A program made the translations under genes and the position numbers. From Pedobacter sp. (GTDB lineage: Bacteria; Desulfobacterota; Desulfuromonadia; Desulfuromonadales; Syntrophotaleaceae), in contig JBFWJC010000004.1 of NCBI GenBank assembly GCA_050253415.1, positions 128,001 through 192,000 of the forward strand: DNA of 64,000 nt. Reading direction: 5' to 3'. The notes beneath the pieces are model-generated. The model was not told the origin of the DNA and ran no database searches. It saw nothing but the letters and a program-made list of their open reading frames with translations. Positions within the stretch are counted from its first letter, which is position 1, and the number at the start of each line of letters is the position of its first letter. This document shows positions 1 through 64,000 of this stretch, piece by piece.

Positions 1-83
1 TGCTGTTCCAGAAGCCGCTGCGCCAAAGCCACCGCGGGGAACAGATGGCCACCGGTCCCTCCCCCTGCCAGCAATAACCTCAT
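1..83 (-). CDS. murG: MurG, N-terminal fragment (gene runs off the window start)
   Basis: Manual translation from the ATG at 83 gives MRLLLAGGGTGGHLFPAVALAQRLLEQ, containing the GGTGGH motif. It overlaps the ftsW stop as ATGA, in canonical dcw order. Confidence 0.93.
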   Translation of the reverse strand, partial: MRLLLAGGGTGGHLFPAVALAQRLLEQ

Positions 84-1201
84 GACTTCACCCCCTCGAT
101 CTGGCTGGAGATATTCAATAGAATGCCTACCGCCAACAACGAGACTACAAGGCTACTGCCGCCGTAGGACAGGAACGGCAACGCCAGCCCTTTGGTCGGC
201 AACAGCGACATAACCACGGCCATGTTGGTGAAGGCTTCGAGACCGAGCAGCAAGGTCAGGCCAAACGCCAGGTAGCGGCCGAATTCGTCCGGCGCCATCC
301 AGGCGATGCGCAATCCGAGCCACACCAGCACCAGAAACAGCACTGCGATGGTCAGGACGCCGATAAACCCGGCCTCCTCTCCCACCACGGAAAAAATAAA
401 ATCGGTGTGCGCCTCAGGCAAAAAGAACAGTTTTTGCTGACTCTGCCCAAGGCCCTGCCCTTTCCATCCGCCGTTGGCGAAAGCGATCAGGCTCTGGGTG
501 ATCTGGAACCCCTCGTCAGACGGGTATTTCCAGGGGTCCATGAACGCCAACATGCGGCGCCGGCGGTAATCCACCCGCCAGATGGCGACATACAGGGCCG
601 GCAAGGCTGGCAGTATCGACACCAGAATATGCCTGAAACAACTGCCGGCAACCAGCATCATACCCATGGCCACCGCCCCCATGGTCATGGCGCTGCCGAG
701 GTCGGGCTGCAACATCAGCATGACCAGCATCAGACCGAGAATCACCAGATAGGGCAATACGCCAAGTTTGAAGGTACGTAAACTCTTTTCCGGTTTGCGG
801 GCCAGGGAGTGGGCCATGAACAGCACCAGCGCCACCTTGGCCAATTCGGAAGGCTGCACGGAAAATCCGGCGATGCGGATCCAGCGTACGGCGCCCCCTG
901 CCGAGGCTCCAATCCCCGGCACCAGCACCAGGGCAAGCAGCACGGCACTTGCCAATAACCCCAGGGCGGCGAACCGGCGCAGATGATGGTAATCGAACCG
1001 CATGGCGCCAAGCAGCACCAGCATGCCAAACAGCGCGAAACCGCCCTGCCTTTTCAGAAAATAAAATCCGTCTTTGTAATGTTCCGCTGCCATGATCGAG
1101 GATGCCGAATAGACCATCAGTACGCCGATAGCGGTGAGCACCGCTGCCACCGCCAAAAGCCAATAATCGTATCCGCCTCGCTCTCTCATCGCATCAGCCA
1201 T
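80..1201 (-). CDS. ftsW: Peptidoglycan glycosyltransferase FtsW (SEDS family)
   Basis: Polytopic membrane protein with QPSELAK, LQPDLG, LPEAHTDFIF and LPFLSYGGSS motifs. Start trimmed from 1270 to MADAMRE. Confidence 0.95.
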   Translation of the reverse strand: MADAMRERGGYDYWLLAVAAVLTAIGVLMVYSASSIMAAEHYKDGFYFLKRQGGFALFGMLVLLGAMRFDYHHLRRFAALGLLASAVLLALVLVPGIGASAGGAVRWIRIAGFSVQPSELAKVALVLFMAHSLARKPEKSLRTFKLGVLPYLVILGLMLVMLMLQPDLGSAMTMGAVAMGMMLVAGSCFRHILVSILPALPALYVAIWRVDYRRRRMLAFMDPWKYPSDEGFQITQSLIAFANGGWKGQGLGQSQQKLFFLPEAHTDFIFSVVGEEAGFIGVLTIAVLFLVLVWLGLRIAWMAPDEFGRYLAFGLTLLLGLEAFTNMAVVMSLLPTKGLALPFLSYGGSSLVVSLLAVGILLNISSQIEGVKS

Positions 1202-2546
1202 TTGTTTGCAACGCCAGCACGGAGCGGCAGAAAACCTCTCCGCGCTCGGCATAACTGCGAAACATATCAAAACTTGAACACCCGGGTGACAACAGCACCG
1301 TTCCGCCAGAAACCGTTACCCGGCAAGCAAGCTGAACCGCCTCTTCCAGCGTAGCGACCCGCAAAATATCGGTCATCCCGGAAAAAGCTGCCTGCATACG
1401 GTCGGCCGCTTCACCGATAAGGATCAGATGGGCCACTTTGCTCTGCACCGAAGCCGCCAGCGGTGCGTAATCCCCGCCTTTATCCTTGCCCCCGGCGATA
1501 AGGGTCACAGGTGCGTCCAGCCCGGCCAGACTTTTGACCACACTGCCGACATTGGTGCCCTTGGAATCGTCGTACCAACTGACACCATCCAATTCGCGCA
1601 CCAGGACCATACGGTGATCGAGACCGTTAAAACCGCACACCGCCTGCCACGCCACCTCGGCAGGACAGCCCTCCATCAGCGGGGGGATCAGCGCGGCCAT
1701 AACGTTCTCAATATTGTGCATACCTTTGAGCCGCAAAGCCGCAACCGGAAAACGCTGCTGCTGCCCGGCATGTCGCCAGACGATATGCTCACCGTCGAAC
1801 CCCATCCCTTGCTCAAGCACCCGACTGGAAGAGAAGAATACTTTTTGACAAGAAAGGTTCGCGGTACATTCAGCCACCAGCGGATCATCGGCATTCAAAA
1901 CCGCCACATCGTCGTCGGTCATGTTTTCGAAGATCCGCAGTTTGGCCGCCACATAGCTGGCCATATCGGGGTAGCGGTCGAGATGATCGGCAGTGAGATT
2001 GAGAAGCATGCCGTATTTCGGACGAAATGCATCTATGGCCTCAAGCTGAAAAGACGAAATTTCGGCGACGATCCAGTCCCAATCGGTGCACCGTGTCGCC
2101 TCGATGAGCGGAGTGCCCAGATTGCCGCCGACAAAGGCTTTAAGCCCCCGGCAACGCAGCACTTCGCCAAGCAGGCATGTGGTTGTCGATTTACCGTTGG
2201 TACCGGTAATCGCCACCATCGGAGCCGTCAGCTCACGCGCGGCAATCTCGATTTCACCTAACACCGGAACACCGGCCTGCATCGCCGCCGCCACAGCCGG
2301 CACCGTCAACGGAATACCGGGACTGATAGCAATAAGATCAGCCTTGGCCAGAAGCTCAGCATCGTGGCCGCCACAGTCGAAACGCAGACCACGCTCGGCA
2401 AGATCCTCTACGCCGGTAAGAACTTCGCGCTTGCGGTTGTCGGACAGGGTCACCACCGCACCATGGTCCAGAAAGAACCTGGCCAGACCAAGTCCGGTGC
2501 AGCCCGCACCGATGACAACCACATGTTTTCCGGCATACCCGACCAT
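1194..2546 (-). CDS. murD: UDP-MurNAc-L-Ala:D-Glu ligase
   Basis: ITGTNGKSTT, EISSFQLE, DDSKGTN and LSPGCSSFD motifs; dcw position. Confidence 0.96.
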   Translation of the reverse strand: MVGYAGKHVVVIGAGCTGLGLARFFLDHGAVVTLSDNRKREVLTGVEDLAERGLRFDCGGHDAELLAKADLIAISPGIPLTVPAVAAAMQAGVPVLGEIEIAARELTAPMVAITGTNGKSTTTCLLGEVLRCRGLKAFVGGNLGTPLIEATRCTDWDWIVAEISSFQLEAIDAFRPKYGMLLNLTADHLDRYPDMASYVAAKLRIFENMTDDDVAVLNADDPLVAECTANLSCQKVFFSSSRVLEQGMGFDGEHIVWRHAGQQQRFPVAALRLKGMHNIENVMAALIPPLMEGCPAEVAWQAVCGFNGLDHRMVLVRELDGVSWYDDSKGTNVGSVVKSLAGLDAPVTLIAGGKDKGGDYAPLAASVQSKVAHLILIGEAADRMQAAFSGMTDILRVATLEEAVQLACRVTVSGGTVLLSPGCSSFDMFRSYAERGEVFCRSVLALQTNG

Positions 2547-2549
2547 GAA

Positions 2550-3626
2550 CTACCTCAACTTGAGGGTGGACAAGGCCACCAGTGCAAGGATAATGCTGAT
2601 GATCCAGAAACGAACGATGATCTTCGGTTCGGCCCACCCTTTGAGCTCGAAATGGTGGTGGATCGGAGCCATACGGAAGATCCGTTTTCCCAGTATTTTA
2701 AACGATGCAACCTGCATGATCACCGACAGGGCCTCAACCACGAAAATTCCGCCGACGATCACCAGCACGATCTCCTGCTTGGTAATCACCGCAATGGTTC
2801 CGAGCGCGCCGCCAAGGGACAGGCTACCCACATCCCCCATGAATACCTGCGCAGGATAGGTATTGAACCAAAGAAACCCGAGACCCGCGCCAACCATGGC
2901 CCCACACAGCACCGCCAACTCACCGGCACCCTGCACACTGCTGATCTGCAGGTATTCCGATAGCCGCGCATTGCCGGCCAGATAGGCAAACAACAAATAA
3001 GTCCCCGAGGCGATGATCGTTGGCCCGATGGCCAGCCCATCGAGGCCATCCGTTAGATTAACCGCGTTGCTGGCACCAACAACAACCAGCATTGCGAAGG
3101 GGATGTAAAGCAATCCCAGTTCCGGACGCAGCCCCTTGAAAAACGGCAGAGCCAGCGTAGTCGGATACGGCTGGTAGAAATACAGCATGAGTCCTGCCGT
3201 ACCGGCGATAAGCATCAGCCACAGCATCTTCTGCCGCGCCGAAAGACCGTCGCTGTTACGTTTCTTCACCTTGCGGTAATCATCGACAAATCCTACTGCG
3301 CCAAAACCGACGGTTACCAACAGGGTCACCCAGACATAGATATTGCTCAAATCGGTCCACAGCAAGGTTGGTAAAACAATGGCCAGCAGAATGAGGGTAC
3401 CGCCCATGGTAGGCGTCCCTTCTTTTTTAAAATGGGACTGGGGTCCGTCCTTGCGAATGCTTTGCCCGATCTGCAGACTGGACAATTTGTCGATAAGCCA
3501 GGGGCCAAGAATAAAGGAGATCATCAGTGCCGTAATGGTGGCATAGATAGCCCGAAACGTGATGTACCGGAAAATGTACAGCACTGAAAACTGTTCATGC
3601 AGCGGATAAAGCAGGTGGTACAGCAT
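2550..3626 (-). CDS. mraY: Phospho-MurNAc-pentapeptide translocase
   Basis: [25 protein letters not shown] and MAPIHHHFE motifs. Confidence 0.97.
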
Positions 3627-3637
3627 CCAGACGTCTC

Positions 3638-5029
3638 CTAATGACCGGCGGTCGGGCGCCCATCGCTGGCGCGCAGGGCTTTACAGATTTTTTCCATTGC
3701 CATGCCGCGAGATCCTTTGACCAATACACGGTCTCCGGGACGCAGCAGGTCGCCGAGCAGTTGCACGGCTTCATCATGACTTTTCACTACCCAGACCGAC
3801 TGGGGAGGCATACCGCCCTGCCTTGCTCCGGCAGCGGTATCCTCGGCCCGCTCGCCCAGGAGAATAAGCAGATCGGTACACTTCGATGCATGCAATCCGG
3901 TTTCACGGTGCAAGTCTGCCGCCGCCTCGCCCAATTCCAGCATGTCGCCCAGAACCGCAATGCGACGGCCGCTACCGGGCAGTTCATCCAGCGCCTTCAG
4001 GGCCGCTTTGACGGCCAGGGGGTTGGCATTGTAAAAGTCCTCCAACAGGGTGGCGCCGCTGGCGAGTTCCGCCACCTCCATGCGCCCGGCACAAGACCGG
4101 AAGCGCTCCAACCCTTCGACTATCTGCATGCCACTCATATTCAGGGCATAGGCTGCGGCCGCAGCGGCCAGAGCATTATGCACATTGTAGCGCCCGGGCA
4201 CCGACAGACGCACTGGCCAGTTCCCTTCGGGCAGCACCAGCCGAAAACGCACACCCTGCCCATCCACGGTTACATCTTCGGCGCGAACCTCGGCATCGGA
4301 ACCGCACCCGTAAATCAACCGTCGCACGCCGTTGGCAACGGGCAACTGCAGCACCCGTTGATCATCCCCATTAATAACGGCGGTGCCACCGGGAGGCAGG
4401 GCGGCAAATAATTCGCCTTTGGCCCGAGCCACCCCTTCGAGATTATAAAGCGTTTCCAGATGGGCCGGCCCGACATTGGTGATGATACCAATATCGGGAC
4501 GGCTGATCTCGGCCAGACGGGCAATTTCACCACGAGCACTCATGCCCAGTTCCACAACTGCCCAGCCATGATCTTCTTCGAGTCGAAACAGGGTATGAGG
4601 CAAACCGATAAGATTGTTGAAATTACCCTCGGTTTTTAGACCCGGACCACGCAGAGCCAGAATACCGGCCAGCATTTCCTTGGTACTGGTCTTGCCGGAC
4701 GAACCGGTTACTGCCAAAACCGGCCCGTCAAAATCCTGCCGCACGGCCGCTGCCAGATCACCCAGCGCTTTGAGGGTGTCCGCTACCCGTATAACCGGTA
4801 CCGGCAGACCGGCGATCACTTCTTCGCTCAGGCAAGCGCAGGCTCCTTCGCGCACCGCCTGTCCCATAAAATCGTGACCATCGAATCGGGGGCCACGCAG
4901 CGGCACGAACAGATCGCCGGAACGCAGGGAACGGCTATCGGTGCAAACCCCGGTAACCACACCACTGGCACGCTCAGGTATCAGAGTGCCACCGGTAATG
5001 GCGGCGATTTGATTCAGATCGAGTCGCAT
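3638..5029 (-). CDS. murF: UDP-MurNAc-tripeptide:D-Ala-D-Ala ligase
   Basis: [33 protein letters not shown] and LVKGSRG motifs. Confidence 0.96.
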
Positions 5030-6537
5030 GGTTCCTCCGCCACAAACCTCAGGGCCTCGCGTAATTCCTCGCGGTCATCAAAGTGCAATCGCTGATTGCC
5101 GACAATCTGATAATCCTCATGCCCCTTGCCGGCCACCAGCAGCACATCACCAGTCCGCAGCAGGCTCACGGCAAAGCGAATCGCTTCGCGACGGTCAACG
5201 ATCGCAAGATAGCCGCCTGCAGCGGACTGCCGTGCCTGTTGTTCCGTCCAGGGGCCGGGATAGATACGGCGCAGGCCGACCTCCACCTGCTGCATAATGC
5301 TTAACGGATCCTCGCTGCGCGGATTGTCCGATGTCAAAATCGCCACATCCGATAAACGCGCGGCGACTTCGCCCATCACCGGGCGCTTACTGGCATCGCG
5401 GTCACCGCCGCAACCGAACACGCACAGCAGCCTGCGAGGAGCCAACTGTCGCAGTGTGGTCAAAACGTTTTGCAGAGCATCGCCGGTATGCGCATAGTCC
5501 ACCAGCACCAGGGCCCCACAACCGTTCTCAATACTTTCCAGCCGACCGGGAACCTGCGGTGCGCTGGCAAGGGCTGCGGCGATGGTATCCGGTGCCATAT
5601 TCAAAGCGACACCAACGCCGGCGGCACAAAGCAAATTATGCAAATTATAGTCCCCGACCAAAGGGGAGTTTAAGGCGGCACACCCCAGAGGAGTGCGCAG
5701 CATACCGGAAATGCCGGCAACAGAGATAGAAACATCCTCTGCCGTTACCGTACAGCGAGAGTCATGTCCGCAGCCAACTGCAGAGGGTAGCGCATCGGCA
5801 AGACGCGCGCCGTACGCATCGTCGAGATTAACCACCGCATGCCGGGGAGAATGCTCGCCAAGCCCGGTGAAAAGTCGGCGTTTGGCGTCAAAATACGATT
5901 CCAGATCGCCATGGTAATCGAGGTGTTCCGGAGTCAGGTTGGTAAACACTCCGACATCGAAACGCACCCCGTCAACCCTCCGCTGCTCTAGCGCATGAGA
6001 CGATGCCTCGAGAATCAAAGCATCGGCACCACGGTTGCGAAATTCAGCGATAGTTCGCATCAGATCAACCGATTCAGGAGTCGTATGACTGGACGCCAGA
6101 CGTTCTCCTTCAAATCGATAGTCGACGGTACCCATAACGGCCGGCCGCCGGCCAGAAGCCTTCAGCAACGATTCCACCAGATAGCTGATGGTGGTTTTTC
6201 CGTTGGTTCCGGTTATACCTACTACCAGCATATCCCTGGTGGGATCACCGTAAAATTCAGCTGCCGCCAGCGCCATAGATCGCCGCGCATCCTTCACCAG
6301 CAATCCGGTTATTCCCTGCGGCAATGGACACGGTTCTTCCATGACTACCGCCACAGCGCCCCGGGTCAAGGCATCCTCCACGAACCGGTGACCATCCACC
6401 GTTGCGCCGCGCAGGGCAAAAAACAACCCACCGGGCAGCACCTGCCGGCTGTCGTAATACAAACCACTGATAACACCATCGGCTGGACCGGTGATTGTAC
6501 AGGGGACAAGCATCTGGCAAAGGACGGAAAGTTTCAT
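5014..6537 (-). CDS. murE: UDP-MurNAc-dipeptide:meso-DAP ligase
   Basis: GITGTNGKTT, VDYAHT, DNPR (DAP-specific) and AGKGHE motifs. Start trimmed to MKLSVL. Confidence 0.96.
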   Translation of the reverse strand: MKLSVLCQMLVPCTITGPADGVISGLYYDSRQVLPGGLFFALRGATVDGHRFVEDALTRGAVAVVMEEPCPLPQGITGLLVKDARRSMALAAAEFYGDPTRDMLVVGITGTNGKTTISYLVESLLKASGRRPAVMGTVDYRFEGERLASSHTTPESVDLMRTIAEFRNRGADALILEASSHALEQRRVDGVRFDVGVFTNLTPEHLDYHGDLESYFDAKRRLFTGLGEHSPRHAVVNLDDAYGARLADALPSAVGCGHDSRCTVTAEDVSISVAGISGMLRTPLGCAALNSPLVGDYNLHNLLCAAGVGVALNMAPDTIAAALASAPQVPGRLESIENGCGALVLVDYAHTGDALQNVLTTLRQLAPRRLLCVFGCGGDRDASKRPVMGEVAARLSDVAILTSDNPRSEDPLSIMQQVEVGLRRIYPGPWTEQQARQSAAGGYLAIVDRREAIRFAVSLLRTGDVLLVAGKGHEDYQIVGNQRLHFDDREELREALRFVAEEPCDSI

Positions 6538-6586
6538 AGAATCGCCAATTTTCCTTCTGTGAAGAAAAAAAGTCAAAGGGAATTTT

Positions 6587-8557
6587 TTACGCCGATGGAC
6601 CCAATTTCACCCAAACTTCATCACCATAGCGAATGTCCTGGCCAGGTGATGGAAATTGCTCAATAACTTTACCTGAACCCTTGATCCGGATATTCAGACC
6701 CAGCCTCTCCATAGTCTGCAACACCTGTCTGCAACTCAGCCCAAGACAGTGTGGCATCACAGGCATCTCACCATTGGCAACGCGCTCCGGCTGACTGCTG
6801 CCGTTGGATATGGCCACCACCGTTTCCAGCGTAACCGGCGGCAACGGGGCTTCCATATCGGCCTCGGTCGGGGGTACGCCAAGGTAACGCAGGGCCTGAC
6901 CTGTTATCCGCGAAAACACCGGAGCGGCGACCAGACCGCCATATACCTGGGTCTGCGGTTCGTCGATAACCACCAGGACAACAAGTCGGGGATTGTCCAC
7001 CGGAGCAAAACCGACAAAGGACGCCACCCGTTTGTCTGCGGAGTAGCCACCGGTAACAGGGTCGACTTTCTGCGCAGTACCGGTTTTTCCAGCGACGCGG
7101 TATCCCGGCACGGCTGCCAGGGTGCCGGTTCCCCCCTCACGCGTAACCATTTCCATCATTGCCCGAACCTGGGCTGCTGTCTTTTCGGATACCACGCGCC
7201 GCACGGTTTCCGGTGACCGGTTTTCTACCAATGCGCCACGGTCATCGACAATTTTATTTACAAGATCAGCTTTCATCAGCAGTCCGCCATTGGCGACGGC
7301 CCCTACTGCGCGGGCCAACTGCAAAGCTGTCACGGTCATCCCCTGACCAAAGGATACGGCAGCCAGATCGCCTTCAAACCATAACTCGGGCCTGCGCAAT
7401 TGACCTGAGGTCTCACCGGGAAAATCAACACCTGTTTTTTCACCGAATCCGAATCGGGTCAAATAGTCAAAATAACGCTGACGCTCCAGCATTTTCCCAA
7501 TTTTAGCTGACCCGATATTGGAACTGAGCTTGAGCACATCCGCTACGCTAAGCTGTTCATAAGGATGATGATCATGAATGGTCATGCCACCAACCCGGTA
7601 CGAGCCTTTTTCGCAATTAACCCGCTGAGTCGGCTGTACCACATTTTCGTTCAGAGCAGCCGCTACCAGGAACACCTTAAGTGTTGAACCCGGCTCGAAC
7701 TCATCGCATACGGCGCGATTACGGCGGTTTTTCGACGGGAACCTGCCATAGGCATTGGGATTATAGGTCGGCTGATTGGCCATCGCCAGAATTTCGCCGC
7801 TGTTCGGATCCAACACAACCACGCTGCCGGCCCGCCCCTTGGCTTCCTTCAAGCCGACAGCCAGTTCCTTTTCAGCCAGGTATTGGAGATTGCGGTCGAT
7901 GGTCAAATTGAGGCTGTTTCCATGACTGCCCCCATCCACGACTTTATTACTGGAGCCGAACCCCTTGCGGCGACCATCTTTGGCCGTCACCAGAAATCCT
8001 TCCTGCCCCAGCATCTGGCTATCGTAATACTTTTCCAACCCCTCGAGTCCCCTGGGATCAAGGCCGGTAAATCCAAGCAATTGGGCTGCCAGTTCTCCAT
8101 TGGGATAGAACCGTTGATGTTCCTTGGTAAAAGCAATGCCTTCAATACCAAGCTTGCGAACCCGGTCACTCTGGTCTGGTTGAACCTTGCGTTGCAACCA
8201 CACAAAACTGCGCTTTGAAATCAGTTTTTTACGTAAGGTCGTGCGGGGCAGGTTGAGCGGACGCGCCAGTGCACGCACTGTGGCGTTTACATCACTGATT
8301 CGCATAGGTTCCGCAAAGATCGAATCAACACTGATGCTACGGGCCAATTCAGCCCCATTGCGATCATAGATGGCCCCTCTGCGAGGGGTTAGAGGGATAA
8401 TGCGTTTATACTGCCGCTTGGCGCGGGCGACAGTTTCCTCGCTATCGACGACCTGCAACCAGAACCCCCGCCCCACCACTGCCAGAAAAAACATGGTAAA
8501 CCCGATTCCCATCAGAACCATGCGAATCTTGCTGCTTTTTTCCGGCGACATTTTCAT
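6587..8557 (-). CDS. ftsI: Class B penicillin-binding protein FtsI with C-terminal PASTA domain
   Basis: N-terminal TM helix, SxxK (STLK), SxN (SSN) and KTG motifs; PASTA-like C-terminus. Confidence 0.94.
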   Translation of the reverse strand: MKMSPEKSSKIRMVLMGIGFTMFFLAVVGRGFWLQVVDSEETVARAKRQYKRIIPLTPRRGAIYDRNGAELARSISVDSIFAEPMRISDVNATVRALARPLNLPRTTLRKKLISKRSFVWLQRKVQPDQSDRVRKLGIEGIAFTKEHQRFYPNGELAAQLLGFTGLDPRGLEGLEKYYDSQMLGQEGFLVTAKDGRRKGFGSSNKVVDGGSHGNSLNLTIDRNLQYLAEKELAVGLKEAKGRAGSVVVLDPNSGEILAMANQPTYNPNAYGRFPSKNRRNRAVCDEFEPGSTLKVFLVAAALNENVVQPTQRVNCEKGSYRVGGMTIHDHHPYEQLSVADVLKLSSNIGSAKIGKMLERQRYFDYLTRFGFGEKTGVDFPGETSGQLRRPELWFEGDLAAVSFGQGMTVTALQLARAVGAVANGGLLMKADLVNKIVDDRGALVENRSPETVRRVVSEKTAAQVRAMMEMVTREGGTGTLAAVPGYRVAGKTGTAQKVDPVTGGYSADKRVASFVGFAPVDNPRLVVLVVIDEPQTQVYGGLVAAPVFSRITGQALRYLGVPPTEADMEAPLPPVTLETVVAISNGSSQPERVANGEMPVMPHCLGLSCRQVLQTMERLGLNIRIKGSGKVIEQFPSPGQDIRYGDEVWVKLGPSA

Positions 8558-8877
8558 CGTATGATGATCACCTGATGTGCTTGGGGATAATGAAGATTCA
8601 GCTTATTACTGGCTATACGTTCGAGGTGAGCCGGGTTTTTAAGCGTTGCAACTTCCAGGCGCAGGCAATTTTCGTCGCGCTGCAGTTCCAGCAACTGCGT
8701 TTCGCAACTGGAGATGGCATAACCCAACTCAATAAGCTGGCTGCACGACCAGATGTAAAAAACACCGGCACCAACCAGAGCAACCAGAAAAACCAGGAAT
8801 TGGGTTAAAGAGAAACGTTGCCAGAAAGCGCTGCTGCTGCTGACACCGGGCAGCGCACGTTGCGTGGAATAAGACAT
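8554..8877 (-). CDS. ftsL: Cell division protein FtsL
   Basis: Small protein with one TM helix and a coiled coil, between rsmH and ftsI. Confidence 0.85.
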   Translation of the reverse strand: MSYSTQRALPGVSSSSAFWQRFSLTQFLVFLVALVGAGVFYIWSCSQLIELGYAISSCETQLLELQRDENCLRLEVATLKNPAHLERIASNKLNLHYPQAHQVIIIR

Positions 8878-8925
8878 AACACACCTCCAGTCATATCAAG
8901 CCAGCCGCATAGGCGGCAAAAATCC

Positions 8926-9870
8926 TTAAAGACGCCGAATCGCCCTTAATACCGCACTGCGCGCCCGGGGATTCGCCTCTATTTCAGCTTCACCGGCCCG
9001 CAAACCCTTGCGGGTCAGCAGTTCCACCTCAGGGATTCGATTACAAACGCAGACCGGCAGCCCCGGCGGGCAGGTGCAAACCTGAATCTGGCTGCGAAAA
9101 AATTGTTTAACGATGCGATCTTCCAGGGAATGAAAACTGATCACAGCCATTCTTCCGCCAGGCTTGAGAAGCGCCATGGCACGCTGCAAACCTTCCCGCA
9201 GACTATCCAACTCGGCATTGACATGAATACGCAAAGCCTGAAAAACACGCGTCGCCGGGTGAATACGTGAAGGGACCCGCCCCTTGGGCACGGTATCACG
9301 TACCAACTCGGCCAAATCCCGGGTCGTCAACAACGGCGTTTCAGCCCGCACCTGGTCGATACGCCGTGCAATACGGCGAGCATACCGTTCTTCACCGTAT
9401 TCCCGAAAAATTCGTGTCAAATCATCGATGGACATGGAGTTGACGACATCCGCCGCAGTCATACCGGTCGATGTGTCCATGCGCATATCGAGAGGCGCGT
9501 CGGATTGAAATGAGAACCCCCGCCGGGCCGTATCGAGCTGAAAAGACGACACGCCGAGATCGAGCAGAATGCCGTCCACGGCAGGAATGCCCAGATCGCT
9601 CAGAATGCGGTCGGCATCGGCAAAATTTCCATGACGCAACACAGCCCGATCGCCAAAGGGAGCAAGTCTGCGAGCAGCGGCCTCAAGAGCTTCACGGTCG
9701 CGATCGAGACCGATCAGTACGCCGTCCGGGGCGGTTTTTTCGAGAATCAGATAGGCATGGCCTGCCCCCCCGACCGTACCATCGAGAAAGACCTCCCCCG
9801 ATTGCGGATGCAAGCACTCCAGGACCTCCCCGGGCATCACTGAATAGTGCTGAAATATTTCTTCCGCCAT
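8926..9870 (-). CDS. rsmH: 16S rRNA m4C1402 methyltransferase
   Basis: DGTVGGAGH, DLGVSS, PLDMRM, FHSLEDR and NPRARSA motifs. Confidence 0.96.
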   Translation of the reverse strand: MAEEIFQHYSVMPGEVLECLHPQSGEVFLDGTVGGAGHAYLILEKTAPDGVLIGLDRDREALEAAARRLAPFGDRAVLRHGNFADADRILSDLGIPAVDGILLDLGVSSFQLDTARRGFSFQSDAPLDMRMDTSTGMTAADVVNSMSIDDLTRIFREYGEERYARRIARRIDQVRAETPLLTTRDLAELVRDTVPKGRVPSRIHPATRVFQALRIHVNAELDSLREGLQRAMALLKPGGRMAVISFHSLEDRIVKQFFRSQIQVCTCPPGLPVCVCNRIPEVELLTRKGLRAGEAEIEANPRARSAVLRAIRRL

Positions 9871-9873
9871 GGC

Positions 9874-10326
9874 CTAAAATCCTAAGTTGTAAAGAGCCTG
9901 CGACTCGGTCTTGAGTAAATTCTCCGCTTGCTTACGCATCTCAGCGTGCATGGCTCGATTCCAGATCATGATCTTATTGATGGAACCAACCACCACGATT
10001 TCGCGAATTTCCGACTCCAATCCCGCATAGCAACGCTGTGCTTTGGTCAACTGAATGCGTCCCTGTTTGTCAAACGGGCATTCGATCGCCGGTGAGATAA
10101 GGGCCAGATTGATGGCGTCTTTCAAAGGACTGGCCTCCATCGCATTGACTTTTTCCAGAACCTTTTCCCACTCCTGGAAGGGATACGCCGCCAGCCCGCC
10201 ATCGTTCTGGGTGACAATAAGACGCTCATCGGAAAAAACAGAGCTCAGCACATCCCGAAACTTGGCCGGAATGCTCGCCCTCCCTTTCGCATCGATCGCG
10301 TTATTGAACTCACCCTGAAATAACAT
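9874..10326 (-). CDS. mraZ: Division/cell wall cluster regulator MraZ
   Basis: Two DxxGR repeats (DAKGR, DKQGR); first gene of the dcw cluster. Confidence 0.93.
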   Translation of the reverse strand: MLFQGEFNNAIDAKGRASIPAKFRDVLSSVFSDERLIVTQNDGGLAAYPFQEWEKVLEKVNAMEASPLKDAINLALISPAIECPFDKQGRIQLTKAQRCYAGLESEIREIVVVGSINKIMIWNRAMHAEMRKQAENLLKTESQALYNLGF

Positions 10327-10372
10327 TAGACGCCCCAGGTCCAAATTGACACGTTTTTACACTTTGTGGGCA

Positions 10373-10401
10373 ACTATAACGACAGCCCCCCACCTTGTCA
10401 A
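10373..10401 (-). promoter_or_regulatory. sigma70 promoter of the dcw operon
   Basis: Minus strand TTGACA (10401-10396), 17-nt spacer, TATAGT (10378-10373). Confidence 0.8.
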
Positions 10402-10445
10402 GGCGTTTATTCTAATTTTTTAAGGGTTTAGGTCGTTCCCACGGC

Positions 10446-10476
10446 AAAAAAAAATCCCCTCGAAAGGGGATTTTTT
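10446..10476. terminator. Intrinsic terminator, probably bidirectional, downstream of the CNNM gene
   Basis: A-tract, hairpin ATCCCCT-CGAA-AGGGGAT, T-tract. Confidence 0.85.
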
Positions 10477-10510
10477 CAATGCCTGGAAAACCGGACAGGA
10501 ATCGAGAATA

Positions 10511-11761
10511 TTAGAGGTCTGGAGGCAGAAGCAGTTCGATTTCTTCAATGCGATGATCGATGACTTTGCGCACGATAAAGCGGTATCCATCGACGGTGCA
10601 ACTATCCCCGGTGTGCGGTATATCGCCTAAAACGCCAAGCAGGAAACCGGCCAGAGTGGAGGCATGTTCCTCGGACAATTCCAGGCCGAAGCTCTGATTG
10701 ACAATGCGCAGGGGAATACTGCCATCCAGAAGAAAGCGTCCTCCCCCCAACTCGCTGACTATCGCCTCGTCGATGTCGTATTCATCCCTGATTTCACCAA
10801 CAATTTCTTCGACGACATCTTCCAGGGTTACAATGCCCTCAACCCCACCATATTCATCCACGACCACCGCCATGTGCATCTGACTACGCTGAAAAGCTTT
10901 CAGCAAGGTATTAATGCGCTTCGATTCGGGAACAAAATATGGTTTACGCGCCAATTTTCGCAGAGAAAACTCTCCGGGAATATGTGCATAACGCAAGATA
11001 TCCTTGGAGTGAATAATGCCGATAATATTGTCGACGGATCCCTCATAAACCGGGAACCGCGAATGACAGGAATCCTGCACAGCCGTCAGAACTTCGGAAA
11101 AGGAAGAGACAGCATCAAGAACCACCACTTCAGTGCGTGGAATCATGACATCACGGACACTGATCTGAGAAAGGTCGAAGACCCCATCCAGCATGCGTCG
11201 TTTGTCTTTGCCAAACAAGCCGCTTTGCTCGCCAACGGAAATCAGCGTGCGGATCTCATCTTCGGAAATCGTCGGTCGCGGCTCGCTTTTGACCAGCAGG
11301 GTCAGTAGCCGGGAGAAACTTGTCACCAGCCAGACCACAGGCCGCAACAGAATCATAATCAGCGTTATCGGTCGTAAAACCCAGAAAGACACCCGTTCCG
11401 GATTGCGAGCAGCAAAGGTTTTTGGGCAGACTTCGGACACAATCAGTAGCACCGGCGTGAGAATGACGATCGTGAGAAGCTCTCCACGGGCACCGAACAG
11501 CTGAACAAAAAAGGTGGTGGCAAACACCGAAGCGGCGATATTGACCAGATTGTTGCCAACCAGGATGGCGCCCAGCAGGTTATCAGGTTGACTAAGAACC
11601 CGCTCAAGTTGCTGGGCACCGCGTCTCTTTTTATGCACCAGATATTTGACCCGCAAAGAATCAAGCGATAGAAGGGCCGTTTCCGAACCAGAAAAAAAAG
11701 CCGACATGAGCAACAGCACAACCAGACCGGCTACATATAAAATTGAATCTTGCATCAACAA
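10511..11761 (-). CDS. CNNM/CBS/CorC-HlyC family membrane protein (putative Mg/Co transporter)
   Basis: FFSGSETAL, CBS pair (VMIPR, SRFPVY, VVDEYGG, TLEDVVEEIVGEI) and CorC-type C-terminus. Confidence 0.9.
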   Translation of the reverse strand: MLMQDSILYVAGLVVLLLMSAFFSGSETALLSLDSLRVKYLVHKKRRGAQQLERVLSQPDNLLGAILVGNNLVNIAASVFATTFFVQLFGARGELLTIVILTPVLLIVSEVCPKTFAARNPERVSFWVLRPITLIMILLRPVVWLVTSFSRLLTLLVKSEPRPTISEDEIRTLISVGEQSGLFGKDKRRMLDGVFDLSQISVRDVMIPRTEVVVLDAVSSFSEVLTAVQDSCHSRFPVYEGSVDNIIGIIHSKDILRYAHIPGEFSLRKLARKPYFVPESKRINTLLKAFQRSQMHMAVVVDEYGGVEGIVTLEDVVEEIVGEIRDEYDIDEAIVSELGGGRFLLDGSIPLRIVNQSFGLELSEEHASTLAGFLLGVLGDIPHTGDSCTVDGYRFIVRKVIDHRIEEIELLLPPDL

Positions 11762-11960
11762 CCTTCCGTTAACATAAATAAGTTTTCCTGAAAAGCAATG
11801 TGGATTTTACCCCAGGACCCCAAGGATTACAATCGTCACGCTCACACCACAGGACTGCCTTGCAAAAGATATTTACCGCGGACAAACCGGGTTAACACCT
11901 CGCAAGTTTGAAATACGCTCCTCCCTGTGCTATAAGGCGCACAGCACCAAGTAAGTCTAG

Positions 11961-14275
<2,315 letters not shown>

Positions 14276-14314
14276 CGCTGGCACCTGCTACTTTTTAGTG
14301 GTACAGGAATCTTA

Positions 14315-14437
14315 ATTCACCACAAAGGTCACGAAGGCCACGAAGAAAAACCAAGACAAAGAATTTATTGTTATCAATAACATAGAGCTTTGTTTAAAAA
14401 GTATTTCTTCGTGCTCTCTGCGTCCTTCGTGGTGAAT
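14315..14437. repeat. Long imperfect inverted repeat built from 9-nt CACGAAG-type units (REP/MITE-like)
   Basis: Left arm ATTCACCACAAAGGTCACGAAGGCCACGAAGAAA (14315-14348). Right arm reverse complement ATTCACCACGAAGGACGCAGAGAGCACGAAGAAA (14404-14437). AT-rich spacer. Confidence 0.75.
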
Positions 14438-14509
14438 AAAAAACGATCCGGCACCTACCCATAAATGCCACGCGACCGAAACCGAAGACGTCTGACACCA
14501 GGGTAGCCT

Positions 14510-15367
14510 TCAGCCGTTATCCTCATCGCGCATTTTTAGACTTTCTTTATAAACGTCGCTGCCTGACAGGCCAAATTGCCGGGCCACTTCCTTGACGATC
14601 TCCCGCATGGGCAGATCGGTTTCGCTGCGCCAGCGTTGCAGGGCTTCGCGCACCGTTTCCTGCTGCGGTTGCTCGGGTGCCGGCCCCAACAGAAGCACAA
14701 TCTCGCCACGCACACGGTCCTGTTCGAAATGAGTAAGCGCCTGACCTGCCGTTCCGCGAAACACTTCCTCATGCAACTTGGTCAATTCCCGCACCACAGC
14801 CACCTCCCGGTCCTCCCCGAGTTCATCGATCAGGTCCGCCAGACTGGCAACCAACCGGTGAGGTGCTTCATAGAACACAAGGGTACGTTTTTCCTCCCCC
14901 AGGGCTTTGAAAATTTTGCGGCGTGCGGAACTTTTAGGGGGCAGAAACCCCTCAAAGGCAAAACGCTCCGTCGGCAGCCCAGCCACACTGAGCGCTGCGA
15001 TCACCGCCGAAGCACCCGGCACTGCCGTGACTGGCAGATTCTGTTCGCGACAGACCCGCACCAATAAAAAACCGGGATCGGAGATAGCGGGGGTACCGGC
15101 ATCGGTAATCAGCGCCACCGACTTGCCCTGACGCAACAGTTCAAGGATACGCTCACCCTTAACAGCCTCATTATGGGCGAAATAGGACGTCAATGACGTG
15201 GTAATGCCGTAATGATTGAACAGTTTACGGCTATGACGCGTATCCTCGGCGGCCACCAGATCGACTTCCTTGAGCACCCGCAAGGCACGAAAAGTCATAT
15301 CCTCCAGGTTACCTATGGGAGTCGCCACCAGATACAGAGTACCGGGATTCACCGTTTCAACCTTCAC
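14510..15367 (-). CDS. rsmI: 16S rRNA Cm1402 2'-O-methyltransferase
   Basis: [29 protein letters not shown] and RELTKLHEE motifs. Exact start uncertain. Confidence 0.95.
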
Positions 15368-17303
15368 CGGCGACTCCCTCAAGCTGCTTCAGATCATCCA
15401 TCCACAAGGCAGCGCTGGCGTCACTGGGCATGCGCCAGTCGCCACGTGGCGAAAGAACCACACTGCCGACCTTGGGCCCATCTGGCAGACAGGACCGCTT
15501 GAACTGCTGAGAGAAAAACCGCCGATAAAAAGTTTCCAGGCTGTCTAGCAGTTGTCGGGTGGTGAACGCCTCGCCAAACGCCTGACGGGCCAAAAAAAAG
15601 ATTTTGGACGGGCGGTATTGCAGGCGCACCACGTTGTAGAGGAAGAAATCATGCAGCAGATAGGGACCTATTTTATCCTCCGTACGCTGTTTGATCTCGC
15701 CATTTTCATGGGGCGGCAACAGCTCGGGGGATACGGGCGTATCACACACGTCATGCAGGATGGAGGAAATATTACCGAGAAATTCCGCATCCGCGCACCA
15801 GGCGACGAGGTAGCGCACCAGCGTTTTGGGAACACCGGTATTCACCGCATACATGGACATGTGATCGCCGTTATAGGTACACCAGCCCAGCGCCAGCTCC
15901 GAAAGATCCCCGGTGCCGATAAGCAACCCGCCAATCTGATTGGCAATATTCATCAGAATCTGTGTTCGTTCGCGAGCCTGGGAATTTTCATAGGTGATAT
16001 CGTGCACCGATTCGTCATGCCCGATATCGGAAAAATGCTGACGGACTGCGGCATCAATGGAAATCACACGCAGCCGGGTACCAAGAAGCTCCGCCAGTCG
16101 CTCGGCATTGCCGCGGGTGCGTTGTGTGGTGCCAAAGCCGGGCATGGTAATGGTTTCAATGCCTGAACGATCGTACCCCAGCTTGTCAAAGGCCTTCACC
16201 GTAACCAGCAATGCCAGGGTCGAATCGAGTCCTCCGGACACTCCGATTACCGCCCGCTTGACTCCGGTATGCAACAGGCGTTTAGCCAGACCGGTAGTCT
16301 GGATTTCAAATATTTCATGGCAGCGATGAGCCCGTTCATCTTCGGCTGGCGGTACAAAAGGCGTCGCCGCAACCGGTCGCAGCAAGCGGTCGGTCGTCAC
16401 ATCGGTCAAAGGAAAATCGATGATCCGGAAAGAGGCATCCGGACCGGAAAAGCCGTAACTGTTGTTTTTAAAGCGTTCGTTGACCAAGCGCTCGATATCG
16501 ACATCCGCAACAACCAATTGGCTGTCAAAGCGAAAACGCTCGGTTTCGGCAAGGATCGTTCCGTTTTCCGCTATAAGGGAATGACCGGAAAAAACCAGGT
16601 CAGTGCTGGACTCCCCCGGACCGGAAGAGGCATACAGGTAAGCCGCAAGGCAACGCGCCGACTGGTTCTGCACCAGGGCACGGCGGTATTCCATCTTACC
16701 AAGCAATTCGGGGCTGGCGGATAGATTCAATAACACCGTGGCACCAGCGACCGCCAACTTGCCACTGGGCGGATTAGCGACCCAGACATCCTCACAGATC
16801 TCAATACCAACCAGGCAGTCAGGTAAACCTTCCGCGCGAAACAGCAGATCACTACCAAAAGGGATGCGTTCGCCATCCCACAGCAATTCCGAATCGCTCA
16901 GATCGGCCGCTGAGGAAAACCAGCGTTCTTCGTAAAATTCCTGGGTATTGGGCAGAAACATTTTGGGAACAACCCCAAGTATGCGCCCGCCGGAAAGGAA
17001 TACCGCACAATTGAACAACCGGCCGCGATGCGCAATCGGTGCGCCGACAACCATGGTGACGCGTCTCTCGGCAGTGAATTCTGCCAGTTGCACAAGTGCC
17101 TTTCGCGCCTTTTCAACAAGCAGCGGCTGATAAAACAGATCTCCGCAGGTATACGCCGTCACACATAATTCGGGAAACAGGAAAAATCGGCAATCCGTTG
17201 ATTCCGTAACGACATTGCGGATCTGCTCACAATTGTAAACGACATCCGCCACTCGGGTAGACGGCGTGCACACGCCAAGCCTTAAAAACCCATGCGTTGC
17301 CAT
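15357..17303 (-). CDS. nadE: Glutamine-dependent NAD+ synthetase
   Basis: Nitrilase-like domain (FPEL, VPK, EICED) fused to a synthetase domain ([21 protein letters not shown]). Start trimmed to MATHG. Confidence 0.94.
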
Positions 17304-17443
17304 GCGAATTTCCATAATATTCCATCCTTTTCTACGCTTGGTAATTGAATTCCTGCACGCAGGTTCATGACCTCTGGCGCAAACATCAAGCCAGCGCATT
17401 GTAGCCATGCAGAATCCAAAATGCAAACAATGCGACAGTGCCT

Positions 17444-17815
17444 CTACCAACCGTCGATATCAAAAGCGCCAGGGAAATGCACGATATCGGCAAGATCGCC
17501 ATCACCGCGCACCGCGACAACATCAAAACGGGGTTGCAAGCGATCGAGTTTATGCTCGATCAGATACCACTGGGCAGCCCGCACAATTTGACGTTGTTTT
17601 GCAGCACCGACGGCCTCCTGGGGATGACCGTGGGAAATCCCACGGCGAGTCTTCACCTCGATAAACACTAGAGTGCGCCCATGTTGCGCCACGATATCGA
17701 TTTCCCCCACCGGAGAACGGACATTGCGACCCAATATTTTCATCCCGTTTTTTCGCAGATAACGGGTTGCGACATCCTCCCCCCAACTGCCAAGCTTCAA
17801 TCGTTCGCGCGTCAC
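17444..17815 (-). CDS. YraN family (UPF0102) putative endonuclease
   Basis: [13 protein letters not shown] and RFDVVAV motifs; typical rnhB neighbour. Confidence 0.9.
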
Positions 17816-18441
17816 AGATATTCACGCACACCGCGAAAGGTGCCTCGATGCAGAGGACAGGGCCCAAGACGCGCAATCGCCTCGCAATGCGCAGCGCTAC
17901 CGTAGCCTTTATGGCCCGCAAAACCGTATCCAGGAAACCGGCTATCGTAGGTTACCATCAAACGATCCCTGACCACCTTGGCCAACACCGAAGCCGCCGC
18001 TATCGACAGGGAGCGACTATCGCCCTGTTTAAGGGTTTTTTGTGCCAACGGTAGAGGCACGGGAGTAATCCCATCGACCAGCAGATAGTCGGCCGGGGTT
18101 TTCAGGCGAGCAATAGCACGTCGCATGGCAAGCAACGTCGCCTGCAGCACATTGAGTTCATCAACTTCATACGCATGCGCAAGGCCAATTCCATAATCCA
18201 ACGCCTGTTGAAGTATCTGAGGAAACAGCCGGTCACGAAGTTTGGCAGAGATTTTTTTTGAATCGTTCAGACCGGGCAGGTCAAACGTCTCCGGCAGGAT
18301 GACAGCAGAAGCAACGACCGGACCGGCCAAAGGACCTCGCCCGGCTTCATCAATTCCGGCAACACGCATATAACCCTGCCGGCGCAACTGCTGCTCAAAG
18401 TGTAATGGAGATAATTTTTCGGTAGGAAACAGCTCAAGCAT
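17812..18441 (-). CDS. rnhB: Ribonuclease HII
   Basis: GIDEAGRGPLAGPV, DSKK, SIAAASVLAKVVRD and HKGYG motifs. Confidence 0.96.
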   Translation of the reverse strand: MLELFPTEKLSPLHFEQQLRRQGYMRVAGIDEAGRGPLAGPVVASAVILPETFDLPGLNDSKKISAKLRDRLFPQILQQALDYGIGLAHAYEVDELNVLQATLLAMRRAIARLKTPADYLLVDGITPVPLPLAQKTLKQGDSRSLSIAAASVLAKVVRDRLMVTYDSRFPGYGFAGHKGYGSAAHCEAIARLGPCPLHRGTFRGVREYL

Positions 18442-18650
18442 GACGGTCCCCTATTTTATTAACAGGCAGGGCCGACCCACGGCTTGCATTCATCAAGGCG
18501 CAATTAAATAAAGAATAAAAAAACTGCGCCGCATGACAGACATCTGTCGCACTGCATGTCTGCCGCAATATCGCACGCCTGTGAAAATCACCCGTATCCA
18601 GTGTACTTAGTTCTGACGGATAACAAGAATACGGAAGGAATAAATACCGC

Positions 18651-18689
18651 AAAAAAACAAAAGCCCCGGCATAAAAACCGGGGCTTTGT
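18651..18689 (-). terminator. Intrinsic terminator after rplS
   Basis: AAAGCCCCGG...CCGGGGCTTT hairpin followed by a T-rich tract on the minus strand. Confidence 0.75.
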
Positions 18690-18704
18690 CGAGATAGCAG
18701 TGGA

Positions 18705-19052
18705 TCAGATCCGGCGTTTTTCGCGGATACGAGCTGCCTTGCCCTGCAGGTTGCGCAGGTAGTACAGCTTGGCACGACGAACGCGGCCTACCATCAGAAC
18801 TTCGATGTTGTCGATGTTGGGGGAATGCAGCGGAAAGATACGCTCCACGCCCATGCCATTGGAGATTTTGCGCACAGTAAAGGTCGAGCCGAGACCGTTG
18901 TTATGGCGCTTGATGCATACACCCTGGAAAACCTGGATACGCTGTTTGTCACCTTCCACGATTTTCACGTGAACTTTGAGCGTATCGCCGGCTTTGAAGA
19001 TAGGGATATTTTTTTTGATCTGTTCCATTTCCAAACGATCGATAATATTCAT
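18705..19052 (-). CDS. rplS: 50S ribosomal protein L19
   Basis: [20 protein letters not shown] and [11 protein letters not shown] motifs. Confidence 0.97.
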
Positions 19053-19099
19053 TCTCATCCTCCTCTAGAGCGAGACTATTAAGTCAGTTATGTTGGATT

Positions 19100-19657
19100 T
19101 TAGGCCGATGAACCAAGCAACCGATCAAGAATGATCGCAGCGGCTGCACGCACCGGCAGATGGTTGTAGACACCTCGTCCCCGGATCGGCTCAAGTACCG
19201 TCCAGCCACGATCGAAAACTTCGGGGGCCAACCCCCATCCGGTACCGAACACCAGCAACAAAGGTACCTGTTCAAGCAAAAGGCGACATTCTCCGACACT
19301 CAAGCCATCGGTGCGGGATGCCCCGGTAAGTACTGGTTGGGCGCTCTCGCCGGCAAAGCTACGCCAATCGGCAACAGCCTCGTCCAACGAGGATACAATC
19401 CGGATAAGGGACAGCGCCTCTCCCCGATGCCGGTTATAGCCGGCGCCATGGCCATCAAGCCAGTGTCCCAGAATGCGCTCCACCAGGACCTGCTGTTCAG
19501 CAACCGGGGTAACCACATAAAACCGATCCACGCCATAGGTTCGCGCAGTTCGGGCAATATCGTGCAGATCCAGATTGGTGACAGCGGTATTTACCACATC
19601 ACCGCGACGATCCACAATGGGATAGTGCACCAAGGCTACGGCTATCGGTGATTTCAT
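19100..19657 (-). CDS. SPOUT-type RNA methyltransferase family protein (TrmD-associated)
   Basis: TAVTNLDLHDIAR, LLVFGTGWGL and YNHLPVRAAAAIILDRL motifs; directly after trmD. Confidence 0.8.
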   Translation of the reverse strand: MKSPIAVALVHYPIVDRRGDVVNTAVTNLDLHDIARTARTYGVDRFYVVTPVAEQQVLVERILGHWLDGHGAGYNRHRGEALSLIRIVSSLDEAVADWRSFAGESAQPVLTGASRTDGLSVGECRLLLEQVPLLLVFGTGWGLAPEVFDRGWTVLEPIRGRGVYNHLPVRAAAAIILDRLLGSSA

Positions 19658-20400
19658 CAGAGATGACCATCCGCCTGAGCATGCATCAAGTCGTCAAGCG
19701 TGCGACGGTCCTCATCGCTGAGACATGCATCCTTAAGAAGTTCGGGGCGTCTGACCAAGGTTCGCAACAGCTGCTGGCGTCTGCGCCATTTGGCAATGGC
19801 AGCGTGATTGCCCGACAACAACACATCAGGAACCTTCGAACCTTCAAAATCTGCAGGGCGTGTATACTGGGGATACTCCAGCAACCCATCGCTGTACGAA
19901 TCACCCAGCGCACTGTCGCGATTGCCAAGCACACCCGGAACAAGCCTGGCCACGGCGTCAATCATCGCCATGGCGGCCAACTCACCACCGGTCAAAACAA
20001 AATCGCCAAGTGAAAATTCGCTGTCCACCATGGTACGGATGCGTTCGTCGAATCCTTCATAACGACCACAGATAAAGATCAAGCTCTCTTCGCCGGCGAG
20101 CTCTTGTGCATCTTCCTGCCGAAAGGGTTTCCCCTGCGGTGTCATCAGCAGAACCCGCGAATGCGGACGCCGTGCCTTAAGATCCCGCACAGCCCTTGCC
20201 ACGGGCTCTGGCTTAAGAACCATACCGTCGCCGCCGCCGTAAGGCACGTCATCGGTAATTTTATGTTTCCCTTCCGCCCAGTCACGCAAGTGATGGGCGG
20301 TAATGTTCACGAGCCCCCGCTCAACAGCCTTACCAAGTATGCTATCGGCAAAGGGCGAATCGAACATGCCGGGAAAAAGCGTCAAAACATCAAAGAACAT
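19657..20400 (-). CDS. trmD: tRNA m1G37 methyltransferase
   Basis: [29 protein letters not shown] and [10 protein letters not shown] motifs. Confidence 0.97.
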
Positions 20401-20927
20401 CAGTCTTCCTGAACCAGGCCCTCGGGTAGATCGAACAACACACACCGTTTTTGCAGGTCGACTTCAACCAGGAAAACATCAACGGCAGGTACAAGAACCT
20501 CGCCATAGGATCCGACTACCACATAGATATCATGAGCCGCGGTAGTAAATATGTCGTCGATGCGACCTATCACTCCAAGACGTCGATCGGAAGCCGTCAA
20601 TCCCTTGAGCTGATGCCAGTAATATTCACCCGCGGGCAGAACAGGCACATCCTCGCGTTGAACAGCAACTTCGCAGCCAACCAAAGGCTGCGCGGAGTTG
20701 ACATCTTTAATACCTTCAAGATGCAAAACAACATTACCCTTGTGCCAATCCGCCTTGTCACACGCACAGACCCGCACCGTCTCGTCCCCCCGAAGGAAGA
20801 CCAGCTGGCGGATCTGAGTCAGCAAGCGTACATCCTTGTCATCCCCGCGGACTTTGAGATCACCTCGCAGCCCATGGGTTCCGATAACAACACCCAAGAT
20901 CAGCAATTCGTTTTGTTGCAGAGTCAT
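20400..20927 (-). CDS. rimM: Ribosome maturation factor RimM
   Basis: [11 protein letters not shown] and EYYWHQLKG motifs; operon position. Confidence 0.93.
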
Positions 20928-21160
20928 TACTCCATAATGTGCAGAGAAGCCCGCTTGGACTCCCGGGTCGCTTTGGCATTGAGCAGGGTGCGCATCGCCT
21001 TGGCAGTCCGCCCCTGTTTGCCGATAATACGCCCCATATCTTCGGGAGCCGCAGCAAGCTTCAGGAGGACGCTGCCGTCCTCCCCCAACTCTTCGGAAAC
21101 GGAAACCGCATCAGGATTTTCTACCAGGGATCTGGCAATGAATTCGATCAACTCCTTCAT
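20927..21160 (-). CDS. khpA: KH domain RNA-binding protein
   Basis: DMGRIIGKQGRTAKAMR; between rpsP and rimM. Confidence 0.9.
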   Translation of the reverse strand: MKELIEFIARSLVENPDAVSVSEELGEDGSVLLKLAAAPEDMGRIIGKQGRTAKAMRTLLNAKATRESKRASLHIME

Positions 21161-21220
21161 AGTCACTGGTCCTTTGGAGAAAAGCGGCCCGTCTCGGTCA
21201 CCTGTTCGGGATCAGACTCG

Positions 21221-21481
21221 TCAGGCCTGCTTAAACTTGGCCCAAACGCCCTGACTACGGAGCAATCGACGAACCGTATCGGTAGGTTGAGCACCTTTGT
21301 TCAGCCATTCGAGCGTTTTATCTTCTTGCAAAGTGACCATCGACGGATTTTGCCGGGGATCATACTGTCCGAGTTTCTCAATGAAACGACCGTCGCGCGG
21401 GAAGCGTTCGTCAGCTACCACTACCTGGTAGAAAGGTTTTTTCTTGGCACCGCCGCGAGCGAGTCTGATTTTTACCGCCAT
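21221..21481 (-). CDS. rpsP: 30S ribosomal protein S16
   Basis: [17 protein letters not shown] and GAQPTDTV motifs. Confidence 0.97.
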
Positions 21482-21661
21482 GTGTTATTCCTCCTGGGTG
21501 TTTCCAAAACGTTTGTTCAATGGTTTTGAAGATATTTTGGTATATTAGGTTCTTTGCTTTTTTATTGCCACTAAAAAGCGGGCCATTTACGGCCCGCGCG
21601 ACGCCACCTGAAAGAGGCTCGCTTATAGACAAAACCGGCAGAACCGACCGGCAAAACTTCC

Positions 21662-23011
21662 TTACATGGGCATTCCACCCCTCCCCATCAGGTTTTTCAT
21701 CCCTTTGGGTCCAAGCTTTTGCATTTTCTTCATCATCTTTTGAGCTTCGGTAAAACGCTTGATCAGTTGATTGACATCCTGAACAGTGGTGCCGCTCCCC
21801 TTCGCTATACGCATACGTCGCGAGCCGTTGAGAATCTTCTGATCTCGACGTTCCGCCGCGGTCATGGAATTGATGATGGCCTCGATTTTCTTGAACTCTT
21901 TGTCAGGCAGTTGCATATCGCCTACCTGCTTCATAGCTTTACCGGCGCCCGGAATAAGCTTGAGCAGCGACTCCATGGAACCCATTTTCTTGAGAGTCTT
22001 GAGCTGGTCACGAAAAGTCTCAAGAGTAAAGCCCTCTTTGCGCAGCTTTTGTTCCATAGCCTGCGCTTCATCTTTATCGACGGCAGCCTGAGCCTTTTCG
22101 ATAAGGGACAACACATCACCCATACCGAGAATACGCTGGGCCATGCGATCGCCATGAAAGACTTCCAGGGCATCAAGCTTTTCGCCGAGACCAACCAGCT
22201 TGATAGGCTTACCGGTCACCGCCCGAATGGACAGGGCTGCACCCCCACGGGCGTCGCCGTCCAACTTGGTCAGGATGACACCGGTGACATCGAGCTGCTG
22301 ATCAAAACTTTCGGCAACATTAACCGCGTCCTGACCGGTCATGGCATCCGCCACAAACAAGATCTCACGCGGCTGCAGGGCCTGCTTGATGCGCTGCAGT
22401 TCGGCCATTAACGCTTCATCGACATGCAACCGACCTGCCGTATCGAGAATCAGCGTATCGTAACCGTTAAGCTCGGCAAACTCCCTGGCATTAAGACACA
22501 ATTTGACAGGGTCGACATCCGGCTGTGAGTCGAACACCGGTATACCCAATTGCTTGCCGAGGGTCTTGAGCTGCTCGATGGCCGCCGGGCGATAAATATC
22601 TGCCGGCACCAGCAGAGGGTTGCGCTTTTGTCGGCGCAACATCAAGGCCAGCTTGGCACAGGACGTGGTCTTACCCGCTCCCTGCAAGCCACACAGCAAC
22701 ACCGGCACCGGCGGACGGGCAGCAAGGTTGAGGCTATTATCCTCCCCTTCGCCCATGAGCCGTCCCAATTCATCGCGCACAACCTTAATGACCTGCTGCG
22801 CAGGGTTAAGGCTTTTGAGCACGTCCTGCCCGACAGCACGCTCACGGACGCTGGCCACGAAATCTTTGACCACGCGGAAATTGACGTCTGCCTCGAGCAA
22901 CACCAGACGCACTTCCCGCAGGCTTTGCTTAATATTGTCTTCCGTCAACCGCCCTTGGCCGCGCAGTTTTTTGAAGACCGAGTCGAGTTTATCCGTCAAA
23001 TTGTCAAACAT
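21662..23011 (-). CDS. ffh: Signal recognition particle protein
   Basis: GLQGAGKTT, DTAGR, TKLDGDARGG motifs and Met-rich M domain. Confidence 0.97.
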   Translation of the reverse strand: MFDNLTDKLDSVFKKLRGQGRLTEDNIKQSLREVRLVLLEADVNFRVVKDFVASVRERAVGQDVLKSLNPAQQVIKVVRDELGRLMGEGEDNSLNLAARPPVPVLLCGLQGAGKTTSCAKLALMLRRQKRNPLLVPADIYRPAAIEQLKTLGKQLGIPVFDSQPDVDPVKLCLNAREFAELNGYDTLILDTAGRLHVDEALMAELQRIKQALQPREILFVADAMTGQDAVNVAESFDQQLDVTGVILTKLDGDARGGAALSIRAVTGKPIKLVGLGEKLDALEVFHGDRMAQRILGMGDVLSLIEKAQAAVDKDEAQAMEQKLRKEGFTLETFRDQLKTLKKMGSMESLLKLIPGAGKAMKQVGDMQLPDKEFKKIEAIINSMTAAERRDQKILNGSRRMRIAKGSGTTVQDVNQLIKRFTEAQKMMKKMQKLGPKGMKNLMGRGGMPM

Positions 23012-23059
23012 GGTCGATGGCCTGTCCGTGCAGTATAATCAAGGCTAGTGTAAAAGCGA

Positions 23060-23088
23060 ACTATAGGAGACACCCCTACCTTTGTCAA
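23060..23088 (-). promoter_or_regulatory. sigma70 promoter upstream of ffh
   Basis: Minus strand TTGACA (23088-23083), 17-nt spacer, TATAGT (23065-23060). Confidence 0.75.
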
Positions 23089-23393
23089 GGGAAAACACCT
23101 ATTGCCCTTTCTCACGAGGAACACCGGCAGATGAGGGTTTCCCTGAACCTAACAGTGGCTATAAAATAAATCCAGGGAGGTTCCTCCGCCGGCGACACGA
23201 CCAGAGGGACGAAAATCAGACAAAAGCTGCCTGAGTCTAGAATGCGTTGCTGCGGTGCAGCGACATTGACACCCGCCCCCAGAGAGAGATAAACTCTTTG
23301 ACTCGTTACCCGTTCACGCTACCCGGTGTGTCGGCACAGACTCTGCCCTTTCGGCACATAGACCTCACAACCTTTCAACCGAGAGCAACACCC

Positions 23394-23900
23394 ATGAGTT
23401 CTTCCAGATCTCGCATCGACGGCGTTCAGCGCATATTGCAGCAGTGGCTGTCAGCTCGCGGCATGGACACCAAATTCGGCCGTTACCGTGCTTGGCAATT
23501 CTGGGATGAGGCGGTCGGCGCGCAGATCGCCGCCCGCGCCAAGCCTGTTCGTCTGCGCGGATCGGTACTTGAGATCCGTGTCGACCACCCGGTCTGGATG
23601 CAACAGTTGCAACTCCTCAAACCACGCATTGTATCGCGACTCAATGAGTTGCTAGGCGAACCGTTGATCGAAGATTTGTTTTTACGCCATGGGCGAAACA
23701 ACCACACCCCGTCCGACGTTGCACCGGATGCGTTGCCGAACCGCTGGCAAAGCGAACCTCTAAGCGAAGAGGAGCGACTGCATATTGAAGAAACGGTAGC
23801 CAGTCTTCCCGACAGCGAATTGAGGCACCACATTCGTCACCTGATGGAGATGCAACTGCGTCTGGACAAGGCCCGTCAAACTAAAGCCGGAGAAAAATAA
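23394..23900 (+). CDS. DUF721/DciA-family helicase loader
   Basis: WDEAVGAQIA...LEIRVDHPVWMQQL pattern typical of DUF721. Start trimmed to the ATG at 23394. Confidence 0.8.
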   Translation: MSSSRSRIDGVQRILQQWLSARGMDTKFGRYRAWQFWDEAVGAQIAARAKPVRLRGSVLEIRVDHPVWMQQLQLLKPRIVSRLNELLGEPLIEDLFLRHGRNNHTPSDVAPDALPNRWQSEPLSEEERLHIEETVASLPDSELRHHIRHLMEMQLRLDKARQTKAGEK

Positions 23901-23909
23901 GCGGTTTTT

Positions 23910-24653
23910 TCAACCTTCCCCATACATGCCAAGAACTTCTTCCGTATAACCGTTTTCCCCATAGATAAACAGTGGAGCTTCCAGCACCATGCCCGGGGCA
24001 CCGCCACGCCGCCCTTCGACAAGTACCAGGCAGGCGGATTCATCATGACGCGAATGAACACAGCGCAGGCGTTTCGGTTCTAAGCCGGCTTGCCGCATAC
24101 CGGCCAACACATCGGTCATACGCTCGGCAAGATGCACCATATAAATACGTCCACCCGTGCCAAGCAGATAAGCCGAACAGGCCAGGAATTCCTCAAGCCC
24201 GCCATGCAGTTCGTGACGCGCCCGCGCCCGTTCGTCCCCCGGAGCGAGCCGTCCGCTTTGCGGCCGCCGATAGGGCGGATTAGCCAGGACCGCCTGGCAC
24301 GATTCGGCGGCTATTACCTCCCGCACACTACGCAAATCCTGATGAAGTATTTCAACACGGTCCTGCAGATCGTTATGCAACACGCTACGCCTTGCACGAT
24401 CGGCCAATTCAGACTGGATTTCGATACCGATAATACGCCCGGCCCGAGTATTACGCGCCAGTATCAGAGGAATCACACCGCTGCCACAACCGAGATCGCA
24501 AACCGTCCCCTCCGACTGAACTTGCGCAAAGGCGCAAAGCAATACCGGGTCGAGAGAAAAGCGGTAACCATCTTTTTTCTGAATGACCCGCAAACCACCA
24601 AGACGCAGATCATCAAGGGTTTCATCGGCATGGATCGGTACGTCAGCCACCAT
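23910..24653 (-). CDS. tRNA1(Val) (adenine37-N6)-methyltransferase-like
   Basis: DLGCGSG SAM motif, NPPY and ARHE. Confidence 0.85.
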   Translation of the reverse strand: MVADVPIHADETLDDLRLGGLRVIQKKDGYRFSLDPVLLCAFAQVQSEGTVCDLGCGSGVIPLILARNTRAGRIIGIEIQSELADRARRSVLHNDLQDRVEILHQDLRSVREVIAAESCQAVLANPPYRRPQSGRLAPGDERARARHELHGGLEEFLACSAYLLGTGGRIYMVHLAERMTDVLAGMRQAGLEPKRLRCVHSRHDESACLVLVEGRRGGAPGMVLEAPLFIYGENGYTEEVLGMYGEG

Positions 24654-25500
24654 AAGAGTGCAAACCCGTCAACAGCAGATTAACGCCGAGGTAGCAGAAC
24701 AGAGTCGCCAGGAATCCACCTATGGCCAGCCAGACGGTAGCCCGCCCTGTCCAACCGCGGGTCAACCTGGCATGCAAAAAAGCTGCATAGATAAACCAGA
24801 CGATCAGACTCCAGGTTTCCTTGGGATCCCAGCTCCAGTAGCGCCCCCAGGCATAGTTGGCCCAGGCCGCTCCGGTAACAATACCAACGGTCCAGATGGG
24901 AAAACCAACCGCTACGGCGCGATAATTAACATCATCCAGAACCTCGCAATCGGGGAAAAGATTTAAAAAACCTCGCCATCTTCCAACACCCCGATCATTC
25001 CCATGCACAGTCTGTTTCAGCAGATACATCACCGATACACAAAAAGACATGGCAAACGCACCATAAGCCAGAAAACAACTGATCACATGGTAGGTCAGCC
25101 ATCGACTGCGCAGTGCCGGCATCAGCGGCTCGATAGCATCACGCCCGGACAGCTGAGCCCAGCCCATGCAAACCAGAACCAGCGGCAGCACAAATACGCC
25201 GAGTACCCTGCGCCGCAGCCTCAGATCAAGCAGTAAAAAGGCGAGCACAATGGCCCAGCCGAAAAACACCACGGACTCGTAGAAATTAGCAAACGGCGCA
25301 TGCCCTACCCCACCCGGCAACTGATAGGATTCGTACCAACGCAGACCAATGCCGGCACCATGACTGATAAACCCAAGCCAGGTAAACCCGACACCAATGC
25401 GCCCCAAAACTTCCCTGTGCAAGGCGGCATAGGTTACCATTAACCAAAATGCTAAAAAATAGGCGCTGGTGGCCCCGCTGAGCAAATTGAAGCTGGTCAT
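24643..25500 (-). CDS. System II cytochrome c biogenesis protein CcsA/ResC
   Basis: WWD domain WANYAWGRYWSWDPKE and conserved His residues (GLHSY). Confidence 0.93.
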   Translation of the reverse strand: MTSFNLLSGATSAYFLAFWLMVTYAALHREVLGRIGVGFTWLGFISHGAGIGLRWYESYQLPGGVGHAPFANFYESVVFFGWAIVLAFLLLDLRLRRRVLGVFVLPLVLVCMGWAQLSGRDAIEPLMPALRSRWLTYHVISCFLAYGAFAMSFCVSVMYLLKQTVHGNDRGVGRWRGFLNLFPDCEVLDDVNYRAVAVGFPIWTVGIVTGAAWANYAWGRYWSWDPKETWSLIVWFIYAAFLHARLTRGWTGRATVWLAIGGFLATLFCYLGVNLLLTGLHSYGG

Positions 25501-26903
25501 GGCTGCTCCTTCGATACACCCTGCTGCAGATCACGGCAAAGGTTTTCAAATCGTTGTGCAAAAGCTTCCTGGTGACGGTGGGCGTGACCTGCGAAAAGAA
25601 CACGCGTCGCACCGTTTTCTTCCTGTAATTGAACCCACAGACGCTGATGAGAAAAATAAAAGGCTGCCAATGTCCCGGCCACCAGCAGCAGGCACCCCAA
25701 CCAGACAAGCGGCACACCAGGGTCGCTATTAACCTGCAAGCCGGTATAAAAACGCTGGTCGATAGACAGCAAACGAAACCCGTAAGGGGCATTGCGATCC
25801 CCTGAAATAAGTTCAGGATCGTGGAACGCCATGGCGCGACCACGCTCGCCGTCAGGATAGAATATTTCGAGGCCGGCGACCGGGCCTTGACCATCAAAAT
25901 CGGCAACATACCCTGCAATAGCTACGGAGGTGCCATCAGGCAACGAGGCCGTCTTATCGGAGGACATCACCAGCTCAAAGGAATCGCCACCTGATTGCGG
26001 TGTGACCAAAAAACGAAACAGGTGGGCATCCACCCCGTAATCGGACTGATAAAAGGTCATGCCACGATAATGCAGGGGATGATTGACCCTGACCGGCACC
26101 CGCACCTGACCCGGCACCTCGCGACCATTTTCGAGAATAGTCACAATACTTCGAAATTCGCGCGGCCGGTCACTGCCATCATAATAATCAATGCTGAACT
26201 GGTCACAACGCAGGCTGAAGCCCAGAGGTTTTATGCTTTGCGCTGCGGACAAGATCAGATGATCGACGGACTGCCCTTCAGCAACGGTCACATACCCCCG
26301 AAAACCCCACTTGCCACCAACCACGCCACCGAGCAGAATAATCAAAATGGCCAGGTGCGTGACATACGCACCAAGGCGTGACCAGGCCTGTCGATGAGCA
26401 AACAGCCAAACCACACCATCCTTTTCACTGCGCCGCACAGCGGCAAAACGACTGCGCATAATGTGGGTCAAACTTTGCGCAACAACCTCAACAGACCCGG
26501 ATTCTTGCCAGGTGCAATAATGCGAACGGCTCTGCAATCGGCTAGCGGATGGGGTCAAATCAGGGGTCTTTATCTGCTTCCAGACACCGGGTAAACGATG
26601 CACGGAACAGGCTGTCAGATTGACGGCAAACAACCCCAGCAATCCCAAGAACCACCATGAATGGTACATATCGTGAAGCTGCAGCAATTGAATGATACGC
26701 GCAGCAACCGGGCCGAGACGCTGTTGATATTCGGACAAGGGAAGATTCTGCGGCAGCAAGGTTCCGAGAACCGAACCTCCCGCCAGCAGAAAGAGTGTCA
26801 CAAGGGTTAGCTTGAGGGAACGCAGATAGTTCCACAGGGTCGCATGTAAGAGGGAAAAACATCCTGGATTCATGACCGCTCCTGGTGGACGGCGCTGCGC
26901 CAC
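25497..26903 (-). CDS. System II cytochrome c biogenesis protein CcsB/ResB
   Basis: GTLLPQ, YHSWWF, VNHPL, FYQSDY and YTGLQV motifs; adjacent to resC. Confidence 0.9.
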   Translation of the reverse strand: MAQRRPPGAVMNPGCFSLLHATLWNYLRSLKLTLVTLFLLAGGSVLGTLLPQNLPLSEYQQRLGPVAARIIQLLQLHDMYHSWWFLGLLGLFAVNLTACSVHRLPGVWKQIKTPDLTPSASRLQSRSHYCTWQESGSVEVVAQSLTHIMRSRFAAVRRSEKDGVVWLFAHRQAWSRLGAYVTHLAILIILLGGVVGGKWGFRGYVTVAEGQSVDHLILSAAQSIKPLGFSLRCDQFSIDYYDGSDRPREFRSIVTILENGREVPGQVRVPVRVNHPLHYRGMTFYQSDYGVDAHLFRFLVTPQSGGDSFELVMSSDKTASLPDGTSVAIAGYVADFDGQGPVAGLEIFYPDGERGRAMAFHDPELISGDRNAPYGFRLLSIDQRFYTGLQVNSDPGVPLVWLGCLLLVAGTLAAFYFSHQRLWVQLQEENGATRVLFAGHAHRHQEAFAQRFENLCRDLQQGVSKEQP

Positions 26904-26952
26904 TTATAGATAAGGAAGGCCGGAATGCCCCAAAGACATCCCGGCTAGGGGT

Positions 26953-27471
26953 TCAAAAACCGTCGCGAGCCAAGCGCTGCTGCAAAGCCTCGGCTTTGGC
27001 TTCCACGCCAGCGGCAAGTTCCTGTTTGAAGGCAGCAAGGCTTTCCGTCATCACCGGGTCGTTTCCGGCAATGATCTGCGCCGCAAAGATCCCGGCATTA
27101 CGGGCTCCGGCCTTGCCGATTGCCATCGTTGCCACCGGGATACCGGCGGGCATCTGTACCGTGGCAAGCAATGCATCCAGCCCCTTGAGAGCCGAAGCGT
27201 CGACCGGCACACCGATTACAGGCAGGGTTGATTCTGCTGCCACAACTCCGGCCAGATGGGCGGCGGCGCCGGCACCGACAATCAACACACGCAGGCCGCG
27301 ATCACGGGCACTGCGGGCATACTCGGCGGTTCGGTGCGGAGATCGGTGGGCACTCGACACGGTCATTTCAAAGGGGATATCAAAACGCTGAAGGGCGCGG
27401 GCCGCCTCGACCATAATATCGTAATCACTGTCGCTGCCCATGAGGATACCAACCAGCGGCTTGTCTTTCAT
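26953..27471 (-). CDS. purE: N5-CAIR mutase
   Basis: MGSDSD, SAHRSP, GAAAHLAG and QMPAGIPVAT motifs. Confidence 0.97.
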   Translation of the reverse strand: MKDKPLVGILMGSDSDYDIMVEAARALQRFDIPFEMTVSSAHRSPHRTAEYARSARDRGLRVLIVGAGAAAHLAGVVAAESTLPVIGVPVDASALKGLDALLATVQMPAGIPVATMAIGKAGARNAGIFAAQIIAGNDPVMTESLAAFKQELAAGVEAKAEALQQRLARDGF

Positions 27472-27573
27472 AATAAGGATTCTCCTGATAGCTATTTATA
27501 CAAGTCAGGTAGCCCAAAACCTTTTATCCCAAAAATCCCGGGAATCGCAAAGGCCATTCGGGACTTAAGTTGT

Positions 27574-28845
27574 CTATCGATTCAGTGCCTTACGCCCGAT
27601 ATCGCTGCGATAGTGCACATCCTGCCAATGAATGGCCTTGACCCCCTGATAGGCACGGTCGATAGCTTCCGCAACGGTACTGCCAAGACCGGTAACGCCC
27701 AGGACGCGCCCGCCGGCGGTCACAATCTTGTCATTTTGCATGGTGGTACCGGCATGGAACACCACCACATCCTCAATACCGGCTGCGGCATCAAGGCCTT
27801 CGATAACCTGCCCTTTGGCATAATCGCCCGGATACCCGCCGGCAGCCATGACCACGCACACCGCAGCCTTGTCATGCCACTCCAATTCGATACCGGACAA
27901 ATCGCCGCGGGCGCAAGCCAGCAAAACCGGCACCAGGTCGGACTTGAGCCGCGCCAGCAACGGCTGGGTTTCGGGATCGCCGAACCGTGCGTTGAATTCC
28001 AGCACCTTGAGTTCGCCGTCCTTAACCATGACTCCGGCATACAGGATGCTGCTGTACAAACGTCCTTCGGCAGCCATGCCGGCGATGGTCGGCTTGAGCA
28101 CCTGCTCAATGATTTTATCGTGGATAGCCTGCGTTACCACCGGTGCGGGAGAATAGGCTCCCATACCACCGGTATTGGGACCGGTATCTCCGTCGTAAGC
28201 CGCTTTGTGGTCCTGGGACGAGGCCAGCGGCACAATGCGCTCGCCATCGGTAAAGGCCAGAAAGGAAGCCTCTTCCCCTTCGAGAAATTCCTCGATGACC
28301 ACGCGTGCACCGGCACTGCCAAACGCGCCATCGCAAAGGATCGATCCCACCGCAGCAACCGCTTCTTCAACGGTTGCCGCAAGAATCACCCCTTTACCGG
28401 CGGCCAGCCCATCGGCCTTGACCACGATAGGTGCGCCATGCTGCTCAATAAAAGCCACAGCCTCATCACGATCGGTAAAAGTCCCGTAAGACGCCGTCGG
28501 CACCCCGTACTTGGCCATCAGGTCTTTGGAAAAGCTCTTGCTGCCTTCGATCAGGGCCGCCGCACGTGTCGCGCCGAACACCGTCAGACCGGCCTCGCGA
28601 AAACGATCCACCAATCCCAAGGTCAAGGGCAGTTCTGGACCGACAACGGTAAGATCAATCTTCTGCTGTTGAGCGAAATCAAGCAATCCGTCAACATCAT
28701 CGACCTTAAGGGCAACACACTTCGCAAGGCTGGCGATACCGGCATTACCAGGCGCACAAAAAACCTCCCTCACCAAAGGAGACTGAGCGATCTTCCATAC
28801 CAGTGCGTGCTCGCGCCCACCGCTGCCGATTACGAGAACTTTCAT
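27574..28845 (-). CDS. purD: Phosphoribosylamine-glycine ligase
   Basis: GSGGREHAL, GPNTGGMG and EFNARFGDPE motifs. Confidence 0.97.
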   Translation of the reverse strand: MKVLVIGSGGREHALVWKIAQSPLVREVFCAPGNAGIASLAKCVALKVDDVDGLLDFAQQQKIDLTVVGPELPLTLGLVDRFREAGLTVFGATRAAALIEGSKSFSKDLMAKYGVPTASYGTFTDRDEAVAFIEQHGAPIVVKADGLAAGKGVILAATVEEAVAAVGSILCDGAFGSAGARVVIEEFLEGEEASFLAFTDGERIVPLASSQDHKAAYDGDTGPNTGGMGAYSPAPVVTQAIHDKIIEQVLKPTIAGMAAEGRLYSSILYAGVMVKDGELKVLEFNARFGDPETQPLLARLKSDLVPVLLACARGDLSGIELEWHDKAAVCVVMAAGGYPGDYAKGQVIEGLDAAAGIEDVVVFHAGTTMQNDKIVTAGGRVLGVTGLGSTVAEAIDRAYQGVKAIHWQDVHYRSDIGRKALNR

Positions 28846-28962
28846 TGTTTATTTAGCCTTTCTTTAAAATCCAAAACTGCTTCCGATGCATAAACCCAGC
28901 GGAAAAACAGGTGTTAAGTGATTGGTAATTAGTGACAAGTGAATAGTAACCCCGAAAACATT

Positions 28963-29040
28963 CTTGTCACTTGTCACTTGTCACTTGTCACTTGTCACTT
29001 GTCACTTGTCACTTGTCACTTGTCACTTGTCACTTGTCAC
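28963..29040. repeat. Perfect heptamer tandem repeat (CTTGTCA)x11
   Basis: Counted directly: 11 units at 28963-29039 plus a C, between purH and purD. Confidence 0.97.
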
Positions 29041-29045
29041 GGCTC

Positions 29046-30611
29046 TTAGTGCCGGAAATGCCGCATGCCGGTAAAGACCATGGCGATACCGTGTTCGTCG
29101 GCAGCAGCGATAACTTCTTCGTCACGAATCGAACCGCCCGGCTGGATTACAGCCTTGATTCCGGCCTTGGCGGCATTGTCCAGGCCGTCGCGGAACGGGA
29201 AGAAAGCATCCGACGCCATCACCGAACCGGGTACCACCAGTCCCGCCAGATCGGCCTTGATAGCAGCGATACGAGCGGAATTGACACGACTCATCTGACC
29301 AGCGCCGACGCCAATGGTCATGCCGTCCTTACCGTACACGATGGCGTTGGACTTGACGAACTTGGCTACGCGCCAGGTGAACAGCAGATCCCGCATTTCA
29401 TCCTCGGTCGGGATGCGCTTGGTCACGGTTTTAATATCGCCGCTCAGCAGCAGGTCGGCGTCCTGCACCAACAGGCCACCATTGACCCGCTTGAAATCGT
29501 AGCGATTACCCGGCTGCTGCGGCCAGTAACCGCATACCAGCAAGCGCACGTTTTTCTTGGCAGCGATAATTTCGATAGCTTCGGTGGATACCGCCGGAGC
29601 GATGATCACCTCAACGAACTGGCGATCAACGATGGCTTGGGCGGTGGCGCCATCCAGATCCTGGTTAAAAGCGATGATGCCGCCAAAAGCGGATTCCGGA
29701 TCGGTGGAAAAGGCACGGTTATAAGCATCCAGCAGGGTGTTGCCAAGCGCGACGCCGCAAGGGTTGGCGTGTTTGACGATGACACACGCCGGTCCTTCAT
29801 CGAATTGCTTGACGCATTCCAGAGCGGCATCGGTATCGGCGATATTGTTATAGGAAAGCTCCTTGCCCTGCAACTGGCGAGCAGTGGAAATACTGGCTTC
29901 CTGTACGTCTCGCTCGACGTAAAAAGCGGCCTTCTGGTGGGGATTCTCGCCATAACGCATATCCTGCACTTTTTTGTACTGCAGGGTCAGGGTGTCCGAA
30001 AAATCTTCCAGCTCATCTCCGATGCGCTGTCCCAGCCAGTTAGAGATGGCACCGTCGTAAGCGGCGGTGTGCTGATAAACCTTAACGGCCAGTTTAAAGT
30101 TGGTACCCCGCGAAACAGCCCCACAGCTGCCTTTCATCTCGCCCAACACCTGGGCATAGTCGGCATGATCGACGACAACCGTAACGTCCCGGTTGTTCTT
30201 GGCCGCGCTGCGCAGCATGGTCGGTCCGCCAATGTCGATATTTTCGATAGCATCCTCGAGGCTGCAATCGGGTTTGGCAACCGTTGCTTCGAAGGGGTAG
30301 AGATTCACCACCACCATATCGATCGGTTCGATGCCGTGTTCCTTCATCTTGGCCACATGTGCCGGATTCTCACGCATACCGAGCAGGCCGCCGTGCACCT
30401 TGGGATGCAGGGTCTTTACCCGACCATCGAGCATCTCGGGAAAACCGGTGTATTCCGAAACATCCTTAACGGTGAGGCCTTCCTGCCGCAACAAAGAGGC
30501 GGTCCCCCCCGTCGAAAGGATTTCAACTCCAAAACCCGACAGTTCCCTGGCGAATTCGACAATACCGGTTTTATCCGAAACACTGATCAATGCACGTTTG
30601 ATGACGGCCAT
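29046..30611 (-). CDS. purH: Bifunctional AICAR transformylase/IMP cyclohydrolase
   Basis: [28 protein letters not shown] and GMRHFRH motifs. Start trimmed to MAVIKR. Confidence 0.97.
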
Positions 30612-30726
30612 GATGCAATCCTTTCCTACTTTAAATACGAATACAGACGCCATTTCGGGCCAAAAAGCCGGATTCGCGTCAACCTTTAGGGCAAAAAAAC
30701 AAAAAAACCGTCATCTCGGCGGTTTT

Positions 30727-31959
30727 CTAGAAATTCATAGCGGTAATAAATGCTTTTTCAAAAGCCGGGGTCCCCGAAAGAGGCAATGGTTGCAATGCTG
30801 CAGCCAACCGTTGTACGTTTTCAGATCCTTGCGCATCCAGCAACCATCGTCCGACTCCGGCCAGCACCCCAGCCTTCGCAAAGCGTACTTTATCTACCAT
30901 GTTTTCCGGGAGCATGGCAACCCTTTTCAAAACCTGCCTGGACATGGAAAAACCGAAGGCGCCTGTGAGCGTAACCTTCTCCACGGCGGCAGATTCCAAT
31001 CCCGCACGCTGCAGCAGACATTCGGTACCGGCCAATACGGCGGCCTTTGCCAGCTGAAAATTACGCACATCCTGCTGGGCTATCAATACGTCGATCGCCG
31101 CATCGCGGTACAGGCGCAGAGCTCTTCCCTGCGGAGTCTCGACGATGTACCGGGACAGATTGGTCGGGACTTCGAGAGGGTCGACGATGGTTCCATGCCT
31201 ATCGATAAGGCCGCCATCCAGAGCGGCCGCCAAAGTCGCAGCCAGGCCGCTGCCGCACACACCGCGCGGCACGCCCCCGTCGATCACCGTCAAATGCAGA
31301 GCATCGTCGATGATCGACACATCGCTTATGGCTCCGGTCTGGGCAATCATGCCGCAGGAAATATCGCCCCCTTCAAAAGCCGGGCCGGCAGCCACGGAAG
31401 TCACACGCCAACGTCCGCCAGCGTACAGGGCCATTTCGCCATTGGTTCCGGCATCGAGGAAAAAACTCTTTTCCTGAACCTCGGCTTGTGCGTAGAGAAA
31501 GGCCACAAGGTCGCCACCGACATAACCGCTGACCAAAGGGAACAGGTACAAGGGCACCGACAGGCCAAGATCAAGCTGTTCGCAAGACAGGAAAACCGCC
31601 TCGCGACATGAGGGACGATGGGGAGGAAACAGAATCGAGGATACCGGCAGTCGGCGCATAAGATACACCATGCCCGGATTACCGGCGGCAGCCGCCGCAC
31701 CGATATCAACATTCCGCAATCCAGCCTGGGACAACAACGAACCGATAAGATCGCGCAGGCCCTCGCGCAGCAAAATCTGTAAGCGATCGCCCGATCCTTC
31801 AAGCGCCTGTTCCAGACGGCGCATGATGTCGGCCCCCAGGACCGCCTGGGGATTAAGCAGACGCGCTTCGGCCAAAACCCTGCCGTCGGCATCGAGCAGA
31901 CGACCGGCCAGCGTGGTGGTACCAAGATCGAGCGCCAGCAGATATTGGCCGTATACCAT
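30727..31959 (-). CDS. ASKHA-superfamily ATPase, RACo/DUF4445-like, lacking the N-terminal 2Fe-2S domain
   Basis: ALDLGTTT, NPQ..GAD, GYVGGD, DAGTNGE, AAGPAFEG, CGSG, QLAKAA and GAFG motifs. Confidence 0.82.
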   Translation of the reverse strand: MVYGQYLLALDLGTTTLAGRLLDADGRVLAEARLLNPQAVLGADIMRRLEQALEGSGDRLQILLREGLRDLIGSLLSQAGLRNVDIGAAAAAGNPGMVYLMRRLPVSSILFPPHRPSCREAVFLSCEQLDLGLSVPLYLFPLVSGYVGGDLVAFLYAQAEVQEKSFFLDAGTNGEMALYAGGRWRVTSVAAGPAFEGGDISCGMIAQTGAISDVSIIDDALHLTVIDGGVPRGVCGSGLAATLAAALDGGLIDRHGTIVDPLEVPTNLSRYIVETPQGRALRLYRDAAIDVLIAQQDVRNFQLAKAAVLAGTECLLQRAGLESAAVEKVTLTGAFGFSMSRQVLKRVAMLPENMVDKVRFAKAGVLAGVGRWLLDAQGSENVQRLAAALQPLPLSGTPAFEKAFITAMNF

Positions 31960-32026
31960 CCGCCCTCCCGGGAATACACCAAAAGTGCAAAACAACGTCC
32001 GGAGGATATCCAGACGACATGGTTAA

Positions 32027-33160
32027 TCAATCGCCGCGGTTGACGCGCGGCACTCGCTTGCTGAACTGACAGAACACTTCGTAGCTGATGGTGCCGATGC
32101 GCTGCGCCCATTCATCGGCAGAGATACACTGACCGTTGTCGCAACCAAGCAGGGTAACCTCGTCGCCCACCCTCACACCGGGTATATCGGTGACATCGAT
32201 CATGGTCCAGTCCATACAGACGGTGCCGGCCACTCGAGCGCGTTGTCCGCGCACCAGTACTTCACCCACATTCGATAAATGACGACTGTAACCATCGGCA
32301 TAACCGACAGGAATGACCGCCAGATCCGTCGGACGCTTGGCCACGAAACGATGCCCATAGGATACGCCGGTTCCTTCCGGCACCCGTCGCACCTGCGCCA
32401 CCCGGGTACGAAAACTCATCACCGGTCGCAAATCGAACCGACCGGCAAAAGCCGGACTGGGAAGACCACCGTAAAGCAAAATACCGGGGCGTGACAGGTT
32501 GCATTCGGGCACTTCCCGCGTCAACAAGGCGGCACTGTTGCTCAAATGAATATGGCGAGGCGCAAAACCGGCCTGTCGAACCAGGGCCAGACAGGATCGG
32601 AAAGTCGCCACCTGCTGCTGGTTGATAGAATCCTCCGGTTCATCCGCCATGGCGAGGTGCGAAAACACTCCGTCCATGCGCAACCCGGACAGTGATGCCA
32701 GCTCTTTCAGGGCTCCGGGAAGATCCTCGGGGCAAAAACCGACGCGGCTCATGCCGGTATCCAGCTTCAGGTGAAAAGGAAGCACCACTTTGGCTGACAG
32801 TGCCGCACTATTCAAGCGCCGTGCGACATCCATATCGAAAATAGTCGGGACCAGGCCAAAGTGCAGAAGCTCTTTCTCCTGACCGGGATAAAGTCCTCCA
32901 AGCACCAGAATCGGGCAGACCACTCCGGCCTCACGTAAAGCAACGCCTTCTTCGACGATGGCTACGCCAAACATCTGCACGCCGGCAGTCTGCAATGCCG
33001 TAGCAACGTGAGCAGCTCCGTGCCCATAGGCATCCGCCTTGACCACGGCAAGAATGCCCTGCCCCGGCCCAGCCAACTGTTGAGCCTGGTGAAAATTATG
33101 TTTTAATGCCTCAAGGTCGATTTCAACACGCGTGGGACGATGTCCCCAGGGATCGTTCAT
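32027..33160 (-). CDS. alr: Alanine racemase
   Basis: AVVKADAYGHG (PLP Lys), VSYG, GYADG and GTISYE motifs. Confidence 0.96.
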   Translation of the reverse strand: MNDPWGHRPTRVEIDLEALKHNFHQAQQLAGPGQGILAVVKADAYGHGAAHVATALQTAGVQMFGVAIVEEGVALREAGVVCPILVLGGLYPGQEKELLHFGLVPTIFDMDVARRLNSAALSAKVVLPFHLKLDTGMSRVGFCPEDLPGALKELASLSGLRMDGVFSHLAMADEPEDSINQQQVATFRSCLALVRQAGFAPRHIHLSNSAALLTREVPECNLSRPGILLYGGLPSPAFAGRFDLRPVMSFRTRVAQVRRVPEGTGVSYGHRFVAKRPTDLAVIPVGYADGYSRHLSNVGEVLVRGQRARVAGTVCMDWTMIDVTDIPGVRVGDEVTLLGCDNGQCISADEWAQRIGTISYEVFCQFSKRVPRVNRGD

Positions 33161-33401
33161 GACGGCTTATTCCTGGATCTGGATATAAATCGGTCGAATA
33201 GGGACCGAAGACAAAACGGAAAATTCGACAGAGCCAGAGCACCACCCGATCTGCAGCGCACGGCCTGACAGTTATATTGGGAAGGCCCTGCCTCCGAATG
33301 GCAGCAGGTTACGAATCCGTGAAAACTACTTAGCACGACACCCCAGGCCTGTAAAGTGCAAAACTGTCTTTTGCTCCACCCACCGGAAGCAGGGGGGTTG
33401 C

Positions 33402-33430
33402 TTGACAGGCAAAACAGCATTCGCTAGAGT
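33402..33430 (+). promoter_or_regulatory. sigma70 promoter of the thiamine operon
   Basis: TTGACA (33402-33407), 17-nt spacer, TAGAGT (33425-33430), upstream of the TPP riboswitch. Confidence 0.6.
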
Positions 33431-33553
33431 GACTGCGATTTTCTACCACGCAGAGCAATACCAACTTAAACGCTATTATTTTACTTTACATGATACGCTG
33501 GTAACGTATTAAAATAAACGAGCGTATACAGATTTATCCTGTAGACGAACATA

Positions 33554-33644
33554 ACCGCTAGGGGCGTCTTTGTACTGAGAATTCCGTGTAACACGGGATA
33601 ACCCTTGGAACCTGACCCGGGTGATGCCGGCGTAGGGAAGCGGT
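33554..33644 (+). ncRNA. TPP riboswitch aptamer (THI element)
   Basis: P1 ACCGCT/AGCGGT, GGGG...CTGAGA, ACCC, AACCTGA..CGGGTGATGCCGGCGTAGGGAA; directly upstream of thiamine genes. Confidence 0.93.
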
Positions 33645-33664
33645 GTCGCAAGGCAATAGTGATG

Positions 33665-33700
33665 ATCGTCACGTGCTTTCCGGCCGTGGCGATTTTTTAT
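33665..33700 (+). terminator. Terminator of the TPP riboswitch expression platform
   Basis: ATCGTCACG...CGTGGCGAT stem (with G-U pair) followed by TTTTTAT, between the aptamer and the start codon. Confidence 0.7.
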
Positions 33701-33718
33701 ATCCAACAAGAGGCCCTC

Positions 33719-35158
33719 ATGAAAAACAGACAGATTCAAGGTCTGTATCTCATCACCGACGATTCCCATGGCGATCAGTTGCAGGCCAAACTTGTTGCCG
33801 CCTTGAAGGGTGGCACCCGCATCGTTCAGTACCGGGGCAAACATCGACCGGCAGCGGAGCAGCGGCAGGATGCCCTGATGATTCGCACACTGTGCCAACA
33901 GGCCGGTGCATGCTTTATCGTCAACGACGATCCATACCTGGCTCTTGACTGCCAGGCCGATGGCGTACATCTGGGCCAGCAGGATATGAGCATTGCCGAG
34001 GCCCGCGCTATCCTGGGACCGGATAAAATCATCGGCACCTCCAACCGAAGCGCCGAACAGGCTGTCGCCTCGCAAAATGCCGGTGCCGACTACGTTGCTG
34101 TCGGCAGTATTTATCCCACCGACAGTAAACACGATGCCGTGCATATCGGCCTCGACGTTTTGCGTGACATCCGGCAGGCCGTCGAGGTTCCCCTGGTGGC
34201 CATAGGTGGTATCGACCGCGACCGGGCAAGCGACGTTATCGATGCGGGCGCCGACGCCATCGCTCTGATTTCCGCCGTCATGGCCGACCCCAGTCCCGCC
34301 TTGGCCGCACGGGAAATCGCCCTGCAGTTCAACCGCCGAGCCCCCGTGCCACGCGGCCGGATATTGACCGTAGCCGGTTCCGACAGCGGAGGCGGCGCGG
34401 GTATTCAGGCCGATCTCAAAACCATTACCCTGCTGGGTGGCTACGGCATGAGCGTCATCACCGCCCTGACCGCGCAGAATACCTGTGGCGTACGGGGCAT
34501 CTATCCCGTCCCGCCCGCTTTTGTCGGTGAACAACTGGTGGCGGTGCTTGAAGATCTTGCCCCGGAAGTGGTCAAGACCGGCATGCTGCTCGATTCCGCC
34601 ATCGTGTTTCTGGTCGCCCAGGCACTGGAGGATTATGGCCTGTTGGCAGTGGTCGATCCGGTCATGGTCGCCAAAGGCGGCGCCCTGCTGCTGCGCGAAG
34701 AGGCTACCATAGCCTGCCTCGACCACCTGCTGCCGCATACCTATCTGCTCACCCCCAACCTGCCGGAAGCCGAGGAGTTAACCGGATTGCAGATACATAC
34801 GGAAGCGGACATGGAAAAAGCCGCCCGGCGCCTGCAACAACTTGGCGCGCGCAACGTTCTGCTTAAAGGGGGCCATCTCGATGGCGAAGCCGTCGATCTG
34901 TTGCTCGATGGCGAGACCTTGCATCGGCTGCCGGAAAAACGTATCGACAGCCGCAACACTCACGGCACCGGCTGCACAAGTTCCGCTGCCATCGCAGCCC
35001 TGCTGGCAGCCGGGCATCCTCTGCCGCAGGCGGTAAGGCTGGCCAAAGAATTCATTACCGAAGCGATCCGTACTGCCCCCGATCTCGGCACCGGGCACGG
35101 ACCGGTCAATCACTTCGCCGCTGCCAAATACCTGCTGAACAAAATCGAAGGACTATAA
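33719..35158 (+). CDS. thiDE: Fused thiamine-phosphate synthase (ThiE) and HMP/HMP-P kinase (ThiD)
   Basis: N-terminal QYRGK, VNDD, GVHLGQQD and VAIGGI. C-terminal AGSDSGGGAGIQADLK, DPVM and HGTGCT. Start at MKNRQ. Confidence 0.93.
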   Translation: MKNRQIQGLYLITDDSHGDQLQAKLVAALKGGTRIVQYRGKHRPAAEQRQDALMIRTLCQQAGACFIVNDDPYLALDCQADGVHLGQQDMSIAEARAILGPDKIIGTSNRSAEQAVASQNAGADYVAVGSIYPTDSKHDAVHIGLDVLRDIRQAVEVPLVAIGGIDRDRASDVIDAGADAIALISAVMADPSPALAAREIALQFNRRAPVPRGRILTVAGSDSGGGAGIQADLKTITLLGGYGMSVITALTAQNTCGVRGIYPVPPAFVGEQLVAVLEDLAPEVVKTGMLLDSAIVFLVAQALEDYGLLAVVDPVMVAKGGALLLREEATIACLDHLLPHTYLLTPNLPEAEELTGLQIHTEADMEKAARRLQQLGARNVLLKGGHLDGEAVDLLLDGETLHRLPEKRIDSRNTHGTGCTSSAAIAALLAAGHPLPQAVRLAKEFITEAIRTAPDLGTGHGPVNHFAAAKYLLNKIEGL

Positions 35159-35172
35159 ATTGCCGATAGAGC

Positions 35173-35222
35173 CTTACTGCTTTTAACTTACAGCTTAAAA
35201 CTTTATAGCTTACAGCTTTAAC
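35173..35222. repeat. Degenerate heptamer array (CTTACAG-like)
   Basis: cttactg cttttaa cttacag cttaaaa ctttatag cttacag ctttaac, between thiDE and thiC. Confidence 0.6.
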
Positions 35223-35239
35223 GTATGAGAGGTAGATTC

Positions 35240-36529
35240 ATGACCCAACTCGAAATGGCCCGTCAGGGCATCGTCTCCGATAAAATGAAGCAGGCTGCCG
35301 CCGATGCCGGCATTGATGCAGAAATCCTGCGTCAGCGCATTGCCGAAGGTACCGCTATCGTCTGCCACAACAACAGACACACCAACGGTCGCCCCCTGGC
35401 CGTCGGCAAAGGCATGCCCACCCGTGTCAACGCCAACATCGGTACCAGCAAGGACGACACCAGCATCGACAAAGAACTGGAAAAAGCCCGCGTCGCGGTT
35501 GCCGCCGGGGCCGATGCCATTATGGATCTTTCCACAGGCGGGCCCATCGACGAAATCCGCCGTGCCATCATCGCCGAGACCCAGGCCTGTATCGGCAGTG
35601 TGCCCCTCTATCAGGCCGCCTGCGACACGGTGGTAAAAAAAGGCAAGGCCATCGTCGACATGACCGCGGACGAAATTTTCGACGGCATCAAAAAACACCT
35701 CGATGACGGCGTCGACTTCATCACCGTGCACTGCGGCGTCACCCGTGCTACCGTGGAGCGTATGGACAACGAAGGGCGCATCATGGAGGTTGTCTCCCGA
35801 GGCGGCTCCTTCACCGTCGCCTGGATGGCCCACAACCAGGCGGAAAACCCCCTATACGAACACTTCGACCGCCTGCTGGAAATGGTCAAGCCCTACGACG
35901 CCACCCTGTCCCTGGGTGACGGCTTCCGCCCCGGCTGTCTGGCCGATGCCACCGACCGCGCCCAGATCCACGAACTGATCATCCTCGGAGAACTGACCCA
36001 GCGCGCCTGGGACGCCGGCATCCAGGTCATGATCGAAGGCCCGGGCCATGTCCCGCTGAACCAGATCGAGGCCAATATCCAGCTGCAAAAACGCCTCTGC
36101 CACGGTGCCCCTTTCTACGTACTCGGCCCCCTGGTCACCGATATCGCTCCCGGCTACGACCACATCACCTGTGCCATCGGCGGCGCCATTGCCGCCAGTG
36201 CCGGCGCCGATTTCCTTTGCTATGTCACCCCCAGCGAACACCTGTGCCTGCCCACCGCACAAGATGTACACGATGGCGTCATGGCCACCCGCATCGCCGC
36301 CCATGCTGCCGACATCGTCAAGGGCCTGCCAGGTGCTATGGAAAAAGACATCGCCATGAGCAAGGCCCGCAAGGCCCTCGACTGGGAAACCCAGTACTGC
36401 CTGGCCATCGACCCCGCCCTGGCCCGCAAACGGCGCGGCGAGTCAGGAGTGGACGAGGACCACGGTGCCTGCACCATGTGCGGCGAGTTCTGCGCTTACA
36501 AGGTGATGGACGAGCGCAAGAAGAAATAA
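35240..36529 (+). CDS. thiC: Phosphomethylpyrimidine synthase ThiC
   Basis: NANIGTS, MDLSTGG, SRGGS, EGPGH, YVTPSEHL and CTMCGEFC motifs. The TPP-riboswitch/thiDE context favours ThiC over the Bza paralogs. Confidence 0.92.
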   Translation: MTQLEMARQGIVSDKMKQAAADAGIDAEILRQRIAEGTAIVCHNNRHTNGRPLAVGKGMPTRVNANIGTSKDDTSIDKELEKARVAVAAGADAIMDLSTGGPIDEIRRAIIAETQACIGSVPLYQAACDTVVKKGKAIVDMTADEIFDGIKKHLDDGVDFITVHCGVTRATVERMDNEGRIMEVVSRGGSFTVAWMAHNQAENPLYEHFDRLLEMVKPYDATLSLGDGFRPGCLADATDRAQIHELIILGELTQRAWDAGIQVMIEGPGHVPLNQIEANIQLQKRLCHGAPFYVLGPLVTDIAPGYDHITCAIGGAIAASAGADFLCYVTPSEHLCLPTAQDVHDGVMATRIAAHAADIVKGLPGAMEKDIAMSKARKALDWETQYCLAIDPALARKRRGESGVDEDHGACTMCGEFCAYKVMDERKKK

Positions 36530-36602
36530 TAAAGGCGACGGGAAAGCCCTGAGGATAGACTCAACCGCCTATCTCGCCCCATTAGAAACCTGCCCACTAT
36601 GG

Positions 36603-36643
36603 AAAAGAGCCTCGAAGTCAACAAGACTTGAGGCTCTTTTTTT
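36603..36643. terminator. Intrinsic terminator between convergent thiC and the pagL-like gene
   Basis: AAAAGAGCCTC...GAGGCTCTTTTTTT. Confidence 0.85.
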
Positions 36644-36723
36644 CAAGACTTTCAACCTATGCCTCAAACTGTTATGGGGACAAGACGGCAGTCCCGGACA
36701 ACATTGTGCATTCAGAATTTTTT

Positions 36724-37263
36724 TCAGAAAGGCCAAGCGAAAGTTAGCAGAAAATCTTCCGCACCCGGGTTTTTATCGTGCATATCGGCATTGGAGATAT
36801 GCGCGATTTGCAGTCCGAGACGGGCGCGGTTGGCAAACTGCCAGGACAGACCGAGAACTGAACGAAACTCGAGAGTGCCGCCGAGATCCTTACCGTCCCC
36901 CTCTTCATACCCTCCCATTGAAAGCATGGGGGTAATAACAAGATTTTTGTAAACGATATCGGCATACAGACCGCCGTAACCGAACCAGCCGCCATCGGTA
37001 GTGGCAAGCAGACCAACGGCTGGCCCGACAAAACCCAGTTTTTTACCGACACGCAGCTCCAGGCGTGCCGCGCCTACTGCGCTCCCATGGTTATTTTCGG
37101 TGGCATCGAAGACCCCCAGCCCCAGATCGAGGTAATGGGATTCGGCGCCAAGAAGCTGCCAGTTGCCAACTTGATAGAAGGCTGTCGGTGGCACACCACC
37201 AGCGTTAGCCCGGTACGGCAGACCGATAAGAATCAAAAACAGCATCAGGTAGAACAACTTCAT
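36724..37263 (-). CDS. Outer-membrane acyloxyacyl hydrolase / PagL-like lipid A 3-O-deacylase
   Basis: Signal peptide, alternating beta-strand pattern, DLGGTLEF, HISNA catalytic motif, NPG and terminal Phe. Confidence 0.8.
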   Translation of the reverse strand: MKLFYLMLFLILIGLPYRANAGGVPPTAFYQVGNWQLLGAESHYLDLGLGVFDATENNHGSAVGAARLELRVGKKLGFVGPAVGLLATTDGGWFGYGGLYADIVYKNLVITPMLSMGGYEEGDGKDLGGTLEFRSVLGLSWQFANRARLGLQIAHISNADMHDKNPGAEDFLLTFAWPF

Positions 37264-37498
37264 ATCGACCTCCTCTGGCTCCATGTCGAACATCATTCAG
37301 ACTTGAAGAATATCGATTTTCTCGCATAGCACAAGTCGTGCATACTTCATCCACTGCCGGTTCCAGGCCTAAGCGCCTGCCCCGCGGCATGATAAGATAA
37401 ATCAAAATGGTGACCAGTTCATCCCGCTATACCTTCTTTATGCAGCCGGCTGGATATGGACACACAAGTCTCTACTGTTTGAAGGGGCTTCCCGAGTC

Positions 37499-39016
37499 AT
37501 GACACATAACGATACCAAACCAATTCTTGTGGCTGGAGCGACAGGCTATATCGGCGGCAGATTGGTGCCACGCCTGCTGAAGTCCGGCTATCGGATCCGG
37601 GCCATCTGCCGTACTCCGGCCAAACTTCTGAGTCGCCCCTGGGCTACACATCCGGATCTGGAAGTTTGGCCGGCCGACCTGCTCGATCAAAAGATGCTCA
37701 TGCAGGCGGCAACAGGCTGCCGGGCGGCGTATTATCTGGTCCATTCCATGGGACCTATGGTAGCCGACTTTGCCGCAACCGACCGGAAGGCCGCCGCAAA
37801 TTTTGCCGCCGCTGCGGCAGCGGCGGACCTTGAGAAAATTATCTACCTCGGCGGCCTGGGCGATGAAGAACAAGGCTTGAGCCCCCATTTGCGCTCCCGG
37901 GCTGAAGTGGCCAGGGTTTTGCGGTTGGGCCGGGTACCCGTGACGGTGCTGCGTGCGGCAGTAATCATAGGCTCAGGCAGCGCATCCTTTGAGATCCTGC
38001 GCTATCTGGTAGAACGCCTGCCGGTGATGGTCACCCCCCGCTGGGTCCAAACCCCGTGTCAGCCCATTGCCATCCGCAACGTGCTGCATTATCTGATCGG
38101 TTGCCTGGAAAACCAAGCTACCCGTGGAGAAACGTTCGATATTGGCCAGGAGGAGGTCGTTACCTATCGGCGACTCATGGAGATCTATGCCGAAAAAGCC
38201 GGTCTGAGAAAGCGGTGGATTATCCCGGTGCCGCTGCTGACGCCGCGACTGAGTTCTTACTGGATATCATTGGTCACCCCGGTGCCGTCCGAGCTGGCCC
38301 GTCCGCTGACCGAAGGGCTGCGCAATCCGGTGGTCTGCCACGACTTCAGGATACGTGAAATGCTACCGCAGCGGCTTCTCAACAGCCGCGAGGCCATTGC
38401 GCTGGCTCTGGAGCGAACCCAACATTTCCAGGTCGAAACCTCCTGGAGCGACGCCGGCCTCGTGCCGCTGGCCGAATGGCGCATGGCGGGTGATCCGCAA
38501 TGGGCGGGTGGCACCGAATACCGGGACTGCTGGCGGATCGTATTGGAGGCCTGTGCCGACGAAACGTGGCAGGCGGTCGCAAGCATAGGCGGAGCGACCG
38601 GTTGGTACCACGCCAACTGGCTCTGGCGCCTACGCGGCTTTTTGGATCGACTGGTGGGCGGCATCGGCCTGCAGCGCGGGCGGCGTGGCCCCGTCGAGCT
38701 CTACCCGGGAGATGCTCTCGATTTCTGGCGGGTCTGTCAGGTGGAGAGACCTCACTACCTGCAACTGGCTGCAGAGATGAAGTTGCCGGGGCAGGCTTTG
38801 CTTGAATTCCACATCAGGGAATACACCCCGAAACAGACCGAATTATTGCTCACCGCCCGGTTCCTGCCTCGCGGCCTGTTGGGTCCCCTGTATTGGCGGG
38901 CGGTCATGCCTCTGCATCGCTATGTTTTTAACGGTATGTTACGCGGCATCGCCAGGCGCTTGCAAAAGAAAACCCTGCGGGGTCCGAAACGGATAAGACC
39001 AGCGTCCGGGTCATAA
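37499..39016 (+). CDS. Atypical SDR oxidoreductase with C-terminal DUF2867-like domain (YbjT-like)
   Basis: GATGYIG, YYLVHSM, GSGSASFE, GDALDFWRV and AEMKLPG motifs. Confidence 0.85.
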   Translation: MTHNDTKPILVAGATGYIGGRLVPRLLKSGYRIRAICRTPAKLLSRPWATHPDLEVWPADLLDQKMLMQAATGCRAAYYLVHSMGPMVADFAATDRKAAANFAAAAAAADLEKIIYLGGLGDEEQGLSPHLRSRAEVARVLRLGRVPVTVLRAAVIIGSGSASFEILRYLVERLPVMVTPRWVQTPCQPIAIRNVLHYLIGCLENQATRGETFDIGQEEVVTYRRLMEIYAEKAGLRKRWIIPVPLLTPRLSSYWISLVTPVPSELARPLTEGLRNPVVCHDFRIREMLPQRLLNSREAIALALERTQHFQVETSWSDAGLVPLAEWRMAGDPQWAGGTEYRDCWRIVLEACADETWQAVASIGGATGWYHANWLWRLRGFLDRLVGGIGLQRGRRGPVELYPGDALDFWRVCQVERPHYLQLAAEMKLPGQALLEFHIREYTPKQTELLLTARFLPRGLLGPLYWRAVMPLHRYVFNGMLRGIARRLQKKTLRGPKRIRPASGS

Positions 39017-39136
39017 TGAGTGAAGAGGCATGCGATAAAAAATTTATACGCCGGAAGGGAGGGCATCCTGCCTGCTCACCAAGGCAAAAATAAAAGAACC
39101 AATCCATTCATCTTGGCTGACATCTTAGTCAAAGGG

Positions 39137-40591
39137 TCATATCCGACACGGTGTTTCAGCTTGTTTCTCATACCGGGCATCGGACTGCAGCATCGAATCT
39201 TCTCCGGAAAAGGACCTCGCAACGGCATCAAATTCGTCCGCCTGGGCTAGAAAAGCATCGACGATATGGGGATCGAAATGGCTCCCTTTTTCCCGACAGA
39301 TCTCCTCGATGGAAAAAGCGTGGGAACGTGCTTTTTTGTAAGGCCGCTTACTGCGCAAGGCATCATAGACATCCGCCAAAGCCACCACTCGGGCGGACAG
39401 GGGGATGTTTTCCCCGACCAACCCGTAAGGATACCCGCTTCCATCCCATTTTTCATGATGAAACAACGCGATATCCCTGGCAAAGGCCAGGTAACTGTCC
39501 TTCCCGAATTCATCCACAAAGACATTATTGGCTTTCGCAAGAACATTCCCGGCAACGACCGTATGCGTTTTGACCTCATCGAATTCTTCCGGGGTCAAAC
39601 GGCCCGGTTTCAGCAAAACATTTCTGTCAACGGCGACCTTTCCTATATCGTGCAGAATCGACGCCAACTGAATATTATTAGCATAATCGGTTTTTTTTCG
39701 AATATACGACGCATAGGGTGAAGAACTTTCAAGCTGCCGCAACAGCAATCCAACATATTCCTGAATCCGGGCAAGGTGGGATCCCGTGTCGTGATCGAAG
39801 TTTTCAGCCAGGACCGCCAATGCCTCGATAGAAGTTTTTTGCGTAACCTTTATTTCAGAAGTCTGTGCAAAGACCTTATCCTCCAGGAGGTAATTAACTT
39901 CCTGGAGTTTCTTTTCCGCTTGCAGCTTTTTAACGATCGACGCACTGGCCTTAAAAATCATAATTAAGACAAAAACAAATAACAAACTGGACAAACTGTA
40001 AAGAATCCGTGATGAGTGTCTCAGGATTTTATCAAGTCCTTGTTTTCTTTCCGTAATGTCGTAGTAAATCTCAAGAGCGCCCTCAAAAGAAGAGTTGTTC
40101 ATGATCGGCACATAAACCTCGGCGACATCCCGTTTAAAAATCTGCCCTTCGGCCGTTGCACGATTTTTTTCTACGATTTTCGAAAAGACGGAACCTTTTG
40201 CAACAATCTCCCAAAAGTAACTATGTGTATTTGTTTCGCCAACTTCAGTATTCTCGGTGCTATAGATAATGGTCCCCGTTCTGGAAAAGATCTTTAACTT
40301 TTCCAACCCGAAATCCCTGCCCATCTGTTTTAGCTCCTCTATCTGAATGCTATCCAAAAGTTCTGCGGATATATTGGGCGAATGACCAAGAAAGGAAGTT
40401 TTGAAATGAGCAGCAGTTCTGCAAGCTTCGTTTTCCGTATTTTGCATCAACTGGTTAAAAAAAAGCGGCATGATCTGATAGGTACTATAGGTAGGCAACA
40501 AGATGGCAATAAGCAGACAACCAAACAGCACATTGCGCAATGTTGGTGTCCTTAATACATTTTTGACAACTTGAAAGACTTTTTGGCTCAT
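39137..40591 (-). CDS. Membrane-bound HD-GYP cyclic-dinucleotide phosphodiesterase
   Basis: Two TM helices flanking a periplasmic domain; HDIGK, HHEKWDGSGYP and ADVYDAL..RPYK motifs. Confidence 0.9.
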   Translation of the reverse strand: MSQKVFQVVKNVLRTPTLRNVLFGCLLIAILLPTYSTYQIMPLFFNQLMQNTENEACRTAAHFKTSFLGHSPNISAELLDSIQIEELKQMGRDFGLEKLKIFSRTGTIIYSTENTEVGETNTHSYFWEIVAKGSVFSKIVEKNRATAEGQIFKRDVAEVYVPIMNNSSFEGALEIYYDITERKQGLDKILRHSSRILYSLSSLLFVFVLIMIFKASASIVKKLQAEKKLQEVNYLLEDKVFAQTSEIKVTQKTSIEALAVLAENFDHDTGSHLARIQEYVGLLLRQLESSSPYASYIRKKTDYANNIQLASILHDIGKVAVDRNVLLKPGRLTPEEFDEVKTHTVVAGNVLAKANNVFVDEFGKDSYLAFARDIALFHHEKWDGSGYPYGLVGENIPLSARVVALADVYDALRSKRPYKKARSHAFSIEEICREKGSHFDPHIVDAFLAQADEFDAVARSFSGEDSMLQSDARYEKQAETPCRI

Positions 40592-40794
40592 AATCTACCT
40601 GAACAAAAGGGACCTTTCTCAATGTTTCATCAAGTCAAAGTAAATCATTATTTCAGAAGTTTCAATAATTCCCTCAAATGATTAAACAAAACAAACAAAA
40701 CAACATACTACTTGCGCGCAGCATCGTTACCACCAAAACCCGGATCGAATACACCAACAACCCACCTCAGGGACAGAATAAAAGCATGAACAAC

Positions 40795-40828
40795 TTGTCT
40801 TGACAACCTAACAACCTACGCCTAGAAT
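40795..40828 (+). promoter_or_regulatory. sigma70 promoter with overlapping palindromic operator (candidate GntR site)
   Basis: TTGACA (40800-40805), 17-nt spacer, TAGAAT (40823-40828). Palindrome TTGTC-TT-GACAA (40795-40806) covers the -35 box. Confidence 0.75.
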
Positions 40829-40855
40829 AGGCAGACCACAATGGAGGCTCGTTGC

Positions 40856-41587
40856 ATGCTCAACCCCGAATCCCCCATCCCCCTGTACCACCAACTTGCC
40901 GAACAGCTCAGCGAACAGATTCGCAACGGCGAACTGACGCCGGGTGCCCGCATCCCGTCGGAACACCAGCTAGTCGCCAAGTACGGCATCGGGCGGCCGA
41001 CGGTACGCCAGGCGCTCGATTCGTTGGTGCGCCAGGGTTTGCTATGTCGGCGGCGCGGTTCAGGAACATTTGTCTGCGAACCGGTGCAGGAAATCGATCT
41101 GTTTTCCCTGGACGGTACCAGGGCGGCATTTCATAAAAAGGGCCTGATGGCCGACACCTGCATCCGCGCAGCCATTCAGCTTAAACTGGTCGAGGACACA
41201 CAGGACAACCCCTTTAGCGGCCGTCAGGCCTATTTCCTATCACGACTGACCAGCCTCGACGGCAAACCGGTACTGTTGGAGGATCTGTATCTGCATCCTC
41301 AGCTGTTTGCCGGCATCGACAAACTGGATCTGACTGACGGTTCCTTGTCGCGCATCGCAGCGGAGCATTTTCTGCTGCGCCCGCAAGGGGGCAAACAGAG
41401 CTTTCGCATTGGTTACCTGGACGCAAGCCGGGCCCGCTGCCTTGAGGTCTCACCAACCACCCCGCTTCTGCAGGTCGAACGGCGCCTCGATTTCGCCGCC
41501 GGCCGCGACGGTTTTTTTTCGCGACTGTTCTGCCGAACCGAACACGTCGTCTTCTCACAACACATGGGAGCATCCGACCATGGATAA
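40856..41587 (+). CDS. GntR family regulator, HutC/UTRA subfamily
   Basis: PLYHQL, IPSEHQL, RPTVRQAL and RGSGTFV wHTH motifs plus a UTRA-like C-domain. Confidence 0.9.
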   Translation: MLNPESPIPLYHQLAEQLSEQIRNGELTPGARIPSEHQLVAKYGIGRPTVRQALDSLVRQGLLCRRRGSGTFVCEPVQEIDLFSLDGTRAAFHKKGLMADTCIRAAIQLKLVEDTQDNPFSGRQAYFLSRLTSLDGKPVLLEDLYLHPQLFAGIDKLDLTDGSLSRIAAEHFLLRPQGGKQSFRIGYLDASRARCLEVSPTTPLLQVERRLDFAAGRDGFFSRLFCRTEHVVFSQHMGASDHG

Positions 41588-42806
41588 ACGCGGTTATTTT
41601 TCTGGATTCGGCGGTTGTTTCATCCCCGAGATCCTCACCCAGACCTTTGAAGAGCTGATTCAGGCCTACGAAGCGGCCAAGGCCGACCCGAGCTTCTGGC
41701 AGGAATATCTCGATGTCATGTCGACCTACTCGTGCCGCCCTACCCCGCTGACCTTTGCCGAAAACCTGACCAACCATTTCGGCGGAGCGCGCATCTACAT
41801 CAAGCGCGAAGACCTCAATCATACCGGGGCTCACAAGGCCAATAACGTCATGGGACAGGGACTGCTGGTCAAACGCATGGGCAAGACCCGCGTGATTGCC
41901 GAAACCGGTGCCGGCCAGCATGGCGTGGCCACCGCCACCATGGCGGCACGCATGGGTTTCGACTGTACGATCTACATGGGGGAGGAGGACGTCGAGCGCC
42001 AGCGCCCCAACGTCTTCTGGATGGAGCGCCTCGGCGCCACGGTAGTGTCGGTACGCGACGGCTCACGGACCCTCAAGGACGCCATCAATGAGGCTTTTCG
42101 CGACTGGGTATCCAATATGGATACCACTCACTATGTGCTCGGCACCGCCTGCGGCCCGCATCCTTTTCCGGAAATGGTCGCCTGGTTCCAGTCCATCATC
42201 GGCACCGAAGCGCGCAAACAGATTCTCGAGCGCGAAGGGAGCCTGCCGAAACGCGTCTATGCCTGCGTTGGCGGCGGCTCCAACGCCATGGGTTTGTTTT
42301 CCGGCTTCATGGATGATCCGGTGGAACTGGTCGGGGTCGAGGCCGGCGGCAAGGGTCTCGATAGCGGTCTGCACGCTGCGCGCCTGAGTTCCAGGGATGC
42401 CAGCGTTGGCGTCGCCCAGGGTTACAAAACCTATTTCCTGCAGGATAACGATGGTCAGATGCGCGACACCCACAGCATATCAGCGGGTCTTGACTACGTC
42501 GGGGTCTCTCCCATTCTGGCGCATCTGCAGGCCATCGGCCGGGCCCGCTTCGAAGCGGCCACCGACACCGAGGTCCTCGAAGCAGTGACGCTGACCATGC
42601 GCAAGGAAGGCCTGATCCCGGCCCTGGAATCGTCCCACGCCTTTGCCCAGGCCTTCAAGGAAGCGCCGACTCTATCGAAGGACGACATCGTCATCATCAA
42701 CCAGTCCGGTCGCGGCGATAAAGACATTTTTACCGTTGCCGACGCCTTTAACGACCCGGCCTGGAAGGAATTCATCAAACACAAGGCGGAGCAATATCAT
42801 GCTTGA
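41580..42806 (+). CDS. trpB: Tryptophan synthase beta chain
   Basis: KREDLNHTGAHK (PLP Lys), AETGAGQHG, GGGSN, SAGLDY, ALESSHA and SGRGDKD motifs. Start at MDKRG. Confidence 0.95.
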   Translation: MDKRGYFSGFGGCFIPEILTQTFEELIQAYEAAKADPSFWQEYLDVMSTYSCRPTPLTFAENLTNHFGGARIYIKREDLNHTGAHKANNVMGQGLLVKRMGKTRVIAETGAGQHGVATATMAARMGFDCTIYMGEEDVERQRPNVFWMERLGATVVSVRDGSRTLKDAINEAFRDWVSNMDTTHYVLGTACGPHPFPEMVAWFQSIIGTEARKQILEREGSLPKRVYACVGGGSNAMGLFSGFMDDPVELVGVEAGGKGLDSGLHAARLSSRDASVGVAQGYKTYFLQDNDGQMRDTHSISAGLDYVGVSPILAHLQAIGRARFEAATDTEVLEAVTLTMRKEGLIPALESSHAFAQAFKEAPTLSKDDIVIINQSGRGDKDIFTVADAFNDPAWKEFIKHKAEQYHA

Positions 42807-43560
42807 GTCGACCATCCGCAAGAAACTGGCCCAGAAGGATATTCTGCTGATGACCCATATCGTCATCGGCTACCCGGACCTTGAGACCTCTTTCGAGGTG
42901 GTCCGCACCATGGTGGAAGCCGGGGTCGACCTGATGGAGTTGCAGATCCCCTTTTCGGAACCGATGGCCGATGGCTCGGTCATCCTCAAAGCGAACCAGG
43001 ATGCCCTGGCCACCGGCATCACTGTCGACCAGTGCTTCGATTTCGCTCAGAAGGTCGCCGCTACCTACGACATCCCGTTTCTGTTCATGACCTACTACAA
43101 CATCCTGTTCAAGTACGGGGTTGAGGCGTTTGCCGAGCGCATGGCCAAATGCGGTCTGTGCGGAGCCATCGTACCCGACCTGCCGCCGGAAGAAGCCGAT
43201 GATTACCTGGCGGCCATGAACAAACACGGTCTGTCGCCGATCTTTATCTTTGCCCCCAACACCGGGGAGGCGCGCATGCGCCAGATCGCCGCACATGGCA
43301 GCGGTTTTATCTATTGTATGGCACGCAAGGGCGTCACCGGTCTGCAAACCGACTTCTCCCAGCAACTCGGTGGGCACCTGGCGCATTGCCGCGCTTCGAC
43401 GAATTTGCCGCTGGCGTTGGGATTCGGCGTCAAGGATCACGCTGATGTCCAATTCATCAAGGGTAAGGCCGATATCGCCGTAGTCGGCTCTGAAGCTATC
43501 CGGGTGTTGGATCACCAGGGAATAGCAGCGGTCGGTGAATTTATTCGCAAGCTGCGCTAA
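42799..43560 (+). CDS. trpA: Tryptophan synthase alpha chain
   Basis: ELQIPFSEPMADG, MTYYN, PDLPPEE, GVTG and GFGV motifs. Start at MLESTI. Confidence 0.93.
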   Translation: MLESTIRKKLAQKDILLMTHIVIGYPDLETSFEVVRTMVEAGVDLMELQIPFSEPMADGSVILKANQDALATGITVDQCFDFAQKVAATYDIPFLFMTYYNILFKYGVEAFAERMAKCGLCGAIVPDLPPEEADDYLAAMNKHGLSPIFIFAPNTGEARMRQIAAHGSGFIYCMARKGVTGLQTDFSQQLGGHLAHCRASTNLPLALGFGVKDHADVQFIKGKADIAVVGSEAIRVLDHQGIAAVGEFIRKLR

Positions 43561-43786
43561 ACAGCAGAATCCGGGGCGTCAGGCGGCGCCCCGGATAAAA
43601 AAAGTCGTCCCCGCTTTATATTTTTGTCCGGTTTCTGTTGCTTTTAAACACCATCCATGTTTATCATTGTTCACAAGTGTTGTTTTGTTATCAAGATATC
43701 TACCCCCCCTCGCTTGCCGTCGTCAAGCGAGACTTATCTCATGCCTGAGCGGCGCGAGGAACTGTTCACAAAAAGGGAAAGCAGCA

Positions 43787-44404
43787 ATGGTTAAGGGGAT
43801 TATTTTCGATTGCGATGGCGTATTATTCGACAGCCTGCAAGCCAATGTGGCATTTTACAGTACCGCACTGCAGCAGTTAGGCCTGCCACCCATCGATAAT
43901 GACGATCGGGAAAAGATACATCTGTGTCATACGGTAACCACGCCGGAACTGTTCGAGGCAATCCTTGGGCCGGAACGACTGGAAGAAGCCCTACAGGTTT
44001 CACGCAGCATCGACTACACGCAGTTTATTCCCCTGATGACACCCGAACCGGGTATCCTGCAAACACTCGCGGAACTCTCCACACGTATGCCGCTGGCGGT
44101 GGCAACCAATCGCGGTGGCAGTATGCACGACATCAGCCGGCATTACGAGCTGGAGCGCTACTTCAAGGTCATTCTCACCTGCAAGGATGTCAAGCGCGGC
44201 AAACCGCATCCCGACATGCTGCTATTGGCCTCTGAAAAGCTTGCTATCGATCCGAGTGAATTGCTGTTCATCGGAGATATGGATGTCGATCAAGAAGCGG
44301 CTCACCGCGCCAACATTCGTTTTGTAGGGTACCGGGGCGATTTCCCCAAAGCCATCAACATCAACAGTCATGCGCAATTGCTCGGCCTGATCGACCAGCT
44401 TTAA
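43787..44404 (+). CDS. HAD-superfamily hydrolase (phosphoglycolate phosphatase-like)
   Basis: FDCDGVL, ATN, KPHPD and IGD..D motifs. Confidence 0.9.
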   Translation: MVKGIIFDCDGVLFDSLQANVAFYSTALQQLGLPPIDNDDREKIHLCHTVTTPELFEAILGPERLEEALQVSRSIDYTQFIPLMTPEPGILQTLAELSTRMPLAVATNRGGSMHDISRHYELERYFKVILTCKDVKRGKPHPDMLLLASEKLAIDPSELLFIGDMDVDQEAAHRANIRFVGYRGDFPKAININSHAQLLGLIDQL

Positions 44405-44612
44405 ATCCACGCCTTACGCTTTTTGCCTGGTAAGAGCATCTTGCCTATCAGGAGAATACCCTCATTTGTCCATTGACATAACCTGCAGCATCATCCTATC
44501 TTGCCATATCAAGGCTGCAGGCAACCTGTCACAGTGGTCTACGTCCAGCCCTTCAAGATGATCCTTCTACCTCCATAATTTATTCCGTTCACCTCGATCC
44601 CACGCAGGCGCT

Positions 44613-45740
44613 ATGAAAAAACGTATTTTTCTGACCTTGGCCCTCCTCCTCCTGCTGACCGGCATACTGGCGGGAATCAAAGTACTGCAGATTCGCCATA
44701 TGATGGAACAAGGGGCCCTATATACCCCCCCGCCCGTCAAAGTAACCGCGACCGCTGTACAAAAGAACACCTGGGAAACATTGCTCAGCGCTGTCGGCTC
44801 CCTTGAGGCGGTGCAGGGCGTTACCATAGCGGCGGACCTTGCGGGCAAAGTTACCCGTGTCGCCTTTCAATCGGGGGACAAGGTCAGCAAGGGCGATCTG
44901 CTCATCCAGCTCGATACATCCTCGGAGCGGGCCCTGTTGCCTGGTGCCGAAGCCGCAGTAACGCTCGCCCGGCTTAATCTGCAACGGGCTGACCAGTTGC
45001 TGGCCGAACGTATCATCTCCCCGGCGGAACACGATCAGGCGGTGGCTGACTTCCGTCAAGCCAAGGCTCAAGCCGATACCATTCGCGCCACCATAGGCAA
45101 AAAAACCATCCGTGCGCCGTTTGCCGGACGCATCGGTATCCGACAGGTTGATCTTGGGCAGATGTTGATCGAAGGGCAGACCATCGTCTCCCTGCAGCAA
45201 CTCGATCCCATCTATGTGAATTTCTTGTTGCCCCAACAGCAAATTGACAAGTTGCGTAGAGATCTTCCGGTCCGAGTGACCAACGATGCATCCGGACAAA
45301 CGATCGAGGGGCGCATCACTGCTATCAATCCCGAAGTCGACAGCGCCACGCGCAACATACGCATCCAGGCCACCCTGGCCAACCCTGACGAAAAACTGCG
45401 TCCCGGCATGTTCGTCAATGTCGCGGTGGTCCTGCCGGCAACCGAAGAAGTACTGACCATCCCCGGAACGTCGGTACTTTACGCTCCTTATAGTGACTCG
45501 GTGTTTGTCATCGATGAACAAAAGGATGAACAAAGTAGCGAAACACGCCAAGTATTGCGTCAGCAACTGGTACGCCTCGGTACTAAAAAAGGTGATTTCG
45601 TCGCAGTGGAATCAGGGCTGGAAGAAGGACAGCTGGTCGTGAGCACCGGTGTCTTCAAACTTCGCAACGGACAGGCGGCCATCGTCGACAACAGTCTCGC
45701 ACCGCCGTTTCAGACAGCTCCCACACCGGAAAACAACTAA
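44613..45740 (+). CDS. RND efflux periplasmic adaptor (MFP)
   Basis: N-terminal TM anchor, IRAPFAGRIG and LRPGMF motifs; upstream of the RND permease. Confidence 0.92.
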   Translation: MKKRIFLTLALLLLLTGILAGIKVLQIRHMMEQGALYTPPPVKVTATAVQKNTWETLLSAVGSLEAVQGVTIAADLAGKVTRVAFQSGDKVSKGDLLIQLDTSSERALLPGAEAAVTLARLNLQRADQLLAERIISPAEHDQAVADFRQAKAQADTIRATIGKKTIRAPFAGRIGIRQVDLGQMLIEGQTIVSLQQLDPIYVNFLLPQQQIDKLRRDLPVRVTNDASGQTIEGRITAINPEVDSATRNIRIQATLANPDEKLRPGMFVNVAVVLPATEEVLTIPGTSVLYAPYSDSVFVIDEQKDEQSSETRQVLRQQLVRLGTKKGDFVAVESGLEEGQLVVSTGVFKLRNGQAAIVDNSLAPPFQTAPTPENN

Positions 45741-45782
45741 GAGAGAAGCCGTCGCTACTCCCTGTCGAGGTTTGAGCGTATC

Positions 45783-48700
45783 ATGAAATTTACCGATCTT
45801 TTCATTCGCCGACCGGTTCTGGCCCTGGTGGTCAGTCTGGTCATCACCATCGCCGGACTGCAAGCTATCCGCAGCCTCAATGTACGCCAGTATCCACGCA
45901 GTGAAAATGCCGCGGTTACCGTCACCACCGCCTATGTAGGGGCGAGCGCCGATCTGGTGCGCGGTTTTATAACCACCCCCCTGGAGCGGGCTATTGCCGC
46001 AGCCGATGGTATCGACTATATCGAATCCCAGAGCGCAAAAGGCATATCGACCATCAAGATACGCCTGAAACTCAACTACGACTCAACCAAGGCTTTATCC
46101 GAGATCAGCTCCAAGGTCGACCAGGTGCGCAACGACTTGCCACCCGAAGCCGAAGTGCCGATCATCAATATCGAATCTGCCGACAGCGAATTCGCTTCAG
46201 CCTACCTGAGCTTTTCCTCCGATGTGCTGCTGCAAAACCAGATCACCGATTATCTGATGCGGGTGGTGCAGCCACGCCTGTCAGCGGTCGAAGGGGTACA
46301 ACGCGCCGACATCCTCGGTGCCCGTACTTTTGCCATGCGCATCTGGCTTAAGCCCGAGCGTATGGCTGCGTTCAATGTCACCCCCATCCAGGTGCGTCAG
46401 GCTTTGGCAGCCAACAACTACCTTTCCGCGGTGGGGCAGACCAAAGGTGCGCTGCTCCAGGTCAATCTGACCGCCAATACCAACCTGCAGACCGTCGACG
46501 AATTCCGCAAACTGGTTATCCGCCAACAGGGCGGCGCCATGGTACGGCTTGCCGATATCGCCGATGTCGTACTGGGAGCCGAAGATTACGACACCGAGGT
46601 ACGATTTTCCGGTCAGACAGCGGTATTCATGGGGATCTGGACTCTGCCCAACGCCAACTCGCTGGATGTCATCCGCCGCATCCGTACGGAAATGGAAAGC
46701 ATCCGCAAAGATCTGCCGGAGGGCCTTGAAGGCCAGGTTGCCTACGATGCCACGGACTATATCAATAACGCCATTCACGAAGTCATAAAAACCCTCGGTG
46801 ATACTCTGATCATCGTGGTGATCGTCATTTTCCTGTTCCTTGGCTCTCTGCGCTCGGTACTGGTGCCGGTCGTGGCCATCCCGCTGTCGCTCATCGGCGC
46901 AGTGTTCCTGATGCAGACTTTCGGTTTTACCGTCAACCTGCTTACCCTGCTAGCCATCGTGTTGTCGGTGGGACTTGTCGTGGATGACGCCATCGTGGTG
47001 GTGGAAAACGTCGAACGCCATCTGCGGGAAGGGCAGACACCTCTGCAGGCGGCAATCCTCGGGGCGAGGGAGCTGGTCGGGCCGATCATCGCCATGACCG
47101 TTACCCTTGCGGCTGTTTACGCCCCCATAGGCCTGCAGGGGGGGCTCACCGGCGCCTTGTTTCGCGAGTTCGCCTTCACCCTGGCCGGTGCCGTCACCAT
47201 CTCCGGTATTGTGGCTCTGACCCTGTCGCCCATGATGTCCGCCCAGTTGCTACGCGCCGACATTGAAGAGCATGGTCTGGCTGCGCGCATCGCCCGTACC
47301 TTCGACCGCTTACGCAACCTTTATGCCCGACTGCTGGACGCTACCTTGCGCATGCGGCCGGCGATCTATACCGCATGGATCGTGATCGGATTGCTGAGCA
47401 TTCCGATGTTCATGATGTCACCGGTGGAACTGGCACCGTCCGAGGACCAGGGGGTTATCTTCGGCATCCTCGATGCGTCGGCCAACGCCACCCTCGACCA
47501 GACCAGTCGGGATGCGGCTGTCGCCAATGAGATCTTTTTCAGCGCTCCCGAGACTCAATTCACCTTCCAGATTACCAACCCGTCAGCCGGGTTTGGCGGA
47601 CTGGTCACCAAACCATGGGGAGAACGCGAACGCACCGTATTTGAGATTCTTCCCGAGATTCACCAGAAACTGCAGGATATCCCCGGCATCCGCATGTTCC
47701 CGGTCACACCTCCGGCCTTGCCCGGCGGTGGCCAGTTCCCGGTGGAATTCGTCATCGCCTCCACTGCCGAGACCGAGCGCATCCTGGAGTTCACCCAACA
47801 ACTGCAGCTCAAAGCCATCCAGAGCGGCATGTTCGCCTTTCCGCCGCTCATCGATGTGAAGATCGATAAGCCTGAAACGGAATTTGTGATCGATCGCGAC
47901 AAGGTCGCCATGCTCGGCCTGGACCTTTCCCAGGTTGGTGCCGACCTCGGCGCCATGGTCAGTGGCAACTTTGTCAATCGCTTCGACATCTCCGGCCGCA
48001 GCTATAAGGTTATCCCGCAGATCCAACGCACCGGTCGCCTTAATCCCGAGCAGCTGCAAAACATTTACGTCACCGGCCCCGACAGCCAACTGGTCCCGCT
48101 CAGTACCATCGCCAGCCTGCGTGACAGTACCGTACCGCGCTCCTTAAACCGATTTCAGCAGCTCAATGCAGTCAAGCTAAGTGGCGTTTCCGTACGCCCC
48201 CTGGATGAAGCATTGACCTTCCTTGAAACCGAGGCGGCGAAGATTCTACCCGACGGCTACACCATCGATTACACGGGTGAATCACGCCAGCTGCGCTCCG
48301 AGGGTAACCGCTTTTTGCCGGCCTTTGGACTGGCTGTCATCCTCATTTTCCTGGTGCTTGCCGCGCAGTTCAACAGCTTCCGCGACCCCTTTGTCATTCT
48401 GTTCGGCTCCGTCCCCCTGGCCATGTTCGGCGCAATGATCTTCACCTTTTTGAAGATGCCCGACCCCAACGTGCCCTTCTGGACCAATGGCTGGACCACC
48501 ACCCTCAACATCTATTCGCAGGTCGGGCTTGTCACACTTGTCGGACTGGTCGCTAAAAACGGCATTCTTATCGTCGAGTTTTCCAATCAGCTGCAACTTC
48601 AGGGACACACCAAGCTTGCAGCTGTGCGTCAGGCTTCCCTCACCCGCCTGCGTCCGATCCTGATGACTTCGGTCGCCACTATCGCCGGTCATTTTCCTCT

Positions 48701-48875
48701 GACCCTGGTTACTGGCGCCGGTGCGGCGGCCCGTAATTCCATTGGTCTGGTACTGGTTGGCGGCATGTTCGTCGGCACCCTGTTTACCCTGTTCATCGTA
48801 CCATCCATCTACATGCTGGTGGCCCGCGATCACGCCAAGGATCTTAAACGCCGGGAGGCCGTCGCCGAAGTTTGA
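45783..48875 (+). CDS. RND efflux permease (AcrB/MexI/MexW-like)
   Basis: FIRRPV, GLVVDDAIVVVEN, KNGILIVEF and RLRPILMT motifs. Confidence 0.95.
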   Translation: MKFTDLFIRRPVLALVVSLVITIAGLQAIRSLNVRQYPRSENAAVTVTTAYVGASADLVRGFITTPLERAIAAADGIDYIESQSAKGISTIKIRLKLNYDSTKALSEISSKVDQVRNDLPPEAEVPIINIESADSEFASAYLSFSSDVLLQNQITDYLMRVVQPRLSAVEGVQRADILGARTFAMRIWLKPERMAAFNVTPIQVRQALAANNYLSAVGQTKGALLQVNLTANTNLQTVDEFRKLVIRQQGGAMVRLADIADVVLGAEDYDTEVRFSGQTAVFMGIWTLPNANSLDVIRRIRTEMESIRKDLPEGLEGQVAYDATDYINNAIHEVIKTLGDTLIIVVIVIFLFLGSLRSVLVPVVAIPLSLIGAVFLMQTFGFTVNLLTLLAIVLSVGLVVDDAIVVVENVERHLREGQTPLQAAILGARELVGPIIAMTVTLAAVYAPIGLQGGLTGALFREFAFTLAGAVTISGIVALTLSPMMSAQLLRADIEEHGLAARIARTFDRLRNLYARLLDATLRMRPAIYTAWIVIGLLSIPMFMMSPVELAPSEDQGVIFGILDASANATLDQTSRDAAVANEIFFSAPETQFTFQITNPSAGFGGLVTKPWGERERTVFEILPEIHQKLQDIPGIRMFPVTPPALPGGGQFPVEFVIASTAETERILEFTQQLQLKAIQSGMFAFPPLIDVKIDKPETEFVIDRDKVAMLGLDLSQVGADLGAMVSGNFVNRFDISGRSYKVIPQIQRTGRLNPEQLQNIYVTGPDSQLVPLSTIASLRDSTVPRSLNRFQQLNAVKLSGVSVRPLDEALTFLETEAAKILPDGYTIDYTGESRQLRSEGNRFLPAFGLAVILIFLVLAAQFNSFRDPFVILFGSVPLAMFGAMIFTFLKMPDPNVPFWTNGWTTTLNIYSQVGLVTLVGLVAKNGILIVEFSNQLQLQGHTKLAAVRQASLTRLRPILMTSVATIAGHFPLTLVTGAGAAARNSIGLVLVGGMFVGTLFTLFIVPSIYMLVARDHAKDLKRREAVAEV

Positions 48876-49382
48876 TCTTTTGTCCGGGGCCGCGCCTGCG
48901 GCCCCGGGACCCGACTCAAACATTCCCCCTTGCCCGCCTTTTTTCCGGCCCGGAAAATAATCAACACGCACACGTATCCGCCAGCTTTTTTCTCAACACT
49001 CGGTGCAGTGCTATCCAAATGCCGGCACTTTTCACCTACCCAAGTTATGTCGTTTCCGGTTATCGGCTGCGTTAATGATTGATGTCGCCTCGCTGCCCCC
49101 TATTATCATCAACAGGCTTATGATGGCATACACCATGAACGGTAGCATTGCAAAGCTCGGAGATAACATGGCTACCCCAAGAAAATGTCTGCGGGGATCA
49201 ACATCCTTATACGGCAAGAGAAGACGTATGAATTAATCGGAAAGAAAGGGATAAGGGAGGGTATAAACGATGGATTAAACACCGCTCGAAAAAACCGCTC
49301 GATTAAACAGAGCGGTTATCCCAAGTCGGCAGGCGACATGAAAATAGTAAAAAAACCCATTCAAAATCGCCATCAGTGCCTG

Positions 49383-49559
49383 CTACTCTTCAAGAGAAAT
49401 AGCGTCATGGGGACAAGCCGGAATACAAATCCCATCCAAATCGCATTTCTCATGATCGATGACGGCTTTGCCATCCTGCAGCGTAATGGCCCCCACGGGA
49501 CAAGCTTTGACACAATTGCCTGAACCGCTACAAAGAGTTTTGTCGATAGTAATTTTCAT
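49383..49559 (-). CDS. Small dicluster-type ferredoxin (58 aa) with non-canonical ligands; absent from the ORF track
   Basis: Manual translation: MKITIDKTLCSGSGNCVKACPVGAITLQDGKAVIDHEKCDLDGICIPACPHDAISLEE*. GGAG RBS 7 nt upstream of the ATG. Confidence 0.88.
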   Translation of the reverse strand: MKITIDKTLCSGSGNCVKACPVGAITLQDGKAVIDHEKCDLDGICIPACPHDAISLEE

Positions 49560-49856
49560 AGAAATACTCCGTAATGTTGCGTGACTTGCCAGCTATCCTA
49601 AAAGATGTAAATCAAACGGTCAATGGGGATTATAGGGAGGGCGCCCCCTGAGACATTCTACAGGCACATGCCGGGCTGTAAAAAACACCGCGAAACAGCG
49701 CTTTCAGGATAAAAGAATCAGGTCCGGACAGGCCTGGACAGGCAAACGATGCCTCGGCAAGGGAAAATTCATCGCCTCTCTTCGTAAATAATAATTGACA
49801 ATTTTCCAGCCATTGATAATCTGCTCTAAATTAAAACATTGTCTTTATTCAGAAAA

Positions 49857-50153
49857 ATGAAAGTAATATCTATGATACGCAGCGACACGGTTATTTCCCT
49901 GAGCCAGGATGCGACCTACCAGGATATGGGAGAAAATGAACCGGCGGTTATTTTGCAGCTTAGCACCGGAAGGCTCTTTACCTGCAACCTGACCACACGC
50001 TGCTTCCTTGATCTTTTGTCTGGTCCATGTTCCTTGGGCGACGCTGTCGATCAACTACTTAAAACGTTTGATGTGCCGCGTGAAAAACTGGAACGGGATC
50101 TCATAAAACTGGCAGGACAGCTTCTGGCCGCCGGTCTGATACAGCTTAACTGA
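49857..50153 (+). CDS. PqqD-family RiPP recognition element (lasso B1-like)
   Basis: ~95 aa; pattern AVILQLSTGRLFTCN...FLDLL...LLKTFDVPREKLERDL..LAGQLLAAGLI matches the PqqD/RRE family. Overlaps the next gene by one base (TGATG). Confidence 0.85.
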   Translation: MKVISMIRSDTVISLSQDATYQDMGENEPAVILQLSTGRLFTCNLTTRCFLDLLSGPCSLGDAVDQLLKTFDVPREKLERDLIKLAGQLLAAGLIQLN

Positions 50154-50596
50154 TGCTTCCATGGATATTGCGGATACATATCCGCCTTGTTACCCTGGTT
50201 ATTCCTTTGCTGGACCGAATGCTCCCAACCCCGCGTCTGGTGCGCCTGCTGGCAAAACATGACCTGTGGCACCCTTATCGGGGCATTCCGGCCGACACGA
50301 TCACAAAATATGTCCATACCGCCCTGCGCAAGCCCCGTTGGATGAAGCGTCGGGCCTGCTATCGACTCGGGCTGACCATGAGCCACTTCCTGCACCTGGC
50401 CGGGAAACCAGTCGTACTGCACTTTGCCATTGCCCCACCCAGCTGCGATGCCATGCGACTGCACGGGCACTGCTGGGTCACCCTTGACGACCGAGCCATC
50501 ACCGCTCCGCCTGAACCTTCAACCGGCATGCGAACCTTTGTCCGGTTCAATATGGGCAGTGGCAGCCCATTTACCGCAAATCCAAAACAACCGTAG
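50153..50596 (+). CDS. Lasso peptide B2-type leader peptidase (transglutaminase-like Cys protease)
   Basis: ACYRLGL (catalytic Cys) and HGHCWV (cf. AHAW) motifs, 147 aa, directly after the RRE gene. Confidence 0.82.
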   Translation: MLPWILRIHIRLVTLVIPLLDRMLPTPRLVRLLAKHDLWHPYRGIPADTITKYVHTALRKPRWMKRRACYRLGLTMSHFLHLAGKPVVLHFAIAPPSCDAMRLHGHCWVTLDDRAITAPPEPSTGMRTFVRFNMGSGSPFTANPKQP

Positions 50597-50650
50597 CAGC
50601 CACAAATTTTGTGCGCATACCCTAGCCCCTTACATCACAGGAGTCAGCCC

Positions 50651-50764
50651 ATGGAGAGCACACCCCAGGAATACCAGGAACCGACCTTGGAAGAGCAGGA
50701 AACCCTGCAGGAAATTACCGAAGGCGTCGCGATGGTGGTTTCCGGAGCCCCGGACCCGACCTAG
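50651..50764 (+). CDS. RiPP precursor peptide with lasso-type leader (37 aa); absent from the ORF track
   Basis: MESTPQEYQEPTLEEQETLQEITEGVAMVVSGAPDPT*. AGGAG RBS, YxxPxL motif and Thr at -2 before Gly. Confidence 0.85.
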   Translation: MESTPQEYQEPTLEEQETLQEITEGVAMVVSGAPDPT

Positions 50765-50814
50765 AAGACGTGCTTTATGACGATCACGTACCCACCCGGA
50801 GCAAAAGTGCTCCC

Positions 50815-50940
50815 ATGAGCAGCTAACAGAACTATCAGGAACTGTTTATGGGAGAGCTGGTAATTACCGGCGGCACTGCTCCGGCAGCATCGAATCGGCC
50901 TGAAACCTTTTCATCTGTAAAATGCCGGTATCCACGGTAA
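50815..50940 (+). pseudogene. Degenerate second precursor copy
   Basis: MSS*QNYQELFMGELVITGGTAPAASNRPETFSSVKCRYPR*. Aligns at codon level with the precursor leader; in-frame TAA at 50824. Confidence 0.55.
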
Positions 50941-51035
50941 CGCTTTTCAGAACACCCTCTTGTTGAGGCCGATTCACACCGGAACTTCCCGCTCCCCAGA
51001 AGTAATGTCCATCCATCCCCGGCCCGGATGTAACA

Positions 51036-52085
51036 ATGCCATCCGGATCGGGTTTGGTTTTAACGGAACAGCCCCCTTTGCGCTACTACGACATTCACAA
51101 TCTGTCACTGCGAGTTGAATCCGAGGATCAGGGACTTTTTTCAGCCATGGAGTCTCTGACAGCCGGTTTTTTCAGCCTGCCTGCATCTCCCCCTACGGAT
51201 AACAGTTTCATCCTGCGGGGACAAAGCGTTGTCGGCAGGGAAGAATTGCCTCTTCCCGACGAGCGCAGCTATCCCCTTTCGTTTGCCGGGACACCGGATA
51301 TCGGCCTGCCGATCAGACTATTGGTAAAACCACCGCACGAGCGCGTCTGGTTGCAACGGGATACCACCGTAACCCGCTGTGATTTGGGAAGACGCCAGGC
51401 GGAAGCCGTCGTCGTCCAGGGCCACTGGCCTTCATGGGGCTTCCAGACTCTGATCCCGCTGTTGGCGGAAGCGCTTGGCCGGCAGGACATGTTTCTGCTG
51501 CACGCTGGGGCGAATCTGTGGCCCGACGGTCGTTCATGTGTGCTGTTTTTCGGTGCCAGCGGCACCGGTAAGACCACGACGGTTCTGTCCCTGGCCTGCC
51601 AGGGCTGGTCACTACTCTGCGATGACGCAGGTTTTCTTACCACCCAGCAAGGCCAGCCCAGTCTGTGGGGACTGCCGCGAGCGAGCAAGGTTCACCATCA
51701 AACATTTCAACTGCTGCCATCCCTGTCTAAAATACCCCGCAAGGCCATTGCCGGCAGCGAGGAATGTCTGGTCAGCTTTCGTGATCTACCACATGTGTCC
51801 CCCCGAGAACGCATCCCGGTTCGCGCTATTTTTCTTCTGCAACCGCGCAACACAATACAGCACTTCTGCAGTCCTCTCACCGCAACGACCGTGTTGCCAC
51901 GCCTGATTCAAGGAAATATGAGGGTTATCGACCCCAACGCAACAGATAATGCCGGGAGGATGTTTAAAACTCTGAGCATCTTGTGCAAAACAACCCCTTG
52001 TTACAGTCTTTCCGTTGGGCCGGACCTAACGACCCTGCCAGCAGTCATACAAGCCTTGCCTGCGTCGAAGTTCTCCGCATGTTGA
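51036..52085 (+). CDS. HPr-kinase-like P-loop kinase (RiPP-cluster type)
   Basis: FLLHAGA, Walker A GASGTGKTT and LLCDD motifs. Confidence 0.82.
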   Translation: MPSGSGLVLTEQPPLRYYDIHNLSLRVESEDQGLFSAMESLTAGFFSLPASPPTDNSFILRGQSVVGREELPLPDERSYPLSFAGTPDIGLPIRLLVKPPHERVWLQRDTTVTRCDLGRRQAEAVVVQGHWPSWGFQTLIPLLAEALGRQDMFLLHAGANLWPDGRSCVLFFGASGTGKTTTVLSLACQGWSLLCDDAGFLTTQQGQPSLWGLPRASKVHHQTFQLLPSLSKIPRKAIAGSEECLVSFRDLPHVSPRERIPVRAIFLLQPRNTIQHFCSPLTATTVLPRLIQGNMRVIDPNATDNAGRMFKTLSILCKTTPCYSLSVGPDLTTLPAVIQALPASKFSAC

Positions 52086-53140
52086 GCCCGATGGACAGCT
52101 TATTCCTGGCCTTGTGCGACCCTGAAAGCATCGGCCCATCGTCAAACTGCAGGTTTTCAACGCAAGACCTGATACCGGCAGAATTGTGCCGAAAGGCCAC
52201 CTTTCACGGGGTTCACGGCCTGCTGCTGGCTAACCTGCAAAATCCAGCTTGGCAAGATAGCGCATCCAGAGAATGGTACGAGGCCATGCAGAAAGAGCTG
52301 ACGCCCATTGTCCGTGCTGACAGGGCGCGCGGTTTGGCACTGCGAGCCCAGGGAGAACGCATTTTACAGGTTTTGCGCGCCAGCAATATCCCGGTGCAAT
52401 TGATCAAAGGCGCGGATTTTGCGGACCATCTCTATCCTCGACCTGAATTGCGCAGTTTTACGGACATCGATCTGTTGGTTCGCCCGGAAGATTTCCAATC
52501 CGCACAAGACCTGTTACTTGAATGGGGTTGCCAACAACACCACACCGGCACGCTGAAACATGCGGCAACTTACGGTGAAACGGCCTTTACCAGCAAGGTT
52601 GCCGGCATGCAGCTGCGCGTGGAACTGCACTGGAACCTGGTAAACTCGCCTGCGTTACAAAAAGCCATGAGCGTCACTTTGAACGACCTGCTGGATGAGC
52701 ACGGGACATTGCGCCATGAAGGTCGTCTTCTGCTCGCCGCCATACATGCCGGCACCGGACATCAGTTCGATCGTCTGAAATTCCTCCTCGATCTACGGCA
52801 GATTTTTCGTCGTCTCAGTAAACAGTCCAATCTGCCATGGCTTTCCGAACGAATTACCCGAACCGGCTGTCGGCAGGTGATGGCAACGGCCTGCTGGCTG
52901 GTAGAAAATCTTTTTCAATGCAACGATGCACGCCAGTCAAGACTCCATCTCGGGATAAAGCACCCAGCCCTTCTCTGGAGGTGGATTCTGTCCCCGGGGT
53001 TGGTACTACGAGCCCACCAGCCGAACATAGCTGACGCCTTGCGTAAAAATCTCTACCGACAGCACCTTAAAAATGATCCAGTTGGCCCACCCCCCATGTC
53101 TGCGGACACTGAGCCCGCCAAACAACGAGGACCGTTGTGA
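52079..53140 (+). CDS. Nucleotidyltransferase family protein (lasso-cluster-associated type)
   Basis: LIKG...LYP..ELRSFTDIDLLV, VELHW and LLDL motifs. Overlaps both the kinase and radical SAM genes. Confidence 0.82.
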   Translation: MLSPMDSLFLALCDPESIGPSSNCRFSTQDLIPAELCRKATFHGVHGLLLANLQNPAWQDSASREWYEAMQKELTPIVRADRARGLALRAQGERILQVLRASNIPVQLIKGADFADHLYPRPELRSFTDIDLLVRPEDFQSAQDLLLEWGCQQHHTGTLKHAATYGETAFTSKVAGMQLRVELHWNLVNSPALQKAMSVTLNDLLDEHGTLRHEGRLLLAAIHAGTGHQFDRLKFLLDLRQIFRRLSKQSNLPWLSERITRTGCRQVMATACWLVENLFQCNDARQSRLHLGIKHPALLWRWILSPGLVLRAHQPNIADALRKNLYRQHLKNDPVGPPPMSADTEPAKQRGPL

Positions 53141-54597
53141 GAGTCTTACTGATTGCCCCGACGCCCCCTGCCTGCCATTGGCCGCAAGGCGTATTTTTCT
53201 ACCCGGTGGTCCCGACAGAACTGGCCCACTGTGCAGCGCTGCTGCGCCAACACGGACATCAAGTACATCTCGAACAACGCGAAATCAGCCTGCTGCAGGA
53301 AAAGTTCGACTGGACGAAAGCGGATGCCCAGTTTGAAGCTTTACTGCTAAAATTCTTACCGGAACTGGTGGTCTTTTTTACCCCGACCGCATCGGCTGAT
53401 GAAGCCTTTCGTTTGGCCGATATAACCCGATCGTTTCTGGGGTCCTCCGCAAACATCCTGCTGTGTGGCCCCCATGCAACAGCGCTGCCGGAACAAACCC
53501 TCGCAGACTGTCCGGTTCTGGACGCGGTCATGGTCGGCGAATGGGAATGGACCCTGCTGGAGGCCGCGGAAAGGGGGCTAACCCCTGGTATCGCAGGCCT
53601 TCGATGTCCGACAGCGCCTCAAAAAGGCTGCATACCGCGACCGGCCTGTACCGAACTGGATAGTTTGCCTATGCCGGCGTGGGATCTGTGCGACATGGCC
53701 TATATCACCAACCGGCATCGTTGGCTGATTCGATGGCTTCCTTTACGGACCATCAATCTGCGTACCTCCCGCGGTTGCCCCAATGCCTGCAACTTTTGCG
53801 CTGCTCCGCTGACGGCCGGGGCCGGTGTCCGTTTCCATTCCGTGGAATACGTAACGGAAATGCTTGCTTACGCATTGCAAATCTATCCGGTCGAAGCGGT
53901 ACTGTTTGAGGATGAAACGTTTGCCGCGGATGAGTCACGTTTGCGGCAGTTGTGCGAAACGATACAAACACGGGGATGGCATCGCCGCCTGCAATGGGCC
54001 TGCTGCCTGCGCACCGACCAGGCGCGCCCCGACCTGCTGCGCGCAATGAAGGCCGCCGGCTGCATCCAGGTTGAATACGGATTTGAAACGGCAAGCAACA
54101 CGCTGCTGCAGGCCATAGGCAAAAATACCACCGTCGAGCAAAACCTTGCCGCCGCCCACCACACCAGAGAAGCTGGCCTGCGTGTTTACGCCAATATCAT
54201 GTTCGGGCTTCCCGGAGAAACGGCCATGGACATGCGCAACACAGTCAATTTTATCCGCGCCATACGCCCCGAAGTCATCTCCGCCTCCGCGATGGCCCCG
54301 TTCCCCGGCACAGCATTGTTTCGCGGCTTGAGCGCGGCGCAAAAAAAACGTCTGCAATGGGGAACGTTCACCTATCCGGATCAGTTTCGTTCCGGCTTTA
54401 ACCCCACGGCCATGACCGATGCACAATGGCGGAAGAAATACCTTCAGGTGCAGAAACACTTCATCAAGCCTCTGATATTACGGCAACTGCTGCGCGATGC
54501 GGAAAAGGAATCATCGGCCAATATCCAGCATTGGCGCAAACGATGGCGCCGTTTCTGCCGCCGGCACCCACTGAAAGCCTGGCGCCTGCCGGTTTAA
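53137..54597 (+). CDS. Cobalamin-binding radical SAM enzyme (class B methyltransferase-like)
   Basis: N-terminal B12-binding-like domain (CGPHAT, VGEWE), TSRGCPNACNFC (CX3CX2C), YGFET and FGLPGET motifs. Confidence 0.9.
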   Translation: MRVLLIAPTPPACHWPQGVFFYPVVPTELAHCAALLRQHGHQVHLEQREISLLQEKFDWTKADAQFEALLLKFLPELVVFFTPTASADEAFRLADITRSFLGSSANILLCGPHATALPEQTLADCPVLDAVMVGEWEWTLLEAAERGLTPGIAGLRCPTAPQKGCIPRPACTELDSLPMPAWDLCDMAYITNRHRWLIRWLPLRTINLRTSRGCPNACNFCAAPLTAGAGVRFHSVEYVTEMLAYALQIYPVEAVLFEDETFAADESRLRQLCETIQTRGWHRRLQWACCLRTDQARPDLLRAMKAAGCIQVEYGFETASNTLLQAIGKNTTVEQNLAAAHHTREAGLRVYANIMFGLPGETAMDMRNTVNFIRAIRPEVISASAMAPFPGTALFRGLSAAQKKRLQWGTFTYPDQFRSGFNPTAMTDAQWRKKYLQVQKHFIKPLILRQLLRDAEKESSANIQHWRKRWRRFCRRHPLKAWRLPV

Positions 54598-54766
54598 ATC
54601 TGCCCCGGCGCTCCATTCACATTCAACGACCCTGCCGCAACCGTTGCAGATCTCAAACCGTTTCCAATTTCGGATTGCCAAACCGAAGGTTAGTGCGTAT
54701 GTTTTCAGGTTGAAGTACTTTGCGGATACATGGAAAGCGCCCGCTGCCAACCCAAGGAGATCCCAC

Positions 54767-55783
54767 GTGCGTATCCTTATCGTCACCCCTGAACAACCAC
54801 GCACGACAGGCAACTGGGTTTCAGCGCGGCGCCAACAGAAAGGACTACAAGCCCTTGGCCACGACGTTCATATCGTCGAAGCCGGAGAATCCGTCCAGCA
54901 ACTGGAAGGGGTCATTGAAAAGTACGCCCCCGATGTAGTGAATCTACTGCATGCTTTTCGCAGTGGCAAACAATGGCTGGCATGCAAACAAGCCGAACGC
55001 ATCCCCATGGCAGTCACGCTGACGGGCACCGACGTTAATCATGGACTTGCACATTCGGAACAGAGTCCGACAATTCTGACCGTCCTGAACCAGGCTCAAG
55101 CCGTCATTACCATTAATGCCCTGACCGCCATGGCGTTGCAGAGGCGTTACCCCGACCTGGCCTTGCGCCTGCACCACGTAGCACCTGCCATCGATCCCGG
55201 CCACGAGCCTTATAGCCTTCGCCAGAGACTGGAGATGCCACAGGACTGCGTACTATTCCTGCACCCTGCCAGTATCCGCCCCGTAAAAGCAAACCTGGAA
55301 CTGCTTGAAATGTTCCTGCCGGTTGCCTCCGCCGAACAGTCCTGCCGGCTGGTTTTTTGCGGACCGATGCTTGATGCTGTTTATGGAGATCGCTTTTTTA
55401 ACGCCATGAAACTATGCCCATGGGCCCATTACGCAGGAGAAATCCCGGCAGGTGCCATGCCTGCCGCCATGCTGGATGCAGACATCATCATCAACAACTC
55501 GATCAGTGAGGGCTTTTCCAACACCCTGTATGAAGCGGCCTGTCTTGGGACCCCGATATTGGCCAACGATATTCCCGGCAACATGGTTGCTTTTGAATCA
55601 GGCCGGCAGGGCCTTTTATACGACACGCCGCAAAGGTTCGTTGAGCAAGCGCTGACTATGGTACGCAATCCGGAGTTGCGCCGACAGCTCTCACAACCAC
55701 AGCATGCGCCGCGTTCACCGCAGGAAGAAGCCCGGCAACTCGAAAAAATCTTTTTAGCACTCGTAGCACAACCCCGATTGTAA
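54767..55783 (+). CDS. GT4 (GT-B) glycosyltransferase
   Basis: GTG start with AAGGAG RBS; TGNWVSARR, LHAFRSG, TGTDVN, IRPVK and SISEGFSNTLYEA motifs. Confidence 0.85.
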   Translation: MRILIVTPEQPRTTGNWVSARRQQKGLQALGHDVHIVEAGESVQQLEGVIEKYAPDVVNLLHAFRSGKQWLACKQAERIPMAVTLTGTDVNHGLAHSEQSPTILTVLNQAQAVITINALTAMALQRRYPDLALRLHHVAPAIDPGHEPYSLRQRLEMPQDCVLFLHPASIRPVKANLELLEMFLPVASAEQSCRLVFCGPMLDAVYGDRFFNAMKLCPWAHYAGEIPAGAMPAAMLDADIIINNSISEGFSNTLYEAACLGTPILANDIPGNMVAFESGRQGLLYDTPQRFVEQALTMVRNPELRRQLSQPQHAPRSPQEEARQLEKIFLALVAQPRL

Positions 55784-55849
55784 TTCCCTTTCAAACTTGC
55801 CGGCTTCCGGCTGTAAAACACCATCGATTGCAGCACCGATATCGGCTTT

Positions 55850-57244
55850 TCAAATCTCGGCTTCGATCTTAGCCCCGATGCTGGATTGAACCCGACGCAA
55901 ACGAACGCCAAGAAAAACGGCCGAAATACTCAACCCGACTATGAGACTTATCCAGAATCCTCTTGCCCCCATCGGGACGCCCCAAACAGAGGTCAGCGAA
56001 AGGCTGTAACCCAACGGCATCGCAACCCCCCAGAAAGCAACCATTATCAAGACCAGGGGCATACGGGTATCTTTGTAGCCGCGCAGAGCCGCAACAGCAC
56101 CAACCTGGTAAGCATCGGAGACCTGATAAAGAGCATTCAGATAAAGCAGCCCTACGGCAATGGCAACAACCTGGCTGTCCCGCGTATACAAGCTGGCAAT
56201 CTGTTCGGCGAACAGCATGGTAAAACCAGCCGTCATGACTGCAACCAAAGAATTAATCAGTAATCCCGTTCGGCATATCCGTTTTGCAAGAGCGAACCGT
56301 TTGGCCCCGACCGCATGCCCCACCCGGATGGTGATAGCGCTGGCGATACTCAGGGGGACCATAAAAACCGTAGCTGAATAGTTAAGGGTAATCTGGTGAG
56401 AAGCAACGACCAACGCTCCCAACGGTGCCAAAAACAGGGCAATCAAGGCAAAGACACTCGATTCGACCAGCAAGGAGAAACCGATGGGCAATCCGAGCCG
56501 AAGAATCTGCATGCCACCTTCCTGCCCACAAGGTCGGGTAAAATCAAAACAATATGTGGCGGCATAGGCCCTGCCCCGTAAAATTGTCATCACCATACAG
56601 CCACACATAAACCATAGCGTAAGCGCGGAAGCCCATCCGCAGCCGACACCTCCGAGTGCGGGAAATCCGAGTTTGCCATAAATCAATACATAATTGACGG
56701 CGACGTTAACCGGTAGACTGGCCACCCCAATAAGCATGCTAGGGCGCACCAGACCTAATCCTTCGCTTAGATTCCGCAAAAGAAAAAACACAGCGGCTGG
56801 AGGCAGTCCCCATGCAATGGCCTTGAGATATCGAGAAGCAATTAAAGAGACCTTGGGAACAACTCCCATCATTGAAAACACCATATCGGCATGACGCAAG
56901 AGCAACATCGCCACCACAACCATCGGCAAGGCTACCCCTATGCCGCGTCGTACCAGCGGACCAGTTTGGTCGGTATGCCCAGAACCATGTAATTGCGCAA
57001 CCATTGGCGTAATAGCCAACAAAATCCCGTAAAGAAACAGGGAGACAGGAATCCACAGACTGCCGCCGATGGCCACCCCTGCAAGGTCCGTAGCACTGAC
57101 CCTGCCGGCCATGATCGTATCGGTAAAAGCCAGAGCCTGTTGCGCCAGATGAGCGACCAGGATAGGGCCGGCAAGTATCATCAGGGCTCGGCCTTCAATC
57201 TTAAAACCAGGCATGTGCGCCCACTTCATAGGAAACACAGTCAT
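55850..57244 (-). CDS. MATE family efflux transporter (NorM-like)
   Basis: Polytopic membrane protein with DTIMAG, LGGVGCGWAS, RVGHAVGA and LRGYKDT motifs. Confidence 0.92.
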   Translation of the reverse strand: MTVFPMKWAHMPGFKIEGRALMILAGPILVAHLAQQALAFTDTIMAGRVSATDLAGVAIGGSLWIPVSLFLYGILLAITPMVAQLHGSGHTDQTGPLVRRGIGVALPMVVVAMLLLRHADMVFSMMGVVPKVSLIASRYLKAIAWGLPPAAVFFLLRNLSEGLGLVRPSMLIGVASLPVNVAVNYVLIYGKLGFPALGGVGCGWASALTLWFMCGCMVMTILRGRAYAATYCFDFTRPCGQEGGMQILRLGLPIGFSLLVESSVFALIALFLAPLGALVVASHQITLNYSATVFMVPLSIASAITIRVGHAVGAKRFALAKRICRTGLLINSLVAVMTAGFTMLFAEQIASLYTRDSQVVAIAVGLLYLNALYQVSDAYQVGAVAALRGYKDTRMPLVLIMVAFWGVAMPLGYSLSLTSVWGVPMGARGFWISLIVGLSISAVFLGVRLRRVQSSIGAKIEAEI

Positions 57245-57418
57245 ACACCCTCAAAATGAAAAGCTCTCGGAATGCGGGAGGCGGTATCACAAGATACAAC
57301 GGTTTGTCGTTTGACTTTCAAACATGTAACCTTTACAAACTAGTATTTATGAAGGCAATGTCCTTACTTCGATTTTGCCCATCATCCAACGACACTACCA
57401 TGCAGCGAAAGACAAATT

Positions 57419-58162
57419 ATGGCGAAAAGTCCAATGAATTTTCGTAAAAAAGCACTTCACCTGCTCTACCGCATCCAAGGCAAGAGAGTCTTGCACTTCC
57501 TCCATTTAGGTAAAACAGGTGGGACCGCTGTAAAACACGCCCTAATGCAGGCTCCTTCGGGAAGAAGGCATGTCCTCTACCTACATTCTCACAATGTCAA
57601 ATTGGAAGATATTGCAAAAGGGGAAGGTGTCTTCTTCTGCGTACGTAATCCAACGGCACGCTTTATCAGCGGATTTTACAGCCGTCAGCGTCAAGGTCAA
57701 CCCCGCCATTTCAGCCCATGGAGCCCCGAAGAAAAAAGTGCGTTTGAATTTTTCAGCACCCCAAACCAGTTAGGAAAAGCTCTTTCCTCGCAGGATCTTG
57801 AGCTAAGGCAACGGGCGATCAATGCCATGAAAAACATTCAACACATCAACTCCTCATACTGGGACTGGTTCAAGGATGAAGAATACCTGAGATCACGCCA
57901 GTCAGATATCTTTTTCATAGGCTTTCAGGAACAGTTGACTGAAAACTTCGAAATTTTGAAAATACGCCTCGAAATTCCCGCAAACATCGAACTGCCAAAA
58001 GATGACTTCCATGCTCATCGAAATCCCATACACCTGGATACATCCCTTGAAGCACAGGCCGTTAAAAACATCAGGGACTGGTACCAGGATGATTACCGAT
58101 TCATCAAACTATGTCGTGAAATCGTTGACCAACAGAAAGTGGAGGAAAAGACCATCCGATGA
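57419..58162 (+). CDS. Sulfotransferase family protein
   Basis: FLHLGKTGGT (5'-PSB-like) and VRNPTARFIS (3'-PB-like) motifs; C-terminal Y..DY. Confidence 0.75.
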   Translation: MAKSPMNFRKKALHLLYRIQGKRVLHFLHLGKTGGTAVKHALMQAPSGRRHVLYLHSHNVKLEDIAKGEGVFFCVRNPTARFISGFYSRQRQGQPRHFSPWSPEEKSAFEFFSTPNQLGKALSSQDLELRQRAINAMKNIQHINSSYWDWFKDEEYLRSRQSDIFFIGFQEQLTENFEILKIRLEIPANIELPKDDFHAHRNPIHLDTSLEAQAVKNIRDWYQDDYRFIKLCREIVDQQKVEEKTIR

Positions 58163-58259
58163 TTTAATGACGTCTATACAGGCGTTGATAAATATTTTAT
58201 TGCAAAGATTTGAAGGGGAGGATGGATTAAAAGGAAAAAGAAGATAGGTATGGAAATTT

Positions 58260-58544
58260 TTAACAACAAAGTGAGTTTACTATTTTTCTATAACAGGGAA
58301 AGTTCTTACTTAGTTTTCCGGTTATCTCATTTTTATACAAACTAAAAACTTTAATTGCAAGGTCAGGGCATATACTTGCACAGTATGCACACCCAGCACA
58401 ATTACCTTCATCAGAAAATACAGCAGTATAAACATGCTGATCATTCCCTACATTTTTTAAGAATAAGAGATTCCTCGGGCATGAAACCGTACACAAACCA
58501 CAGCCCTTGCATTTAGAAATATCTATTTCGATATGAGCAAACAT
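58260..58544 (-). CDS. 2x[4Fe-4S] ferredoxin (2-oxoacid oxidoreductase delta-subunit-like)
   Basis: CKGCGLCTVSCP and CAGCAYCASICPD motifs; AT-rich DNA. Confidence 0.8.
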   Translation of the reverse strand: MFAHIEIDISKCKGCGLCTVSCPRNLLFLKNVGNDQHVYTAVFSDEGNCAGCAYCASICPDLAIKVFSLYKNEITGKLSKNFPCYRKIVNSLCC

Positions 58545-58740
58545 TTTTCACCCTAAGTAAATATTTCTTAACTGTACCTACGACAAAGTTATCAAGCAAT
58601 TGAAATCGAGTCAACATTTTACATATTAATAAAACGCCTCCCCCTTTTAAAAACAAACATGCAATTATCACGAATACCATACATGGATAAGATTACCATT
58701 AAACATAAACACAACCTTTATTGCCCCCCCCTGAAAATAA

Positions 58741-59967
58741 TCATACCCCATACCCCTGCAGATCTTGTGTCCACATGCACAGTTGATTGCGGCCACAGTT
58801 TTTGGCTTTGTAAAGTGCTTGATCCGCCAGTTCAATCAAGTTCTCGATCGAAGTTTGCTGCCCGGATTGCAAGGTCACAAATCCAACACTGAGGGTTAGA
58901 AAGCCCTCGTCCCGTCCCACAGGGATATCGGCAGATTCGATGCACTCCATAATTCTACGCCCGACTTGCTCGGCAATTTGACTGGATGCGTTCGGCAGCA
59001 ACAATGAAAACTCCTCGCCTCCATATCGACAAGCTGTATCTCCATTGCGCAAAGCATCGCCGATGATTTCACCAACCAGTGCCAAAATCTGGTCACCCAC
59101 CACATGCCCGAGTCGATCGTTTACTTCCTTAAAATTATCGATATCAACCAACATCAGGCTCAACTCCTGTCCCGTCTTGGATGAGTTCTCCAATTCCTGC
59201 GCTAACATAGAAAAAAAGTGGCGTCTATTCGGCAGACCGGTAAGAGGGTCCAAAAGAGACAATCGCTGTGCCTTTTCACGTTGCTGTTCCACCTCGGAAA
59301 GGGCCAGATATAGGCGGTCCGACTGATCTTGGACAGTAATTTTATGGATAAATTCCTTTCGCTGGGACAACTCCATGGAATAACAGGCAAACATTCCACC
59401 AATATTAAAGAAGAAAAAGATAAAAATATTATTAAAAAAAATGGGCCCCGGGGTATCAGTAAAAAAAATAGCAACCATAAAATACAGACCAAAGATGCCC
59501 CAAGAGAGGATATTGGACACCACCTGCTTTGGTTCAAATACATAATAAAACAGACAGCACAGGATTAACCCACCATAATACAGATGATTTCCAGGAGAAG
59601 ATGATTGCGCCATCAACAAAAGCAAGCCACCACCCGCAGCGAAACCATTCAGTAAGGATATAGCTGTCCAGTATTTCCTGTAAAGAGAGGTACCGATAAG
59701 GCAATAGGTAGCAATCAGCATAGGACATACAACAAAGAACCTGACAATGAAGCACAGAAGCAACTGTTCTCTCAGGAGGAAGTAATCAAGAACAAAAAAA
59801 ATTGCATATAAAAATGTCCCACCTAAATAAATCAACCTTGGAACAAAAAGGTTACTGAATACGACATCCTGCAAAAACTGATTTTCAAGTTTTCTATCTA
59901 AAAACTTCAGGGTTGTCCCAATGGAAACAGCATCTATAATCATTGAAAAATCTCCACAAGCTACCAC
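58741..59967 (-). CDS. Membrane-bound diguanylate cyclase
   Basis: Multiple TM helices, DPLTGLPNRR, DIDNFKEVND, RxxD I-site (RNGD) and GGEEF. Confidence 0.92.
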   Translation of the reverse strand: MVACGDFSMIIDAVSIGTTLKFLDRKLENQFLQDVVFSNLFVPRLIYLGGTFLYAIFFVLDYFLLREQLLLCFIVRFFVVCPMLIATYCLIGTSLYRKYWTAISLLNGFAAGGGLLLLMAQSSSPGNHLYYGGLILCCLFYYVFEPKQVVSNILSWGIFGLYFMVAIFFTDTPGPIFFNNIFIFFFFNIGGMFACYSMELSQRKEFIHKITVQDQSDRLYLALSEVEQQREKAQRLSLLDPLTGLPNRRHFFSMLAQELENSSKTGQELSLMLVDIDNFKEVNDRLGHVVGDQILALVGEIIGDALRNGDTACRYGGEEFSLLLPNASSQIAEQVGRRIMECIESADIPVGRDEGFLTLSVGFVTLQSGQQTSIENLIELADQALYKAKNCGRNQLCMWTQDLQGYGV

Positions 59968-60194
59968 ATATAGTGAAGCCCTTACTTTTGACGTCCATTA
60001 TTTTTTATCACAAAACCCTGTTTGTACTGCACAAACGACTGTAAAAATGGGGACCCTAGGAAAATTGGATCGGGTATATTGAAGTAAATGATCCACGTAA
60101 TCAGTGCCTGATAATGCCAGATGGCTCAAATAGATTTAGCACCGCGTCCTTTATACAGGCAGTGATAAAATACAATATTTGCAAGGCGCCACCT

Positions 60195-60210
60195 TGGCAG
60201 AAAAATTGCA
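60195..60210 (+). promoter_or_regulatory. Candidate sigma54 (-24/-12) promoter
   Basis: TGGCAGAAAAATTGCA, with correct GG-N10-GC spacing. Confidence 0.5.
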
Positions 60211-60295
60211 AAAAACCTTAACCTTAGGGGGGGGGAGGAACCGTTTAATGTGCTACAACCCCAACTTCGATATCCAACGGACACAACACCATGCA

Positions 60296-60311
60296 AGCAA
60301 AGTGCTTGCCA
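60296..60311 (-). promoter_or_regulatory. Candidate sigma54 promoter facing the diguanylate cyclase
   Basis: Minus strand TGGCAAGCACTTTGCT, with correct GG-N10-GC spacing. Confidence 0.55.
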
Positions 60312-60714
60312 TATTGCCGCAGCATCTCATATTAAGTTAAGTTTTCAAGTCAGGAGATTTTCTATTTAAATAAAATAAGGTAAAATACAAACCTTGGTTC
60401 CGGAACGTGCTAAAGCCCCTGGTGATCATTACCGTCCATACACCAGACAAATGTCGAACCTTTCCTGCAGCAGAATATCAAAGGTGTGCTTTGAAAAACC
60501 GAAGAGGGAATCCACAACCATGAAAAGGGTGAACAACCGGAAGAAATTGCCATTTTTTTAATATTCACTCATCATAACAGGAAAGATGTTGTATCATGCT
60601 AGCGAGGCGGGATCTTCATGGATTTTTCAAAAATAACCCCGACTCCACAATAACGCATTCAACATCAAGCAAATCGCCAGTATCTTTCAGCAATAAAACA
60701 GAACGAGACTAATC

Positions 60715-61680
60715 ATGGCTAGAATTCTTGTGGCTGGCGGAGCCGGCTTTTTAGGAGCAACCCTGACAAGAAGGCTCCTAAAATGTAACAACGAAGTCGT
60801 TTGCCTGGACAACCTGTCAACCGGTCATTACCAAAACATTCAAGACCTTATGACCAATCCCCGGTTCGAATTTATAAAAGCCGACATCCTCGATCCTATA
60901 AACATAGCCTTCGACAAAGTATTCAACCTTGCTTGCCCCGCATCCCCCCCTCAATACCAGCGCCTTGCCTTGCAGACTATTGATGCATGCACAATAGGCG
61001 TGCGCAACCTTCTCGAAGCCACTCGACGCAACAATGCGCGCATGCTGCATGCCTCAACTTCCGAAGTTTACGGCGATCCGGAAATTCATCCGCAGGTTGA
61101 AGGCTACCGGGGCAACGTAGGAACACTGACGGATCGCGCTTGCTACGATGAAGGCAAGCGCTTGTCCGAAACCTTATGTTACGAATATCATAAGCGCGAT
61201 TGTGCGGTACGCATTGCCAGACTGTTCAACACGTATGGCCCTTTCATGGATCCGGATGACGGTCGGGTTGTGTCGAACTTTGTCATCAGCGCCCTGACGG
61301 AACAACCCTTGACGATATATGGCGACGGATCACAAACCCGCTCTTTCTGTTATGTCAGCGATACCGTAGAAGCCTTGCTACGCTTCATGGATTTACCGGG
61401 TGACAATTTACCCGTATATAACCTCGGAAACCCCAGCGAAGTCCAAGTCGTCGATCTCGCGCATACCATCCTGCAGCTGACTGGCAGCAAATCACCGATT
61501 CATTTCCACCCTCTACCCCAAGCCGACCCAAAAAAACGCAAACCCTGTATCAAACGTGCGCGTCAAACCATGGACTGGCTGCCTCAGGTCAGCCTGGAAT
61601 CAGGACTTCAGCAGACGATAGATTATTTTACAAACACTCTGCAGCAGGAAAACACGATCCACCTTGCCGGGATAGCATAA
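60715..61680 (+). CDS. UDP-glucuronate decarboxylase (UDP-xylose synthase) family
   Basis: GGAGFLG, LACPASP, ASTSEVYGDP, YDEGKR, FNTYGP, DGRVVSNF and QTRSFCYV motifs. Confidence 0.92.
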   Translation: MARILVAGGAGFLGATLTRRLLKCNNEVVCLDNLSTGHYQNIQDLMTNPRFEFIKADILDPINIAFDKVFNLACPASPPQYQRLALQTIDACTIGVRNLLEATRRNNARMLHASTSEVYGDPEIHPQVEGYRGNVGTLTDRACYDEGKRLSETLCYEYHKRDCAVRIARLFNTYGPFMDPDDGRVVSNFVISALTEQPLTIYGDGSQTRSFCYVSDTVEALLRFMDLPGDNLPVYNLGNPSEVQVVDLAHTILQLTGSKSPIHFHPLPQADPKKRKPCIKRARQTMDWLPQVSLESGLQQTIDYFTNTLQQENTIHLAGIA

Positions 61681-61729
61681 ATCCGGTAATTGTGAGACCT
61701 CAGCTATTTATTTAAAAAAGGGGAAGACA

Positions 61730-62668
61730 GTGCTCGCATCAGTCCTCATAAATAACTACAACTACGCCAAGTTTTTGGAAGAGGCCGTCCTCTCTGTGCT
61801 CAACCAAACATATTCCGAAATTGAAATCATTCTTGTTGATGATGGGTCTACGGATAACTCCCGCCAATGTATCGAAAAACTTGCGGCAAACCACCGTTGC
61901 ATTACACCGGTTTTTAAGCCAAACGGTGGTCAGTTGTCGGCATTTAACGCCGGAGTAAACCTGGCTCGTGGCGAGGTTCTATTTTTTCTGGATGCGGACG
62001 ACTTGTATCATAAGGATTACATCGAAAAAGCCATGGCAATCTATAGCCAGCATCCAGCCTGCGATTTCATGTTCTGCGCCTTGGAGCAATGCGGTGCCGC
62101 AACTCAGCAAGTTATCCAGTCTTTCTCAGACAGGGTAACAGACCTGGGATATACCGGACTGATCACCTATACGCGCCAACTCTGGATCGGTGAGCCAACC
62201 TCCACACTGTCCATCAGACGATCGCTGGCCGATCAGTTTTTCCCTATCCCCTTTGAACAAGACTGGCGCATCCGTGCCGACGATTGCCTGATCTGGCTTG
62301 CCTCCCTGTACAATGGTCGTAAATTCTACCTCAAGGAACCGTTAGTCTTCTATCGTATCCACGGCAATAACCAGTTTTTCGGCCGCAAGAAAAACCAGAC
62401 GGAAGAGCACTACCGTGATTTATGCCGCGCCAAGCTGTTTATTCACGCATCAGAGCAGGTAAAACAATACCAATATATCCGAGGCTACCATCTGTATAAG
62501 GCGCTGCTGCAGGAAGCTACCACCGGCACAAAGAACCTGAAACTACTCAAGAAGTATCGTTTTGCTCTAAAAAACAATCAGGAACTTTCCATTTGGTCCC
62601 GATGGAAATATCGCAAGAAAATCGCAAGAATATTAAAAGCCTTCGCAAAATCAAATAAAAGCCAATAA
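61730..62668 (+). CDS. GT2 family glycosyltransferase
   Basis: SVLINNYNY, VDDGSTD, FLDADD and YRIHG motifs. Confidence 0.9.
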   Translation: MLASVLINNYNYAKFLEEAVLSVLNQTYSEIEIILVDDGSTDNSRQCIEKLAANHRCITPVFKPNGGQLSAFNAGVNLARGEVLFFLDADDLYHKDYIEKAMAIYSQHPACDFMFCALEQCGAATQQVIQSFSDRVTDLGYTGLITYTRQLWIGEPTSTLSIRRSLADQFFPIPFEQDWRIRADDCLIWLASLYNGRKFYLKEPLVFYRIHGNNQFFGRKKNQTEEHYRDLCRAKLFIHASEQVKQYQYIRGYHLYKALLQEATTGTKNLKLLKKYRFALKNNQELSIWSRWKYRKKIARILKAFAKSNKSQ

Positions 62669-62697
62669 AAAAAGGCCGCCCGAAGGGCGGCCTTTTT
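62667..62697. terminator. Bidirectional intrinsic terminator
   Basis: AAAAAAAGGCCGCCC-GAA-GGGCGGCCTTTTT, between convergent GT2 and fba. Confidence 0.9.
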
Positions 62698-62716
62698 AAA
62701 AATATTACTATCAGAA

Positions 62717-63700
62717 TTATGCAACCCTGTCGGCACTTCCGACCACATTACGGTTTTTATGTGTAATCAGGTCGATGAGTTCCTGGCGACCCGCTCCAAG
62801 ATATTTCCGGGGGTCGAACTCCTTGGGGTTGTTAGCCAGATATTCCCGCACTTTGGCGGTCATGGCCAACCGTCCGTCAGAATCAATATTGATTTTACAC
62901 ACCGCGCTGGATGCGGCTCGACGCAACTGCTCTTCGGATACCCCTACCGCCCCCTCCAGGTTTCCACCGTAACGGTTGATCAGTTCGATATAGGCCGGCA
63001 CCACGCTTGATGAGCCGTGCAGCACAATAGGAAAGCCGGGGATACGCTCCTCTACCTCGGAGAGAATATCGAAACGTAACGGCGGGGGTTCCTCTCCCGG
63101 TTTAACCTTGAATTTGTAAGCCCCATGGCTGGTCCCTATGGAAATAGCCAGAGAATCAACGCCCGTCTTACGGACAAAATCCTCAACCTCCTCAGGCTTG
63201 GTGTAGGTCGAATGTTCGGCGACAACCTCATCTTCGATACCGGCCAGCACACCCAATTCTCCCTCAACGGTAACATCGTGAGCATGGGCATATTCAACCA
63301 CCTTGCGTGTCAGAGCGACATTATCATCGTAAGAGAGGTGAGACCCGTCGATCATAACCGATGAAAATCCGGACTCGATACAGGACTGACACAACTCGAA
63401 AGAGTCGCCGTGGTCCAGATGTAAAGCGATAGGGATACTGGACCCCATTTCACGCGCCATACGTACTGCCCCCATCGCCATATAGCGCAGCATGGTCGCA
63501 TTGGCGTACTTACGAGCCCCGTTACTTACTTGAATAATGACAGGCGAGGCGGTCGCCGCACAGGCCTGAATAATAGCCTGCAACTGTTCAAGATTATTAA
63601 AATTGTAAGCAGGAACAGCATAACCTCCTGCCATTGCCTTACGGAACATATCGCGCGTATTAACCAACCCCAAGTCTTTATAATGGGTTACTTCCGCCAT
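62717..63700 (-). CDS. fba: Class II fructose-1,6-bisphosphate aldolase
   Basis: HLDHG, SVMIDGSH, VEGELG, GTSHGAYK, VLHGSS and KINID motifs. Confidence 0.95.
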   Translation of the reverse strand: MAEVTHYKDLGLVNTRDMFRKAMAGGYAVPAYNFNNLEQLQAIIQACAATASPVIIQVSNGARKYANATMLRYMAMGAVRMAREMGSSIPIALHLDHGDSFELCQSCIESGFSSVMIDGSHLSYDDNVALTRKVVEYAHAHDVTVEGELGVLAGIEDEVVAEHSTYTKPEEVEDFVRKTGVDSLAISIGTSHGAYKFKVKPGEEPPPLRFDILSEVEERIPGFPIVLHGSSSVVPAYIELINRYGGNLEGAVGVSEEQLRRAASSAVCKINIDSDGRLAMTAKVREYLANNPKEFDPRKYLGAGRQELIDLITHKNRNVVGSADRVA

Positions 63701-64000
63701 AACCTGCAACCTCCTTGTCGGTGTTGTGAATCAAAATGCTTCCCGGTCGGGTGGTTAGCGCCCCCCATTATTGCAGCATCCAGATTGAGTAAAAACTACC
63801 AGAAATTACCAACAAATGATTGAAAAGGCAAGACACTTGGTTTAGAATAAGAGGGTTTTAAACAGCCCTCAAAGAGTTCTTATGCTGGGCTGAATACCAA
63901 GCGGTGCAAATGTCGTGCACGCACGTTCTGCGCCCCTTGCCTCCCGGATAATCCTAGCGCTTATTAATAACAGATATGAGTGCGAAGTCCAGCCAAAAGT

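Follow-up and report, generated by a model that had tools for sequence, protein, structure and literature searches.

What product is made by a locus that carries the leader-processing proteins of a lasso peptide pathway, three putative tailoring enzymes and no lasso cyclase? The question is raised by a gene block at positions 49839-54597 (+) of the window, the 64-kb stretch (64,000 nucleotides) of a Desulfuromonadales genome analyzed here. The block encodes a PqqD/RRE protein, a B2 peptidase, a 37-aa precursor, a kinase, a nucleotidyltransferase (NTase) and a B12-type radical SAM enzyme (rSAM), and all of the named genes are co-oriented on the + strand and closely packed. An earlier note, made from the sequence alone, had listed these genes and added a GT4 glycosyltransferase as a possible member; searches with Pfam and NCBIfam profiles bore out this inventory, GT4 membership apart. 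We consider it rather likely that the block is a self-contained, horizontally mobile RiPP unit with a short linear, non-lasso peptide as its product.

Lasso-type leader machinery

The first gene (49839..50153, +) encodes a discrete PqqD-type RRE resembling lasso B1 proteins (PF05402, 44.6 bits, cut-off 23.4, E-value 1.8e-11), the fold expected of this component in a lasso pathway. The match to the lasso PqqD models of NCBIfam is weak (30.5 bits, cut-off 70; 25.7 bits, cut-off 80). Orthologues in five related loci are 51-89% identical. Its true start is perhaps ATG 49857 or ATG 49872, and its stop overlaps the start of the next gene (50153..50596, +), which encodes a transglutaminase-fold Cys-His leader peptidase of the lasso B2 type (PF13471, 29.0 bits, cut-off 26; NCBIfam NF033537, lasso_biosyn_B2, 35.9 bits, cut-off 33). 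Residues C69, H106, C107 and W108 are unchanged in 8/8 aligned homologues, and the locus thereby has the B2 Cys protease of lasso pathways with its Cys69/His106 pair; the third residue of a Cys-His-Asp triad was not invariant among the same eight. This is the sole PF13471 gene of its genome, and each of the five related genomes G001, G008, G010, G060 and G183 likewise has a single PF13471 gene, the cassette copy.

The precursor gene (50651..50764, +), preceded by AGGAG 7 nt upstream, encodes 37 aa comprising the leader MESTPQEYQEPTLEEQETLQEITE and the predicted core GVAMVVSGAPDPT, and matched no Pfam family. It was aligned with 14 small ORFs that occupy the equivalent place in related loci, giving 15 precursors from 8 genomes or contigs. 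Y8, P11 and L13 are invariant in all 15 and L19 and T23 nearly so, while the aligned -2 position is Thr in 14 and Val in the remaining one; the YxxPxL leader with Thr at -2 of lasso precursors is therefore present. Co-folding of the RRE with the precursor scored 0.53 against 0.02 for the best of three controls, with at least 82% contact agreement between runs and a partner pLDDT of at least 54. The mark used is reached by 116/157 solved complexes and 2/215 mismatched pairs, and passes at or below 0.60 comprise just 18 of the 157 solved complexes plus both of the passing mismatches, so that the model lends the pairing weak support. RRE-leader complexes have already been solved, and a pass may reflect memory.

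The cassette is a mobile and conserved unit

A genome of the same genus (G006, locus L067) has an empty site. Its blastn matches cover window positions 43000-48923 and 49260-49634 and resume at 54652-59188, with about 88 bp between the block that ends at 49634 and the one that restarts at 54652. On this basis the whole cassette, to which no strand is assigned, was delimited as an indel of ~5.0 kb at 49635..54651, with edges good to a few tens of bases only. The indel holds no transporter; the RND/MFP pair upstream of it is also present in the empty-site genome, and the pumps that flank the cassette vary from locus to locus. As no exporter is kept with the cassette, a secreted product is not supported.

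The GT4 gene (54644-55783, +; PF00534, 55.8 bits) narrowly misses NF038229 (GPMC-system family 4 glycosyltransferase; 372 bits, cut-off 400), by far its best match. Homologues occur in 45/61 genomes of the order sample, many of them without the cassette, and none was found in two cassette-bearing genomes. Being beyond the indel and widespread in the order, the GT4 is not a cassette member, and its proposed inclusion was dropped.

Six other distinct loci, from five Desulfuromonadales genomes and one metagenome contig, have the five enzyme genes with their precursors in a syntenic arrangement. The series RRE-B2-precursor(s)-kinase-NTase-rSAM is complete in G001, G008, G060 and the Geobacteraceae MAG locus L038, and two of the six loci (G010 and L041) are cut by contig ends, with the B2 gene and one precursor of G010 lying on a second contig. 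Kinase identity to the window copy is 92% in G001, 56% in G008, 46% in G060, 49% in L038, 56% in G010 and 50% in L041, and rSAM orthologues are 56-90% identical. More distant variants, also without a cyclase, occur in two further genomes; the variant of G183 combines a B12 rSAM with DUF362. The distribution is sparse: an orthologue-level kinase was found in 4/60 relatives and in 1 further genome among 400 sampled from the phylum. All six ORFs gave dN/dS values of 0.21-0.46 against the same-genus copy in G001, ratios by which the cassette is under purifying selection. The same order in other genomes, together with these values, indicates that the grouping of the genes is more than chance.

A lasso cyclase is absent and the cores do not suit a lasso fold

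No Asn_synthase-type cyclase occurs in the 64-kb window, as the earlier note had observed, and a search of the whole genome agrees: in 4.10 Mb on 18 contigs (100% complete, 4535 bases masked) no PF00733 match exceeded the cut-off. One sub-threshold match on another contig (18.7 bits) belongs to an MnmA-type tRNA thiolase and was rejected as a cyclase. To the accompanying question of whether homologous clusters also lack the enzyme the answer is yes, none of the related cassette loci examined containing a lasso cyclase. In G010 (99% complete) PF00733 matches only two short stretches, with 25.9 and 21.3 bits and spanning model positions ~18-81 of 354, and the full-length Asn_synthase genes of G008, G060, G183 and G007 are on different contigs or at a distance of 700 kb. 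The Asn-synthetase-like macrolactam cyclase (C protein) of lasso pathways is thus missing.

The predicted cores, whose boundaries would follow if the lasso cleavage rule applies, measure 5-16 residues; under that rule, two would begin with Ile or Met. Each of the 15 has at least one Ser, which stands in a [VIT]SG motif in 12, and the Desulfuromonadales group conserves this motif together with the hydrophobic stretch before the Ser. In window-type cores the Ser falls at positions 5-7, and in the three G183 cores, of 5-7 residues, at position 3 (two precursors) or 2 (the third). Acidic residues are absent from 4/15 cores and occur at positions 7-9 in just four; the window core has D11 only. Cys is absent from all cores in this set and aromatics from the window-type ones. 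A D/E acceptor at 7-9 with a threadable tail is not a general feature of these cores, and because so few have the acceptor at all, the pathway does not lead to a lasso ring.

A true lasso pathway with a trans-acting cyclase, or the eroding relic of a lasso cluster that has lost this enzyme, could still account for the lasso-type RRE, B2 and leader, and might draw on the Asn_synthase-family genes located elsewhere in G008, G060, G183 and G007, or on a gene hidden in the 4535 masked bases. Against this, the genome of the window has no PF00733 match over the cut-off and G010 only its two short ones, the cassette has stayed intact at 44-92% identity in at least 6 loci under purifying selection, the 5-kb unit moves without a cyclase, and most cores lack the acceptor residue. 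We regard this explanation as largely refuted and very improbable. The suggestion that lasso leader machinery has been kept for a non-lasso product is instead upheld by an RRE, a B2 peptidase and a Y..P.L/Thr(-2) leader that occur without a cyclase.

Tailoring enzymes

The kinase gene (51036..52085, +) was assigned to the HPrK/PEPCK superfamily of peptide kinases (PadeK/PsmK/BsfK/LppK-like) by its invariant motif and its fold, its profile matches being weak (TIGR04352, 33.5 bits, cut-off 200; PEPCK P-loop; HPrK, E-value 0.011). Residues H156, G173, G176, G178, K179, T180, D196 and D197 are invariant in 5/5 orthologues and are spaced as in the catalytic motif described for BsfK (PMC10368454). 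The AF2 model (pLDDT 83) has ATP-PEPCK structures as its top PDB folds (E-value 1.6e-9), and the modeled fold is PEPCK/HPrK-like. From the alignment of the cores, the putative target is the conserved Ser.

The overlapping gene (51983..53140, +) encodes an NTase-fold enzyme of the PsmN/BsfN/LppN type (PF14907, NTP_transf_5; 129.6 bits, cut-off 31.2, E-value 1.9e-37). Orthologue starts point to ATG 52079, overlapping the kinase stop, as its likely start. K142, G143, D161, D163, H255 and H260 are invariant in 8/8 sequences, and the D-x-D is the counterpart of the pair whose mutation is described as inactivating PsmN (PMC6993621).

The last gene (53137..54597, +), whose GTG start overlaps the NTase stop, encodes a class B-like radical SAM enzyme with a B12-binding domain (PF04055, 71.2 bits, E-value 1.5e-19; PF02310, 32.1 bits, exactly the cut-off; 58.7 bits for PF02310 in the G183 homologue). 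The translation contains CPNACNFC (CxxxCxxC), and with its N-terminal B12-binding domain the protein has both marks of the class; it is of the B12 type without a SPASM domain. Catalytic residues are accordingly intact in the kinase, the NTase, B2 (Cys/His) and the rSAM (CxxxCxxC). The best NCBIfam matches are HpnJ (150.8 bits, cut-off 577.6), PhpK (116.1, cut-off 600) and ApyD (113.5, cut-off 750), the RiPP C-methyltransferase model TIGR03975 gives 58.3 bits (cut-off 281.85), and the best PDB match is AprD4 (6fd2, 3.9e-21). With all scores far under the cut-offs, the protein does not belong to the characterized equivalogs ApyD, PhpK or TIGR03975, and since its nearest named relatives (HpnJ, PhpK, ApyD, AprD4) are diverse, methylation is a guess. 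PoyC is reportedly a class B (B12-binding) radical SAM enzyme of RiPP tailoring. The cassette enzyme shares with ApyD and PoyC the N-terminal B12-binding-like domain, the CxxxCxxC core and the location within a RiPP cluster, whereas its own best matches, HpnJ and AprD4, act on sugars.

Radical SAM enzymes make crosslinks in many RiPPs, and a macrocycle might accordingly be closed by a cassette enzyme that is not homologous to the lasso cyclase, by a C-C/C-O crosslink of the rSAM or by carboxylate activation through the NTase, the 4/15 cores with D/E at 7-9 offering a possible site. This seems quite unlikely to us, for four of the 15 cores have no acidic residue, none has Cys, the window-type cores have no aromatics, the rSAM is of the B12 type without SPASM, and cores of five residues leave little space for a ring.

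Comparison with known systems

The earlier note had suggested an undescribed RiPP class. That claim is weakened by a cyclase-less RRE/HprK-kinase/NTase family published in May 2026, the linear polyphosphorylated peptides (LPPs; PMC13381572); LPPs are described from Bacillota only, with another peptidase and no rSAM. Among characterized systems in the published accounts, the LPP family is the nearest. Its clusters, lppA-K-B-S-D-N in Paenibacillus alginolyticus (Popov et al., Nat Commun 2026, PMC13381572), encode a precursor, the kinase LppK, the RRE LppB, the peptidase LppS, the exporter LppD and the NTase LppN, and yield linear Ser3-polyphosphorylated peptides without a cyclase; LppN was inactive in the published heterologous system. 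The defining LPP set of RRE, HprK-like kinase and PF14907 NTase without a cyclase (PMC13381572) is present in the cassette. Both systems have a lasso-like RRE, a YxxP leader, an HprK-like kinase and a PF14907-type NTP transferase, both lack a cyclase, and both show a patchy, horizontally transferred distribution; the LPP kinase acts on a core Ser to give a linear product, and we propose the same here.

The two differ, however, in several respects. The LPP peptidase LppS is SpI/SipW-like (S26), whereas the cassette has the lasso B2 Cys protease (PF13471) and no LppS-type enzyme, and the MsbA-like exporter LppD has no equivalent in the cassette. LPP cores have at least 45 aa, against 5-16 aa here, and of the reported motif YxxPxVLxHQxIxFETxxS the cassette leaders share YxxPxL, with a Thr also close to the point of cleavage, without the HQxIxFE part. 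The Ser position gives a mixed picture: the LPP phospho-acceptor is Ser3, and the core Ser here is at position 3 in two G183 precursors, 2 in the third and 5-7 in window-type cores. The cassette adds a B12 rSAM; the term 'Radical SAM' is absent from the LPP main text and in the supplements is confined to the heading of a column in a domain matrix (PMC13381572). Finally, LPPs are described as restricted to Bacillota (PMC13381572), whereas the cassette host belongs to Desulfuromonadales.

Phosphorylated or phosphoglycosylated lasso systems, as described for paeninodin, pseudomycoidin (PMC6993621) and Bradymonas BsfA (PMC10368454), share with the cassette the RRE (B1), B2, the HPrK-like kinase motif and the PsmN/BsfN-type NTase, as well as a YxxPxL leader with Thr/Ile at -2. 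Their kinases act on the linear precursor, helped by B1: PsmK phosphorylates a Ser on the linear precursor, with PsmN required for a +162 Da addition on the phosphate (PMC6993621), and BsfK, stimulated by BsfB1, phosphorylates the internal Ser3 (PMC10368454). As described, these clusters have a cyclase C, an ABC exporter, cores with a D/E acceptor and no B12 rSAM, whereas the cassette lies in a genome without a cyclase and most of its cores are unable to cyclize.

Proposed pathway and product

By analogy with these systems, the best reading of the locus is a pathway to a short linear peptide that would be phosphorylated on Ser and further decorated. The discrete RRE would bind the 37-aa precursor by its Y..P.L leader and present it to the HPrK-like kinase, which would phosphorylate the Ser of V-S-G (Ser7 of GVAMVVSGAPDPT). 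The PsmN-like PF14907 enzyme would then attach a hexose or a nucleotide to the Ser phosphate, and a radical step by the B12 rSAM may C-methylate the peptide or change the appended group. Last in this presumed order, B2, steered by the RRE and Thr(-2), would cleave after ...EITE, the site predicted by analogy with lasso leaders, and free a product of 11-16 residues. The product is probably a very short linear modified peptide, so far uncharacterized.

The peptide might alternatively be a scaffold, as in PQQ, mycofactocin and pearlin-type pathways, on whose Ser a small molecule is built, the product being that altered Ser or a peptide of two or three residues, with a possible intracellular role. 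Several features fit such a role: across the family no core residue other than the Ser is conserved, G183 cores are as short as 5-7 residues, three enzymes would act on a single residue, the cassette keeps no exporter, and the nearest named rSAM relatives HpnJ, PhpK and AprD4 act on small molecules or sugars. Yet a dedicated leader peptidase with a fixed Thr(-2) site suggests release of the entire core, [VIT]SG and the preceding hydrophobic stretch are conserved as well in the Desulfuromonadales group, and the cassette has no second protease to trim the core, so that we hold a scaffold to be unlikely.

A bolder reading is that all three enzymes act serially on the Ser: the kinase would make phosphoserine, the PF14907 enzyme would convert it to a sugar- or nucleotide-phosphodiester, and the B12 rSAM would rewrite the appendage or the Ser carbon skeleton, giving a residue type new to ribosomal peptides. 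We put this forward tentatively, as a possibility that we would not expect to hold. If true, such serial tailoring of Ser would define a new RiPP class whose products may have no more than five residues. LPP-like pathways would then extend beyond Bacillota for the first time, and the lasso B1/B2 pair would have its first known non-lasso use.

Gene content and boundaries of the cassette

Seven co-oriented ORFs, all on the + strand, occupy 49.8-55.8 kb of the window. A PqqD-type leader-binding protein (RRE, 49839-50153; PF05402, 44.6 bits) is followed by a lasso B2-type leader peptidase (50153-50596; PF13471, 29.0 bits against a cut-off of 26; NCBIfam lasso_biosyn_B2, 35.9 against 33), the start of which overlaps the RRE stop. 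Between the B2 and kinase genes lies a precursor ORF of 37 codons (50651-50764; MESTPQEYQEPTLEEQETLQEITEGVAMVVSGAPDPT), which begins 7 bases after an AGGAG sequence. The kinase-like protein (51036-52085) gave weak P-loop matches, to PEPCK and to TIGR04352 HprK-related kinase A (33.5 bits where the cut-off is 200), and is followed by a PF14907 nucleotidyltransferase (NTase, 51983-53140; 129.6 bits), by a radical SAM protein (rSAM) with an N-terminal B12-binding domain and a CPNACNFC motif (53137-54597; PF04055, 71.2 bits; PF02310, 32.1 bits, equal to its cut-off), and by a GT4 glycosyltransferase detected in the family scan (54644-55783). The family scans and the precursor ORF bear out the co-oriented RRE, B2, precursor, kinase, NTase and B12-rSAM genes described in the earlier note. 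Promoter and terminator scans gave no clear signal, with 7 promoter-like sites compared to 3.6±1.9 in shuffled sequences, and 6 terminator-like sites compared to 7.6±3.1. The spacer between precursor and kinase also holds a putative gene of 30 codons (MGELVITGG..., 50848-50940), shared with a genome of the same genus (G001), in which the same spacer carries a second precursor gene that is absent from the window.

Another genome of the genus (G006), devoid of these genes, aligns to the window up to position ~49634 and again from ~54652, with ~88 bp in between, and retains the upstream RND/MFP pump and the downstream GT4, MATE and sulfotransferase genes. From this empty site with its neighbors retained, the cassette was delimited to 49635-54651, leaving the GT4 gene outside. 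In more distant carriers the cassette is placed after a MacB-type pump (G008, same family) or after trmD-rnhB-yraN-nadE (G060, another family of the order), and sequence comparison indicates that it moves as a unit. Within the genus, the interval that separates the RND pump gene from the GT4 gene is variable (48876-54651 in the window, 7351-11243 of locus L066 in a third genome, G003, and 6856-7493 of locus L067 in G006). It contains the cassette in the window and G001, is occupied in G003 by genes for a trypsin-like peptidase and a GAF-GGDEF protein, and is nearly empty in G006.

Membership of the RND/MFP (44613-48875), MATE (55850-57244) and sulfotransferase (57419-58162) genes was ruled out, as all three stay in the empty-site genome and the flanks differ in G008 and G060. 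The GT4 gene, proposed earlier as a possible member, was also rejected, being outside the unit defined by the indel, retained in G006 and widespread in the order without the cassette: of the 61 genomes sampled from the order, 45 have a homolog (E≤1e-30), including three same-genus genomes that lack the kinase. The G008 homolog and the cassette are on different contigs, and no homolog was found in the cassette-bearing genomes G010 (same family) and G060. By family it comes closest to the NCBIfam model "GPMC system family 4 glycosyltransferase" (372 bits, cut-off 400), and no other GPMC components were found in the window. As this match only starts at residue 43, and the ortholog in G003 has 342 aa, translation probably begins downstream of 54644.

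The backbone further downstream (57419-62668) is polysaccharide-like, with Sulfotransfer_2, NAD-dependent sugar epimerase/dehydratase and GT2 genes. Clusters for linear polyphosphorylated peptides (LPP) and paeninodin are often located in capsule loci, according to Popov et al. 2026 (PMC13381572); here, the polysaccharide-like neighbors predate the cassette.

Absence of a lasso cyclase

A six-frame search of the organism's own genome (4.10 Mb in 18 contigs, 100% complete, 4535 bases masked) found no Asn_synthase (PF00733) match above the Pfam cut-off, whereas the same search was positive in 13 of 14 control genomes. The sole sub-threshold match (18.7 bits), on another contig, corresponds to an MnmA-type tRNA thiolase. 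The lack of a lasso cyclase noted earlier for the window is thus confirmed and extends to the whole genome outside the masked bases, with no dedicated cyclase found elsewhere; as the search found no gene of the Asn_synthase family, an AsnB-type asparagine synthetase is missing too. This genome has a single PF13471 gene, the B2 of the cassette, and a cassette B2 is likewise the only B2 in G001, G008, G010, G060 and G183 (the last from another family of the phylum). The full-length Asn_synthase genes of G007, G008, G060 and G183 are on other contigs or ~700 kb away. Two short PF00733 matches were the only ones seen in G010, in frames not assigned to a gene.

Precursor peptides and product type

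Fifteen small ORFs at the equivalent position (one in the window, two in G001, four in G008, two in G010, one in G060, one each in the Geobacteraceae MAG locus L038 and the metagenome contig L041, and three in G183) were aligned, encoding precursors of 33-39 aa. All of them share a Y..P.L motif with invariant Tyr, Pro and Leu, followed by nearly invariant Leu (six residues later) and Thr residues, with Thr at position -2 in 14 of 15. By these sequence features, the leader carries the signature of lasso peptide leaders, including the Thr at -2. Co-folding of the RRE with the precursor scored 0.53, compared to 0.02 for the best of 3 controls, with at least 82% agreement in contacts between runs and a partner pLDDT of at least 54. 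Of 157 solved complexes, 116 passed this mark, as did 2 of 215 mismatched pairs; among the passes at scores of 0.60 or lower were no more than 18 of the solved complexes, together with both of the mismatches. The result points weakly to recognition and, because solved RRE-leader complexes exist, may reflect structures already familiar to the folding model.

Under the lasso cleavage rule, the predicted cores have 5-16 residues; every one contains Ser, and 12 of 15 contain [VIT]SG. The predicted modification site is a single Ser within a core of 11-16 residues, or of 5-7 residues in the G183 variant. As Asp or Glu is found at core positions 7-9 in only 4 of the 15 cores, and another 4 of 15 have no acidic residue, a macrolactam lasso is not the conserved product. 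With RRE, B2 and leader conserved, no cyclase, and most cores unfit for lasso cyclization, the proposal that lasso leader machinery has been redeployed to make a short non-lasso peptide is right in its core.

Conservation and distant variants

Ortholog-level kinase matches were found in 4 of 60 relatives (92% identity in G001, 56% in G010 and G008, about 45% in G060). Among 185,579 species genomes, a pattern-seeded scan recovered these four genomes and the Geobacteraceae MAG (L038), all of Desulfuromonadales type (Pelobacter sp., Desulfuromonadaceae, Desulfuromonas sp. CSMB_57, Geobacteraceae and Desulfuromonadales), and scanning metagenomes yielded a single new contig (L041) plus a copy of the G008 locus. 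As each scan was seeded with two short peptide patterns, these 5 and 2 loci are lower bounds. The order RRE-B2-precursor(s)-kinase-NTase-rSAM is preserved in every sufficiently long locus; two loci are truncated at contig ends, and for G010 the B2 gene and a precursor gene absent from the truncated locus were located at the start of another contig. Compared to the same-genus copy, all six ORFs show dN/dS values of 0.21-0.46. Against 1.84 billion representatives, the kinase profile gave 6663 matches at E≤1e-3, 812 at 1e-10 and 95 at 1e-30, the look-alikes in the Atlas belonging chiefly to Acidobacteriota, Pseudomonadota and Chloroflexota.

The sole further kinase match among 400 sampled genomes of the phylum was in G183, where a variant (L044, G183:C17:43000-57434, positions 4289-11708) has RRE-B2-kinase-NTase on one strand and the precursors, a B12-rSAM (35% identical), a DUF362 gene beside it and a GT4 unrelated to that of the window facing them. 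Its three tandem precursors (8128-8554) have predicted cores GISPE, GDSNPPE and MSTET, and no Asn_synthase was found in the locus. A DDE transposase gene lies near this variant.

A second cyclase-less cluster type was found in G007, of the window's own family (L045, G007:C2:92500-112500, ~1000-11700, minus strand), with the order B2-RRE, a 29-aa ORF, an HPrK-like kinase, a second rSAM (490 aa), an ABC exporter, a WaaP/Kdo-type kinase, a B12-rSAM (735 aa) and a PF14907 gene. The 29-aa ORF (10740-10829) has a Y..P.F-like leader and a C-terminal YYYYYYH, and no cyclase was found within 20 kb. An encapsulin gene adjoins the cluster.

Predicted activity of the enzymes

In the kinase, H156, G173, G176, G178, K179, T180, D196 and D197 are invariant among orthologs, and their spacing reproduces the H-G-G-G-K-S...D-D motif of BsfK, the Bradymonas lasso kinase, reported as important by mutagenesis (PMC10368454). 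Both domains of an AlphaFold model (pLDDT 83, pTM 0.80) match ATP-dependent PEPCK (E 1.6e-9, TM ~0.5), placing the kinase, as modeled, in the PEPCK/HPrK superfamily. K142, G143, D161-x-D163, H255 and H260 of the NTase and Cys69 and His106 of B2 are invariant in 8 of 8 sequences, an invariant third acidic residue not being seen among the 8 aligned B2 homologs; sequence searches of the PDB with the NTase and B2 profiles gave no match at E≤0.1. From this conservation, the cassette enzymes look active. The best named relatives of the rSAM are HpnJ (150.8 bits), PhpK (116.1), ApyD (113.5) and AprD4 (PDB 6fd2, 3.9e-21), with scores against the best named families all far under cut-offs; its reaction cannot be read from homology. 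The conserved Ser is the inferred site of chemistry, and the part played by the rSAM is likewise inferred.

A stand-alone PF14907 NTase was also observed in genome G055 (L046, G055:C102, 5367-10870), inside a polysaccharide locus with an ABC-2/Wzt exporter and GT2 genes; a kinase-like match follows where the contig ends (10882-11445), and no RRE was found there with the window RRE as query. There are hints that the PF14907 family also works in glycan contexts.

Comparison with known systems and significance

The pseudomycoidin kinase PsmK (poly)phosphorylates a Ser, including that of the uncut precursor, and the PF14907-type PsmN is needed for the addition of one or two hexoses to that phosphate (PMC6993621), while BsfK phosphorylates an internal Ser3 with stimulation by the RRE (PMC10368454). 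The LPP clusters of Bacillota, as described by Popov et al. (PMC13381572), combine a precursor with a YxxP leader, an HprK kinase and a discrete RRE with a signal-peptidase-like protease, an MsbA-like pump and an NTP transferase. Lacking a cyclase, they produce linear peptides that are polyphosphorylated at Ser3 of the core. The cassette shares their RRE/kinase/NTase logic; in contrast to them, it has a lasso B2 in place of the signal-peptidase-like protease, includes a B12 rSAM in addition, has no dedicated pump, encodes far shorter cores and belongs to another phylum, the LPPs being called restricted to Bacillota in that article. The term "radical SAM" is absent from its main text, and its sole appearance in the supplements is as the heading of a column in a domain matrix. 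The suggestion of an undescribed RiPP class was therefore overstated, since LPPs follow the same cyclase-less logic, although the combination of B2 and B12 rSAM is distinct. The product would be an LPP-like short peptide, processed by B2 and tailored by the B12 rSAM.

Our literature search found no published account of this cassette as a cyclase-less lasso-like system, no cyclase-less cluster among the papers listed for PF13471/PF14907, and no mention of SynChlorMet, HprK-related kinase or HPr-rel-A among the papers listed for these terms, the ScmC matches being unrelated acronyms. In the genome paper of Desulfuromonas sp. CSMB_57, the antiSMASH result is given simply as "an RRE-containing region" (PMC9484754). 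The RRE-Finder paper (PMC7470986) counts roughly 8000 discrete RREs of lasso type, about half of them without peptidase and cyclase and ~300 alongside rSAM enzymes; its passages on these RREs do not describe this cassette.

Genome-mining rules will miss or misfile such cassettes if they demand a cyclase or take any B2 as lasso. With five enzymes in 5 kb, short precursors and a sharply defined predicted site, the cassette offers a practical test system, which could settle what PF14907 "nucleotidyltransferases" attach, left open by the pseudomycoidin, Bsf and LPP papers, and could reveal how a B12 rSAM acts in such a setting. The lasso B1/B2 module for recognition and cleavage appears portable, combinable with other chemistry in the absence of the cyclase, and the just-described linear phosphopeptide logic would reach from Bacillota to the anaerobic metal- and sulfur-reducing Desulfuromonadales, with another peptidase and a B12 rSAM.

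Follow-up and report, generated by a model that had tools for sequence, protein, structure and literature searches.

Precursor gene and peptide

The window analysed here is a stretch of 64,000 nt from Pedobacter sp. (GCA_050253415.1, contig JBFWJC010000004.1, positions 128,001 to 192,000, forward strand). A 37-aa ORF, designated A, lies in it between the gene of a lasso-type leader peptidase (B2) and the gene of a putative kinase (K). The features of A and its immediate surroundings are as follows.

50639-50643, + strand: AGGAG ribosome-binding site, 7 nt 5' of the ATG of A, read from the sequence
50651-50764, + strand: ORF of precursor A, ATG at 50651 and TAG at 50762-50764; translation of 37 aa, MESTPQEYQEPTLEEQETLQEITEGVAMVVSGAPDPT
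50651-50722, + strand: leader of A, 24 aa, with Tyr-17, Pro-14, Leu-12, Thr-2 and Glu-1 in the translation
50723-50764, + strand: predicted core of A, GVAMVVSGAPDPT, 13 residues, with the stop codon
50741-50743, + strand: codon TCC of Ser7
50799-50814, + strand: small hairpin GGAGCA-AAAG-TGCTCC, 3' of the precursor gene

Both marks of a lasso leader, the YxxPxL motif and the penultimate Thr, are present in A. The numbering of the leader assumes cleavage after Glu24 (Glu24/Gly25), which is the predicted site, and the resulting spacing of Tyr-17, Pro-14, Leu-12 and Thr-2 is what we take to be the usual spacing of lasso leaders. The core has Asp11 as its sole acidic residue, followed by a tail of two residues. 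Two papers describe the motif [Y/W]xxPx[L/V/I/A/F/Y] as the one bound by discrete lasso RREs (PMC13381572) and the penultimate Thr as conserved in lasso leaders (PMC10368454).

The region around the hairpin (50762-50835) folds at -14.5 kcal/mol with a modest z of -1.7. In the relative G001 the same hairpin lies 3' of both precursor copies, and it may have a role in transcript stability or attenuation. Between 48800 and 51200, neither promoter-like sites (5, where shuffles average 2.5 with sd 1.6) nor terminator-like sites (2, where shuffles average 3.0 with sd 1.9) were clearly above shuffles. The whole precursor unit, with its ribosome-binding site, gene and hairpin, is duplicated in tandem in G001 (locus L007, 2459-2835, compared with window 50597-51040), and the window holds one copy. 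Between A and K lies a spacer of 271 nt that matches the G001 spacer at 234 of 271 positions, and it is thus better conserved than the precursor coding sequence (79 of 111 against the second copy in G001). This spacer contains a 30-aa ORF at 50848-50940.

Genes of the cassette

By Pfam and NCBIfam scans, which identify B1, B2, N and R clearly and K weakly, B1, B2, A, K, N and R form a co-directional and tightly coupled operon. The genes around A, and the glycosyltransferase gene that adjoins them, are listed below.

49839-50153, + strand: B1, discrete RiPP recognition element (RRE, PqqD-like), 104 aa; Pfam PqqD 44.6 bits, E 1.8e-11
50153-50596, + strand: B2, lasso-type transglutaminase-like leader peptidase, 147 aa; Transglut_core3 29 bits (cut-off 26)
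51036-52085, + strand: K, putative HPr-kinase-like P-loop kinase, 349 aa; weak family matches and a conserved P-loop
51983-53140, + strand: N, PF14907 nucleotidyltransferase, 385 aa; Pfam NTP_transf_5 129.6 bits (cut-off 31.2)
53137-54597, + strand: R, B12-binding-domain radical SAM enzyme, 486 aa; Radical_SAM 71.2 bits, B12-binding 32.1 bits (at the cut-off)
54644-55783, + strand: GT4 glycosyltransferase, adjoining the cassette; Pfam Glycos_transf_1

B1 and B2: B1 has weak NCBIfam matches to lasso PqqD chaperone models, under their cut-offs, and its stop codon overlaps the start codon of B2 (TGATG). B2 scores 35.9 bits with the NCBIfam model lasso_biosyn_B2 (cut-off 33), and at least 93% of 20 orthologues retain its Cys69 and His106. 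The two leader-handling components of a lasso pathway, a PqqD-like RRE and a transglutaminase-like Cys peptidase, are both present.

K: The P-loop GxSGxGKTT is kept in at least 93% of 18 orthologues, and the neighbours of K in the Atlas are clusters of HPr kinase or ScmC type. The family matches are PEPCK_ATP (E 4.5e-5) and HprK_rel_A (E 2.4e-8, far under the cut-off), and the orthologue in the relative G060 matches Hpr_kinase_C (E 1.7e-5). All of these lie below the curated cut-offs, so that K is only weakly assigned as HPr-kinase-like.

N and R: The TDxD motif of N is kept in at least 93% of 22 orthologues. With the listed GTG as its start codon, N would overlap K by about 100 nt, which leaves this start uncertain; the stop codon of N overlaps the start of R (GTGA). 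The CxxxCxxC motif of R is invariant in 24 sequences (motif kept in at least 93% of orthologues). R combines a cobalamin-binding domain with a CxxxCxxC core, which are the domains of B12-dependent radical SAM methyltransferases. No meaningful match among solved structures came from sequence searches with B1, B2, K or N.

Flanking genes: The cassette is followed by the GT4 gene, an oppositely oriented MatE gene and a sulfotransferase gene, and is preceded by an HlyD/AcrB efflux pair. The GT4 gene reaches 372 bits with NCBIfam NF038229, 'GPMC system family 4 glycosyltransferase' (cut-off 400). It is present in G001 and absent from the cassettes of G060 and G008, which have other flanks; the GT4, MatE and sulfotransferase genes are therefore placed outside the cassette and were rejected as pathway parts. 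The GT4 gene is possibly a local accessory or a member of another system. It may belong to a Geobacter/Pelobacter-type system that includes the MatE and sulfotransferase genes at 55850-58162. A 112-aa ORF at 49185-49523 was likewise rejected as a cassette member; it has no family match and is conserved only in G001.

Conservation of the cassette

Close homologues of B2 occur in 4 of 60 relatives of the same order (G001, G008, G010 and G060), with identities from 95 to 53%. The order B1-B2-A-K-N-R recurs in G001, G008 and G060, and the contig of G010 ends beside the precursor. The cassette is flanked in G060 by an NAD synthase gene and tRNA/rRNA-modification genes, and in G008 by MacB-type permease genes and a U32 peptidase gene.

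An alignment of R was used to scan species-representative genomes and gave 52 loci. Those whose R belongs to the same clade (at least 465 bits, or split) are taken as the related loci, 27 in number, and their gene content was read with profiles built from Desulfuromonadales proteins. B1, B2, K, N and R are all found in 21 of the 27, and B1 was likewise detected in 21. The order B1-B2-(A)-K-N-R is kept in 20 of the 21 complete loci, with (A)-K-N-R-B1-B2 in L032, and none of the flanking ORFs scanned in them (of about 395 aa or more) is a cyclase. The other loci are partial. L024 and L029 are cut by contig ends. In L040, B1-B2-A-K and R are 8 kb apart, and the former reach the edge of a contig. 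L020 lacks N and has A, K and R. In L033, A immediately precedes R on a 6-kb contig without K and N, and L015 has N and R only.

The hosts include Pelobacter, Desulfuromonas, Geobacteraceae, Brocadiaceae, Phycisphaerae, Sedimentisphaerales, Planctomycetaceae and Verrucomicrobiota, so that the cassette spans Desulfuromonadales, Planctomycetota and Verrucomicrobiota. The genes that flank it vary between loci. We regard B1-B2-A-K-N-R as a self-contained set of six genes. In the Planctomycetaceae MAG that carries L015 (7210-9896), the N-R pair adjoins parB and a full asnB, and B1, B2, K and a detectable precursor are all missing from that locus; the leader-handling genes therefore need not accompany R and N.

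The precursor family and its core pattern

Short ORFs homologous to A lie between B2 and the kinase gene in 25 loci of three phyla, often in 2-8 tandem copies. Because they hold the same place in all of these loci, the ORF of A is more than a chance frame, and the comparison confirms it, at the level of sequence, as a genuine precursor-peptide gene.

The collection comprised short ORFs with the motif [YWF]xxPx[LIVMFA] up to 2.5 kb upstream of K. The Tyr and Pro are thus present by construction, and the family core was set to start 17 residues after the aromatic residue. Five ORFs were dropped as pieces of larger frames (window 48765, L012 5613, L017 4654, L018 4276 and L040 2473), and two further precursors and three from called proteins were added. 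The final set holds 67 precursors from 25 loci and 3 database proteins; since the sequences are interrelated, counts over the 67 overstate their independence.

The core pattern holds across the three phyla. Thr-2 is found in 52, Glu-1 in 49, Gly1 in 46 and Pro4 in 33 of the 67 precursors. Position 5 is Val or Ile in 36/67, and position 6 is Val in 46/67, the others having Thr, Ser, Gly, Pro, Ala or Ile. Ser or Thr occupies position 7 in 56/67, usually with Val6 and Pro4 before it. In the 11 remaining cores the hydroxyl residue is not exactly at position 7, and the count rises to 63/67 for positions 6 or 7 and to 67/67 for positions 5-9. Thr7 is found in most cores of Planctomycetota and Verrucomicrobiota, and Ser7 stands at a fixed distance of 24 residues after the leader Tyr. 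Core lengths are mostly 7-15 residues, and three cores end at residue 7.

Acidic residues follow no such pattern. Asp or Glu is present at positions 7-9 in 15/67 cores, with a tail of at least 7 residues in 2/67, and 33/67 cores have no acidic residue at all. The cores of the closest relatives, GTVPVVSGAPVQG and GIAPVVSGAPAQV of G001 and those of P0002-P0004, lack Asp and Glu. By the aligned cores, Ser/Thr7 is the only conserved core feature and the sole one under selection. Asp11 and Thr13 of A are incidental because neither the closest relatives nor the family pattern keeps them. Of the two residues first put forward as targets of tailoring enzymes, Ser7 agrees with the conservation of Ser/Thr7, and Thr13 is not supported, since C-terminal residues are variable and some cores stop at residue 7.

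Long arrays of precursors occur in some loci (L019 5640-6763; L030 5537-6879; L022 6594-6935), among them a Phycisphaerae locus with 8 tandem copies and a Verrucomicrobiota locus with 7. Two Brocadiaceae precursors have a C-terminal extension with KGGCF beyond the usual short core.

Absence of a lasso cyclase

Two further marks of a lasso pathway are lacking here, namely the cyclase C (PF00733) and a core with Asp or Glu at positions 7-9 and a tail for threading. A search for PF00733 (Asn_synthase, the lasso cyclase family) gave no match in the genome that holds the window. This genome has a completeness of 100% and a contamination of 1.25%, and it was searched except for 4,535 bases. The same search was positive in 11 of 14 control genomes. 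A genome with no Asn-synthase-like protein has no lasso cyclase, and its only B2 homologue is that of the window itself. Asparagine is presumably made otherwise in this organism, for example by the tRNA-dependent route.

The related loci agree with this finding. Of 169 non-cassette flanking ORFs of at least 300 aa that were listed, those of at least about 395 aa from the cassette loci were scanned (102 of 103, the exception being one 2021-aa ORF; those of 300-395 aa were left aside). The 102 contained a single Asn synthase, namely a full AsnB that includes glutamine amidotransferase domains. This enzyme is of housekeeping type, and it lies in L015, where B1, B2 and K are missing. No cyclase was thus seen beside the cassette among the ORFs scanned.

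By gene content and core sequence, the pathway of A is not that of a lasso peptide, as it has no cyclase and no ring-competent core. The original prediction of a lasso-type leader joined to a core unfit for a canonical lasso is thereby borne out by the lone Asp11, the cyclase-free genome and the many non-acidic cores of the family. A more speculative part of it, an unthreaded Gly1-Asp11 macrolactam made by some other enzyme, finds its sole support in the presence of both residues in A. Such a ring has next to no chance of being the product: the genome holds no Asn-synthase-like protein, the cassette holds no amide-forming enzyme, Asp11 is missing in the closest relatives (GTVPVVSGAPVQG, GIAPVVSGAPAQV and P0002-P0004), and about half of the family cores (33/67) offer no acidic residue for ring closure. 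Since the cassette lacks a ring-forming enzyme, the product is most likely a short linear peptide.

Comparison with known systems

LPPs: The closest published system is that of the LPPs of Bacillota, encoded by lppA-K-B-S-D-N in Paenibacillus alginolyticus (Popov et al., Nat Commun 2026, PMC13381572). In this system LppK polyphosphorylates Ser3 of the core to give a linear peptide, the pathway comprises an RRE, a kinase and an NTP transferase and is cyclase-less, and the unphosphorylated precursor is cut poorly. The LPP pathway and the cassette share a discrete RRE for a YxxP leader, an HprK-like kinase (weakly assigned in the cassette), an NTP transferase and the lack of a macrolactam cyclase. 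A linear product is predicted for both, and the kinase target of the LPPs is one Ser near the core start.

The two also differ. The leader peptidase of the LPPs is a SipW-like signal peptidase I, whereas that of the cassette is a lasso-type B2, and no S26-type peptidase matched among 13 window proteins scanned. An MsbA-like exporter is part of the LPP clusters and a radical SAM enzyme is not, whereas the cassette has a conserved B12-domain radical SAM enzyme and no conserved exporter. In the LPPs the target is Ser3 of a long core (45 aa in the case studied), and the cores of the cassette have 7-15 aa with Ser/Thr7. The LPP leader consensus is YxxPxVLxHQxIxFETxxS, of which A shares the YxxPxL part only. 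Finally, LPPs are described as restricted to Bacillota (PMC13381572), in contrast to the Desulfuromonadales, Planctomycetota and Verrucomicrobiota of the cassette. Judged by peptidase, exporter, radical SAM enzyme, leader and phyla, the cassette is not an LPP system in the published sense.

Paeninodin and pseudomycoidin: These clusters resemble the cassette in the split B1/B2, the YxxPxL / Thr-2 leader, the HprK-like kinase and the NTP-transferase-like enzyme. In contrast, they have a cyclase C, a core with a ring-closing Asp or Glu and an ABC exporter, and the cassette lacks all three. Their target is the C-terminal Ser and they are described with no radical SAM enzyme, whereas the cassette has Ser7 and R. 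In pseudomycoidin, the terminal Ser is phosphorylated by the kinase PsmK. The phosphorylated peptide then receives one or two hexoses, for which the NTP-transferase-like PsmN is required, and the D134A/D136A mutant of PsmN is inactive (PMC6993621). PsmN and LppN are likened here to N as NTP transferases, with membership of PF14907 established for N alone. The cassette resembles both lasso and LPP systems in the handling of the leader and probably in phosphate chemistry.

HpnJ and AprD4: The hopanoid-associated HpnJ and AprD4 share with R a B12-like domain and a radical SAM core. However, their substrates are not peptides, and R belongs to neither family, with scores far below the cut-offs.

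A full-text literature search returned no description of a cyclase-less cassette of B1/B2 with K, N and a radical SAM enzyme, although the paeninodin survey and the LPP supplements may list such clusters. PF14907 is rarely named in the literature searched, where one mention concerns phosphonate clusters. The cassette is apparently an undescribed and widespread variant of the lasso/LPP-type pathways. Leader recognition and cleavage by B1/B2 have so far been treated as parts of lasso biosynthesis; here they would serve a conserved and compact cyclase-less pathway of at least three phyla, with anammox bacteria and metal-reducing Desulfuromonadales among its hosts. Together with the LPPs reported in 2026, the cassette suggests a broader group of linear peptides whose modification goes through phosphate. 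The members of this group would share the kinase/nucleotidyltransferase pair as a module and could exchange the peptidase and the extra enzymes. Genome mining by lasso leaders or by B2 alone could mislabel such clusters as lasso peptides. On the other hand, mining tools that require a cyclase, as RODEO does, would miss them. As a single residue (Ser/Thr7) is conserved, the cores are very short and the genes number six, the catalogue makes the chemistry cheap to test.

Proposed pathway

It is likely, on the gene content and on analogy with these systems, that A and the cassette B1-B2-A-K-N-R use lasso leader handling without a cyclase to yield a linear peptide that is phosphorylated on Ser7 and decorated by N and R. 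The gene set and its conservation, the intact catalytic motifs, the missing cyclase and the pattern of the cores are observed here; the chemical steps, their order and the cleavage site are inferred by analogy. B1 would bind the YxxPxL leader, and K would phosphorylate Ser7 on the full precursor. Successively, N would extend the phosphate with a hexose or a nucleotide, as in pseudomycoidin, and R would modify the phosphate appendage or a neighbouring carbon. B2 would then cut after Thr-Glu to release a linear 13-residue peptide, the core GVAMVVSGAPDPT with its modification on Ser7. Asp11 and Thr13 would have no conserved part in the pathway.

For the first step, the predicted complex of B1 with the precursor scored 0.50, where the best of 3 controls reached 0.02; at least 87% of contacts are shared between runs, and the partner has a pLDDT of at least 55. 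The mark used for such predictions is reached by 116 of 157 solved complexes and by 2 of 215 mismatched pairs, and scores of 0.60 or less are held by only 18 of the passing solved complexes and by both passing mismatches. The prediction weakly suggests that B1 binds the leader of A. As similar RRE-leader complexes have already been solved, the score may reflect likeness to them rather than binding.

For the kinase step, the conserved hydroxyl residue at position 7 can also be read differently. Its phosphate could be eliminated to give dehydroalanine or dehydrobutyrine, which would then be reduced, methylated or captured by a nucleophile. Kinase-then-elimination chemistry is that of class III/IV lanthipeptide synthetases. 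In one variant of this reading, the N-terminal amine freed by B2 would be the nucleophile and would close a 7-residue ring with no amide-forming cyclase; seven residues is the smallest ring of lasso peptides, and Gly1 is present in 46/67 cores. Elimination is nevertheless very improbable, as the cassette contains no lyase-like gene, the characterised relatives keep the phosphate on the peptide and extend it, and some cores have Ser/Thr at position 5, 6, 8 or 9 or a start other than Gly. It is a similarly remote prospect that K activates Ser/Thr7, that the N-terminal amine left by B2 (usually that of Gly1) joins residue 7 in a non-amide 7-residue macrocycle, and that R finishes the link. Such a macrocycle would be a second, unrelated route to rings of lasso size without an ATP-dependent cyclase.

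The favoured linear phosphopeptide has its own difficulties in the order of the later steps. LppK did not accept Thr as a substitute for Ser (PMC13381572). Since many cores have Thr7, K would need a wider specificity, or Thr7 would be used differently. LppN showed no activity in the heterologous host used (PMC13381572), and the role of N is therefore uncertain even in the best-studied relative. Moreover, R may not depend on K and N, because L020 lacks N, L033 has A and R only on its short contig, and L015 has N and R only. A strict chain from K to N to R is thus counted against by L020, by L033 and by the rejection of Thr by LppK.

Role of the radical SAM enzyme

None of the best NCBIfam matches of R is at its cut-off: HpnJ gives 150.8 bits (cut-off 577.6), the PhpK family 116.1 and ApyD 113.5 bits. 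AprD4 gives 98.1 bits (cut-off 500), and the RiPP maturation C-methyltransferase model TIGR03975 gives 58.3 bits, below its cut-off. Among solved structures, the best relative is 6fd2 (PDB), the aminoglycoside diol dehydratase AprD4. When the R-like proteins of all loci are placed in one tree, those of the cassette are monophyletic, and their sister clade consists of the proteins of L035, L037 and L038 (32-34% identity), which come from Margulisiibacteriota, WOR-1 and an unclassified bacterium. All three sister loci are of polysaccharide type: they encode UDP-galactopyranose mutase, flippases of Wzx type and glycosyltransferases of families GT1, GT2 and GT9, and they contain no B1, B2, K or N.

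We lean towards a sugar as the substrate of R because its nearest relatives outside the cassette lie in polysaccharide loci and because AprD4 and HpnJ are among its best matches. On these grounds R is tentatively proposed to remodel the sugar that N would attach to phospho-Ser7, an assignment more apt to be wrong than right.

The main alternative is that R is a cobalamin-dependent peptide C-methyltransferase that acts on Val5/Val6 or on Pro4, with K and N acting separately on Ser7. It takes up the original prediction, in which the three Val residues were candidate methylation sites. This is rather unlikely. The B12-binding domain and radical SAM core of R would suit such an enzyme, as would the below-cut-off matches to the RiPP enzymes ApyD and TIGR03975, and Val6 (46/67) and Val/Ile5 (36/67) are frequent in the cores. 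However, no Val is invariant, and position 6 is also filled by Thr, Ser, Gly, Pro, Ala or Ile. The stronger matches are to sugar-acting enzymes, HpnJ and AprD4, the latter being a dehydratase by its NCBIfam name and not a methyltransferase, and the sister of the cassette clade lies in polysaccharide loci in all three cases examined. C-methylation is further favoured by distant relatives of R that lie beside a possible precursor, three of them in tandem in L046. In this locus (2688-10338, from an Anaerocolumna MAG) the three tandem B12-domain radical SAM genes adjoin a short ORF with YEKP and an Ala/Gly-rich C-terminus, and it may be a different RiPP cluster.
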